Positions 1 to 64,000 of a stretch of DNA of 64,000 nt are shown here, piece after piece (within the stretch, counting starts at the first letter, position 1; each line of letters starts with the position of its first letter). Below the pieces are notes generated by a model. The model was not told where the DNA came from. It ran no database searches and saw nothing but the letters and a program-made list of their open reading frames with translations. Source of the stretch: an uncultured Ignavibacteriales bacterium (lineage in GTDB: Bacteria > Zixibacteria > MSB-5A5 > GN15 > FEB-12); assembly GCA_964464605.1 (NCBI GenBank), contig CAYXJN010000003.1, forward strand, positions 1 to 64,000, in the 5' to 3' direction. The position numbers were made by a program, and so were the translations under genes.

Positions 1-2641
1 CGCTATCTGGCTCCGGAGTAAAGCACGCCTGCGGTGCGCTGCCGATGGTAACATTTACACCGACACCGCATAACGCATTACCGCAATCACCATATGCAAT
101 TATCTGGAATCCATAACGACCGGAGGTATCAGCAGTAAAGCAGAGCTGTCCTTCGGACCATTCCGCGGCACCTTTGACACTTACACTGGTGTAACCACTA
201 ATTACCAGCGGAACACAAACCTCTCCTGTTTCACAGATGGAAACATTGAAGTCCCCTTCCGGACAGGCAATAGTCGGCGGCGGGACTTCAAAGACATTTA
301 CAGAAAGGTAGCAGGTATCGCTGCCGCATTCGTTGGATGCGACAACTGTGAAGGAATAGAGTTTTGATTCTGTCGCTTCGAATGAAAGTGCACCGCTTTC
401 CCATGTTCCAGAAGCATCATCTGAAAACACGACTACTTTATCCGCGTTTTCGATCGGTAAAATTACGTTGACCGTATCCGGATATTCGCAGACTGCATTG
501 GCAACTTCCGTAAGCGGGCAGGCAATTACCGGCGAGCCACTGCTATTGACGGAGACATCAACGGTAACTGCGCAGGTATCAGAGCCGCACTCATTAGTCG
601 CTATAACTGTGTAAACATAGCTGCCTGAAGTATCGACAGTGGCACAAAGTGAACCGTCAACCCAGGTTGCGCCTTCGACTGCTACATTAATTGCATTTTC
701 AATCGGCAACTCGACGCACACCTGGCCGGCAGCGCAGAGAATAAATGAGAATCCGGTATCCGGACAACTGATCGACGGATTCGGTGTTCCGTTCACGAGC
801 CATGATACCGTGCAGGTATCAGCGCCGCACATATTGTACGCGATGACAGTAAGCGTGTATGGTCCGCCTACATAACCGACAATCGACAGAACATCATTTT
901 CCCAAAATGCTCCTATTCCATTATCCTGAACTATCTCAACGCTATCCGCATTCGCTATAGGAAGCGGGGTGCTAACCGTACCCAATTCCGCAAACGTGCA
1001 AATCGTTGAAACTATTTGTTCAGTCGGACAGGTCATCACAATTTGTGGAGCAAGTGCAATGGAGTAGGTAATAGTACAAGTATCCGCACCACCGGCATTT
1101 GCCGCAACCAGAGTAATCGTTTGTAACCCGGTGTCTTGTGCAACCCAGTTAATCGTAGAGGCATTGACTTCTACCGGTTCGGTCAGCGGTGGCTCTGCCG
1201 AAAGAATATAGACCGTATCAGCACATGTAGCATCTATTACATCATGTGCAACACTTGGGAAACTACAAAGGGTAATCGAACGCTGTTCACCAGTACAGGT
1301 TGCAATAACGGGTTTCGTACGTATAACTTCTTGAGCAATCACGCACGAAACGGTACCACATTGGTTTGTAGCGCCAACCGTCATTTCATACACGCCAGGG
1401 GTGTCCACACTAAATCGCAGCCATGTTCCATCCCAGCTTCCCCCATTGCTTACTTCAACATTATCAAAATTCGCGATTTCCAGTGGTATAGCTACCTCAC
1501 CGGCGTAACAAACTTCCATCGGCGGGTTGTTTTGAGGACAGTTAATCACCGCCAACGATGCAGTATCAACAGCGACCATCAATGAGCAACGCGTTGCGCC
1601 ACATTCGTTGAGTGCAGTAATGCTGACTTTGTACATACCCGGCTCATCCGTGGAGAAACAAACCTCACCATTTTCATACGTTCCACCCACCATAAAGCCA
1701 GGACGGGACACCACAATTGACGTCGTAAGAAAATTGGATATTTCTAACGGGAAACAGACTGAACTATCACACGTGGTAATTGACAATGCGTCAACCGGAC
1801 ACACAATTGCGGGAGTCGTCTTAATCGTCACGTCAAACGTCAGCGTACATTCGCTCACACCGCACATGTTCTGCGCGTAGACCGTGTAGCTATATTGGCC
1901 GCTGGTGTCGGCGATAAAGCAGATTTGTCCACCACTGTAACTACCACCATGCGGAACAGTCACCTGATCGGCGCCAGTGATTGCAAACGGATAACAAACT
2001 GTACCCGCGCCGCAACGTTCCAGCGCGATAGCGCCATCCGGTACAGCCGGACATTCGATAACCGGTTCACTTCCGATGGTGACATTGACCGTCACATCGC
2101 AGGAGTCGGCACCACATTCATTCACCGCGTACAGGGTGATAACATATATACCGGAGGTATCAACGTCGACGCACAAATTGCCGCCCTCGATATCCGCACC
2201 CTGTGCGAATACACGACCGGCATCTTTAGTCAGCGGCGCGGCAATACAGGCTTGACCGGGACCGCACATGGTAATTGTGAACGGTTCTTCCGGACAGGTG
2301 ATAGTCGGCTTGATCCCTTCGTTGAGTACAACAGTAAGTACGCATTCAGTGGTATCGGTACCGACGACAATGGTAACGTTAATGTCATGCTGGCCGAATG
2401 ATGTCGGAGTAAAACAGAATTCTCCGTCGCTCCAGCTGCCTTCATCGACAATCACTGCATCAGCGCCGTCGATAGGAAAGGGAACGCAGGTTTGCATACC
2501 GGGCATCCCGCAGACCGTAATCGGATCTTGTGGGCAAAAGTCCTGTGCGTTGGTTGTTGCGCCGATAAACAGGCAACAGGCCAGAAACAAAAAACCTGAC
2601 CACCATCCGCTATTTCGTTGCCGATTGTTACCAATTTCCAT
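1..2641 (-). CDS. Large secreted Cys-rich tandem-repeat (HYR/Ig-like) surface protein, truncated by the window start
   Basis: Absent from the ORF track because it has no stop in the window. AGGAGG SD precedes ATG at 2641. It begins MEIGNNRQRNSGWWSGFLFLACCLFIGATTNAQ (signal-peptide-like) and has about 10 repeats of ~80-88 aa with I.CP...C.P..I and N.CG.D.C motifs. Confidence 0.85.
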   Translation of the reverse strand, partial: MEIGNNRQRNSGWWSGFLFLACCLFIGATTNAQDFCPQDPITVCGMPGMQTCVPFPIDGADAVIVDEGSWSDGEFCFTPTSFGQHDINVTIVVGTDTTECVLTVVLNEGIKPTITCPEEPFTITMCGPGQACIAAPLTKDAGRVFAQGADIEGGNLCVDVDTSGIYVITLYAVNECGADSCDVTVNVTIGSEPVIECPAVPDGAIALERCGAGTVCYPFAITGADQVTVPHGGSYSGGQICFIADTSGQYSYTVYAQNMCGVSECTLTFDVTIKTTPAIVCPVDALSITTCDSSVCFPLEISNFLTTSIVVSRPGFMVGGTYENGEVCFSTDEPGMYKVSITALNECGATRCSLMVAVDTASLAVINCPQNNPPMEVCYAGEVAIPLEIANFDNVEVSNGGSWDGTWLRFSVDTPGVYEMTVGATNQCGTVSCVIAQEVIRTKPVIATCTGEQRSITLCSFPSVAHDVIDATCADTVYILSAEPPLTEPVEVNASTINWVAQDTGLQTITLVAANAGGADTCTITYSIALAPQIVMTCPTEQIVSTICTFAELGTVSTPLPIANADSVEIVQDNGIGAFWENDVLSIVGYVGGPYTLTVIAYNMCGADTCTVSWLVNGTPNPSISCPDTGFSFILCAAGQVCVELPIENAINVAVEGATWVDGSLCATVDTSGSYVYTVIATNECGSDTCAVTVDVSVNSSGSPVIACPLTEVANAVCEYPDTVNVILPIENADKVVVFSDDASGTWESGALSFEATESKLYSFTVVASNECGSDTCYLSVNVFEVPPPTIACPEGDFNVSICETGEVCVPLVISGYTSVSVKGAAEWSEGQLCFTADTSGRYGFQIIAYGDCGNALCGVGVNVTIGSAPQACFTPEPDS

Positions 2642-2911
2642 AGTGAGGATCCTCCTGATATTTCAAAAATCCTATGTTTTGTTATCCATAACCTGCTTAC
2701 AGTTCTTGCACACGGCAAAACGCACTGCACGCATAATTCAATGATCTGCCCGTCTGCCATCTTCGGGCAGAATGATTCTAAAACCGTATGTTTCTGGTTG
2801 CGTTCACTCCACTCCCCATGAGTGTGTGAATCGCATGACGTGTAAAAGCAGTAACTTAATTCTCAGGGGTAAACATAAGAGTATCCCCCAAAATGAGTCA
2901 ACCGGAAAAAA

Positions 2912-3748
2912 TCAGCCGTTTTCCGACCGGTATGATTCTTCTTCACTCGGAAAACGACCGGACTTAACATCTTCAATAAATCGTTTAACTGCATCGGTAA
3001 TAACCGGTGGTAAGTCAGCATATTCCCGCAGGAACTTCGGCTTGAAACCTTCATCACGAAGTCCTAACATATCGTTAGTAACCAAAACCTGCCCATCGCA
3101 TTGCAGTCCTGCACCGATACCGATAGTAGCAGCGGTTTTAAGCGATGAGGTAATCGTTTTGGCGATATCAGATTCCAGAAGTTCAAGCACGATCGCAAAA
3201 CAGCCTGCCTCTTCCAGGGCCTGTGCCGATTCAAGCAGATATGCGCGCGAGCGGGCTTCCCGCCCCTGCACTTTCGGCCCGCCGAAGCGATGAATCGCCT
3301 GCGGTGTTAGTCCGATATGTCCCATCACCGGAATACCGCATTCAACAACCCGTTTGACTGTATCTGCCATTTCAATGCCACCTTCCATTTTGACCGCTTC
3401 GGCGTTTCCTTCTTTTAAAAAACGTCCGGCATTCAAAATCGCGGTTTCAATCGAGGGCTGAAACGAGAGAAACGGCATGTCGGCAATCAATAACGGATTT
3501 TTCGACCCGCGGCTAACTGCAGCAGTGTGGGCAACCATGATATCCATCGTGATCGGAATCGTTGAATTGAAGCCATGAATCACATTGCTCGCGGAATCAC
3601 CGACTAAAACGGCATCGATACCCGCCGCATCCAGAAGATGCGCGGTGAAATAATCATAGGCCGTGAGCATGGTGATTTTTTCACCTTTGGCCTTTTTAGC
3701 TATAAACGTATTGATCGTTACTTTTTTTCGCTCTTTGATAACTGACAT
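2912..3748 (-). CDS. panB: 3-methyl-2-oxobutanoate hydroxymethyltransferase
   Basis: Motifs MLTAYD, LVGDS, ADMPF, VKMEGG, GHIGLTPQ, IGIGAG, DGQVLV. Start placed at MSVIKE (3748), just after the upstream stop. Confidence 0.97.
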   Translation of the reverse strand: MSVIKERKKVTINTFIAKKAKGEKITMLTAYDYFTAHLLDAAGIDAVLVGDSASNVIHGFNSTIPITMDIMVAHTAAVSRGSKNPLLIADMPFLSFQPSIETAILNAGRFLKEGNAEAVKMEGGIEMADTVKRVVECGIPVMGHIGLTPQAIHRFGGPKVQGREARSRAYLLESAQALEEAGCFAIVLELLESDIAKTITSSLKTAATIGIGAGLQCDGQVLVTNDMLGLRDEGFKPKFLREYADLPPVITDAVKRFIEDVKSGRFPSEEESYRSENG

Positions 3749-3749
3749 G

Positions 3750-4400
3750 CTATGCCTGCGATACTCCCGCCGCCGGAACGTAGTACCGTTTTCCGGAAAG
3801 CGGTTTGTGGATTTGATCGATGAGATCATCGAAATGTTCGGGGGTGTTTACGAAATCGATATTGTCGGTCTTAACAACCAAAAGCGGGGTGTCGGTATAA
3901 TTGAAAAAGTAGTAGTCGTATGCTTTGTTCAGCATTTCGACATATTCGGAATCGATCGGTTTTTCAAACGTCAAATTCCGCTTTCGTACCCGCTCAAGCA
4001 AAACCGGTGTGGAGGCCTGCAGATAAATAACCAAGTCAGGACGTGGGATTTCCTGCGACAAAGCCGGCGCGATTTTTTCATAGAGCCGTAGTTCCGACTC
4101 TGTCAAATTTACCGAGGCGAAAATCGAATCTTTGGCAAACAGATAATCGGCCACGATTTTCTGCGCGAACAGGTCCCGCATCAACAAACTTTGCTGCTGC
4201 TGATACCGTGACAACAAAAAGAAGAGCTGGCAAGAAAACGCGAACCGTTTCCGGTTTCTATAAAAATCCGGCAAGAACGGATTTTCCAACACTTCTTCAT
4301 TGAGCAATTGCGCGCCAAGCCGGTCGGCGAGCATTCGGGAGAAGGTTGTTTTCCCGACTCCGATAACCCCTTCGACGGCTATATAATTCGGTTCAACCAT
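3750..4400 (-). CDS. Deoxynucleoside kinase (dNK family)
   Basis: YIAVEGVIGVGKTT P-loop, ENPFLPDFY, QLFFLLSR, PDLVIYL; usual folK-dNK-panB context. Confidence 0.92.
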   Translation of the reverse strand: MVEPNYIAVEGVIGVGKTTFSRMLADRLGAQLLNEEVLENPFLPDFYRNRKRFAFSCQLFFLLSRYQQQQSLLMRDLFAQKIVADYLFAKDSIFASVNLTESELRLYEKIAPALSQEIPRPDLVIYLQASTPVLLERVRKRNLTFEKPIDSEYVEMLNKAYDYYFFNYTDTPLLVVKTDNIDFVNTPEHFDDLIDQIHKPLSGKRYYVPAAGVSQA

Positions 4401-4908
4401 GCATCCCTGCAAACCGAGTGTTCACTGCCCGCACCGATTTGGATTCTTCCGGTTCCAAATATTCCGCCATCCGGTTTCCGGTTTCCGGATGCACGACATT
4501 CGGCGCGACATCCAAAAGCGGCACTAATGCAAACGGGCGTTCGGTCAGCCGCTTGTGCGGAATCGTCAGACGGTTATTGTCCATCTGCCGTTCACCGAAC
4601 AGCAAAATATCCAAATCTATGGTCCGTGACTGATAATTCCCTTTATCACTGCGGCCAAGCAGTGTTTCGATTCCTTCGAGCTGTTTTAACAGCATCATTG
4701 GCTCGCACACGCAGGTGCATTCGACGACCTGATTCAAAAACGACGGCGTCCCTGTTTGCATCTCGACAGCCGCTGATTCATACACCGCCGATTCCGCGGT
4801 AATCATCACGCCGCACAAGGAATCGATCATCGTCCGCGCGCGGGCGATGGTTTCCTCACGATTGCCGAGATTCGAACCCAAAAGAATGTATACGACTTCC
4901 GACTTCAT
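4393..4908 (-). CDS. folK: 2-amino-4-hydroxy-6-hydroxymethyldihydropteridine diphosphokinase
   Basis: LGSNLG, FLNQV, RTIDLDILLFG, LTIPH..L.ERPF.L.PL. Confidence 0.97.
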   Translation of the reverse strand: MKSEVVYILLGSNLGNREETIARARTMIDSLCGVMITAESAVYESAAVEMQTGTPSFLNQVVECTCVCEPMMLLKQLEGIETLLGRSDKGNYQSRTIDLDILLFGERQMDNNRLTIPHKRLTERPFALVPLLDVAPNVVHPETGNRMAEYLEPEESKSVRAVNTRFAGMHG

Positions 4909-4911
4909 AGC

Positions 4912-5295
4912 TTATCCGATAAGTTTTGCCACATCACTCTGCAGCCTGGTCAATTCGACTTCAATATACTTTACATGCCCCGGAATCGGCGGCGACATTT
5001 TGCGAACCCGCAACGTCACCCGATAGACCGGAAACAATTCCAAAATTTTTTGCGCGAGTGAGGTCGCTAATCCTTCAAGCAAAGAAAACGCCGTTCCTTC
5101 GACAGTCTCTTTGATTAAGCGATACACTTTTTCATAGTTCACGGTATCTGTCAGCCTGTCGGTCGCGCCTGCCTGCGCCAGGTCGACTTCGAGTTCACAG
5201 TCGATTTCAAATACCCGGCCGGTCTCCTTTTCCGCAGCGGTGACGCCATGATAGCCATAAAAGGCCATTCCGCCAAGACGGATAACATCTTTCAT
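4912..5295 (-). CDS. folB: Dihydroneopterin aldolase
   Basis: FYGYHGV...EK, TVNYE, LLE.LA, RVRK..PP. Confidence 0.95.
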   Translation of the reverse strand: MKDVIRLGGMAFYGYHGVTAAEKETGRVFEIDCELEVDLAQAGATDRLTDTVNYEKVYRLIKETVEGTAFSLLEGLATSLAQKILELFPVYRVTLRVRKMSPPIPGHVKYIEVELTRLQSDVAKLIG

Positions 5296-6470
5296 TGATC
5301 CGCCACCAACCTGAGTAATTGCAGTTTCTGCCGTACCCGATTTGCCGCTTCGGTAAATGATTCCGCCGGTGCCGTGGCCGAAAGTCGAACAAACCCGCCG
5401 CCTGCTTCGCCGAAAGCCGTTCCCGGCGCAACTAAAATACGGCTGCGACGAAAGAGCATGACGGCTGCATCATTGGCCGTTAACTGACGTTCCAAACGAC
5501 ACCAGATATACGGAACACTATTACCGCCTTCCCGTTCCAATCCCAACTGCGTCATAGCAGGAATTGCTCCGGCTACTGATTCCTCAATTCGTTTACGCGC
5601 TGACAACAACTGCGGTGCGGGATAACGACGAATTGCGCGAACCGCCATCGCCACAAAACAAGCGGGCAAATACGTACCGACTAATCCACTCACTGATTGC
5701 AAGCCGCTGATTACATCCCGATGCCCCACCACAAATCCAAACGGTAGCTGCGGTAGACCGAAGCGCAATGAAAATGAACCGGCTTCTACACCGACTCGTT
5801 TGCCATGTTCGACTGACAACAATGAAACTGGTTTGTTGACGGGAATCGAGGAATACGAAGAATCATTTACTATCAAAATATTTTCCTGCGAAGCCATCAG
5901 CGTCAGTTCCTGCATATCCCGCATTTCGATTTCAGTACCGGTCGGATCATGCGGTGTATTCAAAAACAGCAATCGTGCGGCACGGCCGATTTGCGTATGC
6001 AATCGCGCAAAACTTGGCTGCCAGTTGGTCCGTTTGTTGAGCGCGTACGAAACTGATTCACCACCGCAAGCTGCTACGGCTTGACGGTAAACCGGCGATC
6101 CGATTTCCGGCACAAACGCCAGATCATTCGTATCGATGAAAACCAATGAGATTAGAAAGAGCAGGGATGGTACATCGCCGCCAATCCAAATCTCTTTGGT
6201 CGGATTCAGCGTAACGTCATACTCTTTTTGGTACCAGGCCGCGAGCGCTTCCTTGAGTTCGGCAATCTGTTCATCGGTTGCCGGGGAAAGGTCATTGGAA
6301 AGCTGCGTATCTTCTTCGTAGCCGACTGGCCAGTGGAAACGGGCGAGATCGATAATTTCACGGCGGCGAACCGGCAGGCGCGAACGCCAACGCTTTGCGA
6401 ATTGCAGCGGATCAGGCGGAAGCTGGTGTATCCGGTTCGCTTTATCTACCACGACCTGTTTGATTGCCAC
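5292..6470 (-). CDS. Class I/II aminotransferase-fold protein (LL-DAP aminotransferase-like), apparently lacking the PLP lysine
   Basis: Fold motifs LFLNTPHDPTG, VNDSSYS, VAPGTAFG..G.GFVRLS. The expected S.SK...GWR.G reads SFSLRFGLPQLPFG. Confidence 0.85.
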   Translation of the reverse strand: MAIKQVVVDKANRIHQLPPDPLQFAKRWRSRLPVRRREIIDLARFHWPVGYEEDTQLSNDLSPATDEQIAELKEALAAWYQKEYDVTLNPTKEIWIGGDVPSLLFLISLVFIDTNDLAFVPEIGSPVYRQAVAACGGESVSYALNKRTNWQPSFARLHTQIGRAARLLFLNTPHDPTGTEIEMRDMQELTLMASQENILIVNDSSYSSIPVNKPVSLLSVEHGKRVGVEAGSFSLRFGLPQLPFGFVVGHRDVISGLQSVSGLVGTYLPACFVAMAVRAIRRYPAPQLLSARKRIEESVAGAIPAMTQLGLEREGGNSVPYIWCRLERQLTANDAAVMLFRRSRILVAPGTAFGEAGGGFVRLSATAPAESFTEAANRVRQKLQLLRLVADQ

Positions 6471-6473
6471 CGG

Positions 6474-7139
6474 CTACCTTCTTCCCTTCGTTTCCCAGAC
6501 CGTTTCCATCCGCTTGCGCATCAGCTCAAGCCGTTTGAACTCATCCGATGGAAGTCCGTGCACATTTCCCAACTGCCGCGCCAAGTGGAGTATCTGCGCA
6601 TATTGTTCAACCATCTCTGAACGGTCGAATGCTTCGGCAATTGATTTTCCGATAGTCACTAATCCGTAGTTCCGCATAACAACTGCTGAGTGCGACTCGA
6701 TAACACTCTCTAATTCCGATACCGCCGATTCCGGCGTAGCAACGACATGATCGGTAATACCGATTTTCCCGACTGCAACCATAATGCTCGGTAATATCTC
6801 TTCATCCAGCCCGACTCCGGCAACTGAAAAGGCGGTGGCAAAAGCCGGAAGCGTGTGCGCTATCGAGCGGGCATCCGGTCGGCGATTATAAATCGCAAGA
6901 TGCATGGCAAGGTGCAAACTGGCGGGGCGTTTTCCTTGCAGATGTTTGCCGTTTTGGTCGACCACCACCGGATCTTCGGCTTCGAGACTGCCGAAAGACA
7001 ATCCGGACGGCGTAATCATGATTCTATCCCCATCTAATCTGACCGACAAAGAGCCATCGGTTCCCACAACCAACTTTCGGTCATACAATCGCTTAGCGAA
7101 CGTGACCAGTTCTTTTTTGGCAACGAACGGGGAAACCAT
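6474..7139 (-). CDS. Class II aldolase/adducin-family protein with a degenerate Zn site
   Basis: GTDGSLS, ITPSG, MHLAIY..RPD. HxH reads HTL, NHG reads NYG and SSE reads SLH. Confidence 0.85.
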   Translation of the reverse strand: MVSPFVAKKELVTFAKRLYDRKLVVGTDGSLSVRLDGDRIMITPSGLSFGSLEAEDPVVVDQNGKHLQGKRPASLHLAMHLAIYNRRPDARSIAHTLPAFATAFSVAGVGLDEEILPSIMVAVGKIGITDHVVATPESAVSELESVIESHSAVVMRNYGLVTIGKSIAEAFDRSEMVEQYAQILHLARQLGNVHGLPSDEFKRLELMRKRMETVWETKGRR

Positions 7140-7147
7140 AGTCCGTC

Positions 7148-7176
7148 AAGCTACCCAGCTTGAAAAGAATTGTCAA
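7148..7176 (-). promoter_or_regulatory. Sigma70-type promoter of the aldolase-folB-panB operon
   Basis: TTGACA-N17-TAGCTT, ending 8 nt before ATG 7139. Confidence 0.65.
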
Positions 7177-7330
7177 TAACACCCGATTCGTTGGTACAAG
7201 CTGCTGCGAGTTATCCGGCCTACTTTTTGCCTGAATATTAACGAATTCCCTGAATCAATCCTGCGTATAAATCGTTATAGGTATTGAACATCTCAGCAGT
7301 TCACAGGAAGTGATTGGAAATTATTTCTTC

Positions 7331-7358
7331 TTGACAATAACCAGAATGCCCGTATTAT
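7331..7358 (+). promoter_or_regulatory. Sigma70-type promoter of degP
   Basis: TTGACA-N16-TATTAT, followed by an AAGGAG SD-like sequence before GTG 7388. Confidence 0.65.
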
Positions 7359-7387
7359 GGTAGGCTAAGCTAAAGGAGCAGGAAGCC

Positions 7388-8887
7388 GTGGAACGTTATC
7401 CGATCCCCCCCTCTTCCCCCGGTCGGAAAGGGTTGACAGTAGTATCATTTGTTGCCGTGGCGGGGCTGTTTCTTTTAATCGGCGTCATTATCGCTTCTCG
7501 GCTTGATCTTTCAAGTCCGAGCCTTGCCCAAACTCCCACCAACATCGCCCAAACCGGACTCTATCCGGTAGTGGAAAAAGATGGGGAAGCGCAATCCCCC
7601 TTTGTTGACGTTGTCCAGCGGGTGCAGGATGCAGTCGTGAACATTTCGGCGACCTCCCGCGAAGAAAATATCCCGTGGTGGCAGCGCGGCGCGGGTTACT
7701 CGACTTCCTCCGGTTCCGGATTCTTTTTCCGCGAAGACGGTTACATCCTGACCAATAACCACGTCGTTAAAAATGCCGACCGACTGACCGTTTCGACCGC
7801 CGCCGGTTACAAATACGATGCGCGACTTGTCGGGGCTGACCCCGCAACTGATTTGGCTGTTTTGAAAGTTGATCCGGAAGAAAAAATTACGACGATTGAG
7901 TTCGGTGATTCCGAAAAACTACGCGTCGGTGACTGGGCTATCGCCATCGGTAATCCGTTTCCGCAACAGGGACTCGACCGTACGGTTACCGTCGGTGTTA
8001 TTTCTGCCAAAGGACGAAGCAATCTGAATTTTGGACAGGAAACACCGCGCTATCAGGATTTTATTCAGACCGATGCATCTATTAACCCGGGTAACTCCGG
8101 CGGTCCGCTGCTGAATTTGCGTGGTGAATGTATAGGCGTTAACTCCGCTATTTCGAGCCCGACGGGTACATCGGTCGGTATCGGCTTTGCTATCCCGATT
8201 AACCTCGCCCGTGCGGTAGTGCCTGATTTGATTTCAAGCGGTCACGCCAGCCGCGGGTGGCTCGGTGTATTTCTTGACCGCGTGAGCGAACGGGAAGCCC
8301 GCCGTCAGGGATTAACGAATGTCAAAGGCGTGCGCATCGATTCCGTATTCAACAACTCTCCCGCCGACAAAGCGGGAATCGAACGCGGTGATATTATTGT
8401 CGAGTTCAATAACAAAGTAGTCGAAGACCCGGGGCAGTTTTCGGTTTTAGTTTCGACAGCGAAAAGCGGCGCATCGGTACCGATAACACTCGTTCGTGAC
8501 GGTGAAAAGATTACGACCTCAACCGTTATCGCCGATCAGGATTCCTGGTCATCGTTACCGTCATCCGGTTCAGGAGGTGGTAGCCATGACTTCCCTGCCC
8601 GGTTATGGATGGGAATGGAAGTTATCGATTTCACGAAAGACGTCGCCAAGGCGCTTTCGCTTGATTATGTACCGGGGCTGTATGTCCAGCGTGTCTACCC
8701 CGGATCACCCGCTGATGGCGCATCCATCACCAAGGGTGCTGTGATTTTGCAAGTTAACAATACGACTATACGGTCAATTGCCGATTTGGAAGAGATCGCG
8801 CGAAAAATTCAAGGAACTGAACTGCGGGTACCGGTCATCGTACAGGAACCGGATGGAACAATTTCCCGCAAAGTTCTCAAGACATAA
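7388..8887 (+). CDS. degP: Do/DegQ (HtrA) serine protease with two PDZ domains
   Basis: N-terminal TM, GSGF, TNNHV, DLAVLK, IQTDASINPGNSGGPL, two PDZ-like repeats. Confidence 0.95.
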   Translation: MERYPIPPSSPGRKGLTVVSFVAVAGLFLLIGVIIASRLDLSSPSLAQTPTNIAQTGLYPVVEKDGEAQSPFVDVVQRVQDAVVNISATSREENIPWWQRGAGYSTSSGSGFFFREDGYILTNNHVVKNADRLTVSTAAGYKYDARLVGADPATDLAVLKVDPEEKITTIEFGDSEKLRVGDWAIAIGNPFPQQGLDRTVTVGVISAKGRSNLNFGQETPRYQDFIQTDASINPGNSGGPLLNLRGECIGVNSAISSPTGTSVGIGFAIPINLARAVVPDLISSGHASRGWLGVFLDRVSEREARRQGLTNVKGVRIDSVFNNSPADKAGIERGDIIVEFNNKVVEDPGQFSVLVSTAKSGASVPITLVRDGEKITTSTVIADQDSWSSLPSSGSGGGSHDFPARLWMGMEVIDFTKDVAKALSLDYVPGLYVQRVYPGSPADGASITKGAVILQVNNTTIRSIADLEEIARKIQGTELRVPVIVQEPDGTISRKVLKT

Positions 8888-8960
8888 ACGCGACGCTGAT
8901 CGACACCAACGAAGCAAACGACCGGAGTTTGGGACAGCATAAAGGAGATATAGGAAGCAC

Positions 8961-9815
8961 GTGGCTAAGCAATCGCTAAAATATCGCGATGAAGATCGTT
9001 CACTTGATATGTATCTGCGGGAGATCGGTGAGACTCCGCTGATTAACGCCGACGAAGAAGTTCGTTTAGCGCGCCGTATCAAGCAGGGGGACAAACGAGC
9101 TTTGGAAAAGCTGGTGAAGGCGAATCTTCGTTTCGTTGTGTCAGTCGCAAAGCAATACCAGAATCAGGGATTGTCTTTGGCTGATTTGATCAACGAAGGG
9201 AATATAGGCCTTATCAAAGCCGCCAAACGATTCGATGAAACTCGCGGATTCAAATTTATTTCCTACGCAGTCTGGTGGATTCGCCAGGCTATTCTACAGG
9301 CATTGGCGGAACAGAGCCGTATCGTTCGGTTACCGCTCAACCGCGTCGGAACGCTGCACAAGATCGGTAAAATCTCAAGCCGCCTTGAACAGGGTTTAGG
9401 ACGTTTGCCGTCGCCTGAAGAAATCGCCGCCGAGTTGGAGCTTTCCGAAGGGGAAGTTGCCGACACGCTGAAGATTTCCAATTCGCATCTGTCTTTGGAT
9501 GCGCCGTTCTCGACCTCGGAAGAGAATTCACTGATCGACGTTTTGGAAGATGAATTCCAGCCGTCGCCGGATGAAGCGCTTTTGAGTCAGTCATTGCGCG
9601 TGGAAATCGAAAAAGCGCTCGATACTCTCACCCCGCGTGAAGCGGAAGTGATTAACCTGTACTTCGGGTTGAATCATGAAAAAGCGCTCACGCTGGAAGA
9701 AATCGGCGCCCGGTTTTCGCTGACACGTGAACGCGTTCGTCAGATTAAAGAAAAAGCTATTCGCCGTTTGCGGCATGCCTCGCGCAGCCGTTCACTGCGG
9801 GCATATTTGAATTAA
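8961..9815 (+). CDS. RNA polymerase sigma70 factor, RpoD/SigA type lacking region 1.1
   Basis: [47 protein letters not shown]...TRERVRQI. Confidence 0.95.
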
Positions 9816-9833
9816 TCGATTACGATGCAATCG

Positions 9834-9861
9834 AAAAGCCGCCTGAATAGGCGGCTTTTTT
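9834..9861 (+). terminator. Rho-independent terminator
   Basis: AAAAGCCGCCT-gaat-AGGCGGCTTTT followed by a T run, just after the sigma gene. Confidence 0.85.
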
Positions 9862-9929
9862 ATTAAAAAAGACATGAAACGCCCTTGCCGTCGGGCTGTT
9901 CTCGTGTATCTTTGATGGCCTGACAAAAC

Positions 9930-10013
9930 GCCGAAGTGGTGAAATTGGTAGACGCGCTGCGTTCAGGGCGCAGTTCCCGCAAGGGAGTGGGGGTTCGAGT
10001 CCCCCCTTCGGCA
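9930..10013 (+). tRNA. tRNA-Leu(CAG), CCA not encoded
   Basis: Acceptor stem GCCGAAG/CTTCGGC, anticodon stem CTGCG-ttCAGgg-CGCAG, long variable arm, GGTTCGAGTCC T-arm. Confidence 0.96.
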
Positions 10014-10032
10014 GTTAGTACAAAGACCTCGC

Positions 10033-10650
10033 ATGAATTCATCCACACCAAAACGCAAAATCGCTGTCTTACTCTGGCATAACGCCGAGTTGCTTGATTT
10101 TGCCGGGCCGATTGAAGTGTTCACTGCCGCCGACACACTGGCAACCAAACAGGGTTTACAGGGTTTCGAGATTTTCACGGTTTCGGCTGATGGCAAACCG
10201 CTCGTTAGCCAAAATATGCTTACTATTGTCCCGCAATACTCGATTCAAAATTGTCCCTCACATGATATCCTTATTATTCCCGGCGGAAACAGCCAATTCG
10301 CCCGTGAGCAACAAGCGTTGCTTGATTTTATTATCCAACAGCGTAATCGCAATACGTTGCTCTTCTCTGTTTGCACCGGTGCGTTGCTACTGGCAAAAGC
10401 AGGCGTATTAAAAGGATTAAAAGCGACGACGTACTATTTACAATTCGATGAACTGCAATCTCTCTCCCCGGAAACAACTGTGCTTCGTGATAAACGAGTA
10501 GTCGATAACGGCTCCATTATTACCGCAGCCGGGGTATCTGCCGGTATTGATGCCAGTCTCTACCTCGTTTCAAAACTGACTAATCCTGAAATCGCAAAAG
10601 CGACCGCGCAATACATGGAATACAATTGGTATGCAGACTCCCTATCTTGA
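10033..10650 (+). CDS. DJ-1/PfpI family protein
   Basis: ELLDFAGPIEVF, IPGG, SVCTGA, ITAAGVSAGID. Confidence 0.92.
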   Translation: MNSSTPKRKIAVLLWHNAELLDFAGPIEVFTAADTLATKQGLQGFEIFTVSADGKPLVSQNMLTIVPQYSIQNCPSHDILIIPGGNSQFAREQQALLDFIIQQRNRNTLLFSVCTGALLLAKAGVLKGLKATTYYLQFDELQSLSPETTVLRDKRVVDNGSIITAAGVSAGIDASLYLVSKLTNPEIAKATAQYMEYNWYADSLS

Positions 10651-11416
10651 GCCGCGATTCTATGACATCGCCTTCGATTTCCGCGATGTTCCCGCTGAAG
10701 TCGATTTCATTTTGGAAGCAGCAGAAAAATTCCTTAAAAAAAAGGCACGTCGTGCCTTAGAGTTTGCGTGCGGTCCGGCGTACCATGTTCGTGAGTTTGC
10801 ACGACGCGGAATGATTGCGCATGGCGTCGATCTATCGCAGCCGATGGTCGATTACGCGAACGACCTGATTCGCAAAGAAAATCTGAACGCGAAAATATTC
10901 TATGGGGATATGCAGACGTATCGCTCTATCGAACGATACGATATTGTGCTCAATCTGATGTGCTCGTTCGCTCACCTATTAACCAATGATGCGATTCTCG
11001 AACATTTGCGCACGACGGCTGATTTACTTGACGACGGCGGGCTGTATATTATCCAAACCGCCCATCCACGGGACTTTTTTCAGGAAGAAAAATCGGCGCA
11101 GAAACCGTACTGGACCATGACGCGCGGTGAAACAACCGTCATCACCAGCTGGGGAGCATCACAAACTATATTCGATCCGATGACCGAAATCGATGATGTC
11201 ACCGTCACCTACACCGTGACCGAAAATGAGCAATCGACAGAATATTCATCGCCTGTGCGGTTGCGCAGGTTATCGCTGCAAACTTTTCGCGCTCTTGTTG
11301 CGCAATGCGGACGATTCGATATTGTTGCGCTCGTAGGCGATATGGATCTGAATGTCCCGCTTGATTCGTCAAGCGACAGTCACTGGCTGATACCGATTTT
11401 ACAAAAACGGAAATAA
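10631..11416 (+). CDS. Class I SAM-dependent methyltransferase
   Basis: LEFACGPA motif I, GVDLS..MV, GDM, L..GGLYII. Confidence 0.88.
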   Translation: MQTPYLEPRFYDIAFDFRDVPAEVDFILEAAEKFLKKKARRALEFACGPAYHVREFARRGMIAHGVDLSQPMVDYANDLIRKENLNAKIFYGDMQTYRSIERYDIVLNLMCSFAHLLTNDAILEHLRTTADLLDDGGLYIIQTAHPRDFFQEEKSAQKPYWTMTRGETTVITSWGASQTIFDPMTEIDDVTVTYTVTENEQSTEYSSPVRLRRLSLQTFRALVAQCGRFDIVALVGDMDLNVPLDSSSDSHWLIPILQKRK

Positions 11417-11429
11417 AAGACGTTACAAA

Positions 11430-12890
11430 TCAGCAGGGAGGCGGAACAGGTCCGCTGTTAAACAGATAACTGACTAAATAGGTAAGATCGGCAACCGTTA
11501 TTCCGCCCAACCCGTTGATATTCGCCTGTTCTGTACAGGATGGTGCCGCGCCGCCGTTAAACAGATATTGCACCAGATAAGTCAAATCGGCGACGGTTAT
11601 GCCGCCGATATTATTTACATTTCCGCGTAACGTGCAGCAGGAAGGAATCGAGCATTGGCTCGGCACTCCGTTCGGCACGATTTTGTAAACGTCACCGGCG
11701 AGATCGCAAATATACATTTCACCGAAAACATCTTCACCGAATCCGACGATACTCAGCGCACCGGAGTTTAATTCGGTTGTCCGGTCGGTGAACTCGGTAA
11801 CCGAACCGCCAACGAATTTGAACGTCCAAATACGTCCTGAGCAGTAGTCACCGAAAAAGTAGGTGCCGTCCAAATCAGGAATCGCACAGCCGCGATAGAC
11901 ATACCCGCCGGTAACTGAACAATGACCGCCACTGTGTGAGTATTCATGCACCGGATCGGTCATTCCTGCAGTAATACAACCGGCCATCGGCTCGAAGCAA
12001 TGCATCCCTTCCCGGTTATCCCAGCCGTAGTTGTATTTGCCGGTACTGCTAGTCGGTTCAACGTCGATCTCTTCATAGACGTTTTGACCGACATCGGCGA
12101 TATACAAATCATAGGTCTGCCGATCGAAGCTGAAACGCCACGGGTTCCGTAACCCCATCGCCCAGATATATTGCGAGGTGTCCGGATTCCCGACATAGGG
12201 ATTACTTGGCGGCGCAGTCGGGTGATTGTCGACATCTATGCGAAGCATTTTCCCTAACAATGAAAGCGGGTTCTGCGCCCGATCTCCCGGATCACCAGCA
12301 TCGCCGCCGTCCCCCATACCGATGTACAGATAGCCATCATCACCAAACGCAATCATCCCGCCGTTATGGTTGGAAAAGGGCTGATCTATTTCCATGAGGA
12401 CGACTTCCGATGCGAAGATTGCGCTGTCAGGATCGCTGCTGACGGAATACCGGGCAATTCTGGTATCGCCGCCGCTGTTGTCGGTATAGTTCACATAAAA
12501 ATATCCGTTACTGGCATAGTTCGGGTGAAAAGCCAAACCTAACAACCCCCGCTCACCTCCGCTGATAAGTCGGGTCGCTATATTCAAAAAGGGGCGGGAA
12601 AGTACACCGGTCGCACTGTCCAGCCGGTGAATCCAAATTTGTCCATCCTGATCGACAATAAAAATACGGTCAGAATCATTCGGAGCGTGGGTAACAAGCA
12701 TTGGCGCATCAACTCCGGAAGAAACAATGAGCTGTTTGGTGAGCGGTGTGCCGCCGGAGGCTTTCCGGGTTGTACCGGTGGCTCGACCTTCGGCTTTTTG
12801 CTGCTGGTGGACCACAAGCGTATTGGCATCAGCAAACACCGATGATAGTGCCAACAATATCCCCGCTATCATGATATAAACAAATCGCAT
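11430..12890 (-). CDS. Secreted PQQ-dependent sugar dehydrogenase (GSDH family) with a C-terminal dockerin-like domain
   Basis: Signal peptide, GERGLLGLAFHP, NHNGG, GKMLRIDVD, GLRNPWRFSFD, DVGQ...EE. The tail is a duplicated GGITVADLTYLV.YLF motif. Confidence 0.92.
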   Translation of the reverse strand: MRFVYIMIAGILLALSSVFADANTLVVHQQQKAEGRATGTTRKASGGTPLTKQLIVSSGVDAPMLVTHAPNDSDRIFIVDQDGQIWIHRLDSATGVLSRPFLNIATRLISGGERGLLGLAFHPNYASNGYFYVNYTDNSGGDTRIARYSVSSDPDSAIFASEVVLMEIDQPFSNHNGGMIAFGDDGYLYIGMGDGGDAGDPGDRAQNPLSLLGKMLRIDVDNHPTAPPSNPYVGNPDTSQYIWAMGLRNPWRFSFDRQTYDLYIADVGQNVYEEIDVEPTSSTGKYNYGWDNREGMHCFEPMAGCITAGMTDPVHEYSHSGGHCSVTGGYVYRGCAIPDLDGTYFFGDYCSGRIWTFKFVGGSVTEFTDRTTELNSGALSIVGFGEDVFGEMYICDLAGDVYKIVPNGVPSQCSIPSCCTLRGNVNNIGGITVADLTYLVQYLFNGGAAPSCTEQANINGLGGITVADLTYLVSYLFNSGPVPPPC

Positions 12891-13095
12891 AGGAGTCCTC
12901 CTGATCGGCGTGATGACACGCGTGATGTGTACGATATATCGATGCTCTTGCGCATCGCCATTCCCAGTATATCAAATATACACCAAAACCGGGAAATGGC
13001 TACAAAGAATCGGTACGGGCTTAAACGGTTACCCGTCCAACTTCGTCGATTAACCCGTTGACAATGCAACAGTAAAGTGTGGTATATTGGGCTCC

Positions 13096-13986
13096 GTGCT
13101 AACAAAACTGAAACAGACTCTTTTCATCGTGCTGTCATCTGCCATTGTGTTGGCACTCTTTGTTGGTACTGCCGTTGCGCAAACTGAAACTGAACCCACC
13201 TCCCTTTTCCGATCGGAACGAACCAATATACTCATTGTCGTTATCCTATATTCTATAGCAGTTATCATTTTTACCCGTTTGGCACAGATGGGCAAATCGC
13301 TCTATATCCGTAAAATCGCCGGACTCGATGCGATTGAAGAAGCAGTCGGCCGGGCGACCGAAATGGGAAAACCGGTTCTGTTTATTCCCGGTCTGCAGGA
13401 ACTCGATGAAATCGAAACGATAGCCGGTGTCTCTATTTTAGGACGAGTCGCCAAAATTACTGCACAATACGAAACGCCGCTGTTAGTCCCCGTCCGATAC
13501 CCGTTGGTCATGGCCGCAGGTCAGGAAGTAGTCGAAAACGCCTACCGGGAAGCGGGGAAACCGGATGCGTACAACAAAGACTCCGTTCGCTACGTAGCCG
13601 GTGAGCAGATGGCCTTTGCCGCAACGGTAAACGGGATGATGATGCGCGAGCGGCCAGCTGCGAACATATTCATGGGCGCTTTCTTCGCTGAGTCCCTTTT
13701 GCTTGCCGAAACCGGCAATGCCGCCGGTTCAATTCAGATTGCCGGAACAGCCCGGCCGGAACAGCTTCCTTTCTTTGTTGCTACCTGCGATTACACCCTG
13801 ATGGGCGAAGAACTCTACGCCGCCTCTGCGTATCTCTCCCACGAACCGCTCATGCTCGGCGGTCTTAAAGGACAGGACTTTGCAAAAGTTGCTATTGTCA
13901 TTTTGATAATCATTGGTGTGAGCCTCATGACGACCGGAAACGGTGAATGGTTCCTTTCGCTCTTTGCACAGGATGGTGGCCATTGA
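13096..13986 (+). CDS. DUF6754-like membrane protein
   Basis: IRKIAGLDAIEEAVGRATEMGKPV, AESLLLAETG, QLPFFV..CDYTLMGEELYAASAYL. Start is probably GTG 13096 (ORF track gives 13087). Confidence 0.75.
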   Translation: MLTKLKQTLFIVLSSAIVLALFVGTAVAQTETEPTSLFRSERTNILIVVILYSIAVIIFTRLAQMGKSLYIRKIAGLDAIEEAVGRATEMGKPVLFIPGLQELDEIETIAGVSILGRVAKITAQYETPLLVPVRYPLVMAAGQEVVENAYREAGKPDAYNKDSVRYVAGEQMAFAATVNGMMMRERPAANIFMGAFFAESLLLAETGNAAGSIQIAGTARPEQLPFFVATCDYTLMGEELYAASAYLSHEPLMLGGLKGQDFAKVAIVILIIIGVSLMTTGNGEWFLSLFAQDGGH

Positions 13987-14645
13987 GAAAAGCATTGCCG
14001 ATAGCGGTCGCCTTCATTACCGGAATGATTTTAGTTATCTCCTTCTTTACGCCGGAACAAGGGACGGCGATGGGTACCATGCGCGCGCAGGTGCTGTTGT
14101 GGGGAAGCATTATCAGCGGATTCACGCTTGTTTTGGGCCTTGTTTCACTCTGGCGCGTTAATATCAACGCCGTTCAAGCGAAGAAAAAAGATTGGGGCTT
14201 TAAATTAATCACGTTGATAGCGGCGATTATTATGGGCGTTCCAGCTCTTTTGCCAAGTTCCTGGAGTCCGTTGTTCGGACGCAACACCAGTTCCATATAC
14301 GATTGGCTTTTCACCTATCTCAGTACCCCGATGAGCCAAACTATGTTCGCTATTTTAGCATTTTATATCGCATCGGCGGCCTATCGCGCCTTTCGCACCC
14401 GATCTGCGGAAGCAACGCTGTTATTGATTACGGCTTGCATCGTCATGTTCTGGCGCGTACCGATGGGGGAAGCAGTGTTGCGATCTATATCAGACGGTTT
14501 ACCTGATTTTATCAACCAGTATATCATGAACGGCGTCAATTTATCCGTTCAGCGGGCGATTTTAATTGGCGCATCACTCGGCGCAACCGCCAACTCACTG
14601 CGCATTCTACTTGGCATTGAACGTACGTATATGGGGCGGGGATAA
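13983..14645 (+). CDS. Polytopic membrane protein of the DUF6754 cluster
   Basis: About 6 hydrophobic segments, FYIASAAYRAFR, LRILLGIER. TTG start overlaps the upstream TGA. Confidence 0.75.
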   Translation: MRKALPIAVAFITGMILVISFFTPEQGTAMGTMRAQVLLWGSIISGFTLVLGLVSLWRVNINAVQAKKKDWGFKLITLIAAIIMGVPALLPSSWSPLFGRNTSSIYDWLFTYLSTPMSQTMFAILAFYIASAAYRAFRTRSAEATLLLITACIVMFWRVPMGEAVLRSISDGLPDFINQYIMNGVNLSVQRAILIGASLGATANSLRILLGIERTYMGRG

Positions 14646-15479
14646 ATGGGTTTCTGGAATCGCCTTGCGTCAATAGATCGTCGCTGGATCTACATACTTA
14701 TCGCAATCAGTGTACTTTTCCCGCTGATCGTTCCGATCCATTTTCCTATCGGTACTTCATCGGAAACAAAGAGCGCATACGATTCAGTGGAAGCGATTCC
14801 GGATTCATCAGTCGTCATGCTGACATTTGATGTGTATCCGAACGCATTAGCCGAAACAGAACCGATGGCAACCGCGGCGCTGCATCAGATGTTCCGCAAA
14901 AACTGCAAAGTCGTCACGGTTACTACTATTCCCTTCGGAGGACCATCTATCGCTGAGCGAGTGACTCGGAAACTCGCCGCTGAATACGGCAAAACTTATG
15001 GCGTGGATTTTGTCAATTTAGGATACAAGCCAAATTACACGGCCGTACTGAGCGGAATGGGGAATTCGATCGAAATGATTTACCCTTCTGACAATTCCGG
15101 AACCCCTCTTTCTCAATTGCCGCTCATGCAAACCGTCAAGAACTACAATGACATCAAATTCATTTTCATCGTCGCGGACAACGGTATCGTCGATACCTGG
15201 GTTTCAATTGTAAATGCGCAATATCATGTTCCCATGTGCGCCGGCGTAACCGCCGTCCAGGCACCCAAACTGTACTCATTTGTCGGATCAGGTCAATTGA
15301 CCGGTCTGTTGGCGGGCATGAAGGGGGCGGCAGAATATGAGCAGTTAGCTGAAAAACCGTGGATTGCCGTCAGTGGCATGAGTATGCAATCGCTCGTGCA
15401 TCTTTTGGTCATCGCGCTTGTCGTAATCGGCAATATCGATTACTTGTTAACCCGTAGACGCAATAAGCAGCAGGTATAA
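14646..15479 (+). CDS. Membrane-anchored protein of the DUF6754 cluster
   Basis: N- and C-terminal TMs, YGVDFVNLGY, SGQLTGLLAGMKGAAEYE. It abuts the upstream stop. Confidence 0.75.
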   Translation: MGFWNRLASIDRRWIYILIAISVLFPLIVPIHFPIGTSSETKSAYDSVEAIPDSSVVMLTFDVYPNALAETEPMATAALHQMFRKNCKVVTVTTIPFGGPSIAERVTRKLAAEYGKTYGVDFVNLGYKPNYTAVLSGMGNSIEMIYPSDNSGTPLSQLPLMQTVKNYNDIKFIFIVADNGIVDTWVSIVNAQYHVPMCAGVTAVQAPKLYSFVGSGQLTGLLAGMKGAAEYEQLAEKPWIAVSGMSMQSLVHLLVIALVVIGNIDYLLTRRRNKQQV

Positions 15480-15482
15480 GTC

Positions 15483-16112
15483 ATGGAACTGTTGCAAATC
15501 TGGGTAGCCGCCTTTTTTACTGTTGCGATATTTTCCTTTCTCTATCGCGATAACCCGCTCTACAAATTCGCTGAGCATCTCTTTGCCGGACTGTCGGTCG
15601 GTTATTTCATCGGCCTGTACTGGCAAACAATTATTGTCGAGCAGTTGTGGGTTCCGATGACCGCTAACGGCCAATGGTTTCTCATTTTCCCCGGAATGTT
15701 AGGCCTTTTGATGTTTACTCGGTTGACGACCAAATGGGCGTGGCTTTCCCGCATCGCACTCGCCTTTGTGGTTGGCTCAACCGCCGGAATTTATTTGCTC
15801 TCTGAATTACATGGTATCGTACTTCCACAGATTCAAAACACAATGCTCTCGCTGGATGGTTCAGGCGGGATTAACGCCACGATATTGGCCATAATCCTTG
15901 TGGTCGGTGTTATTACAACCCTGTTATTTTTCTACTTCTCCCATCCGCATACCGGATTTTTAGGCGGAACGGCGAAAGTCGGCATCTGGTTTATTATGAT
16001 TTCGTTCGGCGCGCATTTCGGGTTTACTGTTATGGGTCGTATCTCGCTGCTCATCGGACGGGTCTATTTCCTCTGGAATGATTGGATTGGATCACTGCGG
16101 ACTTTATTCTGA
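15483..16112 (+). CDS. Polytopic membrane protein of the DUF6754 cluster
   Basis: FSFLYRDNPLYKFAEHLFAG, MISFGAHFGFTVMGRISLLIGR, several TMs. Confidence 0.75.
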   Translation: MELLQIWVAAFFTVAIFSFLYRDNPLYKFAEHLFAGLSVGYFIGLYWQTIIVEQLWVPMTANGQWFLIFPGMLGLLMFTRLTTKWAWLSRIALAFVVGSTAGIYLLSELHGIVLPQIQNTMLSLDGSGGINATILAIILVVGVITTLLFFYFSHPHTGFLGGTAKVGIWFIMISFGAHFGFTVMGRISLLIGRVYFLWNDWIGSLRTLF

Positions 16113-16134
16113 TTTTTGCGTATAATCGCTTAGT

Positions 16135-17238
16135 ATGCAACCTCATCCCCAACCTTCTTTTTCTGCGAGACAGCTTTTCATTGCACTCTCACTGCTGGTG
16201 ATGCTTTTCTTTGGCTGCGGCCAAAAACAGGGCTCATCGGCCTATGACACCGACAAAAACCCGGAAAATTTTCCGGAGGCTGCGCTGGCCTTAATCCGCG
16301 ATGTCGAAGGGGATCATTACAGTTCCTATAATCAAATCGTAAATGCCTTCATGGATCTCTACGAGCGACACCCCGATCTTTTGGATAACCAGGAATGGCG
16401 CACCGTTATCGGCCGAGTCGGCGTGATGTTCCGCAAAAAAGGGGATGCAAGCGCCCGTCAGGGGCTGACGCACTATCAGGAGGCGAGTGAGTATTTTTCG
16501 CTGGCGGCATCCGCCCGTGCCGATGACCCGCGCACAACGGAAGGAAGCCAGCTTTTTGCCGTTTGGGAACAGGCTGTCGCACAGGGATTGTTTCCGCAAC
16601 AGGTCACGGACGAATGGCTAAAAGGATTGACCCTGACAAAACGAATCGATTTGCTGAAGCATTTCGTGTTTCGTGATAGTCTCAGCCGAACTTTCGCACG
16701 GCAGTATTTGGCAAATCAACTGATGGATGAAGCACTTCTGCAGGAAAAAGCGGCCGGTAAATCAGGCATGACAGTTTCCCGATCAGATTCAGCTTTTCTT
16801 GCCTATATCGGACAGGTGAAAAGCTCACGGGTTGCCTCGCTTGCATCGTTTGAAAATCCGGATATAGATATTATTGCCTGTCAGCTGTTGTACATCGGAG
16901 ATAGTATCTTTGCCATAGAAACGTATTTGCGCCCAACCAAAAAGATAGACCAGAATTTTCTTATTTCCCTCAATCTGGCCAAACAGGACACAGTAAGTAC
17001 GCCGCATGTGAAAGAACCTGATTATCATATCGAGTTCTCCCCTATTCCCCAACCGACCTATTGGGAATCGGGTAAAATCGCATTGGCGGTCTGCTCGCTC
17101 AAGGTCGATTCGCCGGTCGGACGGCTTTCGCTCAGCTTGGTAACACAGACCGGAGAACATGCCCGCTATATCCCGGTTGCGGGAACCGGAGCACATCAGG
17201 TAACCATGACGCCGACTATCCGCCTTCAGGGTGAATAA
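16135..17238 (+). CDS. Hypothetical lipoprotein
   Basis: Hydrophobic N-terminus ending in the lipobox-like FFGC; 367-aa ORF. Confidence 0.65.
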   Translation: MQPHPQPSFSARQLFIALSLLVMLFFGCGQKQGSSAYDTDKNPENFPEAALALIRDVEGDHYSSYNQIVNAFMDLYERHPDLLDNQEWRTVIGRVGVMFRKKGDASARQGLTHYQEASEYFSLAASARADDPRTTEGSQLFAVWEQAVAQGLFPQQVTDEWLKGLTLTKRIDLLKHFVFRDSLSRTFARQYLANQLMDEALLQEKAAGKSGMTVSRSDSAFLAYIGQVKSSRVASLASFENPDIDIIACQLLYIGDSIFAIETYLRPTKKIDQNFLISLNLAKQDTVSTPHVKEPDYHIEFSPIPQPTYWESGKIALAVCSLKVDSPVGRLSLSLVTQTGEHARYIPVAGTGAHQVTMTPTIRLQGE

Positions 17239-17328
17239 GCCGGTTTTCCGCTTACAATTCAGCCAGATATGGCTTGTCAATCAGGCCGGACTTCCCTACC
17301 ATTTATCCCCTAAACAGGCGCAAACAGA

Positions 17329-18303
17329 ATGAAAATTATTATTCCTGTGGCCGGGGCTGGAACCCGGCTTCACCCGCATACGCTCACAGTCCCGAAACCG
17401 CTGCTTATTACCGGAAGCAAGCCGGTTATCTCCCATATTCTGGAGCCGCTGTTGTCTTTGCCTGCCGAAGAATTCGTTTTCGTGGTCGGCTACAAAGGGG
17501 AAATGATTCAGGAATACTTGAGCAGCACGTACGACAAACGAATGAGTTTTGTCATGCAGGATGAACTGCACGGACTCGGCTACGCGATTCACTTGGCGCT
17601 CAAGAAAGTCTCCGGCGGGCCAGTGCTGATTATTTTAGGGGATACGATTTTAGAGTGTAATTTTTCCGCTTTCGTCAAAGCGGGGAACTATGTACTCGGC
17701 GTACGGGAAGTGCCCGATCCGGAACGGTTCGGTATCGCCGAAATTTCCGAGGGAAAAATAACCGGACTGGAAGAAAAACCGAAACGACCGAAAACGAACA
17801 TGGCAGTTATCGGACTTTATTACTTTGCTGACAGTACCCGCTTGAAAAAAGAACTGGAAGCGTTAGTACAATCCGGAAAACGGAGCGGCGGCGAGATTCA
17901 GTTAACCGATGCCCTTCAGAACATGATTAAAAACGGAACCGAGTTTGTTCCGTTCAATATCTCCGGCTGGTATGACTGCGGCAAAAAAGAAACGTTGATT
18001 ACCACCAGTGAATACCTGCTCGGCAAACTTCCCCAACCCATTCCGCCTGCCGGTTCTGAGTATATCACGCCGCTGTATGTCTCCCCGTCAGCCAAAATTG
18101 TTCGCTCGGTAATTGGACCGAATGTTTCGATTATGGAAAACGCGACGGTAATCGATTCAAAAATTTCTCATTCGATTATCGCTAAGGGAGCGAAAATAGA
18201 ACAGATGCAGATGCATCACGCCCTTGTCGGACCGGGTGCAATAGTGAATGGCCAAAAGCAAAGCGCCACGGTCGATAAGATGGCAATTTCCGATTATGTA
18301 TAA
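17329..18303 (+). CDS. Sugar-phosphate nucleotidyltransferase (glucose-1-P thymidylyltransferase-like, with a C-terminal beta-helix)
   Basis: IIPVAGAGTRL.P.T...PKPL, LGD, FGIAE, EEKP, WYDCG. Confidence 0.9.
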   Translation: MKIIIPVAGAGTRLHPHTLTVPKPLLITGSKPVISHILEPLLSLPAEEFVFVVGYKGEMIQEYLSSTYDKRMSFVMQDELHGLGYAIHLALKKVSGGPVLIILGDTILECNFSAFVKAGNYVLGVREVPDPERFGIAEISEGKITGLEEKPKRPKTNMAVIGLYYFADSTRLKKELEALVQSGKRSGGEIQLTDALQNMIKNGTEFVPFNISGWYDCGKKETLITTSEYLLGKLPQPIPPAGSEYITPLYVSPSAKIVRSVIGPNVSIMENATVIDSKISHSIIAKGAKIEQMQMHHALVGPGAIVNGQKQSATVDKMAISDYV

Positions 18304-18339
18304 CCTGAAAAAATCAGCTAACGAGATAGAGGAGTAAAC

Positions 18340-19503
18340 ATGTCCGGGTCTAATTTTCTTTTTACTTCAGAATCAGTAACTGAAGGACACCCAGACAAAG
18401 TCTGTGACCAGATATCCGATGCCGTTCTGGATGAAGTACTCAGACAGGATCGCACCGGCCGTGTCGCCTGCGAAACATTCGCAACGGTCGGCATGGTCAT
18501 TGTCGGCGGCGAAATCACTACTAATGCCTATGTCGATGTCGATAAAACCGTTCGTGGCGTAATCAAAGATATCGGCTATGACAAACTCGATTACGGTTTC
18601 ACCTACAGTGACTGCGCCGTGCTGAATGCGATTCGCCCGCAATCCCCTGATATCGCGCAGGGTGTCGATACTGGCGGCGCAGGCGATCAGGGGCTTATGC
18701 TTGGTTACGCCTGTCGCGAAACCAAAGAGCTGATGCCGCTGCCGATCATGCTTGCGCAAAAGCTCTGTCAACGTCTGGCCTATGTGCGCAAAAAAGAGAT
18801 TCTCAAATATCTCGCGCCGGATGGCAAATCGCAGGTGTCGGTGCAGTATATCGACGGCAAACCGCGCCGGGTCGATACGGTTGTTATTTCCACACAGCAC
18901 ACCCCCGCGATTCTCGACAAGACCGGCAAGAAAATCACGAACGCGGCGCGTGAAGAGATTATCGAAAAAATCATTAAGCCGATCATTCCGGCCAAAATGC
19001 TCGACAAGAAAACCAAGTTTCACGTCAATCCAACCGGCAAGTTCGTTATCGGCGGACCCCAGTCGGATACCGGTGTTACCGGCCGAAAAATTATCGTCGA
19101 TACCTACGGCGGTATGGCGGCGCACGGCGGTGGTGCATTCTCCGGTAAAGACCCGACAAAAGTTGATCGCTCCGCCTGCTACATGGCGCGTTACATTGCG
19201 AAAAACGTCGTCGCCGCAGGCTTGGCCGACAAATGCACGATTCAGGTCGCCTATGCTATCGGTGTGGCTGATCCGGTTTCACTGACAGTCTTCACTGACG
19301 GCACCAACAAGATCCCGGAATCACGCGTTGAAAAATTGATTCGCAAACATTTCGATCTGACTCCGCGCGGAATTATAAAAACCCTCAACCTGCGCCGTCC
19401 GATCTACCGCAAAACAGCAGCGTACGGACATTTCGGACGCACCGAAAAAGAGTTTACCTGGGAAAAAACAGACAAGGCAAACGCCTTAGCTAAAAACGCA
19501 TAA
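18340..19503 (+). CDS. metK: S-adenosylmethionine synthetase
   Basis: [46 protein letters not shown]. Confidence 0.99.
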
Positions 19504-19514
19504 ACGATGAGTAA

Positions 19515-20783
<1,269 letters not shown>

Positions 20784-20798
20784 TCGGTGTTGCCGATT

Positions 20799-21494
20799 TT
20801 ATTGTCTTCTCTCGAGTTCGTCGATGCCACTTTCAATTGTCTGTAAAATCTCAATCAATGAGCCGGAGCGTTCACCCGCTCCGGCAAATACTGCGACATG
20901 CAGTACTAATGCCGACATCTCCAAACAAATCCGCACATCGACTAATAACAAAGAAGTGACAAACGATTTCAGTGTGTCATCGACTTGCTCGACTGCGCTG
21001 ATTTGATACAACAAATCAAGCCGCTGCGGATGCAATCCGTGCATTTCGTTGATCGCAGCGAAATGGGTTAGTTTGGCTGGTGATGCGGAGTTTCGTATTC
21101 CGGCAGCTGCCTGCTGACGATGCGCTTCGGCTAATATTTTCGACAGATCAGTACGCGTCGGTTTTCCATCCGACCAGTCTTGAAATGCGCCGTCTGCATA
21201 GCAAAACTGCGCCGCTTTACCGAGCAACTCCTGCTGCCATGCGGCTATTCCTGTTGCGGCGGCCAATTGTCCGTTGTAGGCGTTATTGAACATCGCCTCG
21301 GAAAGCTCGATATGCAAAAGCGCGAACTGCTCAAACGTACTTTCCAATTCGCTCAGTTGTCCGTTGCGTCGGACAATCAGATCGGAAAAGATTTCCTTTT
21401 GCAGCGCGAACATGGAAGAGCGCAGCGATAAATACGCCCCCGCTTCCCGTTCGATAAAAACAGCTATCTCTTGTCGTACAGCGTCATCAAGCAT
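20799..21494 (-). CDS. Hypothetical protein
   Basis: 231-aa ORF starting 1 nt after the lptG stop; helical composition, no recognised motif. Confidence 0.6.
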   Translation of the reverse strand: MLDDAVRQEIAVFIEREAGAYLSLRSSMFALQKEIFSDLIVRRNGQLSELESTFEQFALLHIELSEAMFNNAYNGQLAAATGIAAWQQELLGKAAQFCYADGAFQDWSDGKPTRTDLSKILAEAHRQQAAAGIRNSASPAKLTHFAAINEMHGLHPQRLDLLYQISAVEQVDDTLKSFVTSLLLVDVRICLEMSALVLHVAVFAGAGERSGSLIEILQTIESGIDELERRQ

Positions 21495-21495
21495 C

Positions 21496-22581
21496 TTATT
21501 TTCTCACTCGCCAATAAATAATAATCGCAGTCAGTAAAAAGGCGGCATTCACTCCCCACACTGCTACTTCCTGCGGAATCTTCTCATTGTTTCCGGCAGA
21601 TTGTAGAATGCGGAACAGTACAAAGTATGACAATGAAATCGTCGCACCGAGGGCAAACGAAACGGCAATCCCTCCTTTACGCGGATTCGCCGCAAACGGA
21701 ATGGCGATTAACACCACGATTATCGATGTAAGTGGGTATGCTATTTTCAATCCGAGATCAATCGACTCCCGCGTATATCGCACGCCAACGCGCTTCATCA
21801 GTTGAATGTAATCTTTTAATTGCTCATACCCCATGTCTTCCGGCTTGCCGATTCGCTTTGCCAAATCTTCCGGTTTATCCTCTATATCCGGCAATTCCAA
21901 TTCACTGAACTGGGTATACGGCTTTTTGGAGGAATCATCGAAATAGCGAAGGATGCCGTCTTTGGCTATCCAGCGAAAACCTTCGTAGATCACCACCGGC
22001 GCAGTGATGAACTCTTTGAGTTTATTGTCCGCTGTTTTGTAGATTTTGATATCTTTTCCTTCGTTCCGTTCGACATCAAGTGAACCGATCGTGTAATAAT
22101 AGCCCGGTTTGATCTGCCGAAACGCATTGGTCACGGTGGTAAATGCCTTTTTCGAGCGGCGTTCGATGGTGAACTCTTTTATCTCAAGCCGTTTTTGATT
22201 GAGGGGCGGGTAAATATACTCGTTGTAATAAAAATGCGCCCCGGCCAAAAGCGTAACGGCGCAAAAATACGGAAGCGTTACCCGGTACAATGAAATCCCA
22301 GAGGCTTTCATCGCCAAAAATTCGTTTCGCTTGGCTAAAATCGACACCGAAAACAGCGTTGCCAGTAAAACAAAAACGGGGAAAAATGATTTGAGCACCC
22401 ATCCGCCGAAATAGGCATAGTACTCAAGTACTTCAAGAAACGGAACCTTATGATCAATAAAATCACGCAGTTGCTCGACCATGTTAATAGAAATAATCGT
22501 GAGCCCGATAGCGATAATCACCACTGACAGCGTGATGAAAAAGGAGCCGAGCAGATAACGGTCTATTTTTTTTAAAATCAG
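21496..22581 (-). CDS. lptG: LPS export ABC transporter permease LptG
   Basis: NEFLAMKASGISLYR and the LptF/G TM layout. The frame extends upstream of 22524 to CTG-ATT-TTA-AAA-AAA-ATA-GAC-CGT-TAT (xILKKIDRY). Confidence 0.88.
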   Translation of the reverse strand: MILKKIDRYLLGSFFITLSVVIIAIGLTIISINMVEQLRDFIDHKVPFLEVLEYYAYFGGWVLKSFFPVFVLLATLFSVSILAKRNEFLAMKASGISLYRVTLPYFCAVTLLAGAHFYYNEYIYPPLNQKRLEIKEFTIERRSKKAFTTVTNAFRQIKPGYYYTIGSLDVERNEGKDIKIYKTADNKLKEFITAPVVIYEGFRWIAKDGILRYFDDSSKKPYTQFSELELPDIEDKPEDLAKRIGKPEDMGYEQLKDYIQLMKRVGVRYTRESIDLGLKIAYPLTSIIVVLIAIPFAANPRKGGIAVSFALGATISLSYFVLFRILQSAGNNEKIPQEVAVWGVNAAFLLTAIIIYWRVRK

Positions 22582-23912
22582 GAGCGGTTTCCTTTCCTGC
22601 GCCAGAATGCGAATACCGGCCGCTCAGTAACCAAGATGAACAAGAGATATGAACCGACTAATCCCAAAAGAATATTCGCGCTCCACATTGCCCAGAACGG
22701 TGAAACTATCCCCCGCTCAGCCAAATCCTCTCCCCCTATCAAAAACGCCCAATAGACGATGAACAACAGAATTGAAATGGCGATTGCCACCCCCATCCCA
22801 CCGCGACGGGACAACATCCCCAAAGGGGCACCGATTAACATGAACGCAACCGAAGCCGCCGGGATGGAATATTTTTTAAAAATCTCAACTTCATACCTAT
22901 CTCCTACTTTTTCCTGAGACAGAATCTGCTGAACATGCCGCTGGATTTGCTGTTTCATCGCCAAGGCATCGATCCGTAGCGTTTCAATCGCCGCCGAATC
23001 CGTCTCTAAACTGTCATAGGGGAGCGCAACGGAATCGGAAAACAACGACACTAACCGCGTGTTGACACTGTTGCGTATCCGTTCACGAAATGGGCGAATC
23101 GTTTCAAGCGCGATGTTCACTTTTTCCTGCATTGACGCAATATTCATCTCCCGGTCGGTGCGATGCTCCGAGGTTGTCCGTACTAATCCGGTCTGGTTTC
23201 CTTCGATGTTGATGATCTGATTGGTGAAATTGACTTTCCGGTATTCTTGCGGCGACTGCAAATCGAGCGAATGAATTTCTCCGTCAAAGAGCGTGAACTT
23301 GAGATATTTCCCGTTATCAAGCACTTCCAAAAACCCGCGCGTCGCCACGATGATGCGCGGTTTGTTCGGGTCTTTCGTTTCGGTGATTCGCACTCCTTCG
23401 ATTTCGGAGGTCTGATGTTTAACGTTGTCGATCAAAATCAGATAACCGGGAACATCGGTGATGAACATGCCGGGGCGAAACACCAAAGTCGGTCGCATAG
23501 TGGTAATATCGCTCCAGAGCGTTCGCGCCCGTTTGTTCAAATCAGGAAGAATTTTATCGTTGAACTGAATCATTCCGTACGTGAGCATGCCGGCTGCTAT
23601 CAGCAACGGTACCATCACCCGCATCAGGTTTATTCCCGACGCCTTAATCGCAATAATCTCAAAATCGGAAGTCAGCCGCCCGAACGCCATCAACGTTGCG
23701 ACAAGTACCGACATCGGAATCGATAATGCCAGCATCCAGGCCAAATTCAGCCCGACCAGTTCAATCACCACCGCCCAGGGGAGGTTTTTGTCGAGTACCT
23801 GGTCGATAATGCGGGGCACATAATCAATAATGAGCAAAAATGTGATAGTGAAAAAGGCGAAGATAAACGGAGCGAGATGCTCCTTAAGAATATAGCGGGT
23901 AAGTATTTTCAT
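22578..23912 (-). CDS. lptF: LPS export ABC transporter permease LptF
   Basis: MKILTRYILKE, FGRLTSDFEIIAIKASGI, KKYSIP, GAPLG, AMWSANI. Confidence 0.9.
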   Translation of the reverse strand: MKILTRYILKEHLAPFIFAFFTITFLLIIDYVPRIIDQVLDKNLPWAVVIELVGLNLAWMLALSIPMSVLVATLMAFGRLTSDFEIIAIKASGINLMRVMVPLLIAAGMLTYGMIQFNDKILPDLNKRARTLWSDITTMRPTLVFRPGMFITDVPGYLILIDNVKHQTSEIEGVRITETKDPNKPRIIVATRGFLEVLDNGKYLKFTLFDGEIHSLDLQSPQEYRKVNFTNQIINIEGNQTGLVRTTSEHRTDREMNIASMQEKVNIALETIRPFRERIRNSVNTRLVSLFSDSVALPYDSLETDSAAIETLRIDALAMKQQIQRHVQQILSQEKVGDRYEVEIFKKYSIPAASVAFMLIGAPLGMLSRRGGMGVAIAISILLFIVYWAFLIGGEDLAERGIVSPFWAMWSANILLGLVGSYLLFILVTERPVFAFWRRKGNRS

Positions 23913-24005
23913 AGTCGCAGGGCGAATATATCGCTTATACCCCCGGCGGCAACGTTTTAGTTCCCGCCCCTTTGCGCCTGAACGAGGATGATATATATTA
24001 CGGTG

Positions 24006-24965
24006 ATGGGTAATATTCGCATTAAAGATCTGGCAATCGACACAACGGCGGAGGGGTTTTACATCGTCCGCAAAAAAGATATCCGTGAATTTACGCGAGG
24101 ACAGTTTGTCACGCTTGAACTCGGCGACAACAGCGGACGGATCAACGGCGTTATCTGGGAACCGGATACGTTCACGCTCACCGATTTAGCCGAAGGAATG
24201 ATTATCAAAGTCCGCGGACAGGTCGGCGAATATAACGGTAAAAAACAACTGCGTATCGAACGGATTCGTTTAGCGAAAGAAGATGAATACAAAATCGAAG
24301 AACTTCTCCCCCACTCTGCACAAACACTGGAACACCGTCGCGCGCGAGTTAATGATCTGACTGAAAAAATTCAAAACAGCTATATCAAATCGTTAGCGCA
24401 GTCATTCACGCAAGATGAAACCTTTATGAATCTCTACCTGACTGCCCCGGCCGGAAAGTTGTGGCATCACGCCACTATCGGCGGACTGTCAGAACATTCA
24501 GCGAATGTTGCCGAGTTGACCTTGCGCGTGGCGTCTGGATACGATTTTTTGAACACCGATTACCTGATTTTCGGCGGGATTTTTCATGATGCCGGAAAAA
24601 TCAGATCGTACACGACCGATATGGTTATCGACTACACCGATGAAGGGCGTTTGCTTGATCACATCGTGATGGCTGATGCCTGGATTTGCCAACGGGCGGC
24701 ATCGATTCCGACCTTTCCCGACGCCTTACTCACCAAACTTCGGCATATGATTTTGTCGCATCATGGAGAACGGGCTAACGGTTCGCCGGTGGTACCGCAG
24801 ATGCCGGAAGCATTTGTGTTGTATTACTGCGATGAAATCGACTCTAAAATGGGGGCTATTGAGCGGATTCGTGACCGATTCGACGGGAAAGGCTGGTCGG
24901 ATTATGTCAAAGTCCTCGACCGTTTCCTCTATTTCGGCGACAGCGACGGAACTTCAAAACAATAG
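24006..24965 (+). CDS. yhaM: OB-fold/HD-domain 3'-5' exoribonuclease, YhaM family
   Basis: N-terminal OB fold, PA.KLWHH...GGL.EHS, FHDAGK, ILSHHG, DEIDSKM. Start is probably ATG 24006 (track gives 23988). Confidence 0.88.
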   Translation: MGNIRIKDLAIDTTAEGFYIVRKKDIREFTRGQFVTLELGDNSGRINGVIWEPDTFTLTDLAEGMIIKVRGQVGEYNGKKQLRIERIRLAKEDEYKIEELLPHSAQTLEHRRARVNDLTEKIQNSYIKSLAQSFTQDETFMNLYLTAPAGKLWHHATIGGLSEHSANVAELTLRVASGYDFLNTDYLIFGGIFHDAGKIRSYTTDMVIDYTDEGRLLDHIVMADAWICQRAASIPTFPDALLTKLRHMILSHHGERANGSPVVPQMPEAFVLYYCDEIDSKMGAIERIRDRFDGKGWSDYVKVLDRFLYFGDSDGTSKQ

Positions 24966-25149
24966 TCTTGTAGGTCGGCGTTTCGAGTTTTGCGAGAAAC
25001 CCGACAATTTCTAAATATCGTGCGTGGCGTACGTCCCCGTGCGCCACGATCCTTGCGCAAATTACCTATTTCCGATTCCGCTTTTCTTTTGGCCGTTCAC
25101 CGCATACATTCGGGCTTCCGGTACGGCAAAAAACCGGACACAGTATCAC

Positions 25150-25238
25150 GGAGAGATGGCCGAGTGGTTTAAGGCGCACGCCTGGAAAGCGTGTAAGGCT
25201 AATACCCTTCCAGGGTTCGAATCCCTGTCTCTCCGCCA
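25150..25238 (+). tRNA. tRNA-Ser(GGA) with encoded CCA; island integration site
   Basis: GGAGAGA/TCTCTCC acceptor stem, CACGC-ctGGAaa-GCGTG anticodon arm, long variable arm, GGTTCGAATCC, ends GCCA. Confidence 0.97.
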
Positions 25239-25242
25239 TAAA
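25219..25242 (+). repeat. attL core, 24-bp direct repeat
   Basis: GAATCCCTGTCTCTCCGCCATAAA, identical to 54647-54670. Confidence 0.95.
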
Positions 25243-25267
25243 TTCTGAGCTTATCTTAACTTCCATA

Positions 25268-25296
25268 TTGACAACAGATTACCTTTTCGCTATCTT
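25268..25296 (+). promoter_or_regulatory. Integrase promoter
   Basis: TTGACA-N17-TATCTT. Confidence 0.65.
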
Positions 25297-25344
25297 AGAG
25301 CGTTCGCTTGAGGATGCTAAACTGAAGCTAAAAGAAAGTCGATT

Positions 25345-26493
25345 ATGGCAAGTGTTTTTCCGAAAACGATAGTCAGCAAGAAAACAGGCAAGACAAATAC
25401 CAAGTGGTACGTCGGCTATTATCAAGATGGCAAGCATCGATCCAAGTCCGCAGGTGATTCTAAGACTGTTGCTCTGAAATTGAAGAAGCGAATCGAAGCA
25501 GAACTTGAAACCGGCAAATATGAATTCTTAAGTCAGCCATCCTCAGTACGAATCGACCATTCAATTGCCCAGTTTCTTGACCAAACCCAGCAACTAAGAA
25601 AAACTCGTAGCTTCATGCGCTACCGAAACGCACTCGATCATTTGAGAAGCTTCCTTGACTATCGCCACCCGAACTTGATAGTCGTATCCAAATTGGCTCA
25701 GAGTCATTTTATCGAGTACCAATCTTGGCGGCGCTCTCAAGAGATTTTCGCCAATGGTCGAAACGGTGCCGTAAAGGCACCTACCTTCAAGACAATCAAT
25801 GTCGAGCTTGCCATCTTTCGCACGTGGCTCAACTGGGCGCTTCAATCAGCACAAGTGCGCCAGAATCCGCTTAGCGGTTGGAAATCTCTCAAAACAACCG
25901 ATTCAAAAGCCCGACGCGTGCTCACTCGTGAAGAGTTTGAAATGCTTTTTCAAGCATCGCAAAGTATCGAGAAGGCGCGACCGGAACGAAAAGGTCAATC
26001 CACCATCTGGCGATTCTTGGTCAACACTGGGCTTCGGATTGACGAGCTGATACATTTGCAGTGGAAAGATATCAACTGGAGCAGGGGAGTAATTCTCGTT
26101 CAACGCAAACCATTTTGGGATCCAAAAACGTATGGCCGCGAAGTTCCATTCACGCCAGCATCTGAGGCAATCCTGACGGAATTGCGGTCTGCCGGTACCA
26201 AAGCAGACGACTTCGTTTTCCTTAGCCCTCGCAGCCAAAAGCAACTTCGTCAAACTGTAATTCGGCGCTGGCTACTAGATTGTGCGACCGAAGCCGAGAT
26301 CGACGGCCTGCGCGGCCCACACGACCTCCGGCACACGTTTATCACTTGGGGATTGACTGAGTTCGGGATTGATATACCAACAATGCAGAAAATTGCTGGG
26401 CACCGTCATTTGGAAACGACACAGATTTATGTGCATCCCACTACATCTCATGCAAAGGATGCGATGAAGCGCTTTGGCCAGAGTCCGAAATAA
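25345..26493 (+). CDS. Tyrosine recombinase/integrase
   Basis: Catalytic residues in TGLR, PKT, HDLRH and GH...TQIY; N-terminal arm-binding-like region. Confidence 0.95.
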   Translation: MASVFPKTIVSKKTGKTNTKWYVGYYQDGKHRSKSAGDSKTVALKLKKRIEAELETGKYEFLSQPSSVRIDHSIAQFLDQTQQLRKTRSFMRYRNALDHLRSFLDYRHPNLIVVSKLAQSHFIEYQSWRRSQEIFANGRNGAVKAPTFKTINVELAIFRTWLNWALQSAQVRQNPLSGWKSLKTTDSKARRVLTREEFEMLFQASQSIEKARPERKGQSTIWRFLVNTGLRIDELIHLQWKDINWSRGVILVQRKPFWDPKTYGREVPFTPASEAILTELRSAGTKADDFVFLSPRSQKQLRQTVIRRWLLDCATEAEIDGLRGPHDLRHTFITWGLTEFGIDIPTMQKIAGHRHLETTQIYVHPTTSHAKDAMKRFGQSPK

Positions 26494-26680
26494 TTGCTCC
26501 CTTCAAGACATTCTTTACCCGTTTCTTCTCCAGCCACTTATCCACTTCCGACTGTCGAAACCGATATGAATCCCCAACTTTGAAACAGGGAATAGTACCT
26601 TCTCTTGCCCAACACCAAACTGTTTGGATATTCACGCCAAGATAACTACAAACATCCTTGGCCGTCCAAAGGGTACTCAT
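26441..26680 (-). CDS. Excisionase-like HTH DNA-binding protein
   Basis: LWTAKDVCSYLGVNIQTVWCWAREGTIPCFKVGDSYRFRQSEVDKWL (HTH_17/Xis pattern); convergent with the integrase. Confidence 0.88.
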   Translation of the reverse strand: MSTLWTAKDVCSYLGVNIQTVWCWAREGTIPCFKVGDSYRFRQSEVDKWLEKKRVKNVLKGAIISDSGQSASSHPLHEM

Positions 26681-28611
26681 ATAATTTCGCCCCCCTGTAC
26701 TAAGGAGTACCGAATCGCGAGCCCACCTCGACCAACAGTGGGTTTTTCTCGTACAGATTTGATCACACCCTGCTTAGTCATTGCTTTCAAAACATGAACT
26801 AACTGCTTTGGAGTTATTTCTTGGACTTGTCCCAATTCTACCAGCTCTTGCCGAGTACAGCTACCCGATTCACCAGAAAGGGCCTCAAGTATGACTTCTT
26901 TTACATGGCCGTATTTTGATCGCTCCCTGCGTTCCTCAGAATCGCCTGAGTATCTAACCTCCGTAGAGTCTGCGTCCGTGTCGACTATCTCAAAATCGAA
27001 ATCGTCAATCTCTTTACCGAATCGAGATTTAACATGCTTCACGGTCAATTCACCCGAAGCGCGCTTTTGTAGTACGAGTATTGAGTCGGAAAATGCGAGC
27101 TTTTCAGAGCTACCGCGGACAAGATGCTCAGGACTCATAGGAAGTGCACTCGGCTTTCTATGATGGTCAGCAATTACTACTGTTCGATTTGAGCCTCGAA
27201 CCAGTTCCTTTACTTTGGAGAAAACGGCTGCCATCGCTACCGATGAGTTCTCATCAGCCCGGTGAACTCGTACTAGGGAATCAATTATTATAAGACTTGG
27301 CTTTAATTCTTCTACGGCTGAAACTAAGAGTGCAAAGGCATCTTCATTGTCGAACAAGACTCCCTGTTGGACTGCAAACTCTATTGGGAGGCCACTTGTG
27401 GTGTCAAGTAAGCGCCCAGCGCACATTTTGGTCAGTCTTTCGGTTAGTAGACGTTCCGAGCTCTCTTCGTCAATTATGAGAACGCTTCCTTGCTGGCATT
27501 CAATCTGACCAAGCCATTTTGTGCCAGTGGCAACGGCAATTGCCAAATCGAGTAGCATCCAAGTCTTGCCACATCCACCCGGCCCCGAAACCGTTACTAC
27601 CCCCTGAGCAGGCGCAATCTGGTCAACCGCCCAAATAGGTTCTTCGTACTTTTTTCCAACAAGTTGCCCAAAAGAGACAGTTTTGATGCCCCGCGACCCG
27701 TTTTCCAGTTTCTCTCTATATATAGAGTGGGAATTGGAAATTGGGTCATTTGGCAAATATCTGTCCACTAATCCTGTAACAAGGTCGGTCAGTTCACTCT
27801 CGGGAAATCCACATTCTCGTGCTTTTGGTAAAAGCAAAACCAGAATATCTCCTGCTTCCCAGCCATCCCTCCTAAGCCTACCAGCAATCTTGGCGAAAGA
27901 CACATTCCGATTGCCTTCCTGCATATGGTTTAAGGTTTTCGATATCCATCCTAAGCCGTTTCGGACAGTCCGCGAGGGTAACACCTCTTGGGTTGGCAAT
28001 GATTCAAAGTCGATCAGCGAATATCTACGATCCGGTTCAAACTTGACCAAGTTTACTGGTACGGGTTGCTCTGGATTTTTCCAGTTGTAGCTTCCAGGCA
28101 GACGCAGTATCCGAGCCACTTCTGCCACACTGCTATCTCCACCAACGACCCCTGCCAAACGCCGAAGCAGTGATTCGAGATACTCCCTCTTTTCCACATC
28201 AGCGATATCTTCTGGCTCATGCAGCAACCAGTATCCATGATAACCGTTTCCAGAATCCACGATTAATGATGGAGGCAACGGACATCCTGTAAGCATCGAC
28301 AGCGCCTTTGTCTTGTCACCGCCAAAATCCTTTGCATCCACATCAGACCAAAGCGTAGTAACTGTTTTCACTCCTTCCTTTGTCCCAAAGCGGCCCTTCC
28401 GCGGACAAGCCCCGAAAAACACATCACTCTCTAGCTTGTCCAATTCAAGAGGAAAACGACTCGCATCAAACCGATCTCGAAGTGAAATCCATTCTCTAGT
28501 ACACCGACCATCCTTGTCGAATGTGCGGAATTCCAATTCACCAAGATCTGACGTTGAAAATATTGCCTGTAGAAATTCTGTAGCCGTAGCTTTGCGATTA
28601 GATTTTAACAC
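26677..28611 (-). CDS. RepB-type primase fused to PriCT-like and AAA_25 (RepA-like) helicase domains
   Basis: LWSDVD, PSLIVDSGNGYHGYW, RILRLPGS.N.K, EGNRN, Walker A GPGGCGKT, IIDSL, HHRK, RGSS. Confidence 0.88.
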   Translation of the reverse strand: MLKSNRKATATEFLQAIFSTSDLGELEFRTFDKDGRCTREWISLRDRFDASRFPLELDKLESDVFFGACPRKGRFGTKEGVKTVTTLWSDVDAKDFGGDKTKALSMLTGCPLPPSLIVDSGNGYHGYWLLHEPEDIADVEKREYLESLLRRLAGVVGGDSSVAEVARILRLPGSYNWKNPEQPVPVNLVKFEPDRRYSLIDFESLPTQEVLPSRTVRNGLGWISKTLNHMQEGNRNVSFAKIAGRLRRDGWEAGDILVLLLPKARECGFPESELTDLVTGLVDRYLPNDPISNSHSIYREKLENGSRGIKTVSFGQLVGKKYEEPIWAVDQIAPAQGVVTVSGPGGCGKTWMLLDLAIAVATGTKWLGQIECQQGSVLIIDEESSERLLTERLTKMCAGRLLDTTSGLPIEFAVQQGVLFDNEDAFALLVSAVEELKPSLIIIDSLVRVHRADENSSVAMAAVFSKVKELVRGSNRTVVIADHHRKPSALPMSPEHLVRGSSEKLAFSDSILVLQKRASGELTVKHVKSRFGKEIDDFDFEIVDTDADSTEVRYSGDSEERRERSKYGHVKEVILEALSGESGSCTRQELVELGQVQEITPKQLVHVLKAMTKQGVIKSVREKPTVGRGGLAIRYSLVQGGEII

Positions 28612-28805
28612 GTGAAAACCTCAAAAATAGCGTTGTAATTTCCCGCGCTTTAGCGCGGATTGACGCCGCTATAATTGGAACAATGGGGGGGCGAACTCGG
28701 TGGCTATCTGGTGTACAATTTGGGTTTTTTTATGTTCATAGGTTGGGAATCGATAGCAATCATGATTTAGTAAGAATACCTACTTAGGCAATAATCCAGA
28801 AAACA

Positions 28806-30395
28806 CTACAAATTCATCTGCCAATATCCCCTTGGCGAACGTTTGAAAAGTGCTTTGGTGGCTTCTTTATTTCTAAATACATCTCTAAACCTACTTCTGT
28901 TGTCATTCCTTCCGGCCTTGCGTTGATACTTTCTATTCAAATGAATAAAGATGTCAACTAGTGACTGCTCTGGGGTTCCGTTTTGCCATTGTTCGTGAAG
29001 GAACTTCGTTACTTGTGCTTCCAGCGGCGTTAAATTGAATGATTGGCCGCGAATTTTTACGGATCGATACGTTGTGTTGTATATGAAATCCCTATGCATT
29101 CCCTTTTTGACTTCCGGCGACTTTACCGACTTAACTTTGTCTAACACTTTGCGTTCTAACAAAATTTCCTTTCGCTCTCGGTACCATTCCGGCCATTCTG
29201 CATGAAGTAGATGCATCCGTCCGGCTATTTCAGCTAGCTTGGTGAGGAGTTTTGACTTTGCAGGAATTTCCCAAACGGTGCGGTATCTGATGGCTGGGAC
29301 GCTCAGCCCTCCATCCGATATTTCCATCGGAAAGTCCCTCTTGATACTGTCCAGCATACCTGTCATAAGTTCATGTTCAAAGAGGTATGCGAACAAAAGC
29401 AAAGACGTTAAGGATCCGGGTGTGTGAGTTTCATTGTAGAGTAATGGCGTGAGAGTTATATTGAGGCCATCATCGGCGTCGTACCACAACTTATCATTTT
29501 GTAATAGAATTTTCATTTCTTTCGCTTGAACTTGGTCTTTAATACGCTCTACAACGCTTTTGGAAATCGAACTATTACCGGAAAGCATCGCTTGTTGCGC
29601 ATCTCCTAAGACCTTTTGTCTAACCCGATACAGGGGTTCTCGGAGCAACTCTAATCTGCACAGTGTTTGGAAATCAATTCCATCTATAGTCGGTGCCTGT
29701 TCGTAGCTTAGCGGTTCGATGGGCACGCCAGGTGCAAGTTCCAAGCAACAATTTTTGGTGATTCCATATCCATTTGAGAAGCCTAAATAGTCCGAATTAC
29801 GAGATAATAGAGCAGCAGTCGGCACGTCCGATGTCTCGGGTGATTGCCAAATATACCGGATATTCATCCGTTTTGTGTGTGTGACTTTCCTTTGGGTAAA
29901 TACAGGAAAGCGGGTCTGCAATAGGTGGCCGAATAGCCGATAAAGCCAGTTAGAGCCTTGTGGAACAAAGGTCGAATATCCAGTTTCAATTAGGTGTGAC
30001 CTGTCTCGCAATTGCTGGTGTCTGAATTTGGTTATTGAATCTTGCAATTCTGTGCGTGTGAACAATGGAAAAAGATCTGAATAGAGGGCTGCTAACCCAT
30101 ACCATTGAGGCAATATCTGCCTGAAGTCGCATTGCTCGATTCGTGCTACTATATCATTTGGACGAATGCTGACACCGGCTTCCTCTATCAGTGAACGCAG
30201 TGTTTCAATTACATCACTTTCCGGAACGTCATACTCTGCCTTACCTATCGCTTCTTTAAGATCGGCGCGGTTTAGCCAATTACTGAGAGCTGAATCTGCA
30301 ACGTCTTCAGCGAGAATTGATTTACGGTAGCTCCAAGTAACTCGCTCCGATCTTGTCTTATTAGGTTTGGCTTTCCTTTTCACAGCTGTAACCAT
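28806..30395 (-). CDS. Hypothetical protein with a probable C-terminal winged-helix domain
   Basis: 529-aa ORF ending YRSVKIRGQSFNLTPLEAQVTKFLHEQWQNGTP...RFRDVFR...RGYWQMNL. Confidence 0.6.
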   Translation of the reverse strand: MVTAVKRKAKPNKTRSERVTWSYRKSILAEDVADSALSNWLNRADLKEAIGKAEYDVPESDVIETLRSLIEEAGVSIRPNDIVARIEQCDFRQILPQWYGLAALYSDLFPLFTRTELQDSITKFRHQQLRDRSHLIETGYSTFVPQGSNWLYRLFGHLLQTRFPVFTQRKVTHTKRMNIRYIWQSPETSDVPTAALLSRNSDYLGFSNGYGITKNCCLELAPGVPIEPLSYEQAPTIDGIDFQTLCRLELLREPLYRVRQKVLGDAQQAMLSGNSSISKSVVERIKDQVQAKEMKILLQNDKLWYDADDGLNITLTPLLYNETHTPGSLTSLLLFAYLFEHELMTGMLDSIKRDFPMEISDGGLSVPAIRYRTVWEIPAKSKLLTKLAEIAGRMHLLHAEWPEWYRERKEILLERKVLDKVKSVKSPEVKKGMHRDFIYNTTYRSVKIRGQSFNLTPLEAQVTKFLHEQWQNGTPEQSLVDIFIHLNRKYQRKAGRNDNRSRFRDVFRNKEATKALFKRSPRGYWQMNL

Positions 30396-30568
30396 TTTAT
30401 TAGGTTGAAATATCTACCGCCCATACTAAGACAAACTGTAACAAACTTCGCACTAAGAAAAGTATTTTTTGTGATGAAATTTCATGTCGAATTCGTCCAT
30501 TTTCGCACTCCTTTTGTCACACAATCGGTTATAATTATTCGGAAGCGCCCTATTGTTCATGGAGGACT

Positions 30569-31501
30569 ATGAAGACACTCGAGGTAACCGCGATTTCTGA
30601 TATCCGAAAGCAGACAAACCGCCAAAACTCCCTATCCTCAACTGGCCCGGTAACTGTCGCCGGTAAACAGAAATCCCGTTGGAACGCCGTCAAACACGGC
30701 CTGTTAGTGCGTGACGTTGCTGTTAGCGTCGGCGACTCGCCAGAATCAAAAAAAGACTTAACGGTCTTACACACGGCTTTACGGGCAGATTTTAATCCAG
30801 TTGGTACAATCGAAGAAATGTTAGTCGAACGAATCGCCGTTTCTTATTGGCGACTGAGTAGGTGCGTCCGCGCTGAATCAGGTGAAATTGCAATAGAGTC
30901 TGCCGGGAAATCCCACGAGTATTACCGCAACATGTCAGATGAAGTTGAAAGTATAGAAGATCGGGTGTACTTGGAACGCACCTTTTCCTCATATCGCAAA
31001 TCCTCATTTGGACTTATGCACGTGATAAGGCACTTAGAGCGTTTGCGTGAAGATGTTGAGTGCAAAGAGGATTTGGATGATAAAGAGTTCGAGAAACTGT
31101 TAACCTTGTACGGTCGCAAGGAGCAATCACTCGGTTTTAGGCTAAAAATGATGTCTTTGATCATGAAAGAACATGAATCGAAGCAGACTCATGAGTCAAA
31201 AAGCCGAAAACGGCGAACAAAAGGCTTGGTTAAGATAATGCTTGAGACAATTGACGCCGAAATCAAACGGTGCAAAGACTGCTTGGATGAGGTTTCAGAG
31301 GTCGAAAATACGCGCTTGGAAGCTAGCCTCAAAACTGCGGCGGTACCCCCTATTCAATGTATCGAGAAACTGCTTCGCTATGAATCAGCCATCGAACGCC
31401 AGCTATACAAAGCCCTCGACCAACTCGAAAGACTGCAACGCCAAAGAAAAGGGGATTACGTGCCGCCACCAGTCCAATTGGGAGTTTCGTTAGAAAGTTA
31501 A
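30569..31501 (+). CDS. Conserved hypothetical protein with an N.QN...STGP.T..GK..SR.NA.KHG motif
   Basis: GGAGG SD, N-terminal STGP motif, EEMLVERIA..YWRL.R, LLRYE..IERQLYKAL..LERLQ. Confidence 0.7.
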   Translation: MKTLEVTAISDIRKQTNRQNSLSSTGPVTVAGKQKSRWNAVKHGLLVRDVAVSVGDSPESKKDLTVLHTALRADFNPVGTIEEMLVERIAVSYWRLSRCVRAESGEIAIESAGKSHEYYRNMSDEVESIEDRVYLERTFSSYRKSSFGLMHVIRHLERLREDVECKEDLDDKEFEKLLTLYGRKEQSLGFRLKMMSLIMKEHESKQTHESKSRKRRTKGLVKIMLETIDAEIKRCKDCLDEVSEVENTRLEASLKTAAVPPIQCIEKLLRYESAIERQLYKALDQLERLQRQRKGDYVPPPVQLGVSLES

Positions 31502-31555
31502 TTCTGCGAAACGAAGCCGAATTAATTCCCTAAATACACCCTCGTTAGCATTGCC

Positions 31556-31584
31556 TTGACAGTCACATTCAGCGAAGCTATCTT
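31556..31584 (+). promoter_or_regulatory. Promoter of the R-M operon
   Basis: TTGACA-N17-TATCTT. Confidence 0.6.
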
Positions 31585-31706
31585 CGGACTCCATAAGGAG
31601 TTCGATTGCAAAATAGAAGGGCGAGTTGGATTGCTAGTTCTAATAACAATTCCTCAAAAGTGCGTTAGCAATGTCCGGTTTTATTTCTCCCATGTAGTCA
31701 TGGATT

Positions 31707-34076
31707 ATGAATAAGAAGGCACTTACTGAGGCGGATATCCGCACTAAATTCATCACGCCAGCTTTGGTTGGATTAAATAACAATAAGTGGAATTTGATGA
31801 CCCAAATTCGCGAAGAACATTACTTCACGAAAGGTCGGGTAATAGTTCGGGGGAAAACTGTCAAGCGCGGCGAAGCCATGAAAGCCGACTACTTACTTTC
31901 TTACAAACCGAACCTTCCCTTAGCCGTCCTTGAGGCAAAAGACAACAATCATTCAGTCAGCGATGGTATGCAACAAGCGCTCGAATACGCCGAGATTCTC
32001 GATGTTCCTTTCGCCTACAGTTCAAACGGAGATGCGTTCCTTGAACACGATCGTACTGTCACAAGTGGTATTGTCACACGCGAAATACCTCTCGACGAGT
32101 TTCCTACTCCAGAGGAACTCTGGAATCGTTATCGAAAGTCTAAAAACTACACGTCCGGCCAGGAAACCATTGCCACGCAAGACTACTACGACGACGGATC
32201 ACAAAAAACACCTCGTTACTACCAGCTAATTGCGATCAATCGTACCGTAGATGCCATTGCCCGAGGTGAGAACCGCATCTTGCTCATAATGGCAACCGGA
32301 ACAGGGAAGACCTATACAGCTTTTCAGATTATTTGGCGGCTTTGGAAATCCGGAGCCAAAAAACGTATTCTATTTCTTGTAGATCGCAACATCCTTGCCG
32401 ATCAAACCAAAACCAATGACTTTAAACCCTTCGGTCAAGCAATGACCAAGATTACCAACCGCACTGTCGATAAAGCCTTCGAAATTTACCTATCTCTTTA
32501 TCAAGCGGTAACAGGCACGGAAGAAGAACAAAATATTTACCAACAATTCTCTCCAGATTTTTTTGACTTAATAGTTATCGACGAATGTCACCGGGGGAGT
32601 GCCGCCGATGATGCCGCTTGGCGAAAAGTTCTAGAGTATTTTTCTTCAGCTACCCAAATAGGCCTTACTGCAACGCCAAAAGAAACCAAAGATATCTCCA
32701 ATATTGAATACTTTGGCGATCCAATTTATACGTACTCTCTGCGACAAGGTATTTCTGACGGCTTCTTAGCACCGTACAAAGTTGTCCGTATTGGCTTCGA
32801 CAAGGATTTAGAGGGCTGGCGACCAGAAGTCGGGCAAACAGACAAATATGATCAACTTATTGAGGACCGCGAATATAACGACCGTGATTTTGACCGTAAC
32901 CTAATCCTGGAAAAGAGAACAGAACTTGTAGCAGCCAAAGTAACCGAATTTCTCAAAGCAACCAACCGCTTCGCTAAGACAATCATTTTTTGCGAGGACA
33001 TTGATCACGCCGAGCGGATGCGACAAGCAATTGTAAATGCCAACCCCGACCTTGCGGCAGCGAATAGCAAGTACGTGATGCGCATCACAGGTGATAATGA
33101 TGAAGGCAAGGCGCAACTCGACAACTTCATCGATCCTGAATCTATATATCCCGTTATTGCCACTACCTCACGACTAATGTCTACCGGCGTAGACGCTCAA
33201 ACCTGCCATCTCATTGTTCTTGACCGTCGAATCGCTTCCATGACTGAGTTCAAGCAGATAATTGGGCGCGGCACCCGAATCAACGAGGACTACAACAAGT
33301 TCTTCTTTACGATTATGGACTTCAAACGAGCGACTGCGCTTTTTGCTGACCCTGACTTCGATGGTGACCCAGTTCAGATTTATTCTCCTGATCCAGATAA
33401 GTCTGTCGTACCACCAGACGAATCATCTGATGATCGAACGGAAGAAACGGACGACATCATCTTTTCAGATTCATTCGACGTTAATGAAGGGCAAGATTCA
33501 ATAAAAAGACCACCACGCTACACCGTAGATGACGTTGAGGTCAAAGTTGTTTCAGAACGAGAACAATACTTAGATGCGAATGGAAAACTTATCACTGGAT
33601 CGCTAAAAGATTATTCCCGCAAAACCGTACTCAAAGCGTTTGCCTCCCTTGATGATTTCCTAACTGTTTGGAACAGTGCCGAAAAGAAGCGTGTAATCAT
33701 AGAGGAACTTTCGGCCAAAGGCGTCTATTTCGACGAACTTGCGAAACAAGTGGGGCGTGATTATGACGCTTTTGATTTAATTTGTCATGTTGCTTTTGAC
33801 CAACCGCCTCTCACACGGAGAGAAAGAGCTGAAAAGGTAAAAAAACGAAACGTCTTTGCCAAATATGGCAACGAAGCCCGTTCTATTCTTGATGCTTTAC
33901 TTCAGAAATACTCGGATAACGGAATCACCAGTGTTGAATCCCTCGAAATACTTAAAGTCGATCCACTCACTAACTTCGGCACACCGATGGAAATTGTAAG
34001 TTTCTTCGGAGGTAAACCTGGTTATCTCGCTGCCATTCGTGAGCTTGAAATAGCCATTTATCAGAAAGTTGCTTGA
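31707..34076 (+). CDS. hsdR: Type I restriction endonuclease subunit R (EcoAI/EcoEI-like)
   Basis: Nuclease motif D-x13-EAK, ATGTGKT, DECH, TATP, QIIGRGTR. Confidence 0.96.
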   Translation: MNKKALTEADIRTKFITPALVGLNNNKWNLMTQIREEHYFTKGRVIVRGKTVKRGEAMKADYLLSYKPNLPLAVLEAKDNNHSVSDGMQQALEYAEILDVPFAYSSNGDAFLEHDRTVTSGIVTREIPLDEFPTPEELWNRYRKSKNYTSGQETIATQDYYDDGSQKTPRYYQLIAINRTVDAIARGENRILLIMATGTGKTYTAFQIIWRLWKSGAKKRILFLVDRNILADQTKTNDFKPFGQAMTKITNRTVDKAFEIYLSLYQAVTGTEEEQNIYQQFSPDFFDLIVIDECHRGSAADDAAWRKVLEYFSSATQIGLTATPKETKDISNIEYFGDPIYTYSLRQGISDGFLAPYKVVRIGFDKDLEGWRPEVGQTDKYDQLIEDREYNDRDFDRNLILEKRTELVAAKVTEFLKATNRFAKTIIFCEDIDHAERMRQAIVNANPDLAAANSKYVMRITGDNDEGKAQLDNFIDPESIYPVIATTSRLMSTGVDAQTCHLIVLDRRIASMTEFKQIIGRGTRINEDYNKFFFTIMDFKRATALFADPDFDGDPVQIYSPDPDKSVVPPDESSDDRTEETDDIIFSDSFDVNEGQDSIKRPPRYTVDDVEVKVVSEREQYLDANGKLITGSLKDYSRKTVLKAFASLDDFLTVWNSAEKKRVIIEELSAKGVYFDELAKQVGRDYDAFDLICHVAFDQPPLTRRERAEKVKKRNVFAKYGNEARSILDALLQKYSDNGITSVESLEILKVDPLTNFGTPMEIVSFFGGKPGYLAAIRELEIAIYQKVA

Positions 34077-34079
34077 TCT

Positions 34080-35531
34080 ATGCCTAATGTTACTAATCTT
34101 GTCAAAACCATTCAGGATATTATGCGTAAAGACGCCGGTACATATGGTGACGCGCAACGTCTCGAACAACTTGGCTGGATGTTCTTTCTAAAAATTTTAG
34201 ACGACCATCAAATTGAAATGGAAGTCCTTAAGGAGAGCTACAAGTCTCCACTCCCAGTGCACCTTCAATGGTCGAGCTGGGCAACTGACCCTGAAGGTAT
34301 TACAGGTGAAGGCTTGCTCGACTTCGTAAATAACATGCTCCTGCCAAAGTTGAAGACCTTGACTGCCGGAAATGATAAGATGGCTGGAGTAATCCGAATG
34401 GCTTTCGATGATGCCAATAATTATATGAAAAATGGTACGTTGATGCGGCAAGTCATCAACAAAATCAATGAAATTAACTTTAATATTTCAGATGACCGTC
34501 ACATGTTCGGTGACATCTATGAAAAGCTCCTAAAAGATCTTCAATCTGCTGGAAATGCAGGTGAATTCTATACGCCTCGCGCCGTAACTCAATTTATTGT
34601 CGAACAGGTGGATCCTCGACTTGGCGAAACCATCCTTGATCCGGCCAGCGGTACAGGCGGCTTTCTTGTTTGCGCAATCGAACACTTGCGCAAACAGGCA
34701 AAAACTGAATATGACCATAGAGTTATTCAAAACTGTTTCTCCGGCATTGAAAAAAAACATCTCCCACACATCCTTTGTATGACCAATCTCCTTTTGCACG
34801 GAATCGAAGTACCTTCAACTGTCCGCCATGATAACACTCTTGCCCGTCCATTACGGGACTGGTCTCCGAAAGAGCGTGTTGACGTGATCGTCACCAATCC
34901 CCCATTCGGGGGAATGGAAGAGGATGGCATCGAGTCAAACTATCCTGCTGAGTTCCGCACTCGTGAAACAGCTGATCTCTTTCTCGTGCTTATCATGAAA
35001 ATCCTAAAACCAGGCGGTCGAGCCGGACTTGTATTACCAGACGGTACTCTTTTTGGTGAAGGTGTAAAAACACGAATCAAAGAAGCCCTACTTACTGAGT
35101 GCAACTTGCACACGATAGTTCGACTACCGAATGGAGTTTTTAACCCCTATACCAGTATTCGAACAAACCTTCTCTTCTTTACCAAAGGTCAACCCACTAC
35201 TGAGGTCTGGTACTATGAACACCCATATCCTCCTGGAGCCAAAAGTTATAATAAAGGCAGACCCATTAGTATTAATGAATTTGTACCTGAACGTACGTGG
35301 TGGGACAATCGCGTGGAAAACGAGCAAGCGTGGCGAGTTTCCATCGATCAGATAAAAGCGAGCAATTACAGTCTTGATCTCAAAAACCCACATAACTCTG
35401 ACACCGGACCCGGTGACGTAGATCATCTTCTCCCAGAATACGAAAAACTTCTAAAACAGATTGCGGAAACTCGTGCTATTCTGAAAAAGGAACTCCAACA
35501 AGCGCTCACTACTGCTGGGACGGATTCATGA
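34080..35531 (+). CDS. hsdM: Type I R-M N6-adenine methyltransferase subunit
   Basis: GEFYTPR, DPASGTGGFL, NPPF, IVRLP.GVF.PY. Confidence 0.97.
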   Translation: MPNVTNLVKTIQDIMRKDAGTYGDAQRLEQLGWMFFLKILDDHQIEMEVLKESYKSPLPVHLQWSSWATDPEGITGEGLLDFVNNMLLPKLKTLTAGNDKMAGVIRMAFDDANNYMKNGTLMRQVINKINEINFNISDDRHMFGDIYEKLLKDLQSAGNAGEFYTPRAVTQFIVEQVDPRLGETILDPASGTGGFLVCAIEHLRKQAKTEYDHRVIQNCFSGIEKKHLPHILCMTNLLLHGIEVPSTVRHDNTLARPLRDWSPKERVDVIVTNPPFGGMEEDGIESNYPAEFRTRETADLFLVLIMKILKPGGRAGLVLPDGTLFGEGVKTRIKEALLTECNLHTIVRLPNGVFNPYTSIRTNLLFFTKGQPTTEVWYYEHPYPPGAKSYNKGRPISINEFVPERTWWDNRVENEQAWRVSIDQIKASNYSLDLKNPHNSDTGPGDVDHLLPEYEKLLKQIAETRAILKKELQQALTTAGTDS

Positions 35532-37111
35532 CGTCAAATATTTTTTTTGAGAAGTTTGAGCAATTCGCGGAGACTCCCAATGCAGTGGCAAAAATGCGCG
35601 AGTTAGTGTTACAACTCGCCACTTGTGGAAAACTGGTTATGCAATTGCCTGATGACGAACCTACCTCCATGTTGCTTACTCGCATTCATCAGCACTTTGA
35701 TTTACGACAAAACCGAAAGGAACCATTTGGGCTTAATTTAGAGCCGTTAAAACACGATAATCTTCCCGAGATCCCAGCGAGTTGGGAATGGGTGCGTCTC
35801 GGTAATGTCGTTGATTACGGTTCCTCGGATAAAGTGGAGTCCACCAACATCCCCGAAGACGCTTGGCTTCTGGACCTTGAGGACATTGAGAAGGATACCT
35901 CGCGTTTATTACAACGAAAGACATTTGGCCAAAGTCCTTCAAAGAGTACGAAGACTGCGTTCTTAGTGGGTGACGTTCTCTATGGGAAGCTTCGACCGTA
36001 CTTAAATAAAGTTATAGTCGCCGATGCTCCCGGTTATTGCACAACAGAGATAATTCCAATCCGCACATTTGGCTTCATAGAACCTGCCTATCTTTGTTAT
36101 GCGCTCAAACGACCGGCCTTTATCTCGTATGCAATTTCAAAAAGTTATGGGATGAATCTCCCAAGACTCGGGACAGAAGACGCTCAGCAGGCACCGTTTC
36201 CACTCCCACCCCTCGCTGAGCAAAAGCGAATTGTTACAAAGGTAGATGAGTTGATGGTGTTATGTGATCGGCTGGAGAAGCAGCAAAAAGAAAGAGAAAC
36301 ACAACATACTACGCTCGCCCGCGCTTCGCTATCCCGCTTTGCTGAAGCACCCACACCTCAAAATCTCGATCTACTCTTCCACCCATCTTTTATCATTACT
36401 CCAGACGACCTCCGCAAATCTATCCTTACTCTCGCGATCCAAGGCAAGCTTGTACCTCAAGACCCGAATGGCGAACCGACTACACCCTACTTAGAAAATG
36501 AAGCTCCTTTCAACATACCGCCTGGCTGGAAATGGAAACCGCTCGGCATTTTGGGCACATGTAAAACAGGAAAAACGCCACCCACAGGTGACCCAGTAAA
36601 TTACGGTGCAGGGTTTCCCTTTATCGGGCCGGGTCAAATCACATTCGGCGGCATCATAACCCCGCCAGAAAAAACACTAACCCAAACAGGGCTGGCGAAT
36701 AGCACAGAGGCATGTGCTGGAGATATCCTCATGGTTTGCATAGGAGGTTCTATCGGTAAAGCTGCAATTTGCAGTGAGACCGTTGGTTTCAACCAGCAGA
36801 TAAATTCGATTCGATTGGAGCGTGATCTTCCTACATTTGTGTACGGAGTATTCAAATCAGCCTATTTCCAAGAACAGATGCTTGCTCGCGCTTCAGGATC
36901 CGCAACCCCGATCATCAACAAAGGTAAATGGGAGCAAATTTTAATTCCTTTGCCACCCCTCGCCGAACAACACCGTATCATAGCCAAAGTGGATCAATTG
37001 ATGTCATTAGTTGATGAATTGGAAACACAGCTTGTAACCTCTCATGAAACCGGCAAGAAACTCATGGAAGCCATTGTTTCCGAACTTACCTCAGGAGTAA
37101 ACTATGCCTGA
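35528..37111 (+). CDS. hsdS: Type I R-M specificity subunit
   Basis: Two TRDs, each preceded by IP..W.W..LG and followed by PLPPLAEQ.RI..KVD.LM. Confidence 0.95.
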   Translation: MTSNIFFEKFEQFAETPNAVAKMRELVLQLATCGKLVMQLPDDEPTSMLLTRIHQHFDLRQNRKEPFGLNLEPLKHDNLPEIPASWEWVRLGNVVDYGSSDKVESTNIPEDAWLLDLEDIEKDTSRLLQRKTFGQSPSKSTKTAFLVGDVLYGKLRPYLNKVIVADAPGYCTTEIIPIRTFGFIEPAYLCYALKRPAFISYAISKSYGMNLPRLGTEDAQQAPFPLPPLAEQKRIVTKVDELMVLCDRLEKQQKERETQHTTLARASLSRFAEAPTPQNLDLLFHPSFIITPDDLRKSILTLAIQGKLVPQDPNGEPTTPYLENEAPFNIPPGWKWKPLGILGTCKTGKTPPTGDPVNYGAGFPFIGPGQITFGGIITPPEKTLTQTGLANSTEACAGDILMVCIGGSIGKAAICSETVGFNQQINSIRLERDLPTFVYGVFKSAYFQEQMLARASGSATPIINKGKWEQILIPLPPLAEQHRIIAKVDQLMSLVDELETQLVTSHETGKKLMEAIVSELTSGVNYA

Positions 37112-38210
37112 TCGTTCGCATCTATCTTTTGATCAAGAAGCAACTCTTGAAGAACTCGCCGGCGTCGGTAAGAATAACCGATTCAACGAAGCTATTGATG
37201 ATGAGGAGTTTGAGGAACTCCAGGTCATTTGTAAACGTGGAACAGAAGAAATTCGTCTCGCTAAACCGAGTCGAGCTTTCTATTTCGGTGACCGGATTCG
37301 TTACGAAGAGGAAGCCAAACGCTTCGATCAACAAGAGAAATCGCGCACGCTAAATACTGATCTGTTTCCTCGTAATCTATCTCGTTTTGAAGATCTTAAG
37401 AAATCCTGCCAGCGTGGCTTCGTCATCCCCTTTGTGGGTGCTGGCATGTCGAAAAGTGCCGGATGCCCGGAGTGGAAAGAATACCTTCTCAATTTTTGCG
37501 CAGAAGCGAACATAGACCCTGAAGCCACACGGGCTCGTCTTGAAGTAAACGGCGACTACGAAGGAGTGATGAATGACATCGTTACTACCCTCGGAGAAAA
37601 TCGCTTCAATCTCGACTTTGAACGCGATTTTAGAACACCTGATGTGATAACAGGGGCTGTAACACTGCTACCGAGACTTTTTGATAGTTGTGTGATTACT
37701 ACAAACTTTGATCGTATTCTTGAGAAAGTTTACGAAGAAGATGGCAAAACGTTTACCGAAAAAGTGACTGGTCGTGGCCAAGTCAGTGCATTTTTTCGTG
37801 CTATTCCTGCCGGAGAACGCTATCTATTGAAACTTCACGGTAATCTTGACAATGCAGTGGAACGGGTCCTAAACAGAGACGAATATAATACCGCCTATGG
37901 TAACGATGGTAACATCCAGGATGGTTGTTGTATTCCCAAACTTTTAAAGCGCCTATTCAGTAGTTACAGTTTTCTTTTCCTTGGTTGTAGTCTCTCTGCA
38001 GATCGTACAATCCAAACCTGTATGAGGGTTGCCCAACTTGAAGGGCAGGAGAACTTACCACATCACTATGCGTTGTTAGCGTGTCCGGAAAATGTAGACA
38101 AAAAGCGCATCATCGATCAGCGTCTCGCGGATGCCCACATCTCCCCAATCTGGTTTCCCGAAGGCGAATTCCAATACATAGAAGAGATTCTCCAACTCTT
38201 ACTCGATTGA
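37104..38210 (+). CDS. SIR2-like (SIR2_2) domain protein, putative NADase effector
   Basis: PFVGAGMS, ITTNFD..LE, LKLHG, FLFLGCSL. Overlaps the hsdS stop and has an AGGAG SD. Confidence 0.88.
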   Translation: MPDRSHLSFDQEATLEELAGVGKNNRFNEAIDDEEFEELQVICKRGTEEIRLAKPSRAFYFGDRIRYEEEAKRFDQQEKSRTLNTDLFPRNLSRFEDLKKSCQRGFVIPFVGAGMSKSAGCPEWKEYLLNFCAEANIDPEATRARLEVNGDYEGVMNDIVTTLGENRFNLDFERDFRTPDVITGAVTLLPRLFDSCVITTNFDRILEKVYEEDGKTFTEKVTGRGQVSAFFRAIPAGERYLLKLHGNLDNAVERVLNRDEYNTAYGNDGNIQDGCCIPKLLKRLFSSYSFLFLGCSLSADRTIQTCMRVAQLEGQENLPHHYALLACPENVDKKRIIDQRLADAHISPIWFPEGEFQYIEEILQLLLD

Positions 38211-38348
38211 TTGTTGTTACGTTCTGGCAAATGTGATATTCCCTCACCCCAATATCTTGGGGTTTGAGTCTTCCAGGACCCAAGACGCCCCCAAATCCCT
38301 TTGATGTGATTCTCACTTCGGGGATCAGCCATAGTTTGACTGGTAGCT

Positions 38349-38975
38349 ATGCAACCTGCTACCCTCCAAACCGTCGAGCAACTGCGCCAAACCCTGCTTA
38401 CCAAATGGCCGGACGCTACCCCTCGTGTCCCTCTCTACACCGTACCTGCTAACGGCGCTTCAGTTCAAAATCCCTTACAAATCGGTTTAGGGGAAATAGC
38501 CGAACTGTCCGGTACGGAATCATCCGGCAAGACTTCCCTCGCTTCCCGGATGCTCACAGCACAATCCCAAGAACCTGCCTACTGGCTTTCGTTGTTCGGC
38601 CGGGTCTATTTTCTCCCCACCACCCATAGGATTCACCTCGAAGTCGCAAGTCTCAAAGAAGCTATAACCGTTTGCCAGACTATCATCGGCGCGGCTGCTA
38701 TGCGTCGCATTGTTCTCGATTTATCAAACCTGCAATCTATCAAAATCAGCAAGGATGGCCTGACAGCTATATGGTACCATTTACGGAGAATCGTTGTTCG
38801 GCAGTACGCCCATCTGATTATCCTGACACCGGAGAACGCAACCTTGTTACCGGATAGCATCGTTACCAAAAAAATTCACGTTTCAAGGAATACGCACGGG
38901 GCAATTCAGGCACACATACTCAGAAGCCGAACGGGGGGTGAAGGGATGCACTATGTCGTTGCCGATACCGCCTGA
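38349..38975 (+). CDS. imuA: ImuA/RecA-like mutasome accessory protein
   Basis: GEIAELSGTESSGKTS P-loop, IVLDL; directly upstream of imuB-dnaE2. Confidence 0.75.
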   Translation: MQPATLQTVEQLRQTLLTKWPDATPRVPLYTVPANGASVQNPLQIGLGEIAELSGTESSGKTSLASRMLTAQSQEPAYWLSLFGRVYFLPTTHRIHLEVASLKEAITVCQTIIGAAAMRRIVLDLSNLQSIKISKDGLTAIWYHLRRIVVRQYAHLIILTPENATLLPDSIVTKKIHVSRNTHGAIQAHILRSRTGGEGMHYVVADTA

Positions 38976-40434
38976 CCGCCGGGTAGCTTGTGTCCTATTC
39001 CCTAATTTTTCGCTGAACAGGCGAATTACGCCTGACATTACCGAACTACCTGTTGTACTTACTCACACGACAGCTAAAGCGATTGTCGTCATCGCGCTGA
39101 ATCACTCGGCGCGACAACATGGTCTCGTGCCGGGCATGACACTCTCACAAGCCGAATCCTACTGTCGGACAGTCAAGCAAATTGCTTTCAATCGTGACCA
39201 AGACATCGAATATCTTGAGCAATTATCAGAACAATTTACCTCACTAACGCCGCGAATTGAAGTCGATAAATCTGAGATCGGGATTCTCTACATTTCCCTT
39301 CACGGCATTTTCCTACTCTATAAATCTGAGCAAGAATTCATCGACGCATTGGTAACAAAAGGGAAGCAAACCAAACTGCCGTTTCAGATCGGTGTTGCTG
39401 AAAACAAACTGCTTGCCCGGATGGTCGCACAGGACGCTACCGAAAATTCATACCTGATTCTTAATAAAGATAGCCAGACCGATTTTCTCTCCCCACTACC
39501 CATAGAACGACTGCAAACCGACCCATACGTTGCCGACCTCTTTGAGTCACTCGGTATTGATACCATTGAGAAACTCAAAACCATTCCCACCAATGAACTG
39601 GCGGCTCGCTTTGGCGAAACTGGCTCAAAGCTGGCAAACGATGCAAAGGGTATCGACCGAAGCCACTTTCATTTCAAAACAGAACAGGAAGTCACCCAAA
39701 TTACTAAGTGCCTCGATTATCCGCTTACAAATTCAGAATCTCTCTTGCAAGACCTACTGCCTGACCTGACTACTGCTTTGGAGAAACTCGCCGCCAGTAA
39801 TCGCGGGTGCAAGGCTCTTTTACTCAAATTCATCACCGAAAACAAGCAGTGCATCGTTAAACAAGTCACGATTGCCTATTCTTCTGCCAGCATTGCTGTT
39901 TTCCAGCGTCAAATTCGACTCGCTTTGCCAAACTACGATTTCGATTCCGGCGTAATTGAATGGCGGATTCAGCTATGCGAAATCTCACCTTTGCCCAACC
40001 AGCAAACTGACCTCGTTACCGCCGCTACAACTGTCATTCATTCTGACAGGTGTGTTGTTCAACAGCGCGTATTGACCGCTACAAAAGGATTCCTGCCGGA
40101 AGATTTCTCAGCATTACAAAACTCTGAGCAAACGGACACAGGCGAAAGTCAGACGACTTGCCTGTTTTCTCTCAAAACGGAAGGCTTGCGGTTATTCACT
40201 AATCCCCAAGTGGTATCAGTCATGGCTAAGGAGGGTATTCTTAACTTCTTTTCTTGGGAGCATACCGACTATCGCGTAAACAGACAGTTCGGGGCTTGGG
40301 TGCTTTCCGGTCGATGGTGGGACAAGCAGTATGAGCGTTGGTACTTTGAAGTCGTAACAACTGACTATGGCCGCTATCTGCTTTTCTTCGATGCACTCGA
40401 TTCACAATGGTATCTGCATGGCATTTATGACTGA
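38953..40434 (+). CDS. imuB: Y-family polymerase-like ImuB
   Basis: RVACV..P.F, ARQHGL.PGMTL.QA, LTPRIE, LGI.TI..L.....ELAARFG, C-terminal GRWW...R.YF...WYLHGIYD. Confidence 0.88.
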   Translation: MSLPIPPDRRVACVLFPNFSLNRRITPDITELPVVLTHTTAKAIVVIALNHSARQHGLVPGMTLSQAESYCRTVKQIAFNRDQDIEYLEQLSEQFTSLTPRIEVDKSEIGILYISLHGIFLLYKSEQEFIDALVTKGKQTKLPFQIGVAENKLLARMVAQDATENSYLILNKDSQTDFLSPLPIERLQTDPYVADLFESLGIDTIEKLKTIPTNELAARFGETGSKLANDAKGIDRSHFHFKTEQEVTQITKCLDYPLTNSESLLQDLLPDLTTALEKLAASNRGCKALLLKFITENKQCIVKQVTIAYSSASIAVFQRQIRLALPNYDFDSGVIEWRIQLCEISPLPNQQTDLVTAATTVIHSDRCVVQQRVLTATKGFLPEDFSALQNSEQTDTGESQTTCLFSLKTEGLRLFTNPQVVSVMAKEGILNFFSWEHTDYRVNRQFGAWVLSGRWWDKQYERWYFEVVTTDYGRYLLFFDALDSQWYLHGIYD

Positions 40435-43400
40435 GGCAAATCAGATGTCGTATGTCGAACTGCATACTCATTCCAACTTCTCATTCTTGGATGGTGCTTC
40501 GCACCCGCCTGAACTCGTTAAGCGAGCAAGTGAACTTGCCTATCCAACACTCGCTCTCACTGACAACAACGGTCTGTATGGAATTATCCAGTTTAGCGAA
40601 TCCTGCAAGTTGCTTGGCGTCCGACCAATAATCGGCTCAGAAATCACATTGGAGAATGATTCGCACCTTGTCCTATTGGTTAAGAACAAACAGGGGTATG
40701 TCAACCTCTCGCAACTACTGAGTAAAACACTATCGGAATCAGAAAAAGGTGTATGCAAAATAAAACCGGAATTGCTGAACAGTCACGCCGAAGGCTTGAT
40801 TGCCCTTTCCAGTTTCGAGTCCGGCAAAATCGGTGCGTCGCTCCAAGCCGACGACCTGTTTCAAGCCAAGCGAATCGCAAATCAGTACAGGGAGTTATTC
40901 GGTGCCGAAAACTTCTATCTCGAATTGAACAATCATCGACTCCCTACCCATTCGCTGTTACTTCAAAAGACCTCTGTACTCGGCAAAGAGTTAGCAATCC
41001 CATGCGTTGCGACCAATAGTGTCCGGTATGCAAAGAAAGAAGACCGAAAAATTCAGGATTTCCTTACTGCCATTCGGCATCATACAACGCTCGACAATGC
41101 CGGGCGGTTACTCTATCCCAATGGTGAACGGTACTTGAAACCGGCTAAAGCAATGAAATCCCTCTTTGCCAAATATCCCGAATCAATTGAAAACAGTGTG
41201 GTAATTGCATCTCGCTGTTATTTTTCCCGCGACTATCTTTCCACTTCATTGCCCGATTTTCCTGTTCCTCCCGGATATACAGCAGACAGATACCTTAGAA
41301 AGCTTGTCCAAGAAGGTGCCGAGCAGCGATACGGTGAAATCACCGAGCCAGTCAGCAGGCAACTTGAGCATGAACTATCACTCATCATCCGGCTCGATCT
41401 TGCCGGATATTTTCTTATCGTTTGGGATATTGTCCGCTTTTGTAGAGAGCATGAAATTCTCTGTCAGGGACGCGGCTCTGCCGCCAATTCAGTCGTTTGC
41501 TATTCCCTCGCTATTACTGCAATCGACCCCATTAAGCTCAAACTGCTATTCGAGCGGTTTCTTTCGGACGGACGGAAAGAACCGCCGGACATCGACATCG
41601 ACATTGCTCATACCCGGCGCGAAGAAGTAATTCAATATGTCTATGCCAAGTATGGCCGGGATCACGCCGCACTGGTAGCCAATGTTATTTGCTACCGAGC
41701 GCGATCAGCGGTTCGGGAAGTCGGTAAAGCAATGGGCTTCTCAATGGAAGATTGCAACAAACTCTCTAAGCTGCTCGATCACTACCGAGACGGCGAAGAC
41801 CTCAAAGAGCGGTTGCGGGAAGCTGGCTTTGACTTACAAAGTAAACGAATCAGCTTGCTCTTTGAGCTTGTCGGAAGGGTGCGCTCATTCCCCCGACATC
41901 TTGGTATTCATGTTGGCGGGATGGTCATCACGAAGACGCCACTCTCGCATACTGTACCGATTGAAAAAGCTACTATGCCAAATAGGACAGTGATTCAGTG
42001 GGACAAAGACGATACCGCCGACGCTCGGCTTGTAAAGATCGACCTGCTCGGACTCGGTGAATTGACCTGTATCGACATCGCCTTGAAACTGATTCAACAG
42101 CACAAGGGGATTGAAATCGACCTTGCCAAGCTGTCGTATGAAGACCCAAAGGTCTTTGACTTCATTTGCAAAGCAGAAACTCTCGGTGTCTTTCAGATTG
42201 AATCACGCGCTCAGATGATAACACTCCCTCGAATGAAGCCCCGTTCATTTTACGATCTTGTGGTGGAAGTCGCCATTATCCGTCCCGGCCCGATTCAAGG
42301 GGATATGGTTCACCCCTACTTACGCCGTCGCAACGGTGAAGAAGAAGTTACTTACCCACACCCGAATCTGAAACCCGTGTTAGAGCGCACGCTGGGCGTT
42401 CCGCTTTTTCAGGAACAGGGAATGCAGGTAGTGATGCTGGCCGCCGGATTTACGGCAGGTGAAGCAGACGAACTTCGCCGTGCAATGGGACATAAGCGGT
42501 CACATGAAAAAATGGCCGCTTTGTATCATCGAATTGTCGAAGGAATGGTTAAGAACGGGTACAAACCGGAAATGGCGGAAAAAGTGTTCATGCAATTGGC
42601 CGCCTTCGCTGACTTTGGCTTTGCGGAATCACACGCCGCTTCGTTTGCTCTCTTGGTCTATGTCTCCGCATGGTTGAAGCTCTACTACCCAACCGAATTC
42701 TATTGTGCTCTGCTTAACGCTCAACCAATGGGCTTTTACTCAACTTCCAGCATCGTTTTTGAGGGAAAGCGTCGTGGAGTCAGGTTCTTGCCAGTAAGTG
42801 TCACAGAAAGCCAGTGGCATTGCACGATGGAAGGGGATTCAGTTCGGATCGGATTTCGATTTATCAGTTCGCTTGGCAAAGCCGCCAAAGAGAAAATCGA
42901 ATCAGCCCTTGAAAAGGGGTGCTTCGTTTCACTCAGGGATTTTGTCCAGCGCACCGGACTATCTGAACGGGCTTTGACACAAATTGCCAAAGTTGGAGCC
43001 TTCAATTCATTGGGGAAAAGCCGGAGGGATTCATTGTGGGAGGTAATTGAAGTCGCCCAGCCGAATTTTCCCCCACTACCCCTATTTGACCAACCGGAAA
43101 CCAAGACCCAGTTTGAACCGATGGACTTGCAGCAAAAGCTCAAAACCGATTTCTCAGTCATGGGGCTAACAACCGGATCACACCCTATGACTTTGATTCG
43201 AGAGCGATTGAAGCGACAAAATGTGCTTTCATCGGCGGACTTTTGCACAGTATCTAATTCGTGTATAATTATTGTCGCTGGCTTGGTAATTATCCGCCAA
43301 CAGCCGGAAACCGCTAAGGGGATTATTTTCGCCACTCTTGAAGATGAATTCGGGTTTATCAATCTGGTTGTCAAGCCGCAATACAAGAAAAAGTACCGGG

Positions 43401-43543
43401 ATGCTTTTCTCTATTCCAACTGCCTGATGGTAAAAGGGAAGCTTGAACGGAAAGAATCGGTCGCCAACATCGTGGCTTTTGAATTTTCTGCAATCAACCT
43501 GAGAGAGACGGAAGTCCCGATTGCTTCGCGGGACTTCCGTTAG
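40427..43543 (+). CDS. dnaE2: Error-prone DNA polymerase III alpha (ImuC)
   Basis: PHP ELHTHSNFSFLDGAS, GRGSAANS, PPDIDID, FPRHLGIHVGG, C-terminal SRDFR. Start overlaps the imuB end. Confidence 0.97.
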   Translation: MTEANQMSYVELHTHSNFSFLDGASHPPELVKRASELAYPTLALTDNNGLYGIIQFSESCKLLGVRPIIGSEITLENDSHLVLLVKNKQGYVNLSQLLSKTLSESEKGVCKIKPELLNSHAEGLIALSSFESGKIGASLQADDLFQAKRIANQYRELFGAENFYLELNNHRLPTHSLLLQKTSVLGKELAIPCVATNSVRYAKKEDRKIQDFLTAIRHHTTLDNAGRLLYPNGERYLKPAKAMKSLFAKYPESIENSVVIASRCYFSRDYLSTSLPDFPVPPGYTADRYLRKLVQEGAEQRYGEITEPVSRQLEHELSLIIRLDLAGYFLIVWDIVRFCREHEILCQGRGSAANSVVCYSLAITAIDPIKLKLLFERFLSDGRKEPPDIDIDIAHTRREEVIQYVYAKYGRDHAALVANVICYRARSAVREVGKAMGFSMEDCNKLSKLLDHYRDGEDLKERLREAGFDLQSKRISLLFELVGRVRSFPRHLGIHVGGMVITKTPLSHTVPIEKATMPNRTVIQWDKDDTADARLVKIDLLGLGELTCIDIALKLIQQHKGIEIDLAKLSYEDPKVFDFICKAETLGVFQIESRAQMITLPRMKPRSFYDLVVEVAIIRPGPIQGDMVHPYLRRRNGEEEVTYPHPNLKPVLERTLGVPLFQEQGMQVVMLAAGFTAGEADELRRAMGHKRSHEKMAALYHRIVEGMVKNGYKPEMAEKVFMQLAAFADFGFAESHAASFALLVYVSAWLKLYYPTEFYCALLNAQPMGFYSTSSIVFEGKRRGVRFLPVSVTESQWHCTMEGDSVRIGFRFISSLGKAAKEKIESALEKGCFVSLRDFVQRTGLSERALTQIAKVGAFNSLGKSRRDSLWEVIEVAQPNFPPLPLFDQPETKTQFEPMDLQQKLKTDFSVMGLTTGSHPMTLIRERLKRQNVLSSADFCTVSNSCIIIVAGLVIIRQQPETAKGIIFATLEDEFGFINLVVKPQYKKKYRDAFLYSNCLMVKGKLERKESVANIVAFEFSAINLRETEVPIASRDFR

Positions 43544-43857
43544 AAGCGAAGGTAACTGCCTTTGGTATATGGGATCTAGGTCCTAAACTTCACTAAGCAG
43601 TAGTCTCGAACATCCGCCTGGCAAATGAAGGGCAAGTTCCATCATGTGAGCTGTGATTCATTGAGAATACCCAATCAGATGCATGCAGGCCCGTTTCCCA
43701 TATCGCAGAAGTCGTGCGCAAGCCGACGGCGTCACTTAGTTGCATGTTCTACCAGGCAACCGATTCCGATTGCGTTTGTAATTCTAGCTTCGTATCCATT
43801 CTATCTGTAAATGCACTAGTTGAGGAATTTTCATGGCATAAAGGAAGAAAGCCTCAT

Positions 43858-46800
43858 TTGGACTCGATTCGGCCCGTTCACATCATAATTACTGTTCATG
43901 GGATAAGAACTTTTGGGGAATGGCAGGAAACACTTGAGAGATCGATTAATCGGGGCGATCCTTCGAAGCTCGTATTGAGCTTTAGATTCGGATATTTCTC
44001 AAGCCTAGAATTTCTAATTCCTCCCTTCAGATGGATTCAAGTACGAAACTTTAGGAATTCTGTGAAGGCTATATGCGAACTTCATCCAGGAGCAAGAATT
44101 GACTTAGTTGGCCATAGCTTTGGAACACATTTGATTGGCTGGTCAATTCGGCACCTTGTGCTGAAATGTGGTTGCAAATTTCACACAGTAATCCTCGCAG
44201 GAAGCGTTCTAAAACCGAGATTTCGCTGGGAAAAGCTATTTCAGTGTGGCGGTATAAAGTTACTAGTGAATGATTGCGGCATTGAAGACAATATCTTGAT
44301 TCTTTCCCACCTATTTGCACCGTTCTCGGGAATGGCTGGAAGAGTAGGATTCTATGGTCTGACCGGTAATAACATGATCAACCGATACTTCCGTGGGGGG
44401 CACGGTCTCTTTTTTAAGAATCTCTCTGAAAATCGATGTCTGTTCATGGAAGAATACTGGCTCCCTCTTCTGGTCGGAAATGCCATCGTCGAGAGAGTTG
44501 ACCAGCGTTCGAAAGTCTCGATAGTCCAGGGCATTTTCATTTTTTCTGTACAGAATCTAGCCTTTGTTAAAGTGCTATTACTACTTATAGGATCTATCTT
44601 CCTTGTAAGTTCAATTGTAGATCAGCAAAGGAGAGCCGAAGATATTCGACTTCGGAGAAATGCAAGCGAACTCGCATTTCAAAGTTCATCTCTCCTCACG
44701 AGCGACCTCCTTAAGTCATTGTCCATAGCTGTCGAGGCCTGTAGTACTAAGATACTTCCCGAAACTCGATCAGCGTTGTTAGCCCCTCTAGTGGAACTGG
44801 AGTACGTCATTGGAATCGGAGACGTTGCAACCTACAACTCCCAGTTTAGTTTTGAGGGAGAGGACACGGTGGTGGTGGTTGACGCAAATGACATGTACCA
44901 AGAATCGCTAGGTAGGTTTACTTTCATTTCTCAACAGAATGGGAAATGGGTGTTGGAGAGTCCCATAAACGTAAGAGCTGATAGCTCGAATGTTGACCCA
45001 ATTGTCAAGTATCTGGATCAGGTAAATGCACAAGTATCCAACTCACTAAAGCACTTATCGAGCAACCCTGATCCAATAATTGTAGCGCTAAACAGTAGAT
45101 TCCTACTCGATAGGTGCGGTTCGAGTGTTGGCGTTTTTGACCGCTTTGGCCAAACCTCGTTTACAACTTCGCTTCGTGGCAGTTCACTCTGCGAATTCGG
45201 TGCGAATCACAATGTCTCGCGAGTTATATTTATTGATGGCGAGAGTGGAAAGGGCCAATCGATTTGGCGTGATCAAAGTGATTCGGCGTCTTGGCATGTC
45301 GCAAACATTAATCTGTCTCCCTTACCGCAAACGGGAGTGGGAATAGTCGCCGTGGGAGAATCTAGGGTGGCCGTTTCGGATCGTCTTAATTCTGATCTCT
45401 ACGTTTTTGACTTTTTCTCAGGAATGTACCTTTATGCAGAAAGATGGCCGACAGAAGAAGTCGGGGAAATTGAGACGATGAAATTCGTACCAAGTTCGGA
45501 CGCTTTGTGGATTGGCACCAAAGGAGGATACTTGCTACATGCCGACGTATCGAAACTGAGAGCACGTTGGTCTGCATACTTTCGCCCAATTACAGATCAA
45601 GCAATTGTCTCAATTGAATTTTCTGGTGATGGCGGTCGCTGCGCCGTTCTAGGTGATTCGGATACCTTGCTTCTCCTCGACACTCCAAGTCCAGATAGTA
45701 TTGATTCTCTATTCAATGATCTGAACGCCCCTACGACTCAGTTTAAGAACATGATGATGGGTAATACACTTCCACCTAGTCCAACTGTGAAAATCGGTGT
45801 GCCGGGACGCCGTCATCCCAAGATTCGTATGAGCCGGTCTGGAAATCGAATTGGCGCTCTTGACTCGGAGGGGCGACTCCTGATATTGGATTTAACCGGA
45901 GGAAGTCGTGTAGTCAACGAGGTTCGACAGTTGCCAAATCGATATTGGCGCGAGAAGATTCCGCCGGGAGATCCTTCGAATCCTTTGTCTACAGACATTT
46001 TCTATGCAATGTCTACGATGTACTCCCGCAACTGGGCTAACGGCAATTCAGTAGATATTGATAACGCGGGAAAGCTTCTGTCCTCCTGTGGTGACGATGG
46101 AGCTATCTATGTATGGGACATGGACTCCGACAGTCTATTGTGGAGTCAAGAGGCATTGTCGACAGAGATCGTGGAGGCAGAATTCACGCCGGACACTCAG
46201 TTGTTGGTGGTTGTTGGTGCAGACAATGTTAGTTTTTGGAACGCTTTGACCGGTAATGAGATTGGGGAAAGGATAAAGATCGATAATTGCAGAAGTTTGG
46301 CGATCAGCCCTGACGGACACTTCTTCGCGCTTAACACCGGCTCGGCATATCAAATTTGGTCGCTTACAGAACCAAGGCGGCTTCTATCCTCAGTCAGATC
46401 GAGTTCAGTGAACCTCATTGATTGTGAGTTCTCTGCCGACTCAAAACACTATGCAATTCCTACCGATCGTTCAGTGAACTTTGTTTCCACGGAACGCCTG
46501 GGAGAGGTGACGTCTATAAACGTAACGGATGCGACGAGGATAGTACGATTTTCACCGCAGGGCGGCCAATGGATAGCCGCAAGTGAAAAGAAAGTGTATA
46601 TTTACAAACCCACTTTAGACCAGCTCGATGAATTGGAATTACTCCCAGAGTGGGGTATTCCGTCAGACTTGGTGATCGTTAATGGCGGCCGCGAAGCTGT
46701 TATCGGAACCTCCAAGGGATTTCTTGTGATGTGTGACATTGAAGAGGTAAAATGGATAGGAGTAGTTTCGCAGCTTGACAAAGGAGGCATTTATAGCCTC

Positions 46801-46920
46801 ACGACAAACCCTATCGCCGAGACGGTTTTCGTTGGGATTGACAATTACTCAATCTATAGGATTGACATTGCGCCGGAATCCTGGTTCGAAATTGCCCATC
46901 AAAAGCGGATATCCGAATAG
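43858..46920 (+). CDS. Alpha/beta-hydrolase + TM + WD40-like beta-propeller protein
   Basis: ITVHGIRT, nucleophile motif GHSFG, GGHG, hydrophobic segment, WD-like repeats (LLSSCGDDGAIYVWD, LAISPDG, VRFSPQG). Start is uncertain (43714-43858). Confidence 0.8.
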   Translation: MDSIRPVHIIITVHGIRTFGEWQETLERSINRGDPSKLVLSFRFGYFSSLEFLIPPFRWIQVRNFRNSVKAICELHPGARIDLVGHSFGTHLIGWSIRHLVLKCGCKFHTVILAGSVLKPRFRWEKLFQCGGIKLLVNDCGIEDNILILSHLFAPFSGMAGRVGFYGLTGNNMINRYFRGGHGLFFKNLSENRCLFMEEYWLPLLVGNAIVERVDQRSKVSIVQGIFIFSVQNLAFVKVLLLLIGSIFLVSSIVDQQRRAEDIRLRRNASELAFQSSSLLTSDLLKSLSIAVEACSTKILPETRSALLAPLVELEYVIGIGDVATYNSQFSFEGEDTVVVVDANDMYQESLGRFTFISQQNGKWVLESPINVRADSSNVDPIVKYLDQVNAQVSNSLKHLSSNPDPIIVALNSRFLLDRCGSSVGVFDRFGQTSFTTSLRGSSLCEFGANHNVSRVIFIDGESGKGQSIWRDQSDSASWHVANINLSPLPQTGVGIVAVGESRVAVSDRLNSDLYVFDFFSGMYLYAERWPTEEVGEIETMKFVPSSDALWIGTKGGYLLHADVSKLRARWSAYFRPITDQAIVSIEFSGDGGRCAVLGDSDTLLLLDTPSPDSIDSLFNDLNAPTTQFKNMMMGNTLPPSPTVKIGVPGRRHPKIRMSRSGNRIGALDSEGRLLILDLTGGSRVVNEVRQLPNRYWREKIPPGDPSNPLSTDIFYAMSTMYSRNWANGNSVDIDNAGKLLSSCGDDGAIYVWDMDSDSLLWSQEALSTEIVEAEFTPDTQLLVVVGADNVSFWNALTGNEIGERIKIDNCRSLAISPDGHFFALNTGSAYQIWSLTEPRRLLSSVRSSSVNLIDCEFSADSKHYAIPTDRSVNFVSTERLGEVTSINVTDATRIVRFSPQGGQWIAASEKKVYIYKPTLDQLDELELLPEWGIPSDLVIVNGGREAVIGTSKGFLVMCDIEEVKWIGVVSQLDKGGIYSLTTNPIAETVFVGIDNYSIYRIDIAPESWFEIAHQKRISE

Positions 46921-47012
46921 GCTTTTGACGTTTACCTGAACTTGAATTAGCCTCTTGTAGTGGATTCCTGAAACTTGAGATGAGTGAGCCAGTGAGATTA
47001 CCAAGGTGTCTC

Positions 47013-47310
47013 TGACCTTTCCCAATTCGTTGGTCAATTCTTAACCTCATATCTTTCTTTATTTTGGTTTATCGATTTTCTAATGCCTTATGAAATCGCT
47101 GACGTCAGCTGGCAGAAGGAGCACAAGGGGCGATTCTGGTCGTAGTCCATCCGCCAGCGCTCATTCTTCGTTCGTGCGTCTCTGAGTTCAATGAATAGCA
47201 GATCATTGAGACACTTATCCCGAAACCAATCCTAGAATGGTTCGACAACGCCGTTCTGATGCGGTTAGCCGTGTGCGTAGAACTAATTATTTCTAGTGCC
47301 CAATGATTGC
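47013..47310 (-). pseudogene. IS3-family (IS407-like) transposase 3' remnant with its right terminal IR
   Basis: Minus frame 47258-47088 reads QNGVVEPF*DWFRDKCLNDLLFIELRDARTKNERWRMDYDQNRPLCSF, matching the IS3 pattern QNG..ESFNG..RDECLN...F..L..AR..IE.WR.DYN..RPHSSL. IS end TGACCTTTCCCAATTCGTTGGTCAA at 47013. Confidence 0.8.
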
Positions 47311-47320
47311 GCAACTTCCG

Positions 47321-48013
47321 CTATGCTACCGGATCAGCAACTCGCTCAATACACGCTGGCGAATCATTTACTGGCTTGTTCACTAACGTGGAAACCGAGA
47401 AATACTCCATTGCATCCGCCGAATACGGCTTGAGCAATTCAACTGCCTTCGCCCCCGACTTACTCAGGTCGAGCCATACTTCCTCGGCTTCACGCGGCAA
47501 AATCACAGGCATACGATCATGGAGCGGACTTATCAATTCATTGGCCGATGTCGTAATAATGGTAAACGTCTCAAGCTCCGATCCGTCCGGTTTCTTCCAC
47601 TTGTCCGAGAGGCCAGCGAAGGCGAACGGCTCCCCAGTTTTCAACGCGATACGAATCGGGCCGCGCTTGCCGTTGGGAAAGTCACGCCATTCAAAGAATC
47701 CGTCCGCCGGGATCATCACTCTGGAACGATCAATTAGCTTTCGGAACGACGGTTTTTCGGCCAGCGTTTCCGACCGGGCATTGATCATTTTGCTGGCAAA
47801 CGAATCGTCCGGTGCCCACGATGGTATGAGTCCCCATCGCATTGGCTTGAGTTTCCGGTTACCCCCATCTGACGTTATGATCGGCGCAAATTGAGTTGGA
47901 GCCATGTTGTAGCGCGGCACCAAATTGGTCAAAATGGTTTCCTCGATGTCATACAGCCCAAATCTCTCGGCCAGCAATGCCAGCACTAAGGCAATGGAAT
48001 ATCGACCACACAT
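47321..48013 (-). CDS. SOS response-associated peptidase (SRAP/HMCES/YedK family)
   Basis: N-terminal MCGRY, RYNMAPTQ, WGLIP.W, INARSET, GFFEW, HDRMPVIL. Confidence 0.96.
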   Translation of the reverse strand: MCGRYSIALVLALLAERFGLYDIEETILTNLVPRYNMAPTQFAPIITSDGGNRKLKPMRWGLIPSWAPDDSFASKMINARSETLAEKPSFRKLIDRSRVMIPADGFFEWRDFPNGKRGPIRIALKTGEPFAFAGLSDKWKKPDGSELETFTIITTSANELISPLHDRMPVILPREAEEVWLDLSKSGAKAVELLKPYSADAMEYFSVSTLVNKPVNDSPACIERVADPVA

Positions 48014-48420
48014 GGCCTCAAGATAGCGATTTACGCCCTACAATCAACCGGTCGCTCGGGCCGCCAGCATGTGCTGAATGAATGCTTTAAAAGTTCTACA
48101 AACTTCCATCGAGGGGAGCTTATGTTTTTTGCACTAACTAAAACCTACCACGACAAGATTACACCTTGTTTCCGATATCACGTATTCGAAAACGTAGAAC
48201 AGCCTAAAGCGTCAATACGGTAGTTATAAATTGCGGCCAAATACGATCCGAAGATAGTTTAATGTTTTGTAGTGAAACATTGATGAAGAACGAATTGCTT
48301 TGAAATTGGCAAAATTTCTTCGAACAGTCGTTTCAATCAGCATCGGCGCTCACCACCAAAAAACATTGACTCAGATAAGAGAAGTAACGTTTCTTTCCCC
48401 ATTCGACGAGAAAAACTATT

Positions 48421-50814
48421 ATGGCATTAGTACCAGGCGCGACAATAGGTCATTTCAGAATTATTCGCCTCCTTGGACAAGGTGGTATGGGCGAGGTATA
48501 TGAGGCAGCCGACACCAATCTCGACCGCCCTGTCGCTCTCAAAGTCCTGCTTCGCGACCAAAATACCCTTCCCGAACATCAGAATCCCATCCTTGCCGAA
48601 GCCCGGCGAGCAGCAAAAATCAACTCTCTTTACGTCGTCAAAGTGTGGGAAGTCTCCACTACCGACGGTGTTTCATACATCGCGATGGAGTATGCCTCCG
48701 GCCCTGACTTGCGCTCGATGATTCCTGTCGGAGAATTGAAGCTTGCATTAAATTTAATCCAGTGGATTGGTGAAGGAATACAAGCTGCACACAGTCAGGG
48801 GATTGTACACCGGGATCTAAAACCCGAGAATATTAAACTCAGTGAAAACGGTGAACCAAAGATTCTTGATTTTGGTCTTTCGGAAGATGTCGATTGCGAT
48901 ACAGTTGACATAACCGGTAAAATCACCGGTACGCTTCACTATTTGGCGCCGGAACAAATGAGCGGAGCACCGGCAACATTTCAATCCGATCTTTTCAGCT
49001 TCGGCACGATATGCTACGAATTGCTCACTGGCTCACGTCCGTTCGAAGGGTCATATCCTGCAAGTGTAATCTATTCGATTCTACATGAGGAGCCAATCCC
49101 TCCGACTGAACGACGCACTAATTTACCCGTCTGGATTGACGCATTTATCGGCAAGCTTCACGCAAAAAATCCGATCGATCGATTTCATGACATGAAAGCT
49201 GCTCTTGAGTTCCTTGAAGCATCCTGGAAAGGAACTGCTCAGCCAGCAAGTTTGGACTATAAGACGCGGCAGAGAAATGTAACCGTCGTTGATCTACGCA
49301 ATCTGTCAGGTGACCCAAACTGGAACTATTTTTGTCAAGGCTTCACTGAAGATGTCATTCGAGAATTAAGCCGACGCACCAAATTAACAGTCAATGCTGA
49401 ACCATCAACGGAAGTTGAGCGTGATGTTCGGGAAGTTTTTAAGCGTTGCCGTTCGGACTTTGTCGTGGCCGGGTCACTGCTTCGGTGGCTCGATAAAGTT
49501 AAACTTAATTTGGCAATTTACGGCAGCGACGGAAATCGACTTATTGCAGCTGAAAACCATGAAGGGGATGTTACCGACCTCTTTTCTATCCTGGCAAAGG
49601 CGGCCGAGCAAACATCGATGGTTCTTGCCAAGGAAAGCGGAGCCTCGGCGCTGCCTGTATCAGGCCCTCGCTCGACAGATGTTACGGCTTATGATTTGTA
49701 TTTGCGGGCAAGGAATTACTATCAGGGAAGCACGGCGCAGGATTTTAATCATGCTATCCAACTCTACAAGAAAGCGTTGGCAATAGAACCTGAGTTTGCA
49801 TTGGCCCATGCCGGTTTAGCCGACGTATACAGCTCACAGTACATGGCTTGGTACGAACGCACCAAAGAACGCATCGAGCTCGCTCAGCGGGAAGCAAATA
49901 CGGCGTTAACACTTAACCCTGAGCTTCCCGAAGCACACCGATCACTCGGCAGGTACTTCCAATTTATTGAAAATCCGATTGAAGCAGAACGATGCTTTAT
50001 ACATGCTATTGAGTTTGATTCGAAGTTTGCCCTTGGCTACCGATCGCTTGGATGGCTAAAGCGTGGGGTCGGCAATTATGACCAAGCCGCACATTTCGCA
50101 AGAAAGGCTTTAGAATTAGCACCGACAGACCTGGAAACTTTATTGCTGCTGAGTCTGATAAGTATCGATCAACGGCAATTCACACCGGCATTGGCAACTT
50201 TGCAGCGCGCAATTGAGCTGGGGCCAGATTACGGGCGAGCGTATTATAATCTTGGATGTGTCTACATGAAGTTGGGGGTATTTGATTTGGCGCTGGAAAA
50301 CTTTTTACAAGCAATTGAATTCAAAGGTGATCCCAATTGCTATACCGATGCCGGATACCTGTATGCGGCAACAGGGAAACATGAAGAAGCTAAGGAAATG
50401 CTTACGGCGTCGATAGAGCTCGGATACTTACCTTTTGTTGCACACTACTTTCTTGCTTTGGCGGAAATGGGTGAAGGCAACTCTGATAAAGCAAAAGCAG
50501 AGTTTGCCACGGTGGTAACACTTACGAACAAAGAAGCAGATGATCCTAATCTCGGCGATATTCACACGCTTGGTTTTCATGCGATGGCTTTGGCAGGTCT
50601 CGGACAACAGGATTCGGCCATACACATCTTGACGATTCTTGAACGACGGGGGGCAGACCAAGGGGAAGTTCTATTATGCGTTGCCAGAGCGTATGCTCTT
50701 TTAGGTGAAAAAACTAAAGCGGAGGAAGTTTTGAATCGCTCCTTCCACACCCATGCAGGTCCAACCCCTCGTGAAGTTGCAATCGACCCCCATTTTGTCA
50801 CGCTACGACGCTGA
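48421..50814 (+). CDS. Hanks-type Ser/Thr kinase with TolB-like and TPR domains (island copy)
   Basis: GQGGMG, VALK, HRDLKPEN, DFG, APE, followed by multiple TPRs. Confidence 0.93.
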   Translation: MALVPGATIGHFRIIRLLGQGGMGEVYEAADTNLDRPVALKVLLRDQNTLPEHQNPILAEARRAAKINSLYVVKVWEVSTTDGVSYIAMEYASGPDLRSMIPVGELKLALNLIQWIGEGIQAAHSQGIVHRDLKPENIKLSENGEPKILDFGLSEDVDCDTVDITGKITGTLHYLAPEQMSGAPATFQSDLFSFGTICYELLTGSRPFEGSYPASVIYSILHEEPIPPTERRTNLPVWIDAFIGKLHAKNPIDRFHDMKAALEFLEASWKGTAQPASLDYKTRQRNVTVVDLRNLSGDPNWNYFCQGFTEDVIRELSRRTKLTVNAEPSTEVERDVREVFKRCRSDFVVAGSLLRWLDKVKLNLAIYGSDGNRLIAAENHEGDVTDLFSILAKAAEQTSMVLAKESGASALPVSGPRSTDVTAYDLYLRARNYYQGSTAQDFNHAIQLYKKALAIEPEFALAHAGLADVYSSQYMAWYERTKERIELAQREANTALTLNPELPEAHRSLGRYFQFIENPIEAERCFIHAIEFDSKFALGYRSLGWLKRGVGNYDQAAHFARKALELAPTDLETLLLLSLISIDQRQFTPALATLQRAIELGPDYGRAYYNLGCVYMKLGVFDLALENFLQAIEFKGDPNCYTDAGYLYAATGKHEEAKEMLTASIELGYLPFVAHYFLALAEMGEGNSDKAKAEFATVVTLTNKEADDPNLGDIHTLGFHAMALAGLGQQDSAIHILTILERRGADQGEVLLCVARAYALLGEKTKAEEVLNRSFHTHAGPTPREVAIDPHFVTLRR

Positions 50815-50845
50815 TTTTTCCCCATCTACCATGAACCCTGCTCAA

Positions 50846-50873
50846 TTGACAATCTATCCGAATTGGGTATCTT
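50846..50873 (+). promoter_or_regulatory. Promoter upstream of the small ORF and secreted protein
   Basis: TTGACA-N16-TATCTT. Confidence 0.55.
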
Positions 50874-50985
50874 CTCAGTTAGCAGCTATCACGTTAAACA
50901 AGAAAATGGGTTTCATTTAACAACTTTGGACCCCCATCTTCGTTTTTGTTAAAAAGTCGTGTAACATCAAGCGCGGGAGAAAGGC

Positions 50986-51222
50986 ATGAACCGTTCTATC
51001 CAGTTGGCACAGCCTTTAGGCCCGTCCGCCAGGGCGTGGTGCAATCTTGCTCCAAGCACCCGGCCAGCGGCTAAATCCAGCCCGGATACGACCGAATCCT
51101 ACGTCCTCGAATCACACCTTGATAGTGCCAATCCAAACTCGATATTAACGCCGCTGAAGATACAGTCGTATTATGTCAACTACTTTCTCGGTGGCGATGC
51201 ACAACCATCAGCGTGCCCGTAA
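50986..51222 (+). CDS. Small ORF or gene relic ending in a degenerate dockerin-like tail
   Basis: Ends YYVNYFLGGDAQPSACP*, compared with YLVQFLFNSGAQPPACP* of the next gene; GGAG/AAGG precede the ATG. Confidence 0.45.
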   Translation: MNRSIQLAQPLGPSARAWCNLAPSTRPAAKSSPDTTESYVLESHLDSANPNSILTPLKIQSYYVNYFLGGDAQPSACP

Positions 51223-51247
51223 AGTAACTAAAATGCAGGGAGTTTGT

Positions 51248-54200
51248 ATGAGAAACTTGATTAAGCTTGTCTTGCTCGTTTTCTTGACATGCAGTTTCAG
51301 CGTTCAAATCGCCTTTGGTTTACCGTCCGGTTCAGTGACTCTAGACCACGTCGATGGTCAGTTGAATGGCGATACAGTTGGTCTAGGAACAATATCCTTC
51401 TACTTGAAAGTCGCGGTGAATGGCGGCAGCACTTCAATCAGTGGGTACACAACCGGTTTTCGTATTTACTCACCTGATGGCGCTACGTGGGGGGTACCAG
51501 CCGGTGATACGCTAAACAATATTAATGCTCCATTTGAGGGTGCACATGTAATCAACTACTTTAGCGCTGATGGGCTTCTGGCAGATACCATCGGTTTTGG
51601 TGGAATTAGCTTTAGCTCTCCACATTTGGAACCGTTGTTTAATGCTATCTCCTTCAAGCTTACAGTACACACTTCTGCCGACGACATTGGGAAAACTATA
51701 TGCTTGGACTCTTCATTCTTTCGGCCTGGGAATAGTTGGCTTTGGGCCTCTCCAGGTGGAGGTGGATCCGCTAAACCAACATGGTCAGGACCGCATTGTT
51801 TTCTTGTTGTAGATAGCTCACTATTCACTGACTTTGACGGCGATGGCATCCCTGACTCTGTCGACAATTGCCCCGCGACTGCCAATGTAAATCAAGCTGA
51901 TACGGATGGGGACGGCGATGGCAATGTTTGTGATAACTGTGTTTCAATTGCAAATTCGACACAACAGAATGCTGACGGAGACGCGCTGGGTGACGCCTGC
52001 GATGCTTGTCCCAACGATACCTTTAACGACCAAGATGGAGATGGAATCTGTGGCGATATTGACAATTGCGTTCAGGTGTCTAACACCAATCAGCTTGACG
52101 CGGATGATGACGGAAAAGGAGACGCCTGCGACCCAGGTGAGGTCCTATTTTCTGGCACGCCACTGTATGGTGCGCCACCTCTGAGCGTAACCTTTACCGA
52201 TCAATCCATAGCCACCAGTTCACCGCTCACTGGCTGGACCTGGGACTTCGGGGATGGTGGGAGTAGCGTTACTCAAAATCCCATTCATGTATATACGACC
52301 GCGGGATTCTTTGATGTACGACTGGTTATTTCCAACGGCGTTTCAATCGATACTCTTGTAAAAAGTGTATACGTTGTTACGGATACGTCGGGCGCTCCGT
52401 TTTCGATAACCTCACAGTTTAGTGCGGAAATGGTGTTTCTAAAATCCGCTGATATTGACCTCGATAATTACACCGATATTGTGTATTCATCAAGCAACTT
52501 AGCCCCGGCTGAGTTAGAGGGACTTTGGATAGCATTCGGAAATGCGGCTGGTAACTTTAATACGCCAATTCGAATTTCACTGGAGCGGCTGACTGCAATA
52601 GCAATCGACTTTGTTAATCAGGATTCCCTACCAGACATTATCGCGGCTGGAAGTGTCGATGGACTAGACGTCCATTTGCTCTTGAACAATAACAACCGCA
52701 CCTTCACAACCAGTTCCTTTGGAAATTTCAGCGACGTTATTCCTGCAGTTGCAACGGGATATTTTGACGACGACCAATTCCTTGACATTATTGTGACAAA
52801 CGGCAAAATTTATTACGGCGATGGTAACGGCGGATTCCCAACTTCACTAAGCCTTTCACCTACATTCAAGGCTGTCGACGTCGCCGACTTTGACAATGAT
52901 GGACAGGATGATTATGTTGCTAATATTGGAGATTCTGCGAAAATTTTTCTAAACAACGGTTTGGGAGGATTCAGTCAATCGGGCGCGATATTCACAGGAA
53001 CATCAACCAGCAGTATTTCCACATCCAACGGTTTGGCGGACTTCAATCGGGACGGAAATGTCGATTTCGCCGCTGTCACCTATCTAGGCAACCTCCCTCC
53101 TAACAAAAGCATCATTACGATCGGTTTTGGCAATGGTTCAGGTGGATTTATTACATTTGATACGTTGCGAATCGACGGCTATGGGCTAACTGCCGTCGTG
53201 ACTGATGTTGATAGAGATAACTTCCTCGATGTGGCGACCACAAGCGCCGGTCTACCCGATCGTTTAGTAGTGTTTCTCGGCAATGGCACTACTGACTTTA
53301 TTGACTCATCTATTACTACATTTGCAAGCAATGCCGGAAACATACTGGCATTGACATCTCTCGATATGGATAGGGATGGCAACCCTGACTTTGTTACTGG
53401 TTCCTATATTGATGAATCCAGTATTTTCCTTTTGTACAACCTTCTTCCGGCAGCACCAGTTTTGCCAGATGAGATGGTAGTAACAACATTCTGCGACACA
53501 ACCGGTTCTAATTACGAAATCAGTGTGTCGAACCCGCTTGCGTTTGAGATATCACCTGATGTTCGAACAGTGGCAGGATCATTTTATTGGCGGCTCGATG
53601 GAGATCTAAATGGAGCACTAGACGATCGAACAGTCGATTACAATCTCCAATACGGCGAGTACTTACTCGTTTTCAACCGAAATTCCGCTTTGGGCGGTGG
53701 AAAGTTGAGTGCGACGATTGGCATCAATGGTACACAGGCATTTCGGATTTTTCACGATTACGATGCATCGACCAAAGATGCTCATGCAAGTGACACAGTT
53801 TCGTTTTATTTCAAAGTGGAACCCGTATCGTCGGTACTCCCAGTCAACGGCCGCCAAACTCAGAGCGCCCAACCCGCCTTTCAGTGGAAAGGACTTATCG
53901 ACTCGGTTGGTGTAATGAGATATCACTTCCAGTTGGATGAATACCACGACCTGCGTGGTCCTCGTTTTCAGGATTCCAATTTGACCACACGGCAATTCCT
54001 GGCACCTTTGGAGTTAGGAGTTGATTCGATTTACTATTGGCGAGTGAGATCTCTTAATGGTTTTGGCTGGTCAGATTGGTCTCGAACTTTTGCGGCCTAT
54101 ATTGGCCCGGGCTGCTGTGTAGGTATCCGCGGGAATGTGAACAATACCGGTGGAATAACGGTAGCCGATTTAACCTACTTGGTGCAGTACCTTTTTAACA

Positions 54201-54328
54201 GCGGGCTGGCCCCAGTATGCACCAACGAAGCAAATGTGAACGGCGCCGGAGGCATCACGGTAGCTGACTTAACGTATTTGGTACAATTTCTCTTTAACAG
54301 TGGCGCCCAACCGCCGGCGTGCCCGTAA
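51248..54328 (+). CDS. Secreted multidomain protein: cohesin-like N-domain, TSP3 repeats, PKD, FG-GAP repeats, FN3-like domain, dockerin-like tail
   Basis: GGGAG SD and signal peptide MRNLIKLVLLVFL, D.DGDG..D..DNC repeats, WTWDFGDG, ADFDNDG.DD, YYWRVR, duplicated GGITVADLTYLV. Confidence 0.88.
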   Translation: MRNLIKLVLLVFLTCSFSVQIAFGLPSGSVTLDHVDGQLNGDTVGLGTISFYLKVAVNGGSTSISGYTTGFRIYSPDGATWGVPAGDTLNNINAPFEGAHVINYFSADGLLADTIGFGGISFSSPHLEPLFNAISFKLTVHTSADDIGKTICLDSSFFRPGNSWLWASPGGGGSAKPTWSGPHCFLVVDSSLFTDFDGDGIPDSVDNCPATANVNQADTDGDGDGNVCDNCVSIANSTQQNADGDALGDACDACPNDTFNDQDGDGICGDIDNCVQVSNTNQLDADDDGKGDACDPGEVLFSGTPLYGAPPLSVTFTDQSIATSSPLTGWTWDFGDGGSSVTQNPIHVYTTAGFFDVRLVISNGVSIDTLVKSVYVVTDTSGAPFSITSQFSAEMVFLKSADIDLDNYTDIVYSSSNLAPAELEGLWIAFGNAAGNFNTPIRISLERLTAIAIDFVNQDSLPDIIAAGSVDGLDVHLLLNNNNRTFTTSSFGNFSDVIPAVATGYFDDDQFLDIIVTNGKIYYGDGNGGFPTSLSLSPTFKAVDVADFDNDGQDDYVANIGDSAKIFLNNGLGGFSQSGAIFTGTSTSSISTSNGLADFNRDGNVDFAAVTYLGNLPPNKSIITIGFGNGSGGFITFDTLRIDGYGLTAVVTDVDRDNFLDVATTSAGLPDRLVVFLGNGTTDFIDSSITTFASNAGNILALTSLDMDRDGNPDFVTGSYIDESSIFLLYNLLPAAPVLPDEMVVTTFCDTTGSNYEISVSNPLAFEISPDVRTVAGSFYWRLDGDLNGALDDRTVDYNLQYGEYLLVFNRNSALGGGKLSATIGINGTQAFRIFHDYDASTKDAHASDTVSFYFKVEPVSSVLPVNGRQTQSAQPAFQWKGLIDSVGVMRYHFQLDEYHDLRGPRFQDSNLTTRQFLAPLELGVDSIYYWRVRSLNGFGWSDWSRTFAAYIGPGCCVGIRGNVNNTGGITVADLTYLVQYLFNSGLAPVCTNEANVNGAGGITVADLTYLVQFLFNSGAQPPACP

Positions 54329-54646
54329 AAATTGGAGTCCTCAGCCGACAAGTTCGATTGACAATAGTTTACCGCTTATTGGCTTCATCGACAGTCGGTT
54401 GATGGAACTTCTAGTTTAGTCTCGTCGATACCGCAGGAAGACAGAGTTGCTTCTGGCGAAGTCTTACGGAAACCTGCCAGATCTCACGTCAACCACTCGG
54501 ATGCTATTTGGATGCGATGAGGGTACAAACTCCCCCTCTCCTACCCATATTTTGACAAATTCAACTAAAGTACCTATCAAAATGCCAGAGACGGAGTTAG
54601 GCCGAAACTCTATTGCTACCAATCAATTAACAAAATGATACTACGA

Positions 54647-54670
54647 GAATCCCTGTCTCTCCGCCATAAA
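54647..54670 (+). repeat. attR core (duplicated tRNA-Ser 3' end)
   Basis: GAATCCCTGTCTCTCCGCCATAAA, identical to 25219-25242. Confidence 0.95.
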
Positions 54671-54696
54671 ATTATCACTGTAAAAAAAACGACGAA

Positions 54697-55863
54697 CTAC
54701 CGCGTCGCGGCAATCACTACATATCGCCACAGCGGCTGCCAAATTTCAATTTTGTTACTGGCAGTATACAGCGTAGGAATCGCAAGATTCGCCAAAAAGA
54801 CCCAGCCGATCCAGCTTCGAATTTGAAATCGATTTTCCTGCCATAAAAAGAGCAGTGAAATTGGCATCACCATAAAGCCGAGTGTGAACATTCGTGAGGT
54901 ATCCCCCGCGATCAACAACTGTGCATATGCCCCTCCCAAAAGAAAAATAAAACCTAACAACTCCATCCGTTTTCGCTCAATTATATAGGCAACGCACGTG
55001 AGTAGCGGGAAAATCCATAAAAGCTTGAACACGGAAAAAGCACCAAGACCGTGGTAGGGGAATGTCTGCCAAAACATTTTCAGCGGATCCTTAAAAAAGG
55101 GAGTGGAATAATAATACCATGAGTATTTAATAGCGGCATGAGAGGCAATCCACTCACGATAAAAATAGTATCCGGCCATAGAAATGCCGAAACCGACAAC
55201 AATTTCGAACAGCACAGACAGTGATTTCTTTTCCTGAAAACGAAGCAGGACAAACCAGGGAACCAAGAAAAGCACAGATTCTCGATTCAGCAGCCCCAAA
55301 AAGAAAAACAGATAAAACAACAATACCTTTTTGCGAAACCACCACATCAAGAACAACAGCAGGTAGGTTGCTGAATCGGCATATCCGCCGCAATGGATGG
55401 TCGTAAGCGTAACGAGCGAAAACGTTATTGCCGCAACGGCAAAAAAAGTATCCGATAATCGTTGCGCGCGCTCAACAAAATATTTCGCAACGCAAAACAG
55501 CAGCGCTCCGGCGAGAAGCACATTAGTAACGATGATTAACTCCCCGCGCAACCCCAGAAGGAAACTGAGCAACGGCGTAAGACGGCGGAAACCAACGTCA
55601 TTCGGAGTAACAAAATCAAACGGGTTCGCCGCTAATTTAGCGTACCATGCGCCCAAACCATAACAGTTAGTGTCCAGACGAACGTACAACAATGCGCATC
55701 CTAAAAACGCAATGCCAAGTATCAGACAAAACCGGGTTGTCCCCCACTTGTTTCTTTTTTCTGATAACTTTGTTTCGAGCCAGTCATGCGGCAGGCGCTC
55801 CAGCCGCCACCCGAATGCCTTGGCTAAAAGAAGATAGATAATCCCTGCGCTGATCATCACCAA
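54697..55863 (-). CDS. Polytopic membrane protein, possibly GT-C glycosyltransferase-like
   Basis: About 10 hydrophobic segments, FRRLTP, LLNRES, DTSRM. Confidence 0.65.
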   Translation of the reverse strand: MVMISAGIIYLLLAKAFGWRLERLPHDWLETKLSEKRNKWGTTRFCLILGIAFLGCALLYVRLDTNCYGLGAWYAKLAANPFDFVTPNDVGFRRLTPLLSFLLGLRGELIIVTNVLLAGALLFCVAKYFVERAQRLSDTFFAVAAITFSLVTLTTIHCGGYADSATYLLLFLMWWFRKKVLLFYLFFFLGLLNRESVLFLVPWFVLLRFQEKKSLSVLFEIVVGFGISMAGYYFYREWIASHAAIKYSWYYYSTPFFKDPLKMFWQTFPYHGLGAFSVFKLLWIFPLLTCVAYIIERKRMELLGFIFLLGGAYAQLLIAGDTSRMFTLGFMVMPISLLFLWQENRFQIRSWIGWVFLANLAIPTLYTASNKIEIWQPLWRYVVIAATR

Positions 55864-55939
55864 ACGATAAGCTAATTAATGAAAGATCCGATAGTTAAAT
55901 TTTACGCAAATAGATAATATGATCACCTACCGTTTTTCA

Positions 55940-56362
55940 TCACCGCCACAGCGACAGGATGATTGCGCTGGTGAGTATGCCGATGAAGGAATAGCCGGCA
56001 TCAATGAAAAATAGCTTGAGTGATTTCCCTTCGCAATTATAGGCAACACCGATAGTCACCACGCTGAATCCTATTCCCGCGAACACAGCCACTTTTATAG
56101 CGGAGACAAGAGAATGAGAATTCGCCATCAACACAATTACGCCGACAGCAAAGGCGGTTACCAAGCTGCCAAGAAACGTTACCGCAAACCGTGCCGCCAT
56201 TTGCTGCTTAGTCGGCTGCGCTATTTTGACTCCATGCTTCGCGATTTCTGATGACCACAAATCAAAAAACAACATATACCAAGCCGTCCCGGCCACAAAA
56301 GCAGCCACTCCGGCCACTAACACCGCCCAATAATTCATGTTGTTAAAAATAAGCTGTCGCAT
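55940..56362 (-). CDS. DUF1761-like small membrane protein
   Basis: MNYWAVLVA....F..G..WY..F...W, KLFFIDAGY; four TMs. Confidence 0.75.
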   Translation of the reverse strand: MRQLIFNNMNYWAVLVAGVAAFVAGTAWYMLFFDLWSSEIAKHGVKIAQPTKQQMAARFAVTFLGSLVTAFAVGVIVLMANSHSLVSAIKVAVFAGIGFSVVTIGVAYNCEGKSLKLFFIDAGYSFIGILTSAIILSLWR

Positions 56363-56410
56363 AACACCCTTCCGCTATAAAAAGGTTTTAGTACAACGAA
56401 CAAAATCAAT

Positions 56411-57706
56411 TTATGCAAACTTCCCAATCAGCACCGTGATATCATCCGACTGCTCGGCTGTTCCACGGAAAGCTGCGAGCTCAGCACGGATACCATCCGC
56501 AATCACCGTCGGCGGATTCATATACTGCTTGCCCAGAAATTCAAGAAAACGGGGAATGTCGTACAGTTCATCCTTGGTGTTCATACATTCGGTAACGCCG
56601 TCAGTGTAGAGCACAATCAAATCATTCGGCTCAACGGTAAGCGTGCGAACAGTAAACGGAAACTCCGGCATAACGCCGACAGGAATATCACCGTGTAATT
56701 GTTCTTCGATGGTGCCATCCGGCTTGACGCGGTACGGATTCAGATGCCCGGCGTTGATATACTCAAGCGTTCTGGTTTTGCTGTCATAAATACAAAACAC
56801 CGCCGTGAGATAACGACCAGGCTCGGTAAATTCAAAAATCAGTTTATTTAATCCATGCACCACCGCTGTCAACAGTGATGCCGTACCGAGTTCTGTGAGC
56901 TGCGAGCGCACCACCGCCTGCGCATTGGACATAAGCAACGCGGCCGGAATTCCTTTGCCGGAAACATCACCGAGTGAAAAGAAAATACGATGATCGTCGA
57001 GCGTCTGAATGTCATACAAATCTCCGCCGACACCGCGAGCGGCATCATTGAATCCAAAAAATTCACCGTATGATGTTTTCACTAAATCCTTCGGCAAAAA
57101 CCCACGCTGAATATCCTTGGCGACATTGACTTCTTTTTCGATCGCCTTCAATTGCAGCTCTTTTTCCATCAGCCGCGCGTTCTCGATAATCTTTGCCGTC
57201 TGCACGCCAAGAATACCGAGGAATCGTTTGTCGGTGTCGGTGAATCCATCCGCATCCGATTTGTTAAACACAGCCATAAGACCCATCAACCCACCCTTTG
57301 ACAAAAGCGGTACCGCCAAAATCGAACGGATTCCAAGTTTCGCAAAGTTGACGGCTTTTAGCCCGTCATGTTCATCCGGATTGTTGGATAACAGAATCGA
57401 CTTGTTTTTAATCATCCAGCCGGACAAGGCCATGTTGACGTGAAACGGAAGGCTTTCTTGCGACGGTTTCATTTCACGAACGAAGGTTTTGAACTGCTCC
57501 TGCTCATCGGTTTTGTCTTTATCCGAAAGCAGGTAAACCGCCCCCTGCTCTGCTTTAACGCGCCGGAGACAATGATCGACCGTAATCTGGGTGATTTTTT
57601 CGACCGACATGGAGACATTGATAGCCGAAGCTATCTGATTTAACGCCGTCAGTTCCTCGACGGCGTTTTTCATGCGTGCCCATTCGGCATCTGAAATTGT
57701 TGGCAT
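56411..57706 (-). CDS. GAF + PP2C/SpoIIE (RsbU-like) protein phosphatase
   Basis: GAF region, A..IQ..FLP, VGGDLYD, GDVSGKG.PAAL, NAGH, YTDGVTE, DDIT. Start is probably MPTISD at 57706. Confidence 0.93.
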   Translation of the reverse strand: MPTISDAEWARMKNAVEELTALNQIASAINVSMSVEKITQITVDHCLRRVKAEQGAVYLLSDKDKTDEQEQFKTFVREMKPSQESLPFHVNMALSGWMIKNKSILLSNNPDEHDGLKAVNFAKLGIRSILAVPLLSKGGLMGLMAVFNKSDADGFTDTDKRFLGILGVQTAKIIENARLMEKELQLKAIEKEVNVAKDIQRGFLPKDLVKTSYGEFFGFNDAARGVGGDLYDIQTLDDHRIFFSLGDVSGKGIPAALLMSNAQAVVRSQLTELGTASLLTAVVHGLNKLIFEFTEPGRYLTAVFCIYDSKTRTLEYINAGHLNPYRVKPDGTIEEQLHGDIPVGVMPEFPFTVRTLTVEPNDLIVLYTDGVTECMNTKDELYDIPRFLEFLGKQYMNPPTVIADGIRAELAAFRGTAEQSDDITVLIGKFA

Positions 57707-57813
57707 CGCCTTAAACCCGGTGGTATACTTCTTGTCTTGTCCGTTCCATGATGTGGGATAATACAAGAGCGAATGGGCTAAGGCAATTATAAGGATACGA
57801 ACCAAACATCACT

Positions 57814-60207
57814 ATGTCGCATTCTCCCGGTACACAAATAGGCCCGTTTATCATCGAAGAACTGCTCGGCCGCGGCGGTTTTGGAGAAGTTTACAAAGCC
57901 AAAGACCCGCACAATGACCGGTATGTCGCCTTAAAAACCATTCTGAATCCGGGCAATCTGACCGAACAGTCAAAATCAAGCCTGGCGATGGAGGCTAAAC
58001 GCGCTGCCGGAATCGATTCCCCCTACGTTGTCAAAATCTGGGAATCCTCCCTTGAGGAAAATCCATATATCGCTATGGAGTATGTCCCGGGAGCGGATTT
58101 GCGCTCTATGCTCCCGCTCCATGACTTCGAACATGGCCTCACCCTCGCCAAACAGATCGGCGCCGGAATTCTGGCCGCCCACACGCACGGTCTTATTCAC
58201 CGGGACTTAAAACCGGAAAACATCAAATTCAGCGAAAACGGAGAACCGAAAATCCTCGATTTCGGCTTGGCGCAGGCAGTCGACACCGACTCGGTCGACG
58301 ATCAGGGGAATATCGCCGGTACGCTGCATTATATTTCTCCCGAACAGCTCTCCGGCCAGCCGCTTTCAGTACGTTCCGATTTGTTCAGCTTTGGGGTAAT
58401 TGTCTATGAACTGTTAACCGGTTACCGGCCCTTTGAAGGGGATTACCCGGCCAGTATTATCTATTCGATTCTGCATGAGGACCCGATTCCTCCATCCCAG
58501 CGTTACCCCGATTTACCCGGCTGGGTCGACTTCTTTTTAGGAAAACTGCTCGCCAAAAATCCGGACGAACGCTTTCCCGACATGACCGAAACACTGGACG
58601 GGTTGGAATCCTACCAATCATCCGGCGGTGCAGCGGCATTTTTGTCGGGTACCATTCTGCGCAAACAGCGGGTAACCGTTATTGATCTGCGAAATCTTTC
58701 CGGCGACCAGTCTTGGGATTACTTCTGTATGGGCTTCACGGAAGAAGTTATTCGTGAACTCTCGCTCCGTACCGATTTAATCATCAGCCCGGAGCCGGCC
58801 ACCGCCGCACAACGGGATATCCGCGCCATTTTCAAAAAATGCCATTCCGATTTTGTGATGACCGGATCACTGATGAAATGGCAGGAAAATATCAAACTGA
58901 ATTTGGCTGTTTATGGGGATGAAGGGGACAAAATCATCTCGGCGCAAAACTATTCCGACAAAGCAGACAATCTGTTCGCTCTCCTTTCGACAGCTGCGCA
59001 AGATGCCGCCTATGCCTTAGCAGCGCACACCGGTCAGGCGGCGATTCACGTCCCGCAACAGCAGGCGACTGATATTTCCGCATACGATTTCTATCTGAAA
59101 GCGCGCAGTTACTACCAGACCAACACACCCGATGATTTGCAGCATGCTATCAAACTTTACAACAAAGTGCTGGAGATTGCACCTCAATATGCGCTCGCTC
59201 ACGCCGGATTGTCGGATGTCTACACCTTCCAGTACATGGCCTATTATGACCGAACGCCGGAACGAATCGAAATGGCCAAAAAAGAAGCGGAAAAAGCGCT
59301 CGCTATCGCCCCGACCCTGCCGGAAGCGCACCGCTCACTCGGGCGGTACTACCAGTTTACCGGCAATGAAGCCGCTGCCGAACAGTGTTTCGGCAAAGCG
59401 ATTGAGTTCAACCCGAAATACGCTATCGCCTATCGTACACTCGGCTGGTTAAAACGGGGCGCCGGTAAATACACAGAAGCGATGAAGTACGCCCAAAAAG
59501 CGATTGAACTCGCCCCGACTGATCTGGAAACGCTTTTGTTGCTCAGCTTAATCAGCATGGACCAGAAACAGTACACCCCCGCAATGGCAACCCTGCAGCG
59601 CGCAATTGAACTGGGACCGGACTACGGACGCGCCTATTACAATCTTGGTGCGGTGTACATGAAGCTCGGCGTATTCGAAGTTGCGCTGGAGAATTTCTTG
59701 TTGGCTATCAAGTACAAAGGTGACCCGAACTGTTATATAGATGCCGGGTATCTGCACATGACGATGGGTGCGATGGACAAAGCCAAAGAGCGGTTCAAAG
59801 AATCGATCGACGCCGGGTATCTCACGTTTGTTTCCCACTACTACTCCGCCTGTGTCGATTTGTTAGAAGGAAAAGAACAGCAGGCAAAGGTATCGCTGGT
59901 CAAGGCGCTCGAAATGACCGCTTCCGAAGCTGCCGACCCGGTTCAAGGAGACCTTCCTACCATCGGTTTTCATGTTTTATCCCTTGCCGCGCTCGGTTAT
60001 GAGGATGAGGCCAAACGGATTTTAGAGATAATCGAACCCCGGGCGGAGGGACATGGAGAGGTGCTCCATAGTATTGCCCGAGCCTACGCCCGGCTGGGCA
60101 ACCATGCCAAAGCCTATGAGGTGCTTCACAAATCCTTCGCTGCCCATGCCGGACCGACCGAACGGGAGGTTTCCATCGACCCCCATTTTGTAAAGTTCAA
60201 CGACTGA
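57814..60207 (+). CDS. Hanks-type Ser/Thr kinase with TolB-like and TPR domains (chromosomal copy)
   Basis: GRGGFG, VALK, HRDLKPEN, DFG, SPE, TPRs; colinear with 48421-50814, both 797 aa. Confidence 0.93.
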   Translation: MSHSPGTQIGPFIIEELLGRGGFGEVYKAKDPHNDRYVALKTILNPGNLTEQSKSSLAMEAKRAAGIDSPYVVKIWESSLEENPYIAMEYVPGADLRSMLPLHDFEHGLTLAKQIGAGILAAHTHGLIHRDLKPENIKFSENGEPKILDFGLAQAVDTDSVDDQGNIAGTLHYISPEQLSGQPLSVRSDLFSFGVIVYELLTGYRPFEGDYPASIIYSILHEDPIPPSQRYPDLPGWVDFFLGKLLAKNPDERFPDMTETLDGLESYQSSGGAAAFLSGTILRKQRVTVIDLRNLSGDQSWDYFCMGFTEEVIRELSLRTDLIISPEPATAAQRDIRAIFKKCHSDFVMTGSLMKWQENIKLNLAVYGDEGDKIISAQNYSDKADNLFALLSTAAQDAAYALAAHTGQAAIHVPQQQATDISAYDFYLKARSYYQTNTPDDLQHAIKLYNKVLEIAPQYALAHAGLSDVYTFQYMAYYDRTPERIEMAKKEAEKALAIAPTLPEAHRSLGRYYQFTGNEAAAEQCFGKAIEFNPKYAIAYRTLGWLKRGAGKYTEAMKYAQKAIELAPTDLETLLLLSLISMDQKQYTPAMATLQRAIELGPDYGRAYYNLGAVYMKLGVFEVALENFLLAIKYKGDPNCYIDAGYLHMTMGAMDKAKERFKESIDAGYLTFVSHYYSACVDLLEGKEQQAKVSLVKALEMTASEAADPVQGDLPTIGFHVLSLAALGYEDEAKRILEIIEPRAEGHGEVLHSIARAYARLGNHAKAYEVLHKSFAAHAGPTEREVSIDPHFVKFND

Positions 60208-60397
60208 CCGCAGCTTCCATCTTTTTCCGCCGATAACCTTCCTAAGCATCTATTAAAACATTGACTAATAATGCCTTTTGCCGCTTATTTAGGGTCAAGT
60301 ACAGTGAACACAGGTCGATCAAGCAGGGTGATACACCCAAATCGAACTAAGCATCAATGAACGGGCACCGATTGCCATGCCTGAAGAAAGAGAACAA

Positions 60398-64000: not shown

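Follow-up and report, generated by a model that had tools for sequence, protein, structure and literature searches.

A SIR2-domain gene at the end of type I restriction operons suggests a second line of virus defence wired to restriction-modification

Why would a type I restriction-modification (R-M) operon end with a gene for a SIR2-domain protein? The question is raised by one cassette, hsdR-hsdM-hsdS-SIR2, in a 64,000-nt stretch of bacterial DNA (the window). The SIR2 gene takes up this end position not only here but also in dozens of unrelated bacteria. This suggests a second defence line against viruses, wired to the R-M enzyme, and we regard the SIR2 family as a credible, previously undescribed form of R-M-linked abortive defence. 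That the SIR2 protein is functionally coupled to the R-M enzyme, whichever the polarity, seems to us fairly probable. Our best explanation of how it is coupled is held tentatively: a guard of the PrrC type, in which an NADase would be fired when the R-M enzyme is inhibited. To our knowledge, no accessory effector other than PrrC has been found wired into a type I restriction enzyme; PrrC has been studied since 1990, and its family is narrow. If the SIR2 protein were wired like PrrC, R-M-coupled suicide would be a general design that employs different weapons, an RNase or an NADase. The R-M complex would also join HerA, pAgo, KomB and cis-encoded sensors as a route to SIR2 NADase activation, and the cassette would provide a simple, clonable four-gene system for asking how cells notice that a restriction enzyme has been disarmed or is meeting foreign DNA.

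The four genes form a single tight block at 31707-38210, all on the + strand (Table 1), as an earlier sequence-only reading had described. According to the ORF coordinates, hsdR and hsdM are separated by 3 nt, hsdM and hsdS overlap by 4 nt, and the SIR2 ATG (37104-37106, within ...ATGCCTGA) precedes the hsdS stop (37109-37111) in an 8-nt overlap that the same reading had reported correctly. Judged from this spacing, the genes probably constitute one operon. The promoter-like site ahead of hsdR gives no more than a weak hint, because such sites around hsdR are no more numerous than expected from shuffled sequence. HsdR matches the EcoAI/FtnUII equivalog with 1186 bits (cut-off 550) and also matches ResIII, EcoEI_R_C and PADLOC REase_I. 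It contains D61, E76 and K78 (...KADYLL...LEAKD...), which we take to be nuclease-motif residues from their known role in EcoAI. With its HsdR equivalog match, intact HsdM and HsdS, and nuclease motif, the hsdRMS set is of type IB (EcoAI/FtnUII). In an alignment of 25 SIR2-linked HsdS proteins, the N-terminal, central and C-terminal parts are conserved, and the two target-recognition domains are variable. Since the HsdR nuclease motif is kept, the SIR2 protein adds to restriction and does not replace it.

Table 1. Coordinates of the cassette and of features at its left side in the window
Feature	Position	Strand	Basis
tRNA-Ser (25150-25238) and tyrosine integrase (25345-26493), left end of the cassette-bearing island	25150..26493	+	
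AAA_25 / RepB-primase-like island gene	26677..28611	-	family match
Promoter-like site TTGACA-17-TATCTT upstream of hsdR	31556..31584	+	region's best consensus match, 10/12
hsdR, type I restriction subunit, EcoAI/FtnUII (type IB) family, 789 aa	31707..34076	+	NF046051
hsdM, type I methyltransferase subunit, 483 aa	34080..35531	+	N6_Mtase 2e-73, HsdM_N, PADLOC MTase_I 4e-217
hsdS, specificity subunit, 527 aa	35528..37111	+	Methylase_S (two matches), Specificity_I
AGGAG, ribosome-binding site of the SIR2 gene, in the hsdS end	37093..37097	+	sequence itself; ATG 6 nt on
SIR2_2 protein P0001, predicted NADase effector, 368 aa	37104..38210	+	
N-terminal domain of P0001, residues 1-104, family signature and candidate R-M adaptor	37104..37415	+	
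SIR2 Rossmann core of P0001 with G112-A-G114, N201, D203, H245	37416..38207	+	residue conservation, ThsA alignment

What kind of protein does the last gene encode? Residues 196-349 of P0001 match Pfam PF13289, SIR2_2 (6e-23; 81.9 bits against a gathering cut-off of 24.5), the sole domain detected in the family search. The motifs GAGMS, TTNFD and KLHG, at residues 112, 199 and 243, are intact as previously claimed, and G112, G114, N201, D203 and H245 are invariant in 57/57 family members. N201 and H245 align with N112 and H152 of ThsA, presumably the catalytic residues of that protein; the PDB titles DSR2(H171A) and KomC(H146N) agree with a catalytic role for ThsA-type residues. The structures nearest to the AF2 model of P0001 (pLDDT 90.6) are SeThsA (Z 25.3, rmsd 2.8, 260 residues aligned), KomC (Z 23.8; KomBC, Z 22.8), Avs5 (Z 19.6) and HerA-Sir2 (Z 14.4), and Foldseek gives 2e-13 against BcThsA. 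Classical deacetylase sirtuins reach only Z 10-12 (Sir2Af 12.2, SIRT1 11.8), and SirTM Z 9.6. The modelled fold is of the defence-NADase class, to which it is closer than to deacylase sirtuins. Together with the invariant catalytic residues, it supports the NADase-type reading of the domain that had been proposed, and P0001 would accordingly be expected to hydrolyse NAD+.

The core is preceded by an N-terminal domain made up of an acidic head (residues 1-40), a beta-hairpin (42-51) and three helices (55-62, 64-82 and 91-103). The sequence-only reading had described an acidic extension of ~90 residues. That description is right for residues 1-40, with 12 D/E against 3 K/R and a pI of 4.05, but residues 41-95 are basic, and acidity is therefore confined to the first part of the extension; the segments EAIDDEEFEE and YEEE lie at residues 29 and 67. 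F27, D63, Y67, F95 and L98 are near-invariant among 57 sequences, and a fold search with the domain gave no match to a known fold (best Z 3.5). Among relatives whose cores are 30-42% identical to that of the window protein, identity in the N-domain is 18-32% for EcoAI-linked clades and just 6-15% for HindI-type-linked clades. By sequence comparison, then, the N-domain appears to vary by R-M family, with the catalytic core about equally conserved, and it may be an adaptor that ties the SIR2 protein to the HsdM2-HsdS core.

How tightly is the family bound to R-M loci? We examined 160 related loci, the best 80 of 97 plus the best 80 of 209, taken by SIR2 similarity via conserved SIR2 peptide patterns. 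An HMM of the N-domain matched 59 distinct SIR2 ORFs in these loci, 56 of them with at least 500 bp of upstream sequence. In 53 of the 56, the SIR2 gene starts between -35 and +211 nt from an hsdS stop (within 44 nt in 51). At locus L021 hsdS is also present, at L031 a single Mrr_cat gene intervenes, and L032 is degraded, with an HsdR N-terminal fragment left; none of the 56 lacks hsd remains altogether. The control set was 67 intact SIR2 homologs that lack the N-domain (chiefly long DSR-like fusions; 324-1795 aa), and one of them had an HsdS or HsdM ORF in its locus, hsd genes being sought with a phmmer panel from two R-M families that may miss other type I families. The sequence-only reading had staked its case beforehand on homologs with this N-domain lying consistently next to hsd genes, which is what these counts show. 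The consistent hsd linkage that is a trait of PrrC-type second-strike effectors is found in the SIR2 family.

The linkage extends to two type I R-M families, which differ in gene order. In the EcoAI type, the order is R-M-S-SIR2. In the second family, it is M-S-SIR2-(cargo)-R, with an HsdR of 1030-1086 aa that has a HindI-like C-terminal domain and a SIR2 start that overlaps the hsdS stop by 1-4 nt; SIR2 there lies between hsdS and hsdR, which we take to be the position of prrC. In both, the SIR2 slot is directly after hsdS, with codons overlapping or nearly abutting, and other cargo lies beyond it. The family is common among environmental bacteria of many phyla: at E <= 1e-3 it numbers 679 clusters, and at E <= 1e-30 there are 306 representatives. 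Grouping in the SIR2 tree is by R-M family. The window protein clusters with all 30 EcoAI-labelled rows in a single clade (SH-aLRT 95), and the short forms stand apart from the long forms as a clade of their own (SH-aLRT 98). Across 19 cassettes, pairwise distances correlate at r = 0.91 for SIR2 and HsdM (equalled in 0 of 2000 permutations), 0.91 for SIR2 and HsdR, and 0.96 for HsdM and HsdR; the main clade alone (n = 13) gives 0.63, 0.46 and 0.39, in the same order. Strict linkage and co-divergence can stem from shared transfer history alone, with no need for a physical link.

Does the family correspond to a known defence system? None of the models in PADLOC v2.0.0 covers it, and the literature searched contained no description of an hsdS-linked SIR2 family; a match to a described system, which the earlier reading had named as counting against it, did not turn up. 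P0001 resembles PrrC/EcoprrI of the type IC E. coli prr locus in that a type I hsd locus contains the gene for an accessory, here putative, suicide effector. According to passages in PMC1484252 and PMC12707154, PrrC is encoded within a type IC hsd locus; physically bound to EcoprrI it stays silent, and the T4 inhibitor Stp activates it. The sections of PMC1484252 on the PrrC family state that PrrC homologs are always linked to EcoprrI homologs and that a family-specific 'PrrC box', rich in acidic and aromatic residues, is proposed to face the R-M enzyme. However, PrrC is an ABC-ATPase fused to an RNase and targets tRNA-Lys, whereas P0001 has an NADase-type SIR2 domain, a predicted NAD+ target and no NTPase regulatory module; moreover, silencing and activation via the R-M enzyme have been shown for PrrC, whereas for P0001 we infer them. 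Having neither an ABC-type NTPase N-domain nor an anticodon-nuclease C-domain, P0001 was rejected as a PrrC family member proper, and it may work like PrrC without being one.

Among SIR2 systems, Thoeris ThsA provides the closest solved fold and sequence for the core (phmmer 9e-8). However, P0001 has no SLOG domain, and its N-terminal domain is absent from ThsA. An assignment to Thoeris was rejected: the PADLOC ThsA model is matched only at 12-231 of 478, P0001 stops at residue 368, and no ThsB/TIR gene is nearby. In KomC of Kongming, SIR2-HerA and SPARSA, as in P0001, the SIR2 protein is small and lacks an extensive sensor region; P0001 shares the fold class of these proteins, which act together with partners encoded by separate genes, but the neighbours of P0001 are Hsd subunits and its N-domain is specific to the hsdS-linked family. 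Domain and PADLOC matches of the neighbours confirm the earlier observation that no HerA, pAgo, TIR or STAND partner adjoins the gene. No HerA, short pAgo/APAZ or KomA/KomB was found in the ten ORFs at 26677-43543 or in the wider flanks scanned, and SIR2-HerA, SPARSA and Kongming were rejected for want of such a neighbour. The DSR1/DSR2-like fusions, which also have an NADase-type SIR2 domain at the N-terminus, are the closest sequence relatives outside the family (core identity 28-37%). They differ in carrying 150-1400 extra residues in cis where P0001 ends with the SIR2 core, and in not lying beside hsd genes, with the one exception among the 67 controls. P0001 was rejected as DSR1/DSR2 (368 aa against ~1000+ aa; the Dsr1 model is matched only at 28-235 of 1227), as PDC-S21 (no match at E <= 1e-3), as DUF4917 (none at E <= 0.01) and as PDC-S25 or PDC-S65 (just 18-25 bits over about 70-110 residues). 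The HEC families, TgvAB and PDC-S21/DUF4917 are likewise defence-type genes inside or ending type I operons, and HEC-01 lies immediately beside SIR2 in several loci; unlike HEC and TgvAB genes, the SIR2 family was found only behind hsdS among the loci examined and co-diverges with the R-M genes.

How might a guard of this kind operate? P0001 would be a small NAD+-hydrolysing effector dedicated to a type I R-M enzyme. It has no apparent sensor domain of its own, and the N-domain (~100 residues) would serve as its adaptor onto the HsdM2-HsdS core. The polarity that we find most likely is that of PrrC, a second strike: as long as the R-M enzyme functions, the NADase would be kept inactive. The trigger would be a phage or plasmid anti-restriction factor that blocks the complex, for example a DNA mimic of the Ocr or ArdA kind or a peptide like Stp. 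Switch-on would probably proceed by SIR2-SIR2 assembly, as in the nearest structural relatives, and NAD+ depletion would then halt the infected cell. That P0001 binds the R-M complex, acts as an NADase, responds to such a trigger and brings about abortive infection is all inferred. A broader idea, which we consider doubtful, treats type I enzymes as programmable sensors into which a suicide effector can be plugged. A small SIR2 NADase would dock onto the HsdM2-HsdS core by a fast-evolving adaptor matched to the R-M family and would read the state of the complex, whether a DNA mimic blocks it or it has stalled or dimerised on foreign DNA. A classical DNA-cutting system would thereby become a two-layer, restrict-or-die system. 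On this idea, the acidic head of the adaptor might itself sit in the DNA-binding groove and imitate DNA until an invader's anti-restriction protein displaces it.

Could the polarity be the reverse, or the coupling illusory? The R-M complex might itself be the DNA sensor, with SIR2 as a second effector against unmethylated foreign DNA: HsdM2-HsdS-HsdR complexes would gather SIR2 proteins into an active NADase, for instance by dimerising or colliding during translocation, much as target-bound pAgo assembles the SIR2 of SPARSA, and NAD+ loss would back up slow cutting. Linkage, co-divergence and fold fit this equally well. BcThsA, KomC/KomBC, Avs5 and FAM118B are deposited, by their entry titles, as helical or filament assemblies, and such deposits for many of the nearest relatives fit activation by induced proximity. 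The closest relatives outside the family have long C-terminal regions in cis, so the short form is naturally read as using a sensor in trans. Two MAG loci (L009, L011) have an intact SIR2, with the catalytic N and H present, beside hsdS remnants; a search of these assemblies, which may be incomplete, found no close HsdM with the query used. These loci count mildly against the simple guard version, in which SIR2 is silenced by R-M and freed once R-M is lost, and they agree with the reverse polarity, in which an enzyme that lacks its sensor would be inert. However, the reverse polarity would gain little host range beyond the R-M enzyme's own recognition and would risk self-intoxication whenever unmodified chromosomal sites arise, and PrrC, the sole characterised accessory gene in this slot, follows the opposite logic. 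We consider it unlikely.

The SIR2 gene might instead be a self-contained single-gene defence or selfish cassette with its own trigger via the N-domain, for which a type I operon is merely a safe place to land, with joint transfer and joint expression. Type I R-M loci take in unrelated defence genes quite generally, which counts against coupling: other EcoAI-family loci hold AAA_15/21, GmrSD_N-SLFN, TIR-STAND, or HTH plus Macro genes instead, and the second R-M family has HEC-01 and SLFN genes beside SIR2. Of 14 gammaproteobacterial genomes whose EcoAI-family HsdR reaches at least 55% identity, only 2 have the SIR2 gene, so the R-M enzyme does not need it, and most EcoAI-family systems are without it. 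The persistence of SIR2 at L009 and L011 also suits a passenger. Independent systems embedded in type I R-M, BREX and DISARM loci are described in passages of bioRxiv 10.1101/2024.01.29.577857, and TgvAB, in a type I operon, is a further case (PMC11411939). The portions of PMC11411939 on TgvAB report that it protects when cloned without the remaining cluster, if 10- to 100-fold more weakly against several phages; of the HECs, only HEC-05 and HEC-06 are said to work alone in the parts of these two sources that concern them. Yet a passenger would be expected outside hsd loci and to move between R-M families, and what we found is SIR2 always directly after hsdS with other cargo further out, hsd remains throughout, one clade per R-M family, and a SIR2-HsdM correlation that within the main clade is at least as tight as that of HsdR with HsdM. 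This alternative therefore appears quite unlikely to us. Least probable, with a very slim chance, is that SIR2, instead of being a bulk NADase, acts on an Hsd subunit as a protein deacylase or ADP-ribosyltransferase, for example tuning restriction when the cassette is established in a new host or during restriction alleviation. Both activities lie within the SIR2-domain repertoire and are established for sirtuins and SirTM, as set out in passages of PMC9503650. The cassette is horizontally mobile across many phyla, so controlling restriction on entry is a real problem. Against such a regulator stand the fold, much closer to defence NADases (Z 19-25) than to sirtuins or SirTM, the Pfam assignment to SIR2_2 rather than the classical SIR2 family, and the 12 gammaproteobacterial genomes with an EcoAI-family HsdR and no SIR2.

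The cassette is carried by an island whose left end is marked by the tRNA-Ser and the tyrosine integrase; a search for att repeats found none. Upstream, these two are accompanied by the primase/AAA_25 gene and two ORFs without a family match. Downstream of the cassette lie an imuA-like gene, imuB and dnaE2.

The four open reading frames hsdR, hsdM, hsdS and SIR2 lie end to end on one strand, as the sequence-only reading had described, with a 3-nt gap between hsdR and hsdM, a 4-nt overlap between hsdM and hsdS, and an 8-nt overlap between hsdS and the SIR2 ATG. This ATG falls within ...AGGAGTAAACTATGCCTGA; the 3' end of hsdS contains the start codon together with its AGGAG site. HsdR belongs to the EcoAI/FtnUII family of type IB enzymes (NF046051, 1186 bits against a cut-off of 550), and HsdM and HsdS are ordinary by family searches. 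The window HsdR retains D61, E76 and K78, which we take to be the catalytic residues in EcoAI. SIR2 as a stand-in for a dead nuclease was therefore ruled out. Family searches of the neighboring genes also bore out the absence of HerA, pAgo, TIR and STAND genes near the block.

Coordinates of the R-M block, its surroundings in the window, and features of fetched loci outside the window
Location	Feature	Coordinates	Strand	Type or product
Window	tRNA-Ser	25150-25238		tRNA
Window	ORF 5' of hsdR	28806-30395	-	529 aa
Window	ORF 5' of hsdR	30569-31501	+	310 aa
Window	hsdR	31707-34076	+	ORF
Window	hsdM	34080-35531	+	ORF
Window	hsdS	35528-37111	+	ORF
Window	SIR2 (P0001)	37104-38210	+	ORF, 368 aa
Window	imuA-like ORF, imuB-like and dnaE2-type genes	38349-43543	+	
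Window	Ser/Thr kinase-TPR gene	48421-50814	+	797 aa
Window	GAF-SpoIIE phosphatase gene	56411-57805	-	
Window	Ser/Thr kinase-TPR gene	57814-60207	+	797 aa
L005	Small ORF in or beside hsd genes	6093-6527		
L017	Small ORF in or beside hsd genes	5053-5505		
L100	SIR2-hsdR cargo site	9023-10797		
L107	SIR2-hsdR cargo site	2988-4397		
L110	SIR2-hsdR cargo site	9026-10435		
L114	Polbeta-bearing hsdS 5' of SIR2	1469-3348		
L142	SIR2 gene with C-terminal extension	1513-3357		
L203 (G418:C59)	Closest SIR2-less R-M locus	7191-10020		
L207 (G553:C1)	TIR-STAND (nSTAND3) gene	6354-8807		817 aa

The only Pfam match of the SIR2 protein is SIR2_2 (PF13289, residues 196-349), and the PADLOC models for ThsA, LmuA, Dsr1 and two candidate families are matched in their SIR2 portions alone. 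Two other SIR2-like models, PDC-S21 and DUF4917, gave no match at the thresholds used. Every SIR2 motif quoted from the sequence alone is present. The N-terminal extension had been called acidic; this holds for residues 1-40 (12 D/E, 3 K/R), but residues 41-95 are basic. Among 90% clusters there are 679 relatives at E <= 1e-3, and the best 120 of these are nearly all 365-402 aa, share 68-79% identity over their full length and come from several phyla where the source names an organism. The 50% representatives (3222 matches, 306 of them at E <= 1e-30) reveal a wider set of 340-420-aa proteins with 30-43% identity. This wider set has the N-terminal region in common, with recurrent FNxxLD(D/E) and PSxxLFxxDxxxY motifs. 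On the evidence of a scan of viral contigs, where a single remote relative turned up (34%, residues 67-367), this is not a family of phage genes.

AlphaFold2 predicted the protein as a confident single body from a 94-sequence alignment (pLDDT 90.6, pTM 0.87). The top Foldseek matches of this model were BcThsA (2e-13), KomC, SeThsA and DSR2. A search independent of Foldseek gave Z scores of 25.3 for SeThsA, 23.8 for KomC, 22.8 for KomBC, 19.6 for Avs5, 19.0 for FAM118B, 16.5 for PsSIR2 and 14.4 for HerA-Sir2, against 10-12 for deacetylase sirtuins and 9.6 for SirTM. In the sequence alignment, N201 corresponds to N112 of ThsA and H245 to its H152; these two residues, along with G112, G114 and D203, are invariant in all 57 members. 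By all computational tests, then, the core is predicted to be a defense-type NADase, and the fold and the invariant ThsA-aligned residues fit the reading first made from its motifs.

The N-terminal part is of a different character. Residues 1-80 lie outside all structural matches in the whole-protein searches. Modeled alone, the N-domain (residues 1-104) reached a pLDDT of 78.7 and had no meaningful match among about 48,000 PDB representatives (best Z 3.5), a result that falls short of demonstrating a new fold. Comparison of the N-domain profile by hhalign with HsdR, with HsdM and with an HsdS alignment gave probabilities of at most 0.2% and hence no sign that it mimics part of an Hsd subunit. 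A search of the ESM Atlas with residues 1-104 gave unnamed clusters (best score 0.83) and no lead.

Are homologs with this N-domain consistently found next to hsd genes, as the sequence-only reading had asked? We collected 160 loci. Half came from one-genome-per-species contigs (the best 80 of 97) and half from metagenomes (the best 80 of 209), where a 9-sequence alignment of distant members served as the query. HMMs built from the first 104 residues and from the core were run over all ORFs, and HsdS and HsdM ORFs were detected with phmmer panels of Pfam-confirmed sequences. Duplicates (6), loci in which no ORF could be scored (14) and N-domain-negative fragments (14) were removed before counting. 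The N-domain is carried by 59 distinct SIR2 ORFs; for 56 of them the locus includes 500 bp or more of sequence 5' of the gene. In this sample, which was drawn by way of conserved SIR2 peptides and is not exhaustive, an HsdS ORF ends -35 to +211 nt from the SIR2 ORF start in 53 of the 56, and within 44 nt in 51. As for the other three, L021 also has hsdS but was scored with an over-extended ORF start, L031 has one Mrr_cat gene inserted, and L032 is a deletion remnant. By comparison, any HsdS or HsdM ORF was found in only one of the 67 loci with intact homologs lacking the N-domain (324-1795 aa, mostly long fusions), a count that could miss other type I families because the panels were drawn from the two R-M families.

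Exceptional loci were also seen. In three (L005, L009 and L011) an intact SIR2 gene stands beside a broken operon; L005 has a close HsdM on another contig, and in the assemblies of the two MAGs, L009 and L011, the query used detected no close HsdM. Small ORFs, whose N-terminal sequences presumably resemble IS200/Y1-type transposases, are inserted in or beside the hsd genes of the L005 and L017 cassettes, leaving SIR2 intact. At L142 the N-domain and core (residues 18-368) are followed by a C-terminal extension of about 245 residues without a Pfam match, which may be a fused sensor or read-through, and then by a GmrSD_N gene.

The family occurs with two R-M families. Three clades, the close one and two that are more distant (31-42% core identity), have the EcoAI-type order, hsdR-hsdM-hsdS-SIR2; their HsdR and HsdM are 74-85% or 57-63% identical to those of the window. 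The other clade (SIR2 of 337-350 aa) has the order hsdM-hsdS-SIR2-(cargo)-hsdR, with an HsdM of 567-676 aa and an HsdR of 1030-1086 aa that combines HSDR_N, SWI2_SNF2 and a HindI-like C-terminal domain. Here the SIR2 start and hsdS stop mostly overlap by 4 nt, and in L096 the hsdR start additionally overlaps the SIR2 stop. Where present, cargo lies 3' of SIR2 rather than between hsdS and SIR2, and is often HEC-01 (AAA_21 plus DUF4276; PADLOC 1e-142) or a 469-aa SLFN/AlbA_2-HATPase_c_4 protein, giving three layers in one operon. In another of the loci, L114, the hsdS 5' of SIR2 encodes a Polbeta nucleotidyltransferase domain at its N terminus and comes after an NTase_sub_bind (HEPN-like) gene, as if a toxin-antitoxin-like pair had been fused into the specificity subunit.

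A quick maximum-likelihood tree was built from 57 family proteins and the cores of 8 long forms (SH-aLRT supports only, several long branches flagged); all short forms make up one clade in it (98). All 30 members labeled as EcoAI-linked, together with the window protein, form one sub-clade (95) that excludes the members linked to the second R-M family. Within the SIR2 clades the host phyla are well mixed, which indicates that whole cassettes are transferred horizontally. For the 19 cassettes in which R, M and SIR2 are all complete, SIR2 divergence correlated with that of HsdM (r = 0.91; 0/2000 permutations as high) and of HsdR (0.91), and HsdM divergence with that of HsdR (0.96). Within the main clade (n = 13) the values were 0.63 (0/2000), 0.46 (2/2000) and 0.39 (51/2000), respectively. 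The evolutionary rate of SIR2 is roughly double that of HsdM (mean p-distance 0.31 versus 0.15). At 30-42% core identity to the window protein, N-domain identity is 18-32% in EcoAI-linked members versus 6-15% in those linked to the second R-M family, a pattern consistent with an adaptor tailored to its R-M family, and one that shared descent alone could also give.

What, then, might control the enzyme? The nearest relatives outside the family carry a sensor in cis. The short form lacks one; with members located exclusively behind hsdS, a phylogeny that tracks the R-M family and divergence in step with HsdM, this makes it fairly probable, in our view, that the SIR2 protein is functionally tied to the R-M enzyme, with the N-domain as the adaptor that would couple them. 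That it is an independent passenger is unlikely in our estimation. Many defense genes land in type I loci, and a passage of PMC11411939 describes TgvAB as an embedded system able to work alone, both of which would suit a passenger. So would its patchy presence: among 401 gammaproteobacterial genomes sampled, an EcoAI-family HsdR (at least 55% identity) occurred in 14 and SIR2 in only 2 of these, each tally taking in one genome flagged as unpublished, on which none of our claims depends. SIR2-less EcoAI-family loci carry an AAA_15/21 ATPase, GmrSD_N-SLFN proteins or, between hsdR and hsdM of L207, a TIR-STAND gene. The closest (L203; HsdR 78% and HsdM 87% identical) is pseudogenized, with hsdR and hsdM split by stops, and its SIR2 slot holds an HTH gene (377 aa), a 186-aa ORF and a Macro-domain gene (345 aa), another NAD/ADP-ribose-related domain in this position.

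If the SIR2 protein is coupled to the R-M enzyme, the trigger could have either polarity. We tentatively favor, because of the PrrC precedent, a guard in which the NADase would fire once restriction is blocked. According to passages of PMC1484252 and PMC12707154, PrrC lies inside a type IC locus, association with EcoprrI keeps it silent, the T4 inhibitor Stp switches it on, and its family-specific box, acidic and aromatic, was proposed to face the R-M enzyme. The likeness is that of a suicide effector within a type I locus; silencing and activation through the R-M enzyme are features of PrrC itself. Activation by R-M engagement with foreign DNA seems somewhat unlikely. Such a trigger would suit the tendency of the nearest structures to form filaments, and also the harmlessness of orphan SIR2 loci; if the lack of HsdM in L009 and L011 is real, the enzyme does not kill when its R-M partner is missing. 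A role of SIR2 as a regulator of the R-M enzyme is very improbable.

SIR2 NADases, type I R-M enzymes and an R-M-linked suicide effector are each already known. We saw no description of all three combined, of the putative adaptor domain dedicated to this purpose or of an obligate coupling to hsdS. No PADLOC v2.0.0 model covers the family, and full-text literature searches found no description of SIR2 coupled to hsdS. The main text of the 'guilt-by-embedding' preprint (bioRxiv 10.1101/2024.01.29.577857), which presents embedding of defense systems as a general pattern, does not contain the term 'SIR2'; its supplements hold 3,231 embedded families and could include an embedded M-S-SIR2-R form.

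Among 285 genomes of the host's phylum, a full-length member is found in this genome only (0 of 107 in the host's own family), and the cassette is therefore an import. The block lies within an island whose left end is the tRNA-Ser gene, followed by an integrase and then a primase/AAA_25 gene. The window holds no second copy (att) of the tRNA-Ser 3' end and no att-type direct repeats above chance size. Two ORFs between the primase gene and hsdR match no Pfam, NCBIfam or PADLOC family, and tblastn against the genome set, the first 80 related loci, found nothing similar; we left them out of the system. Directly 3' of SIR2 is an error-prone 'mutasome' cassette, consisting of a 208-aa imuA-like ORF without a family match, an imuB-like Y-family polymerase with an IMS domain and a 1058-aa dnaE2-type Pol III alpha. 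Farther along, two paralogous kinase-TPR genes lie about 9 kb apart, the second adjoining the phosphatase gene.
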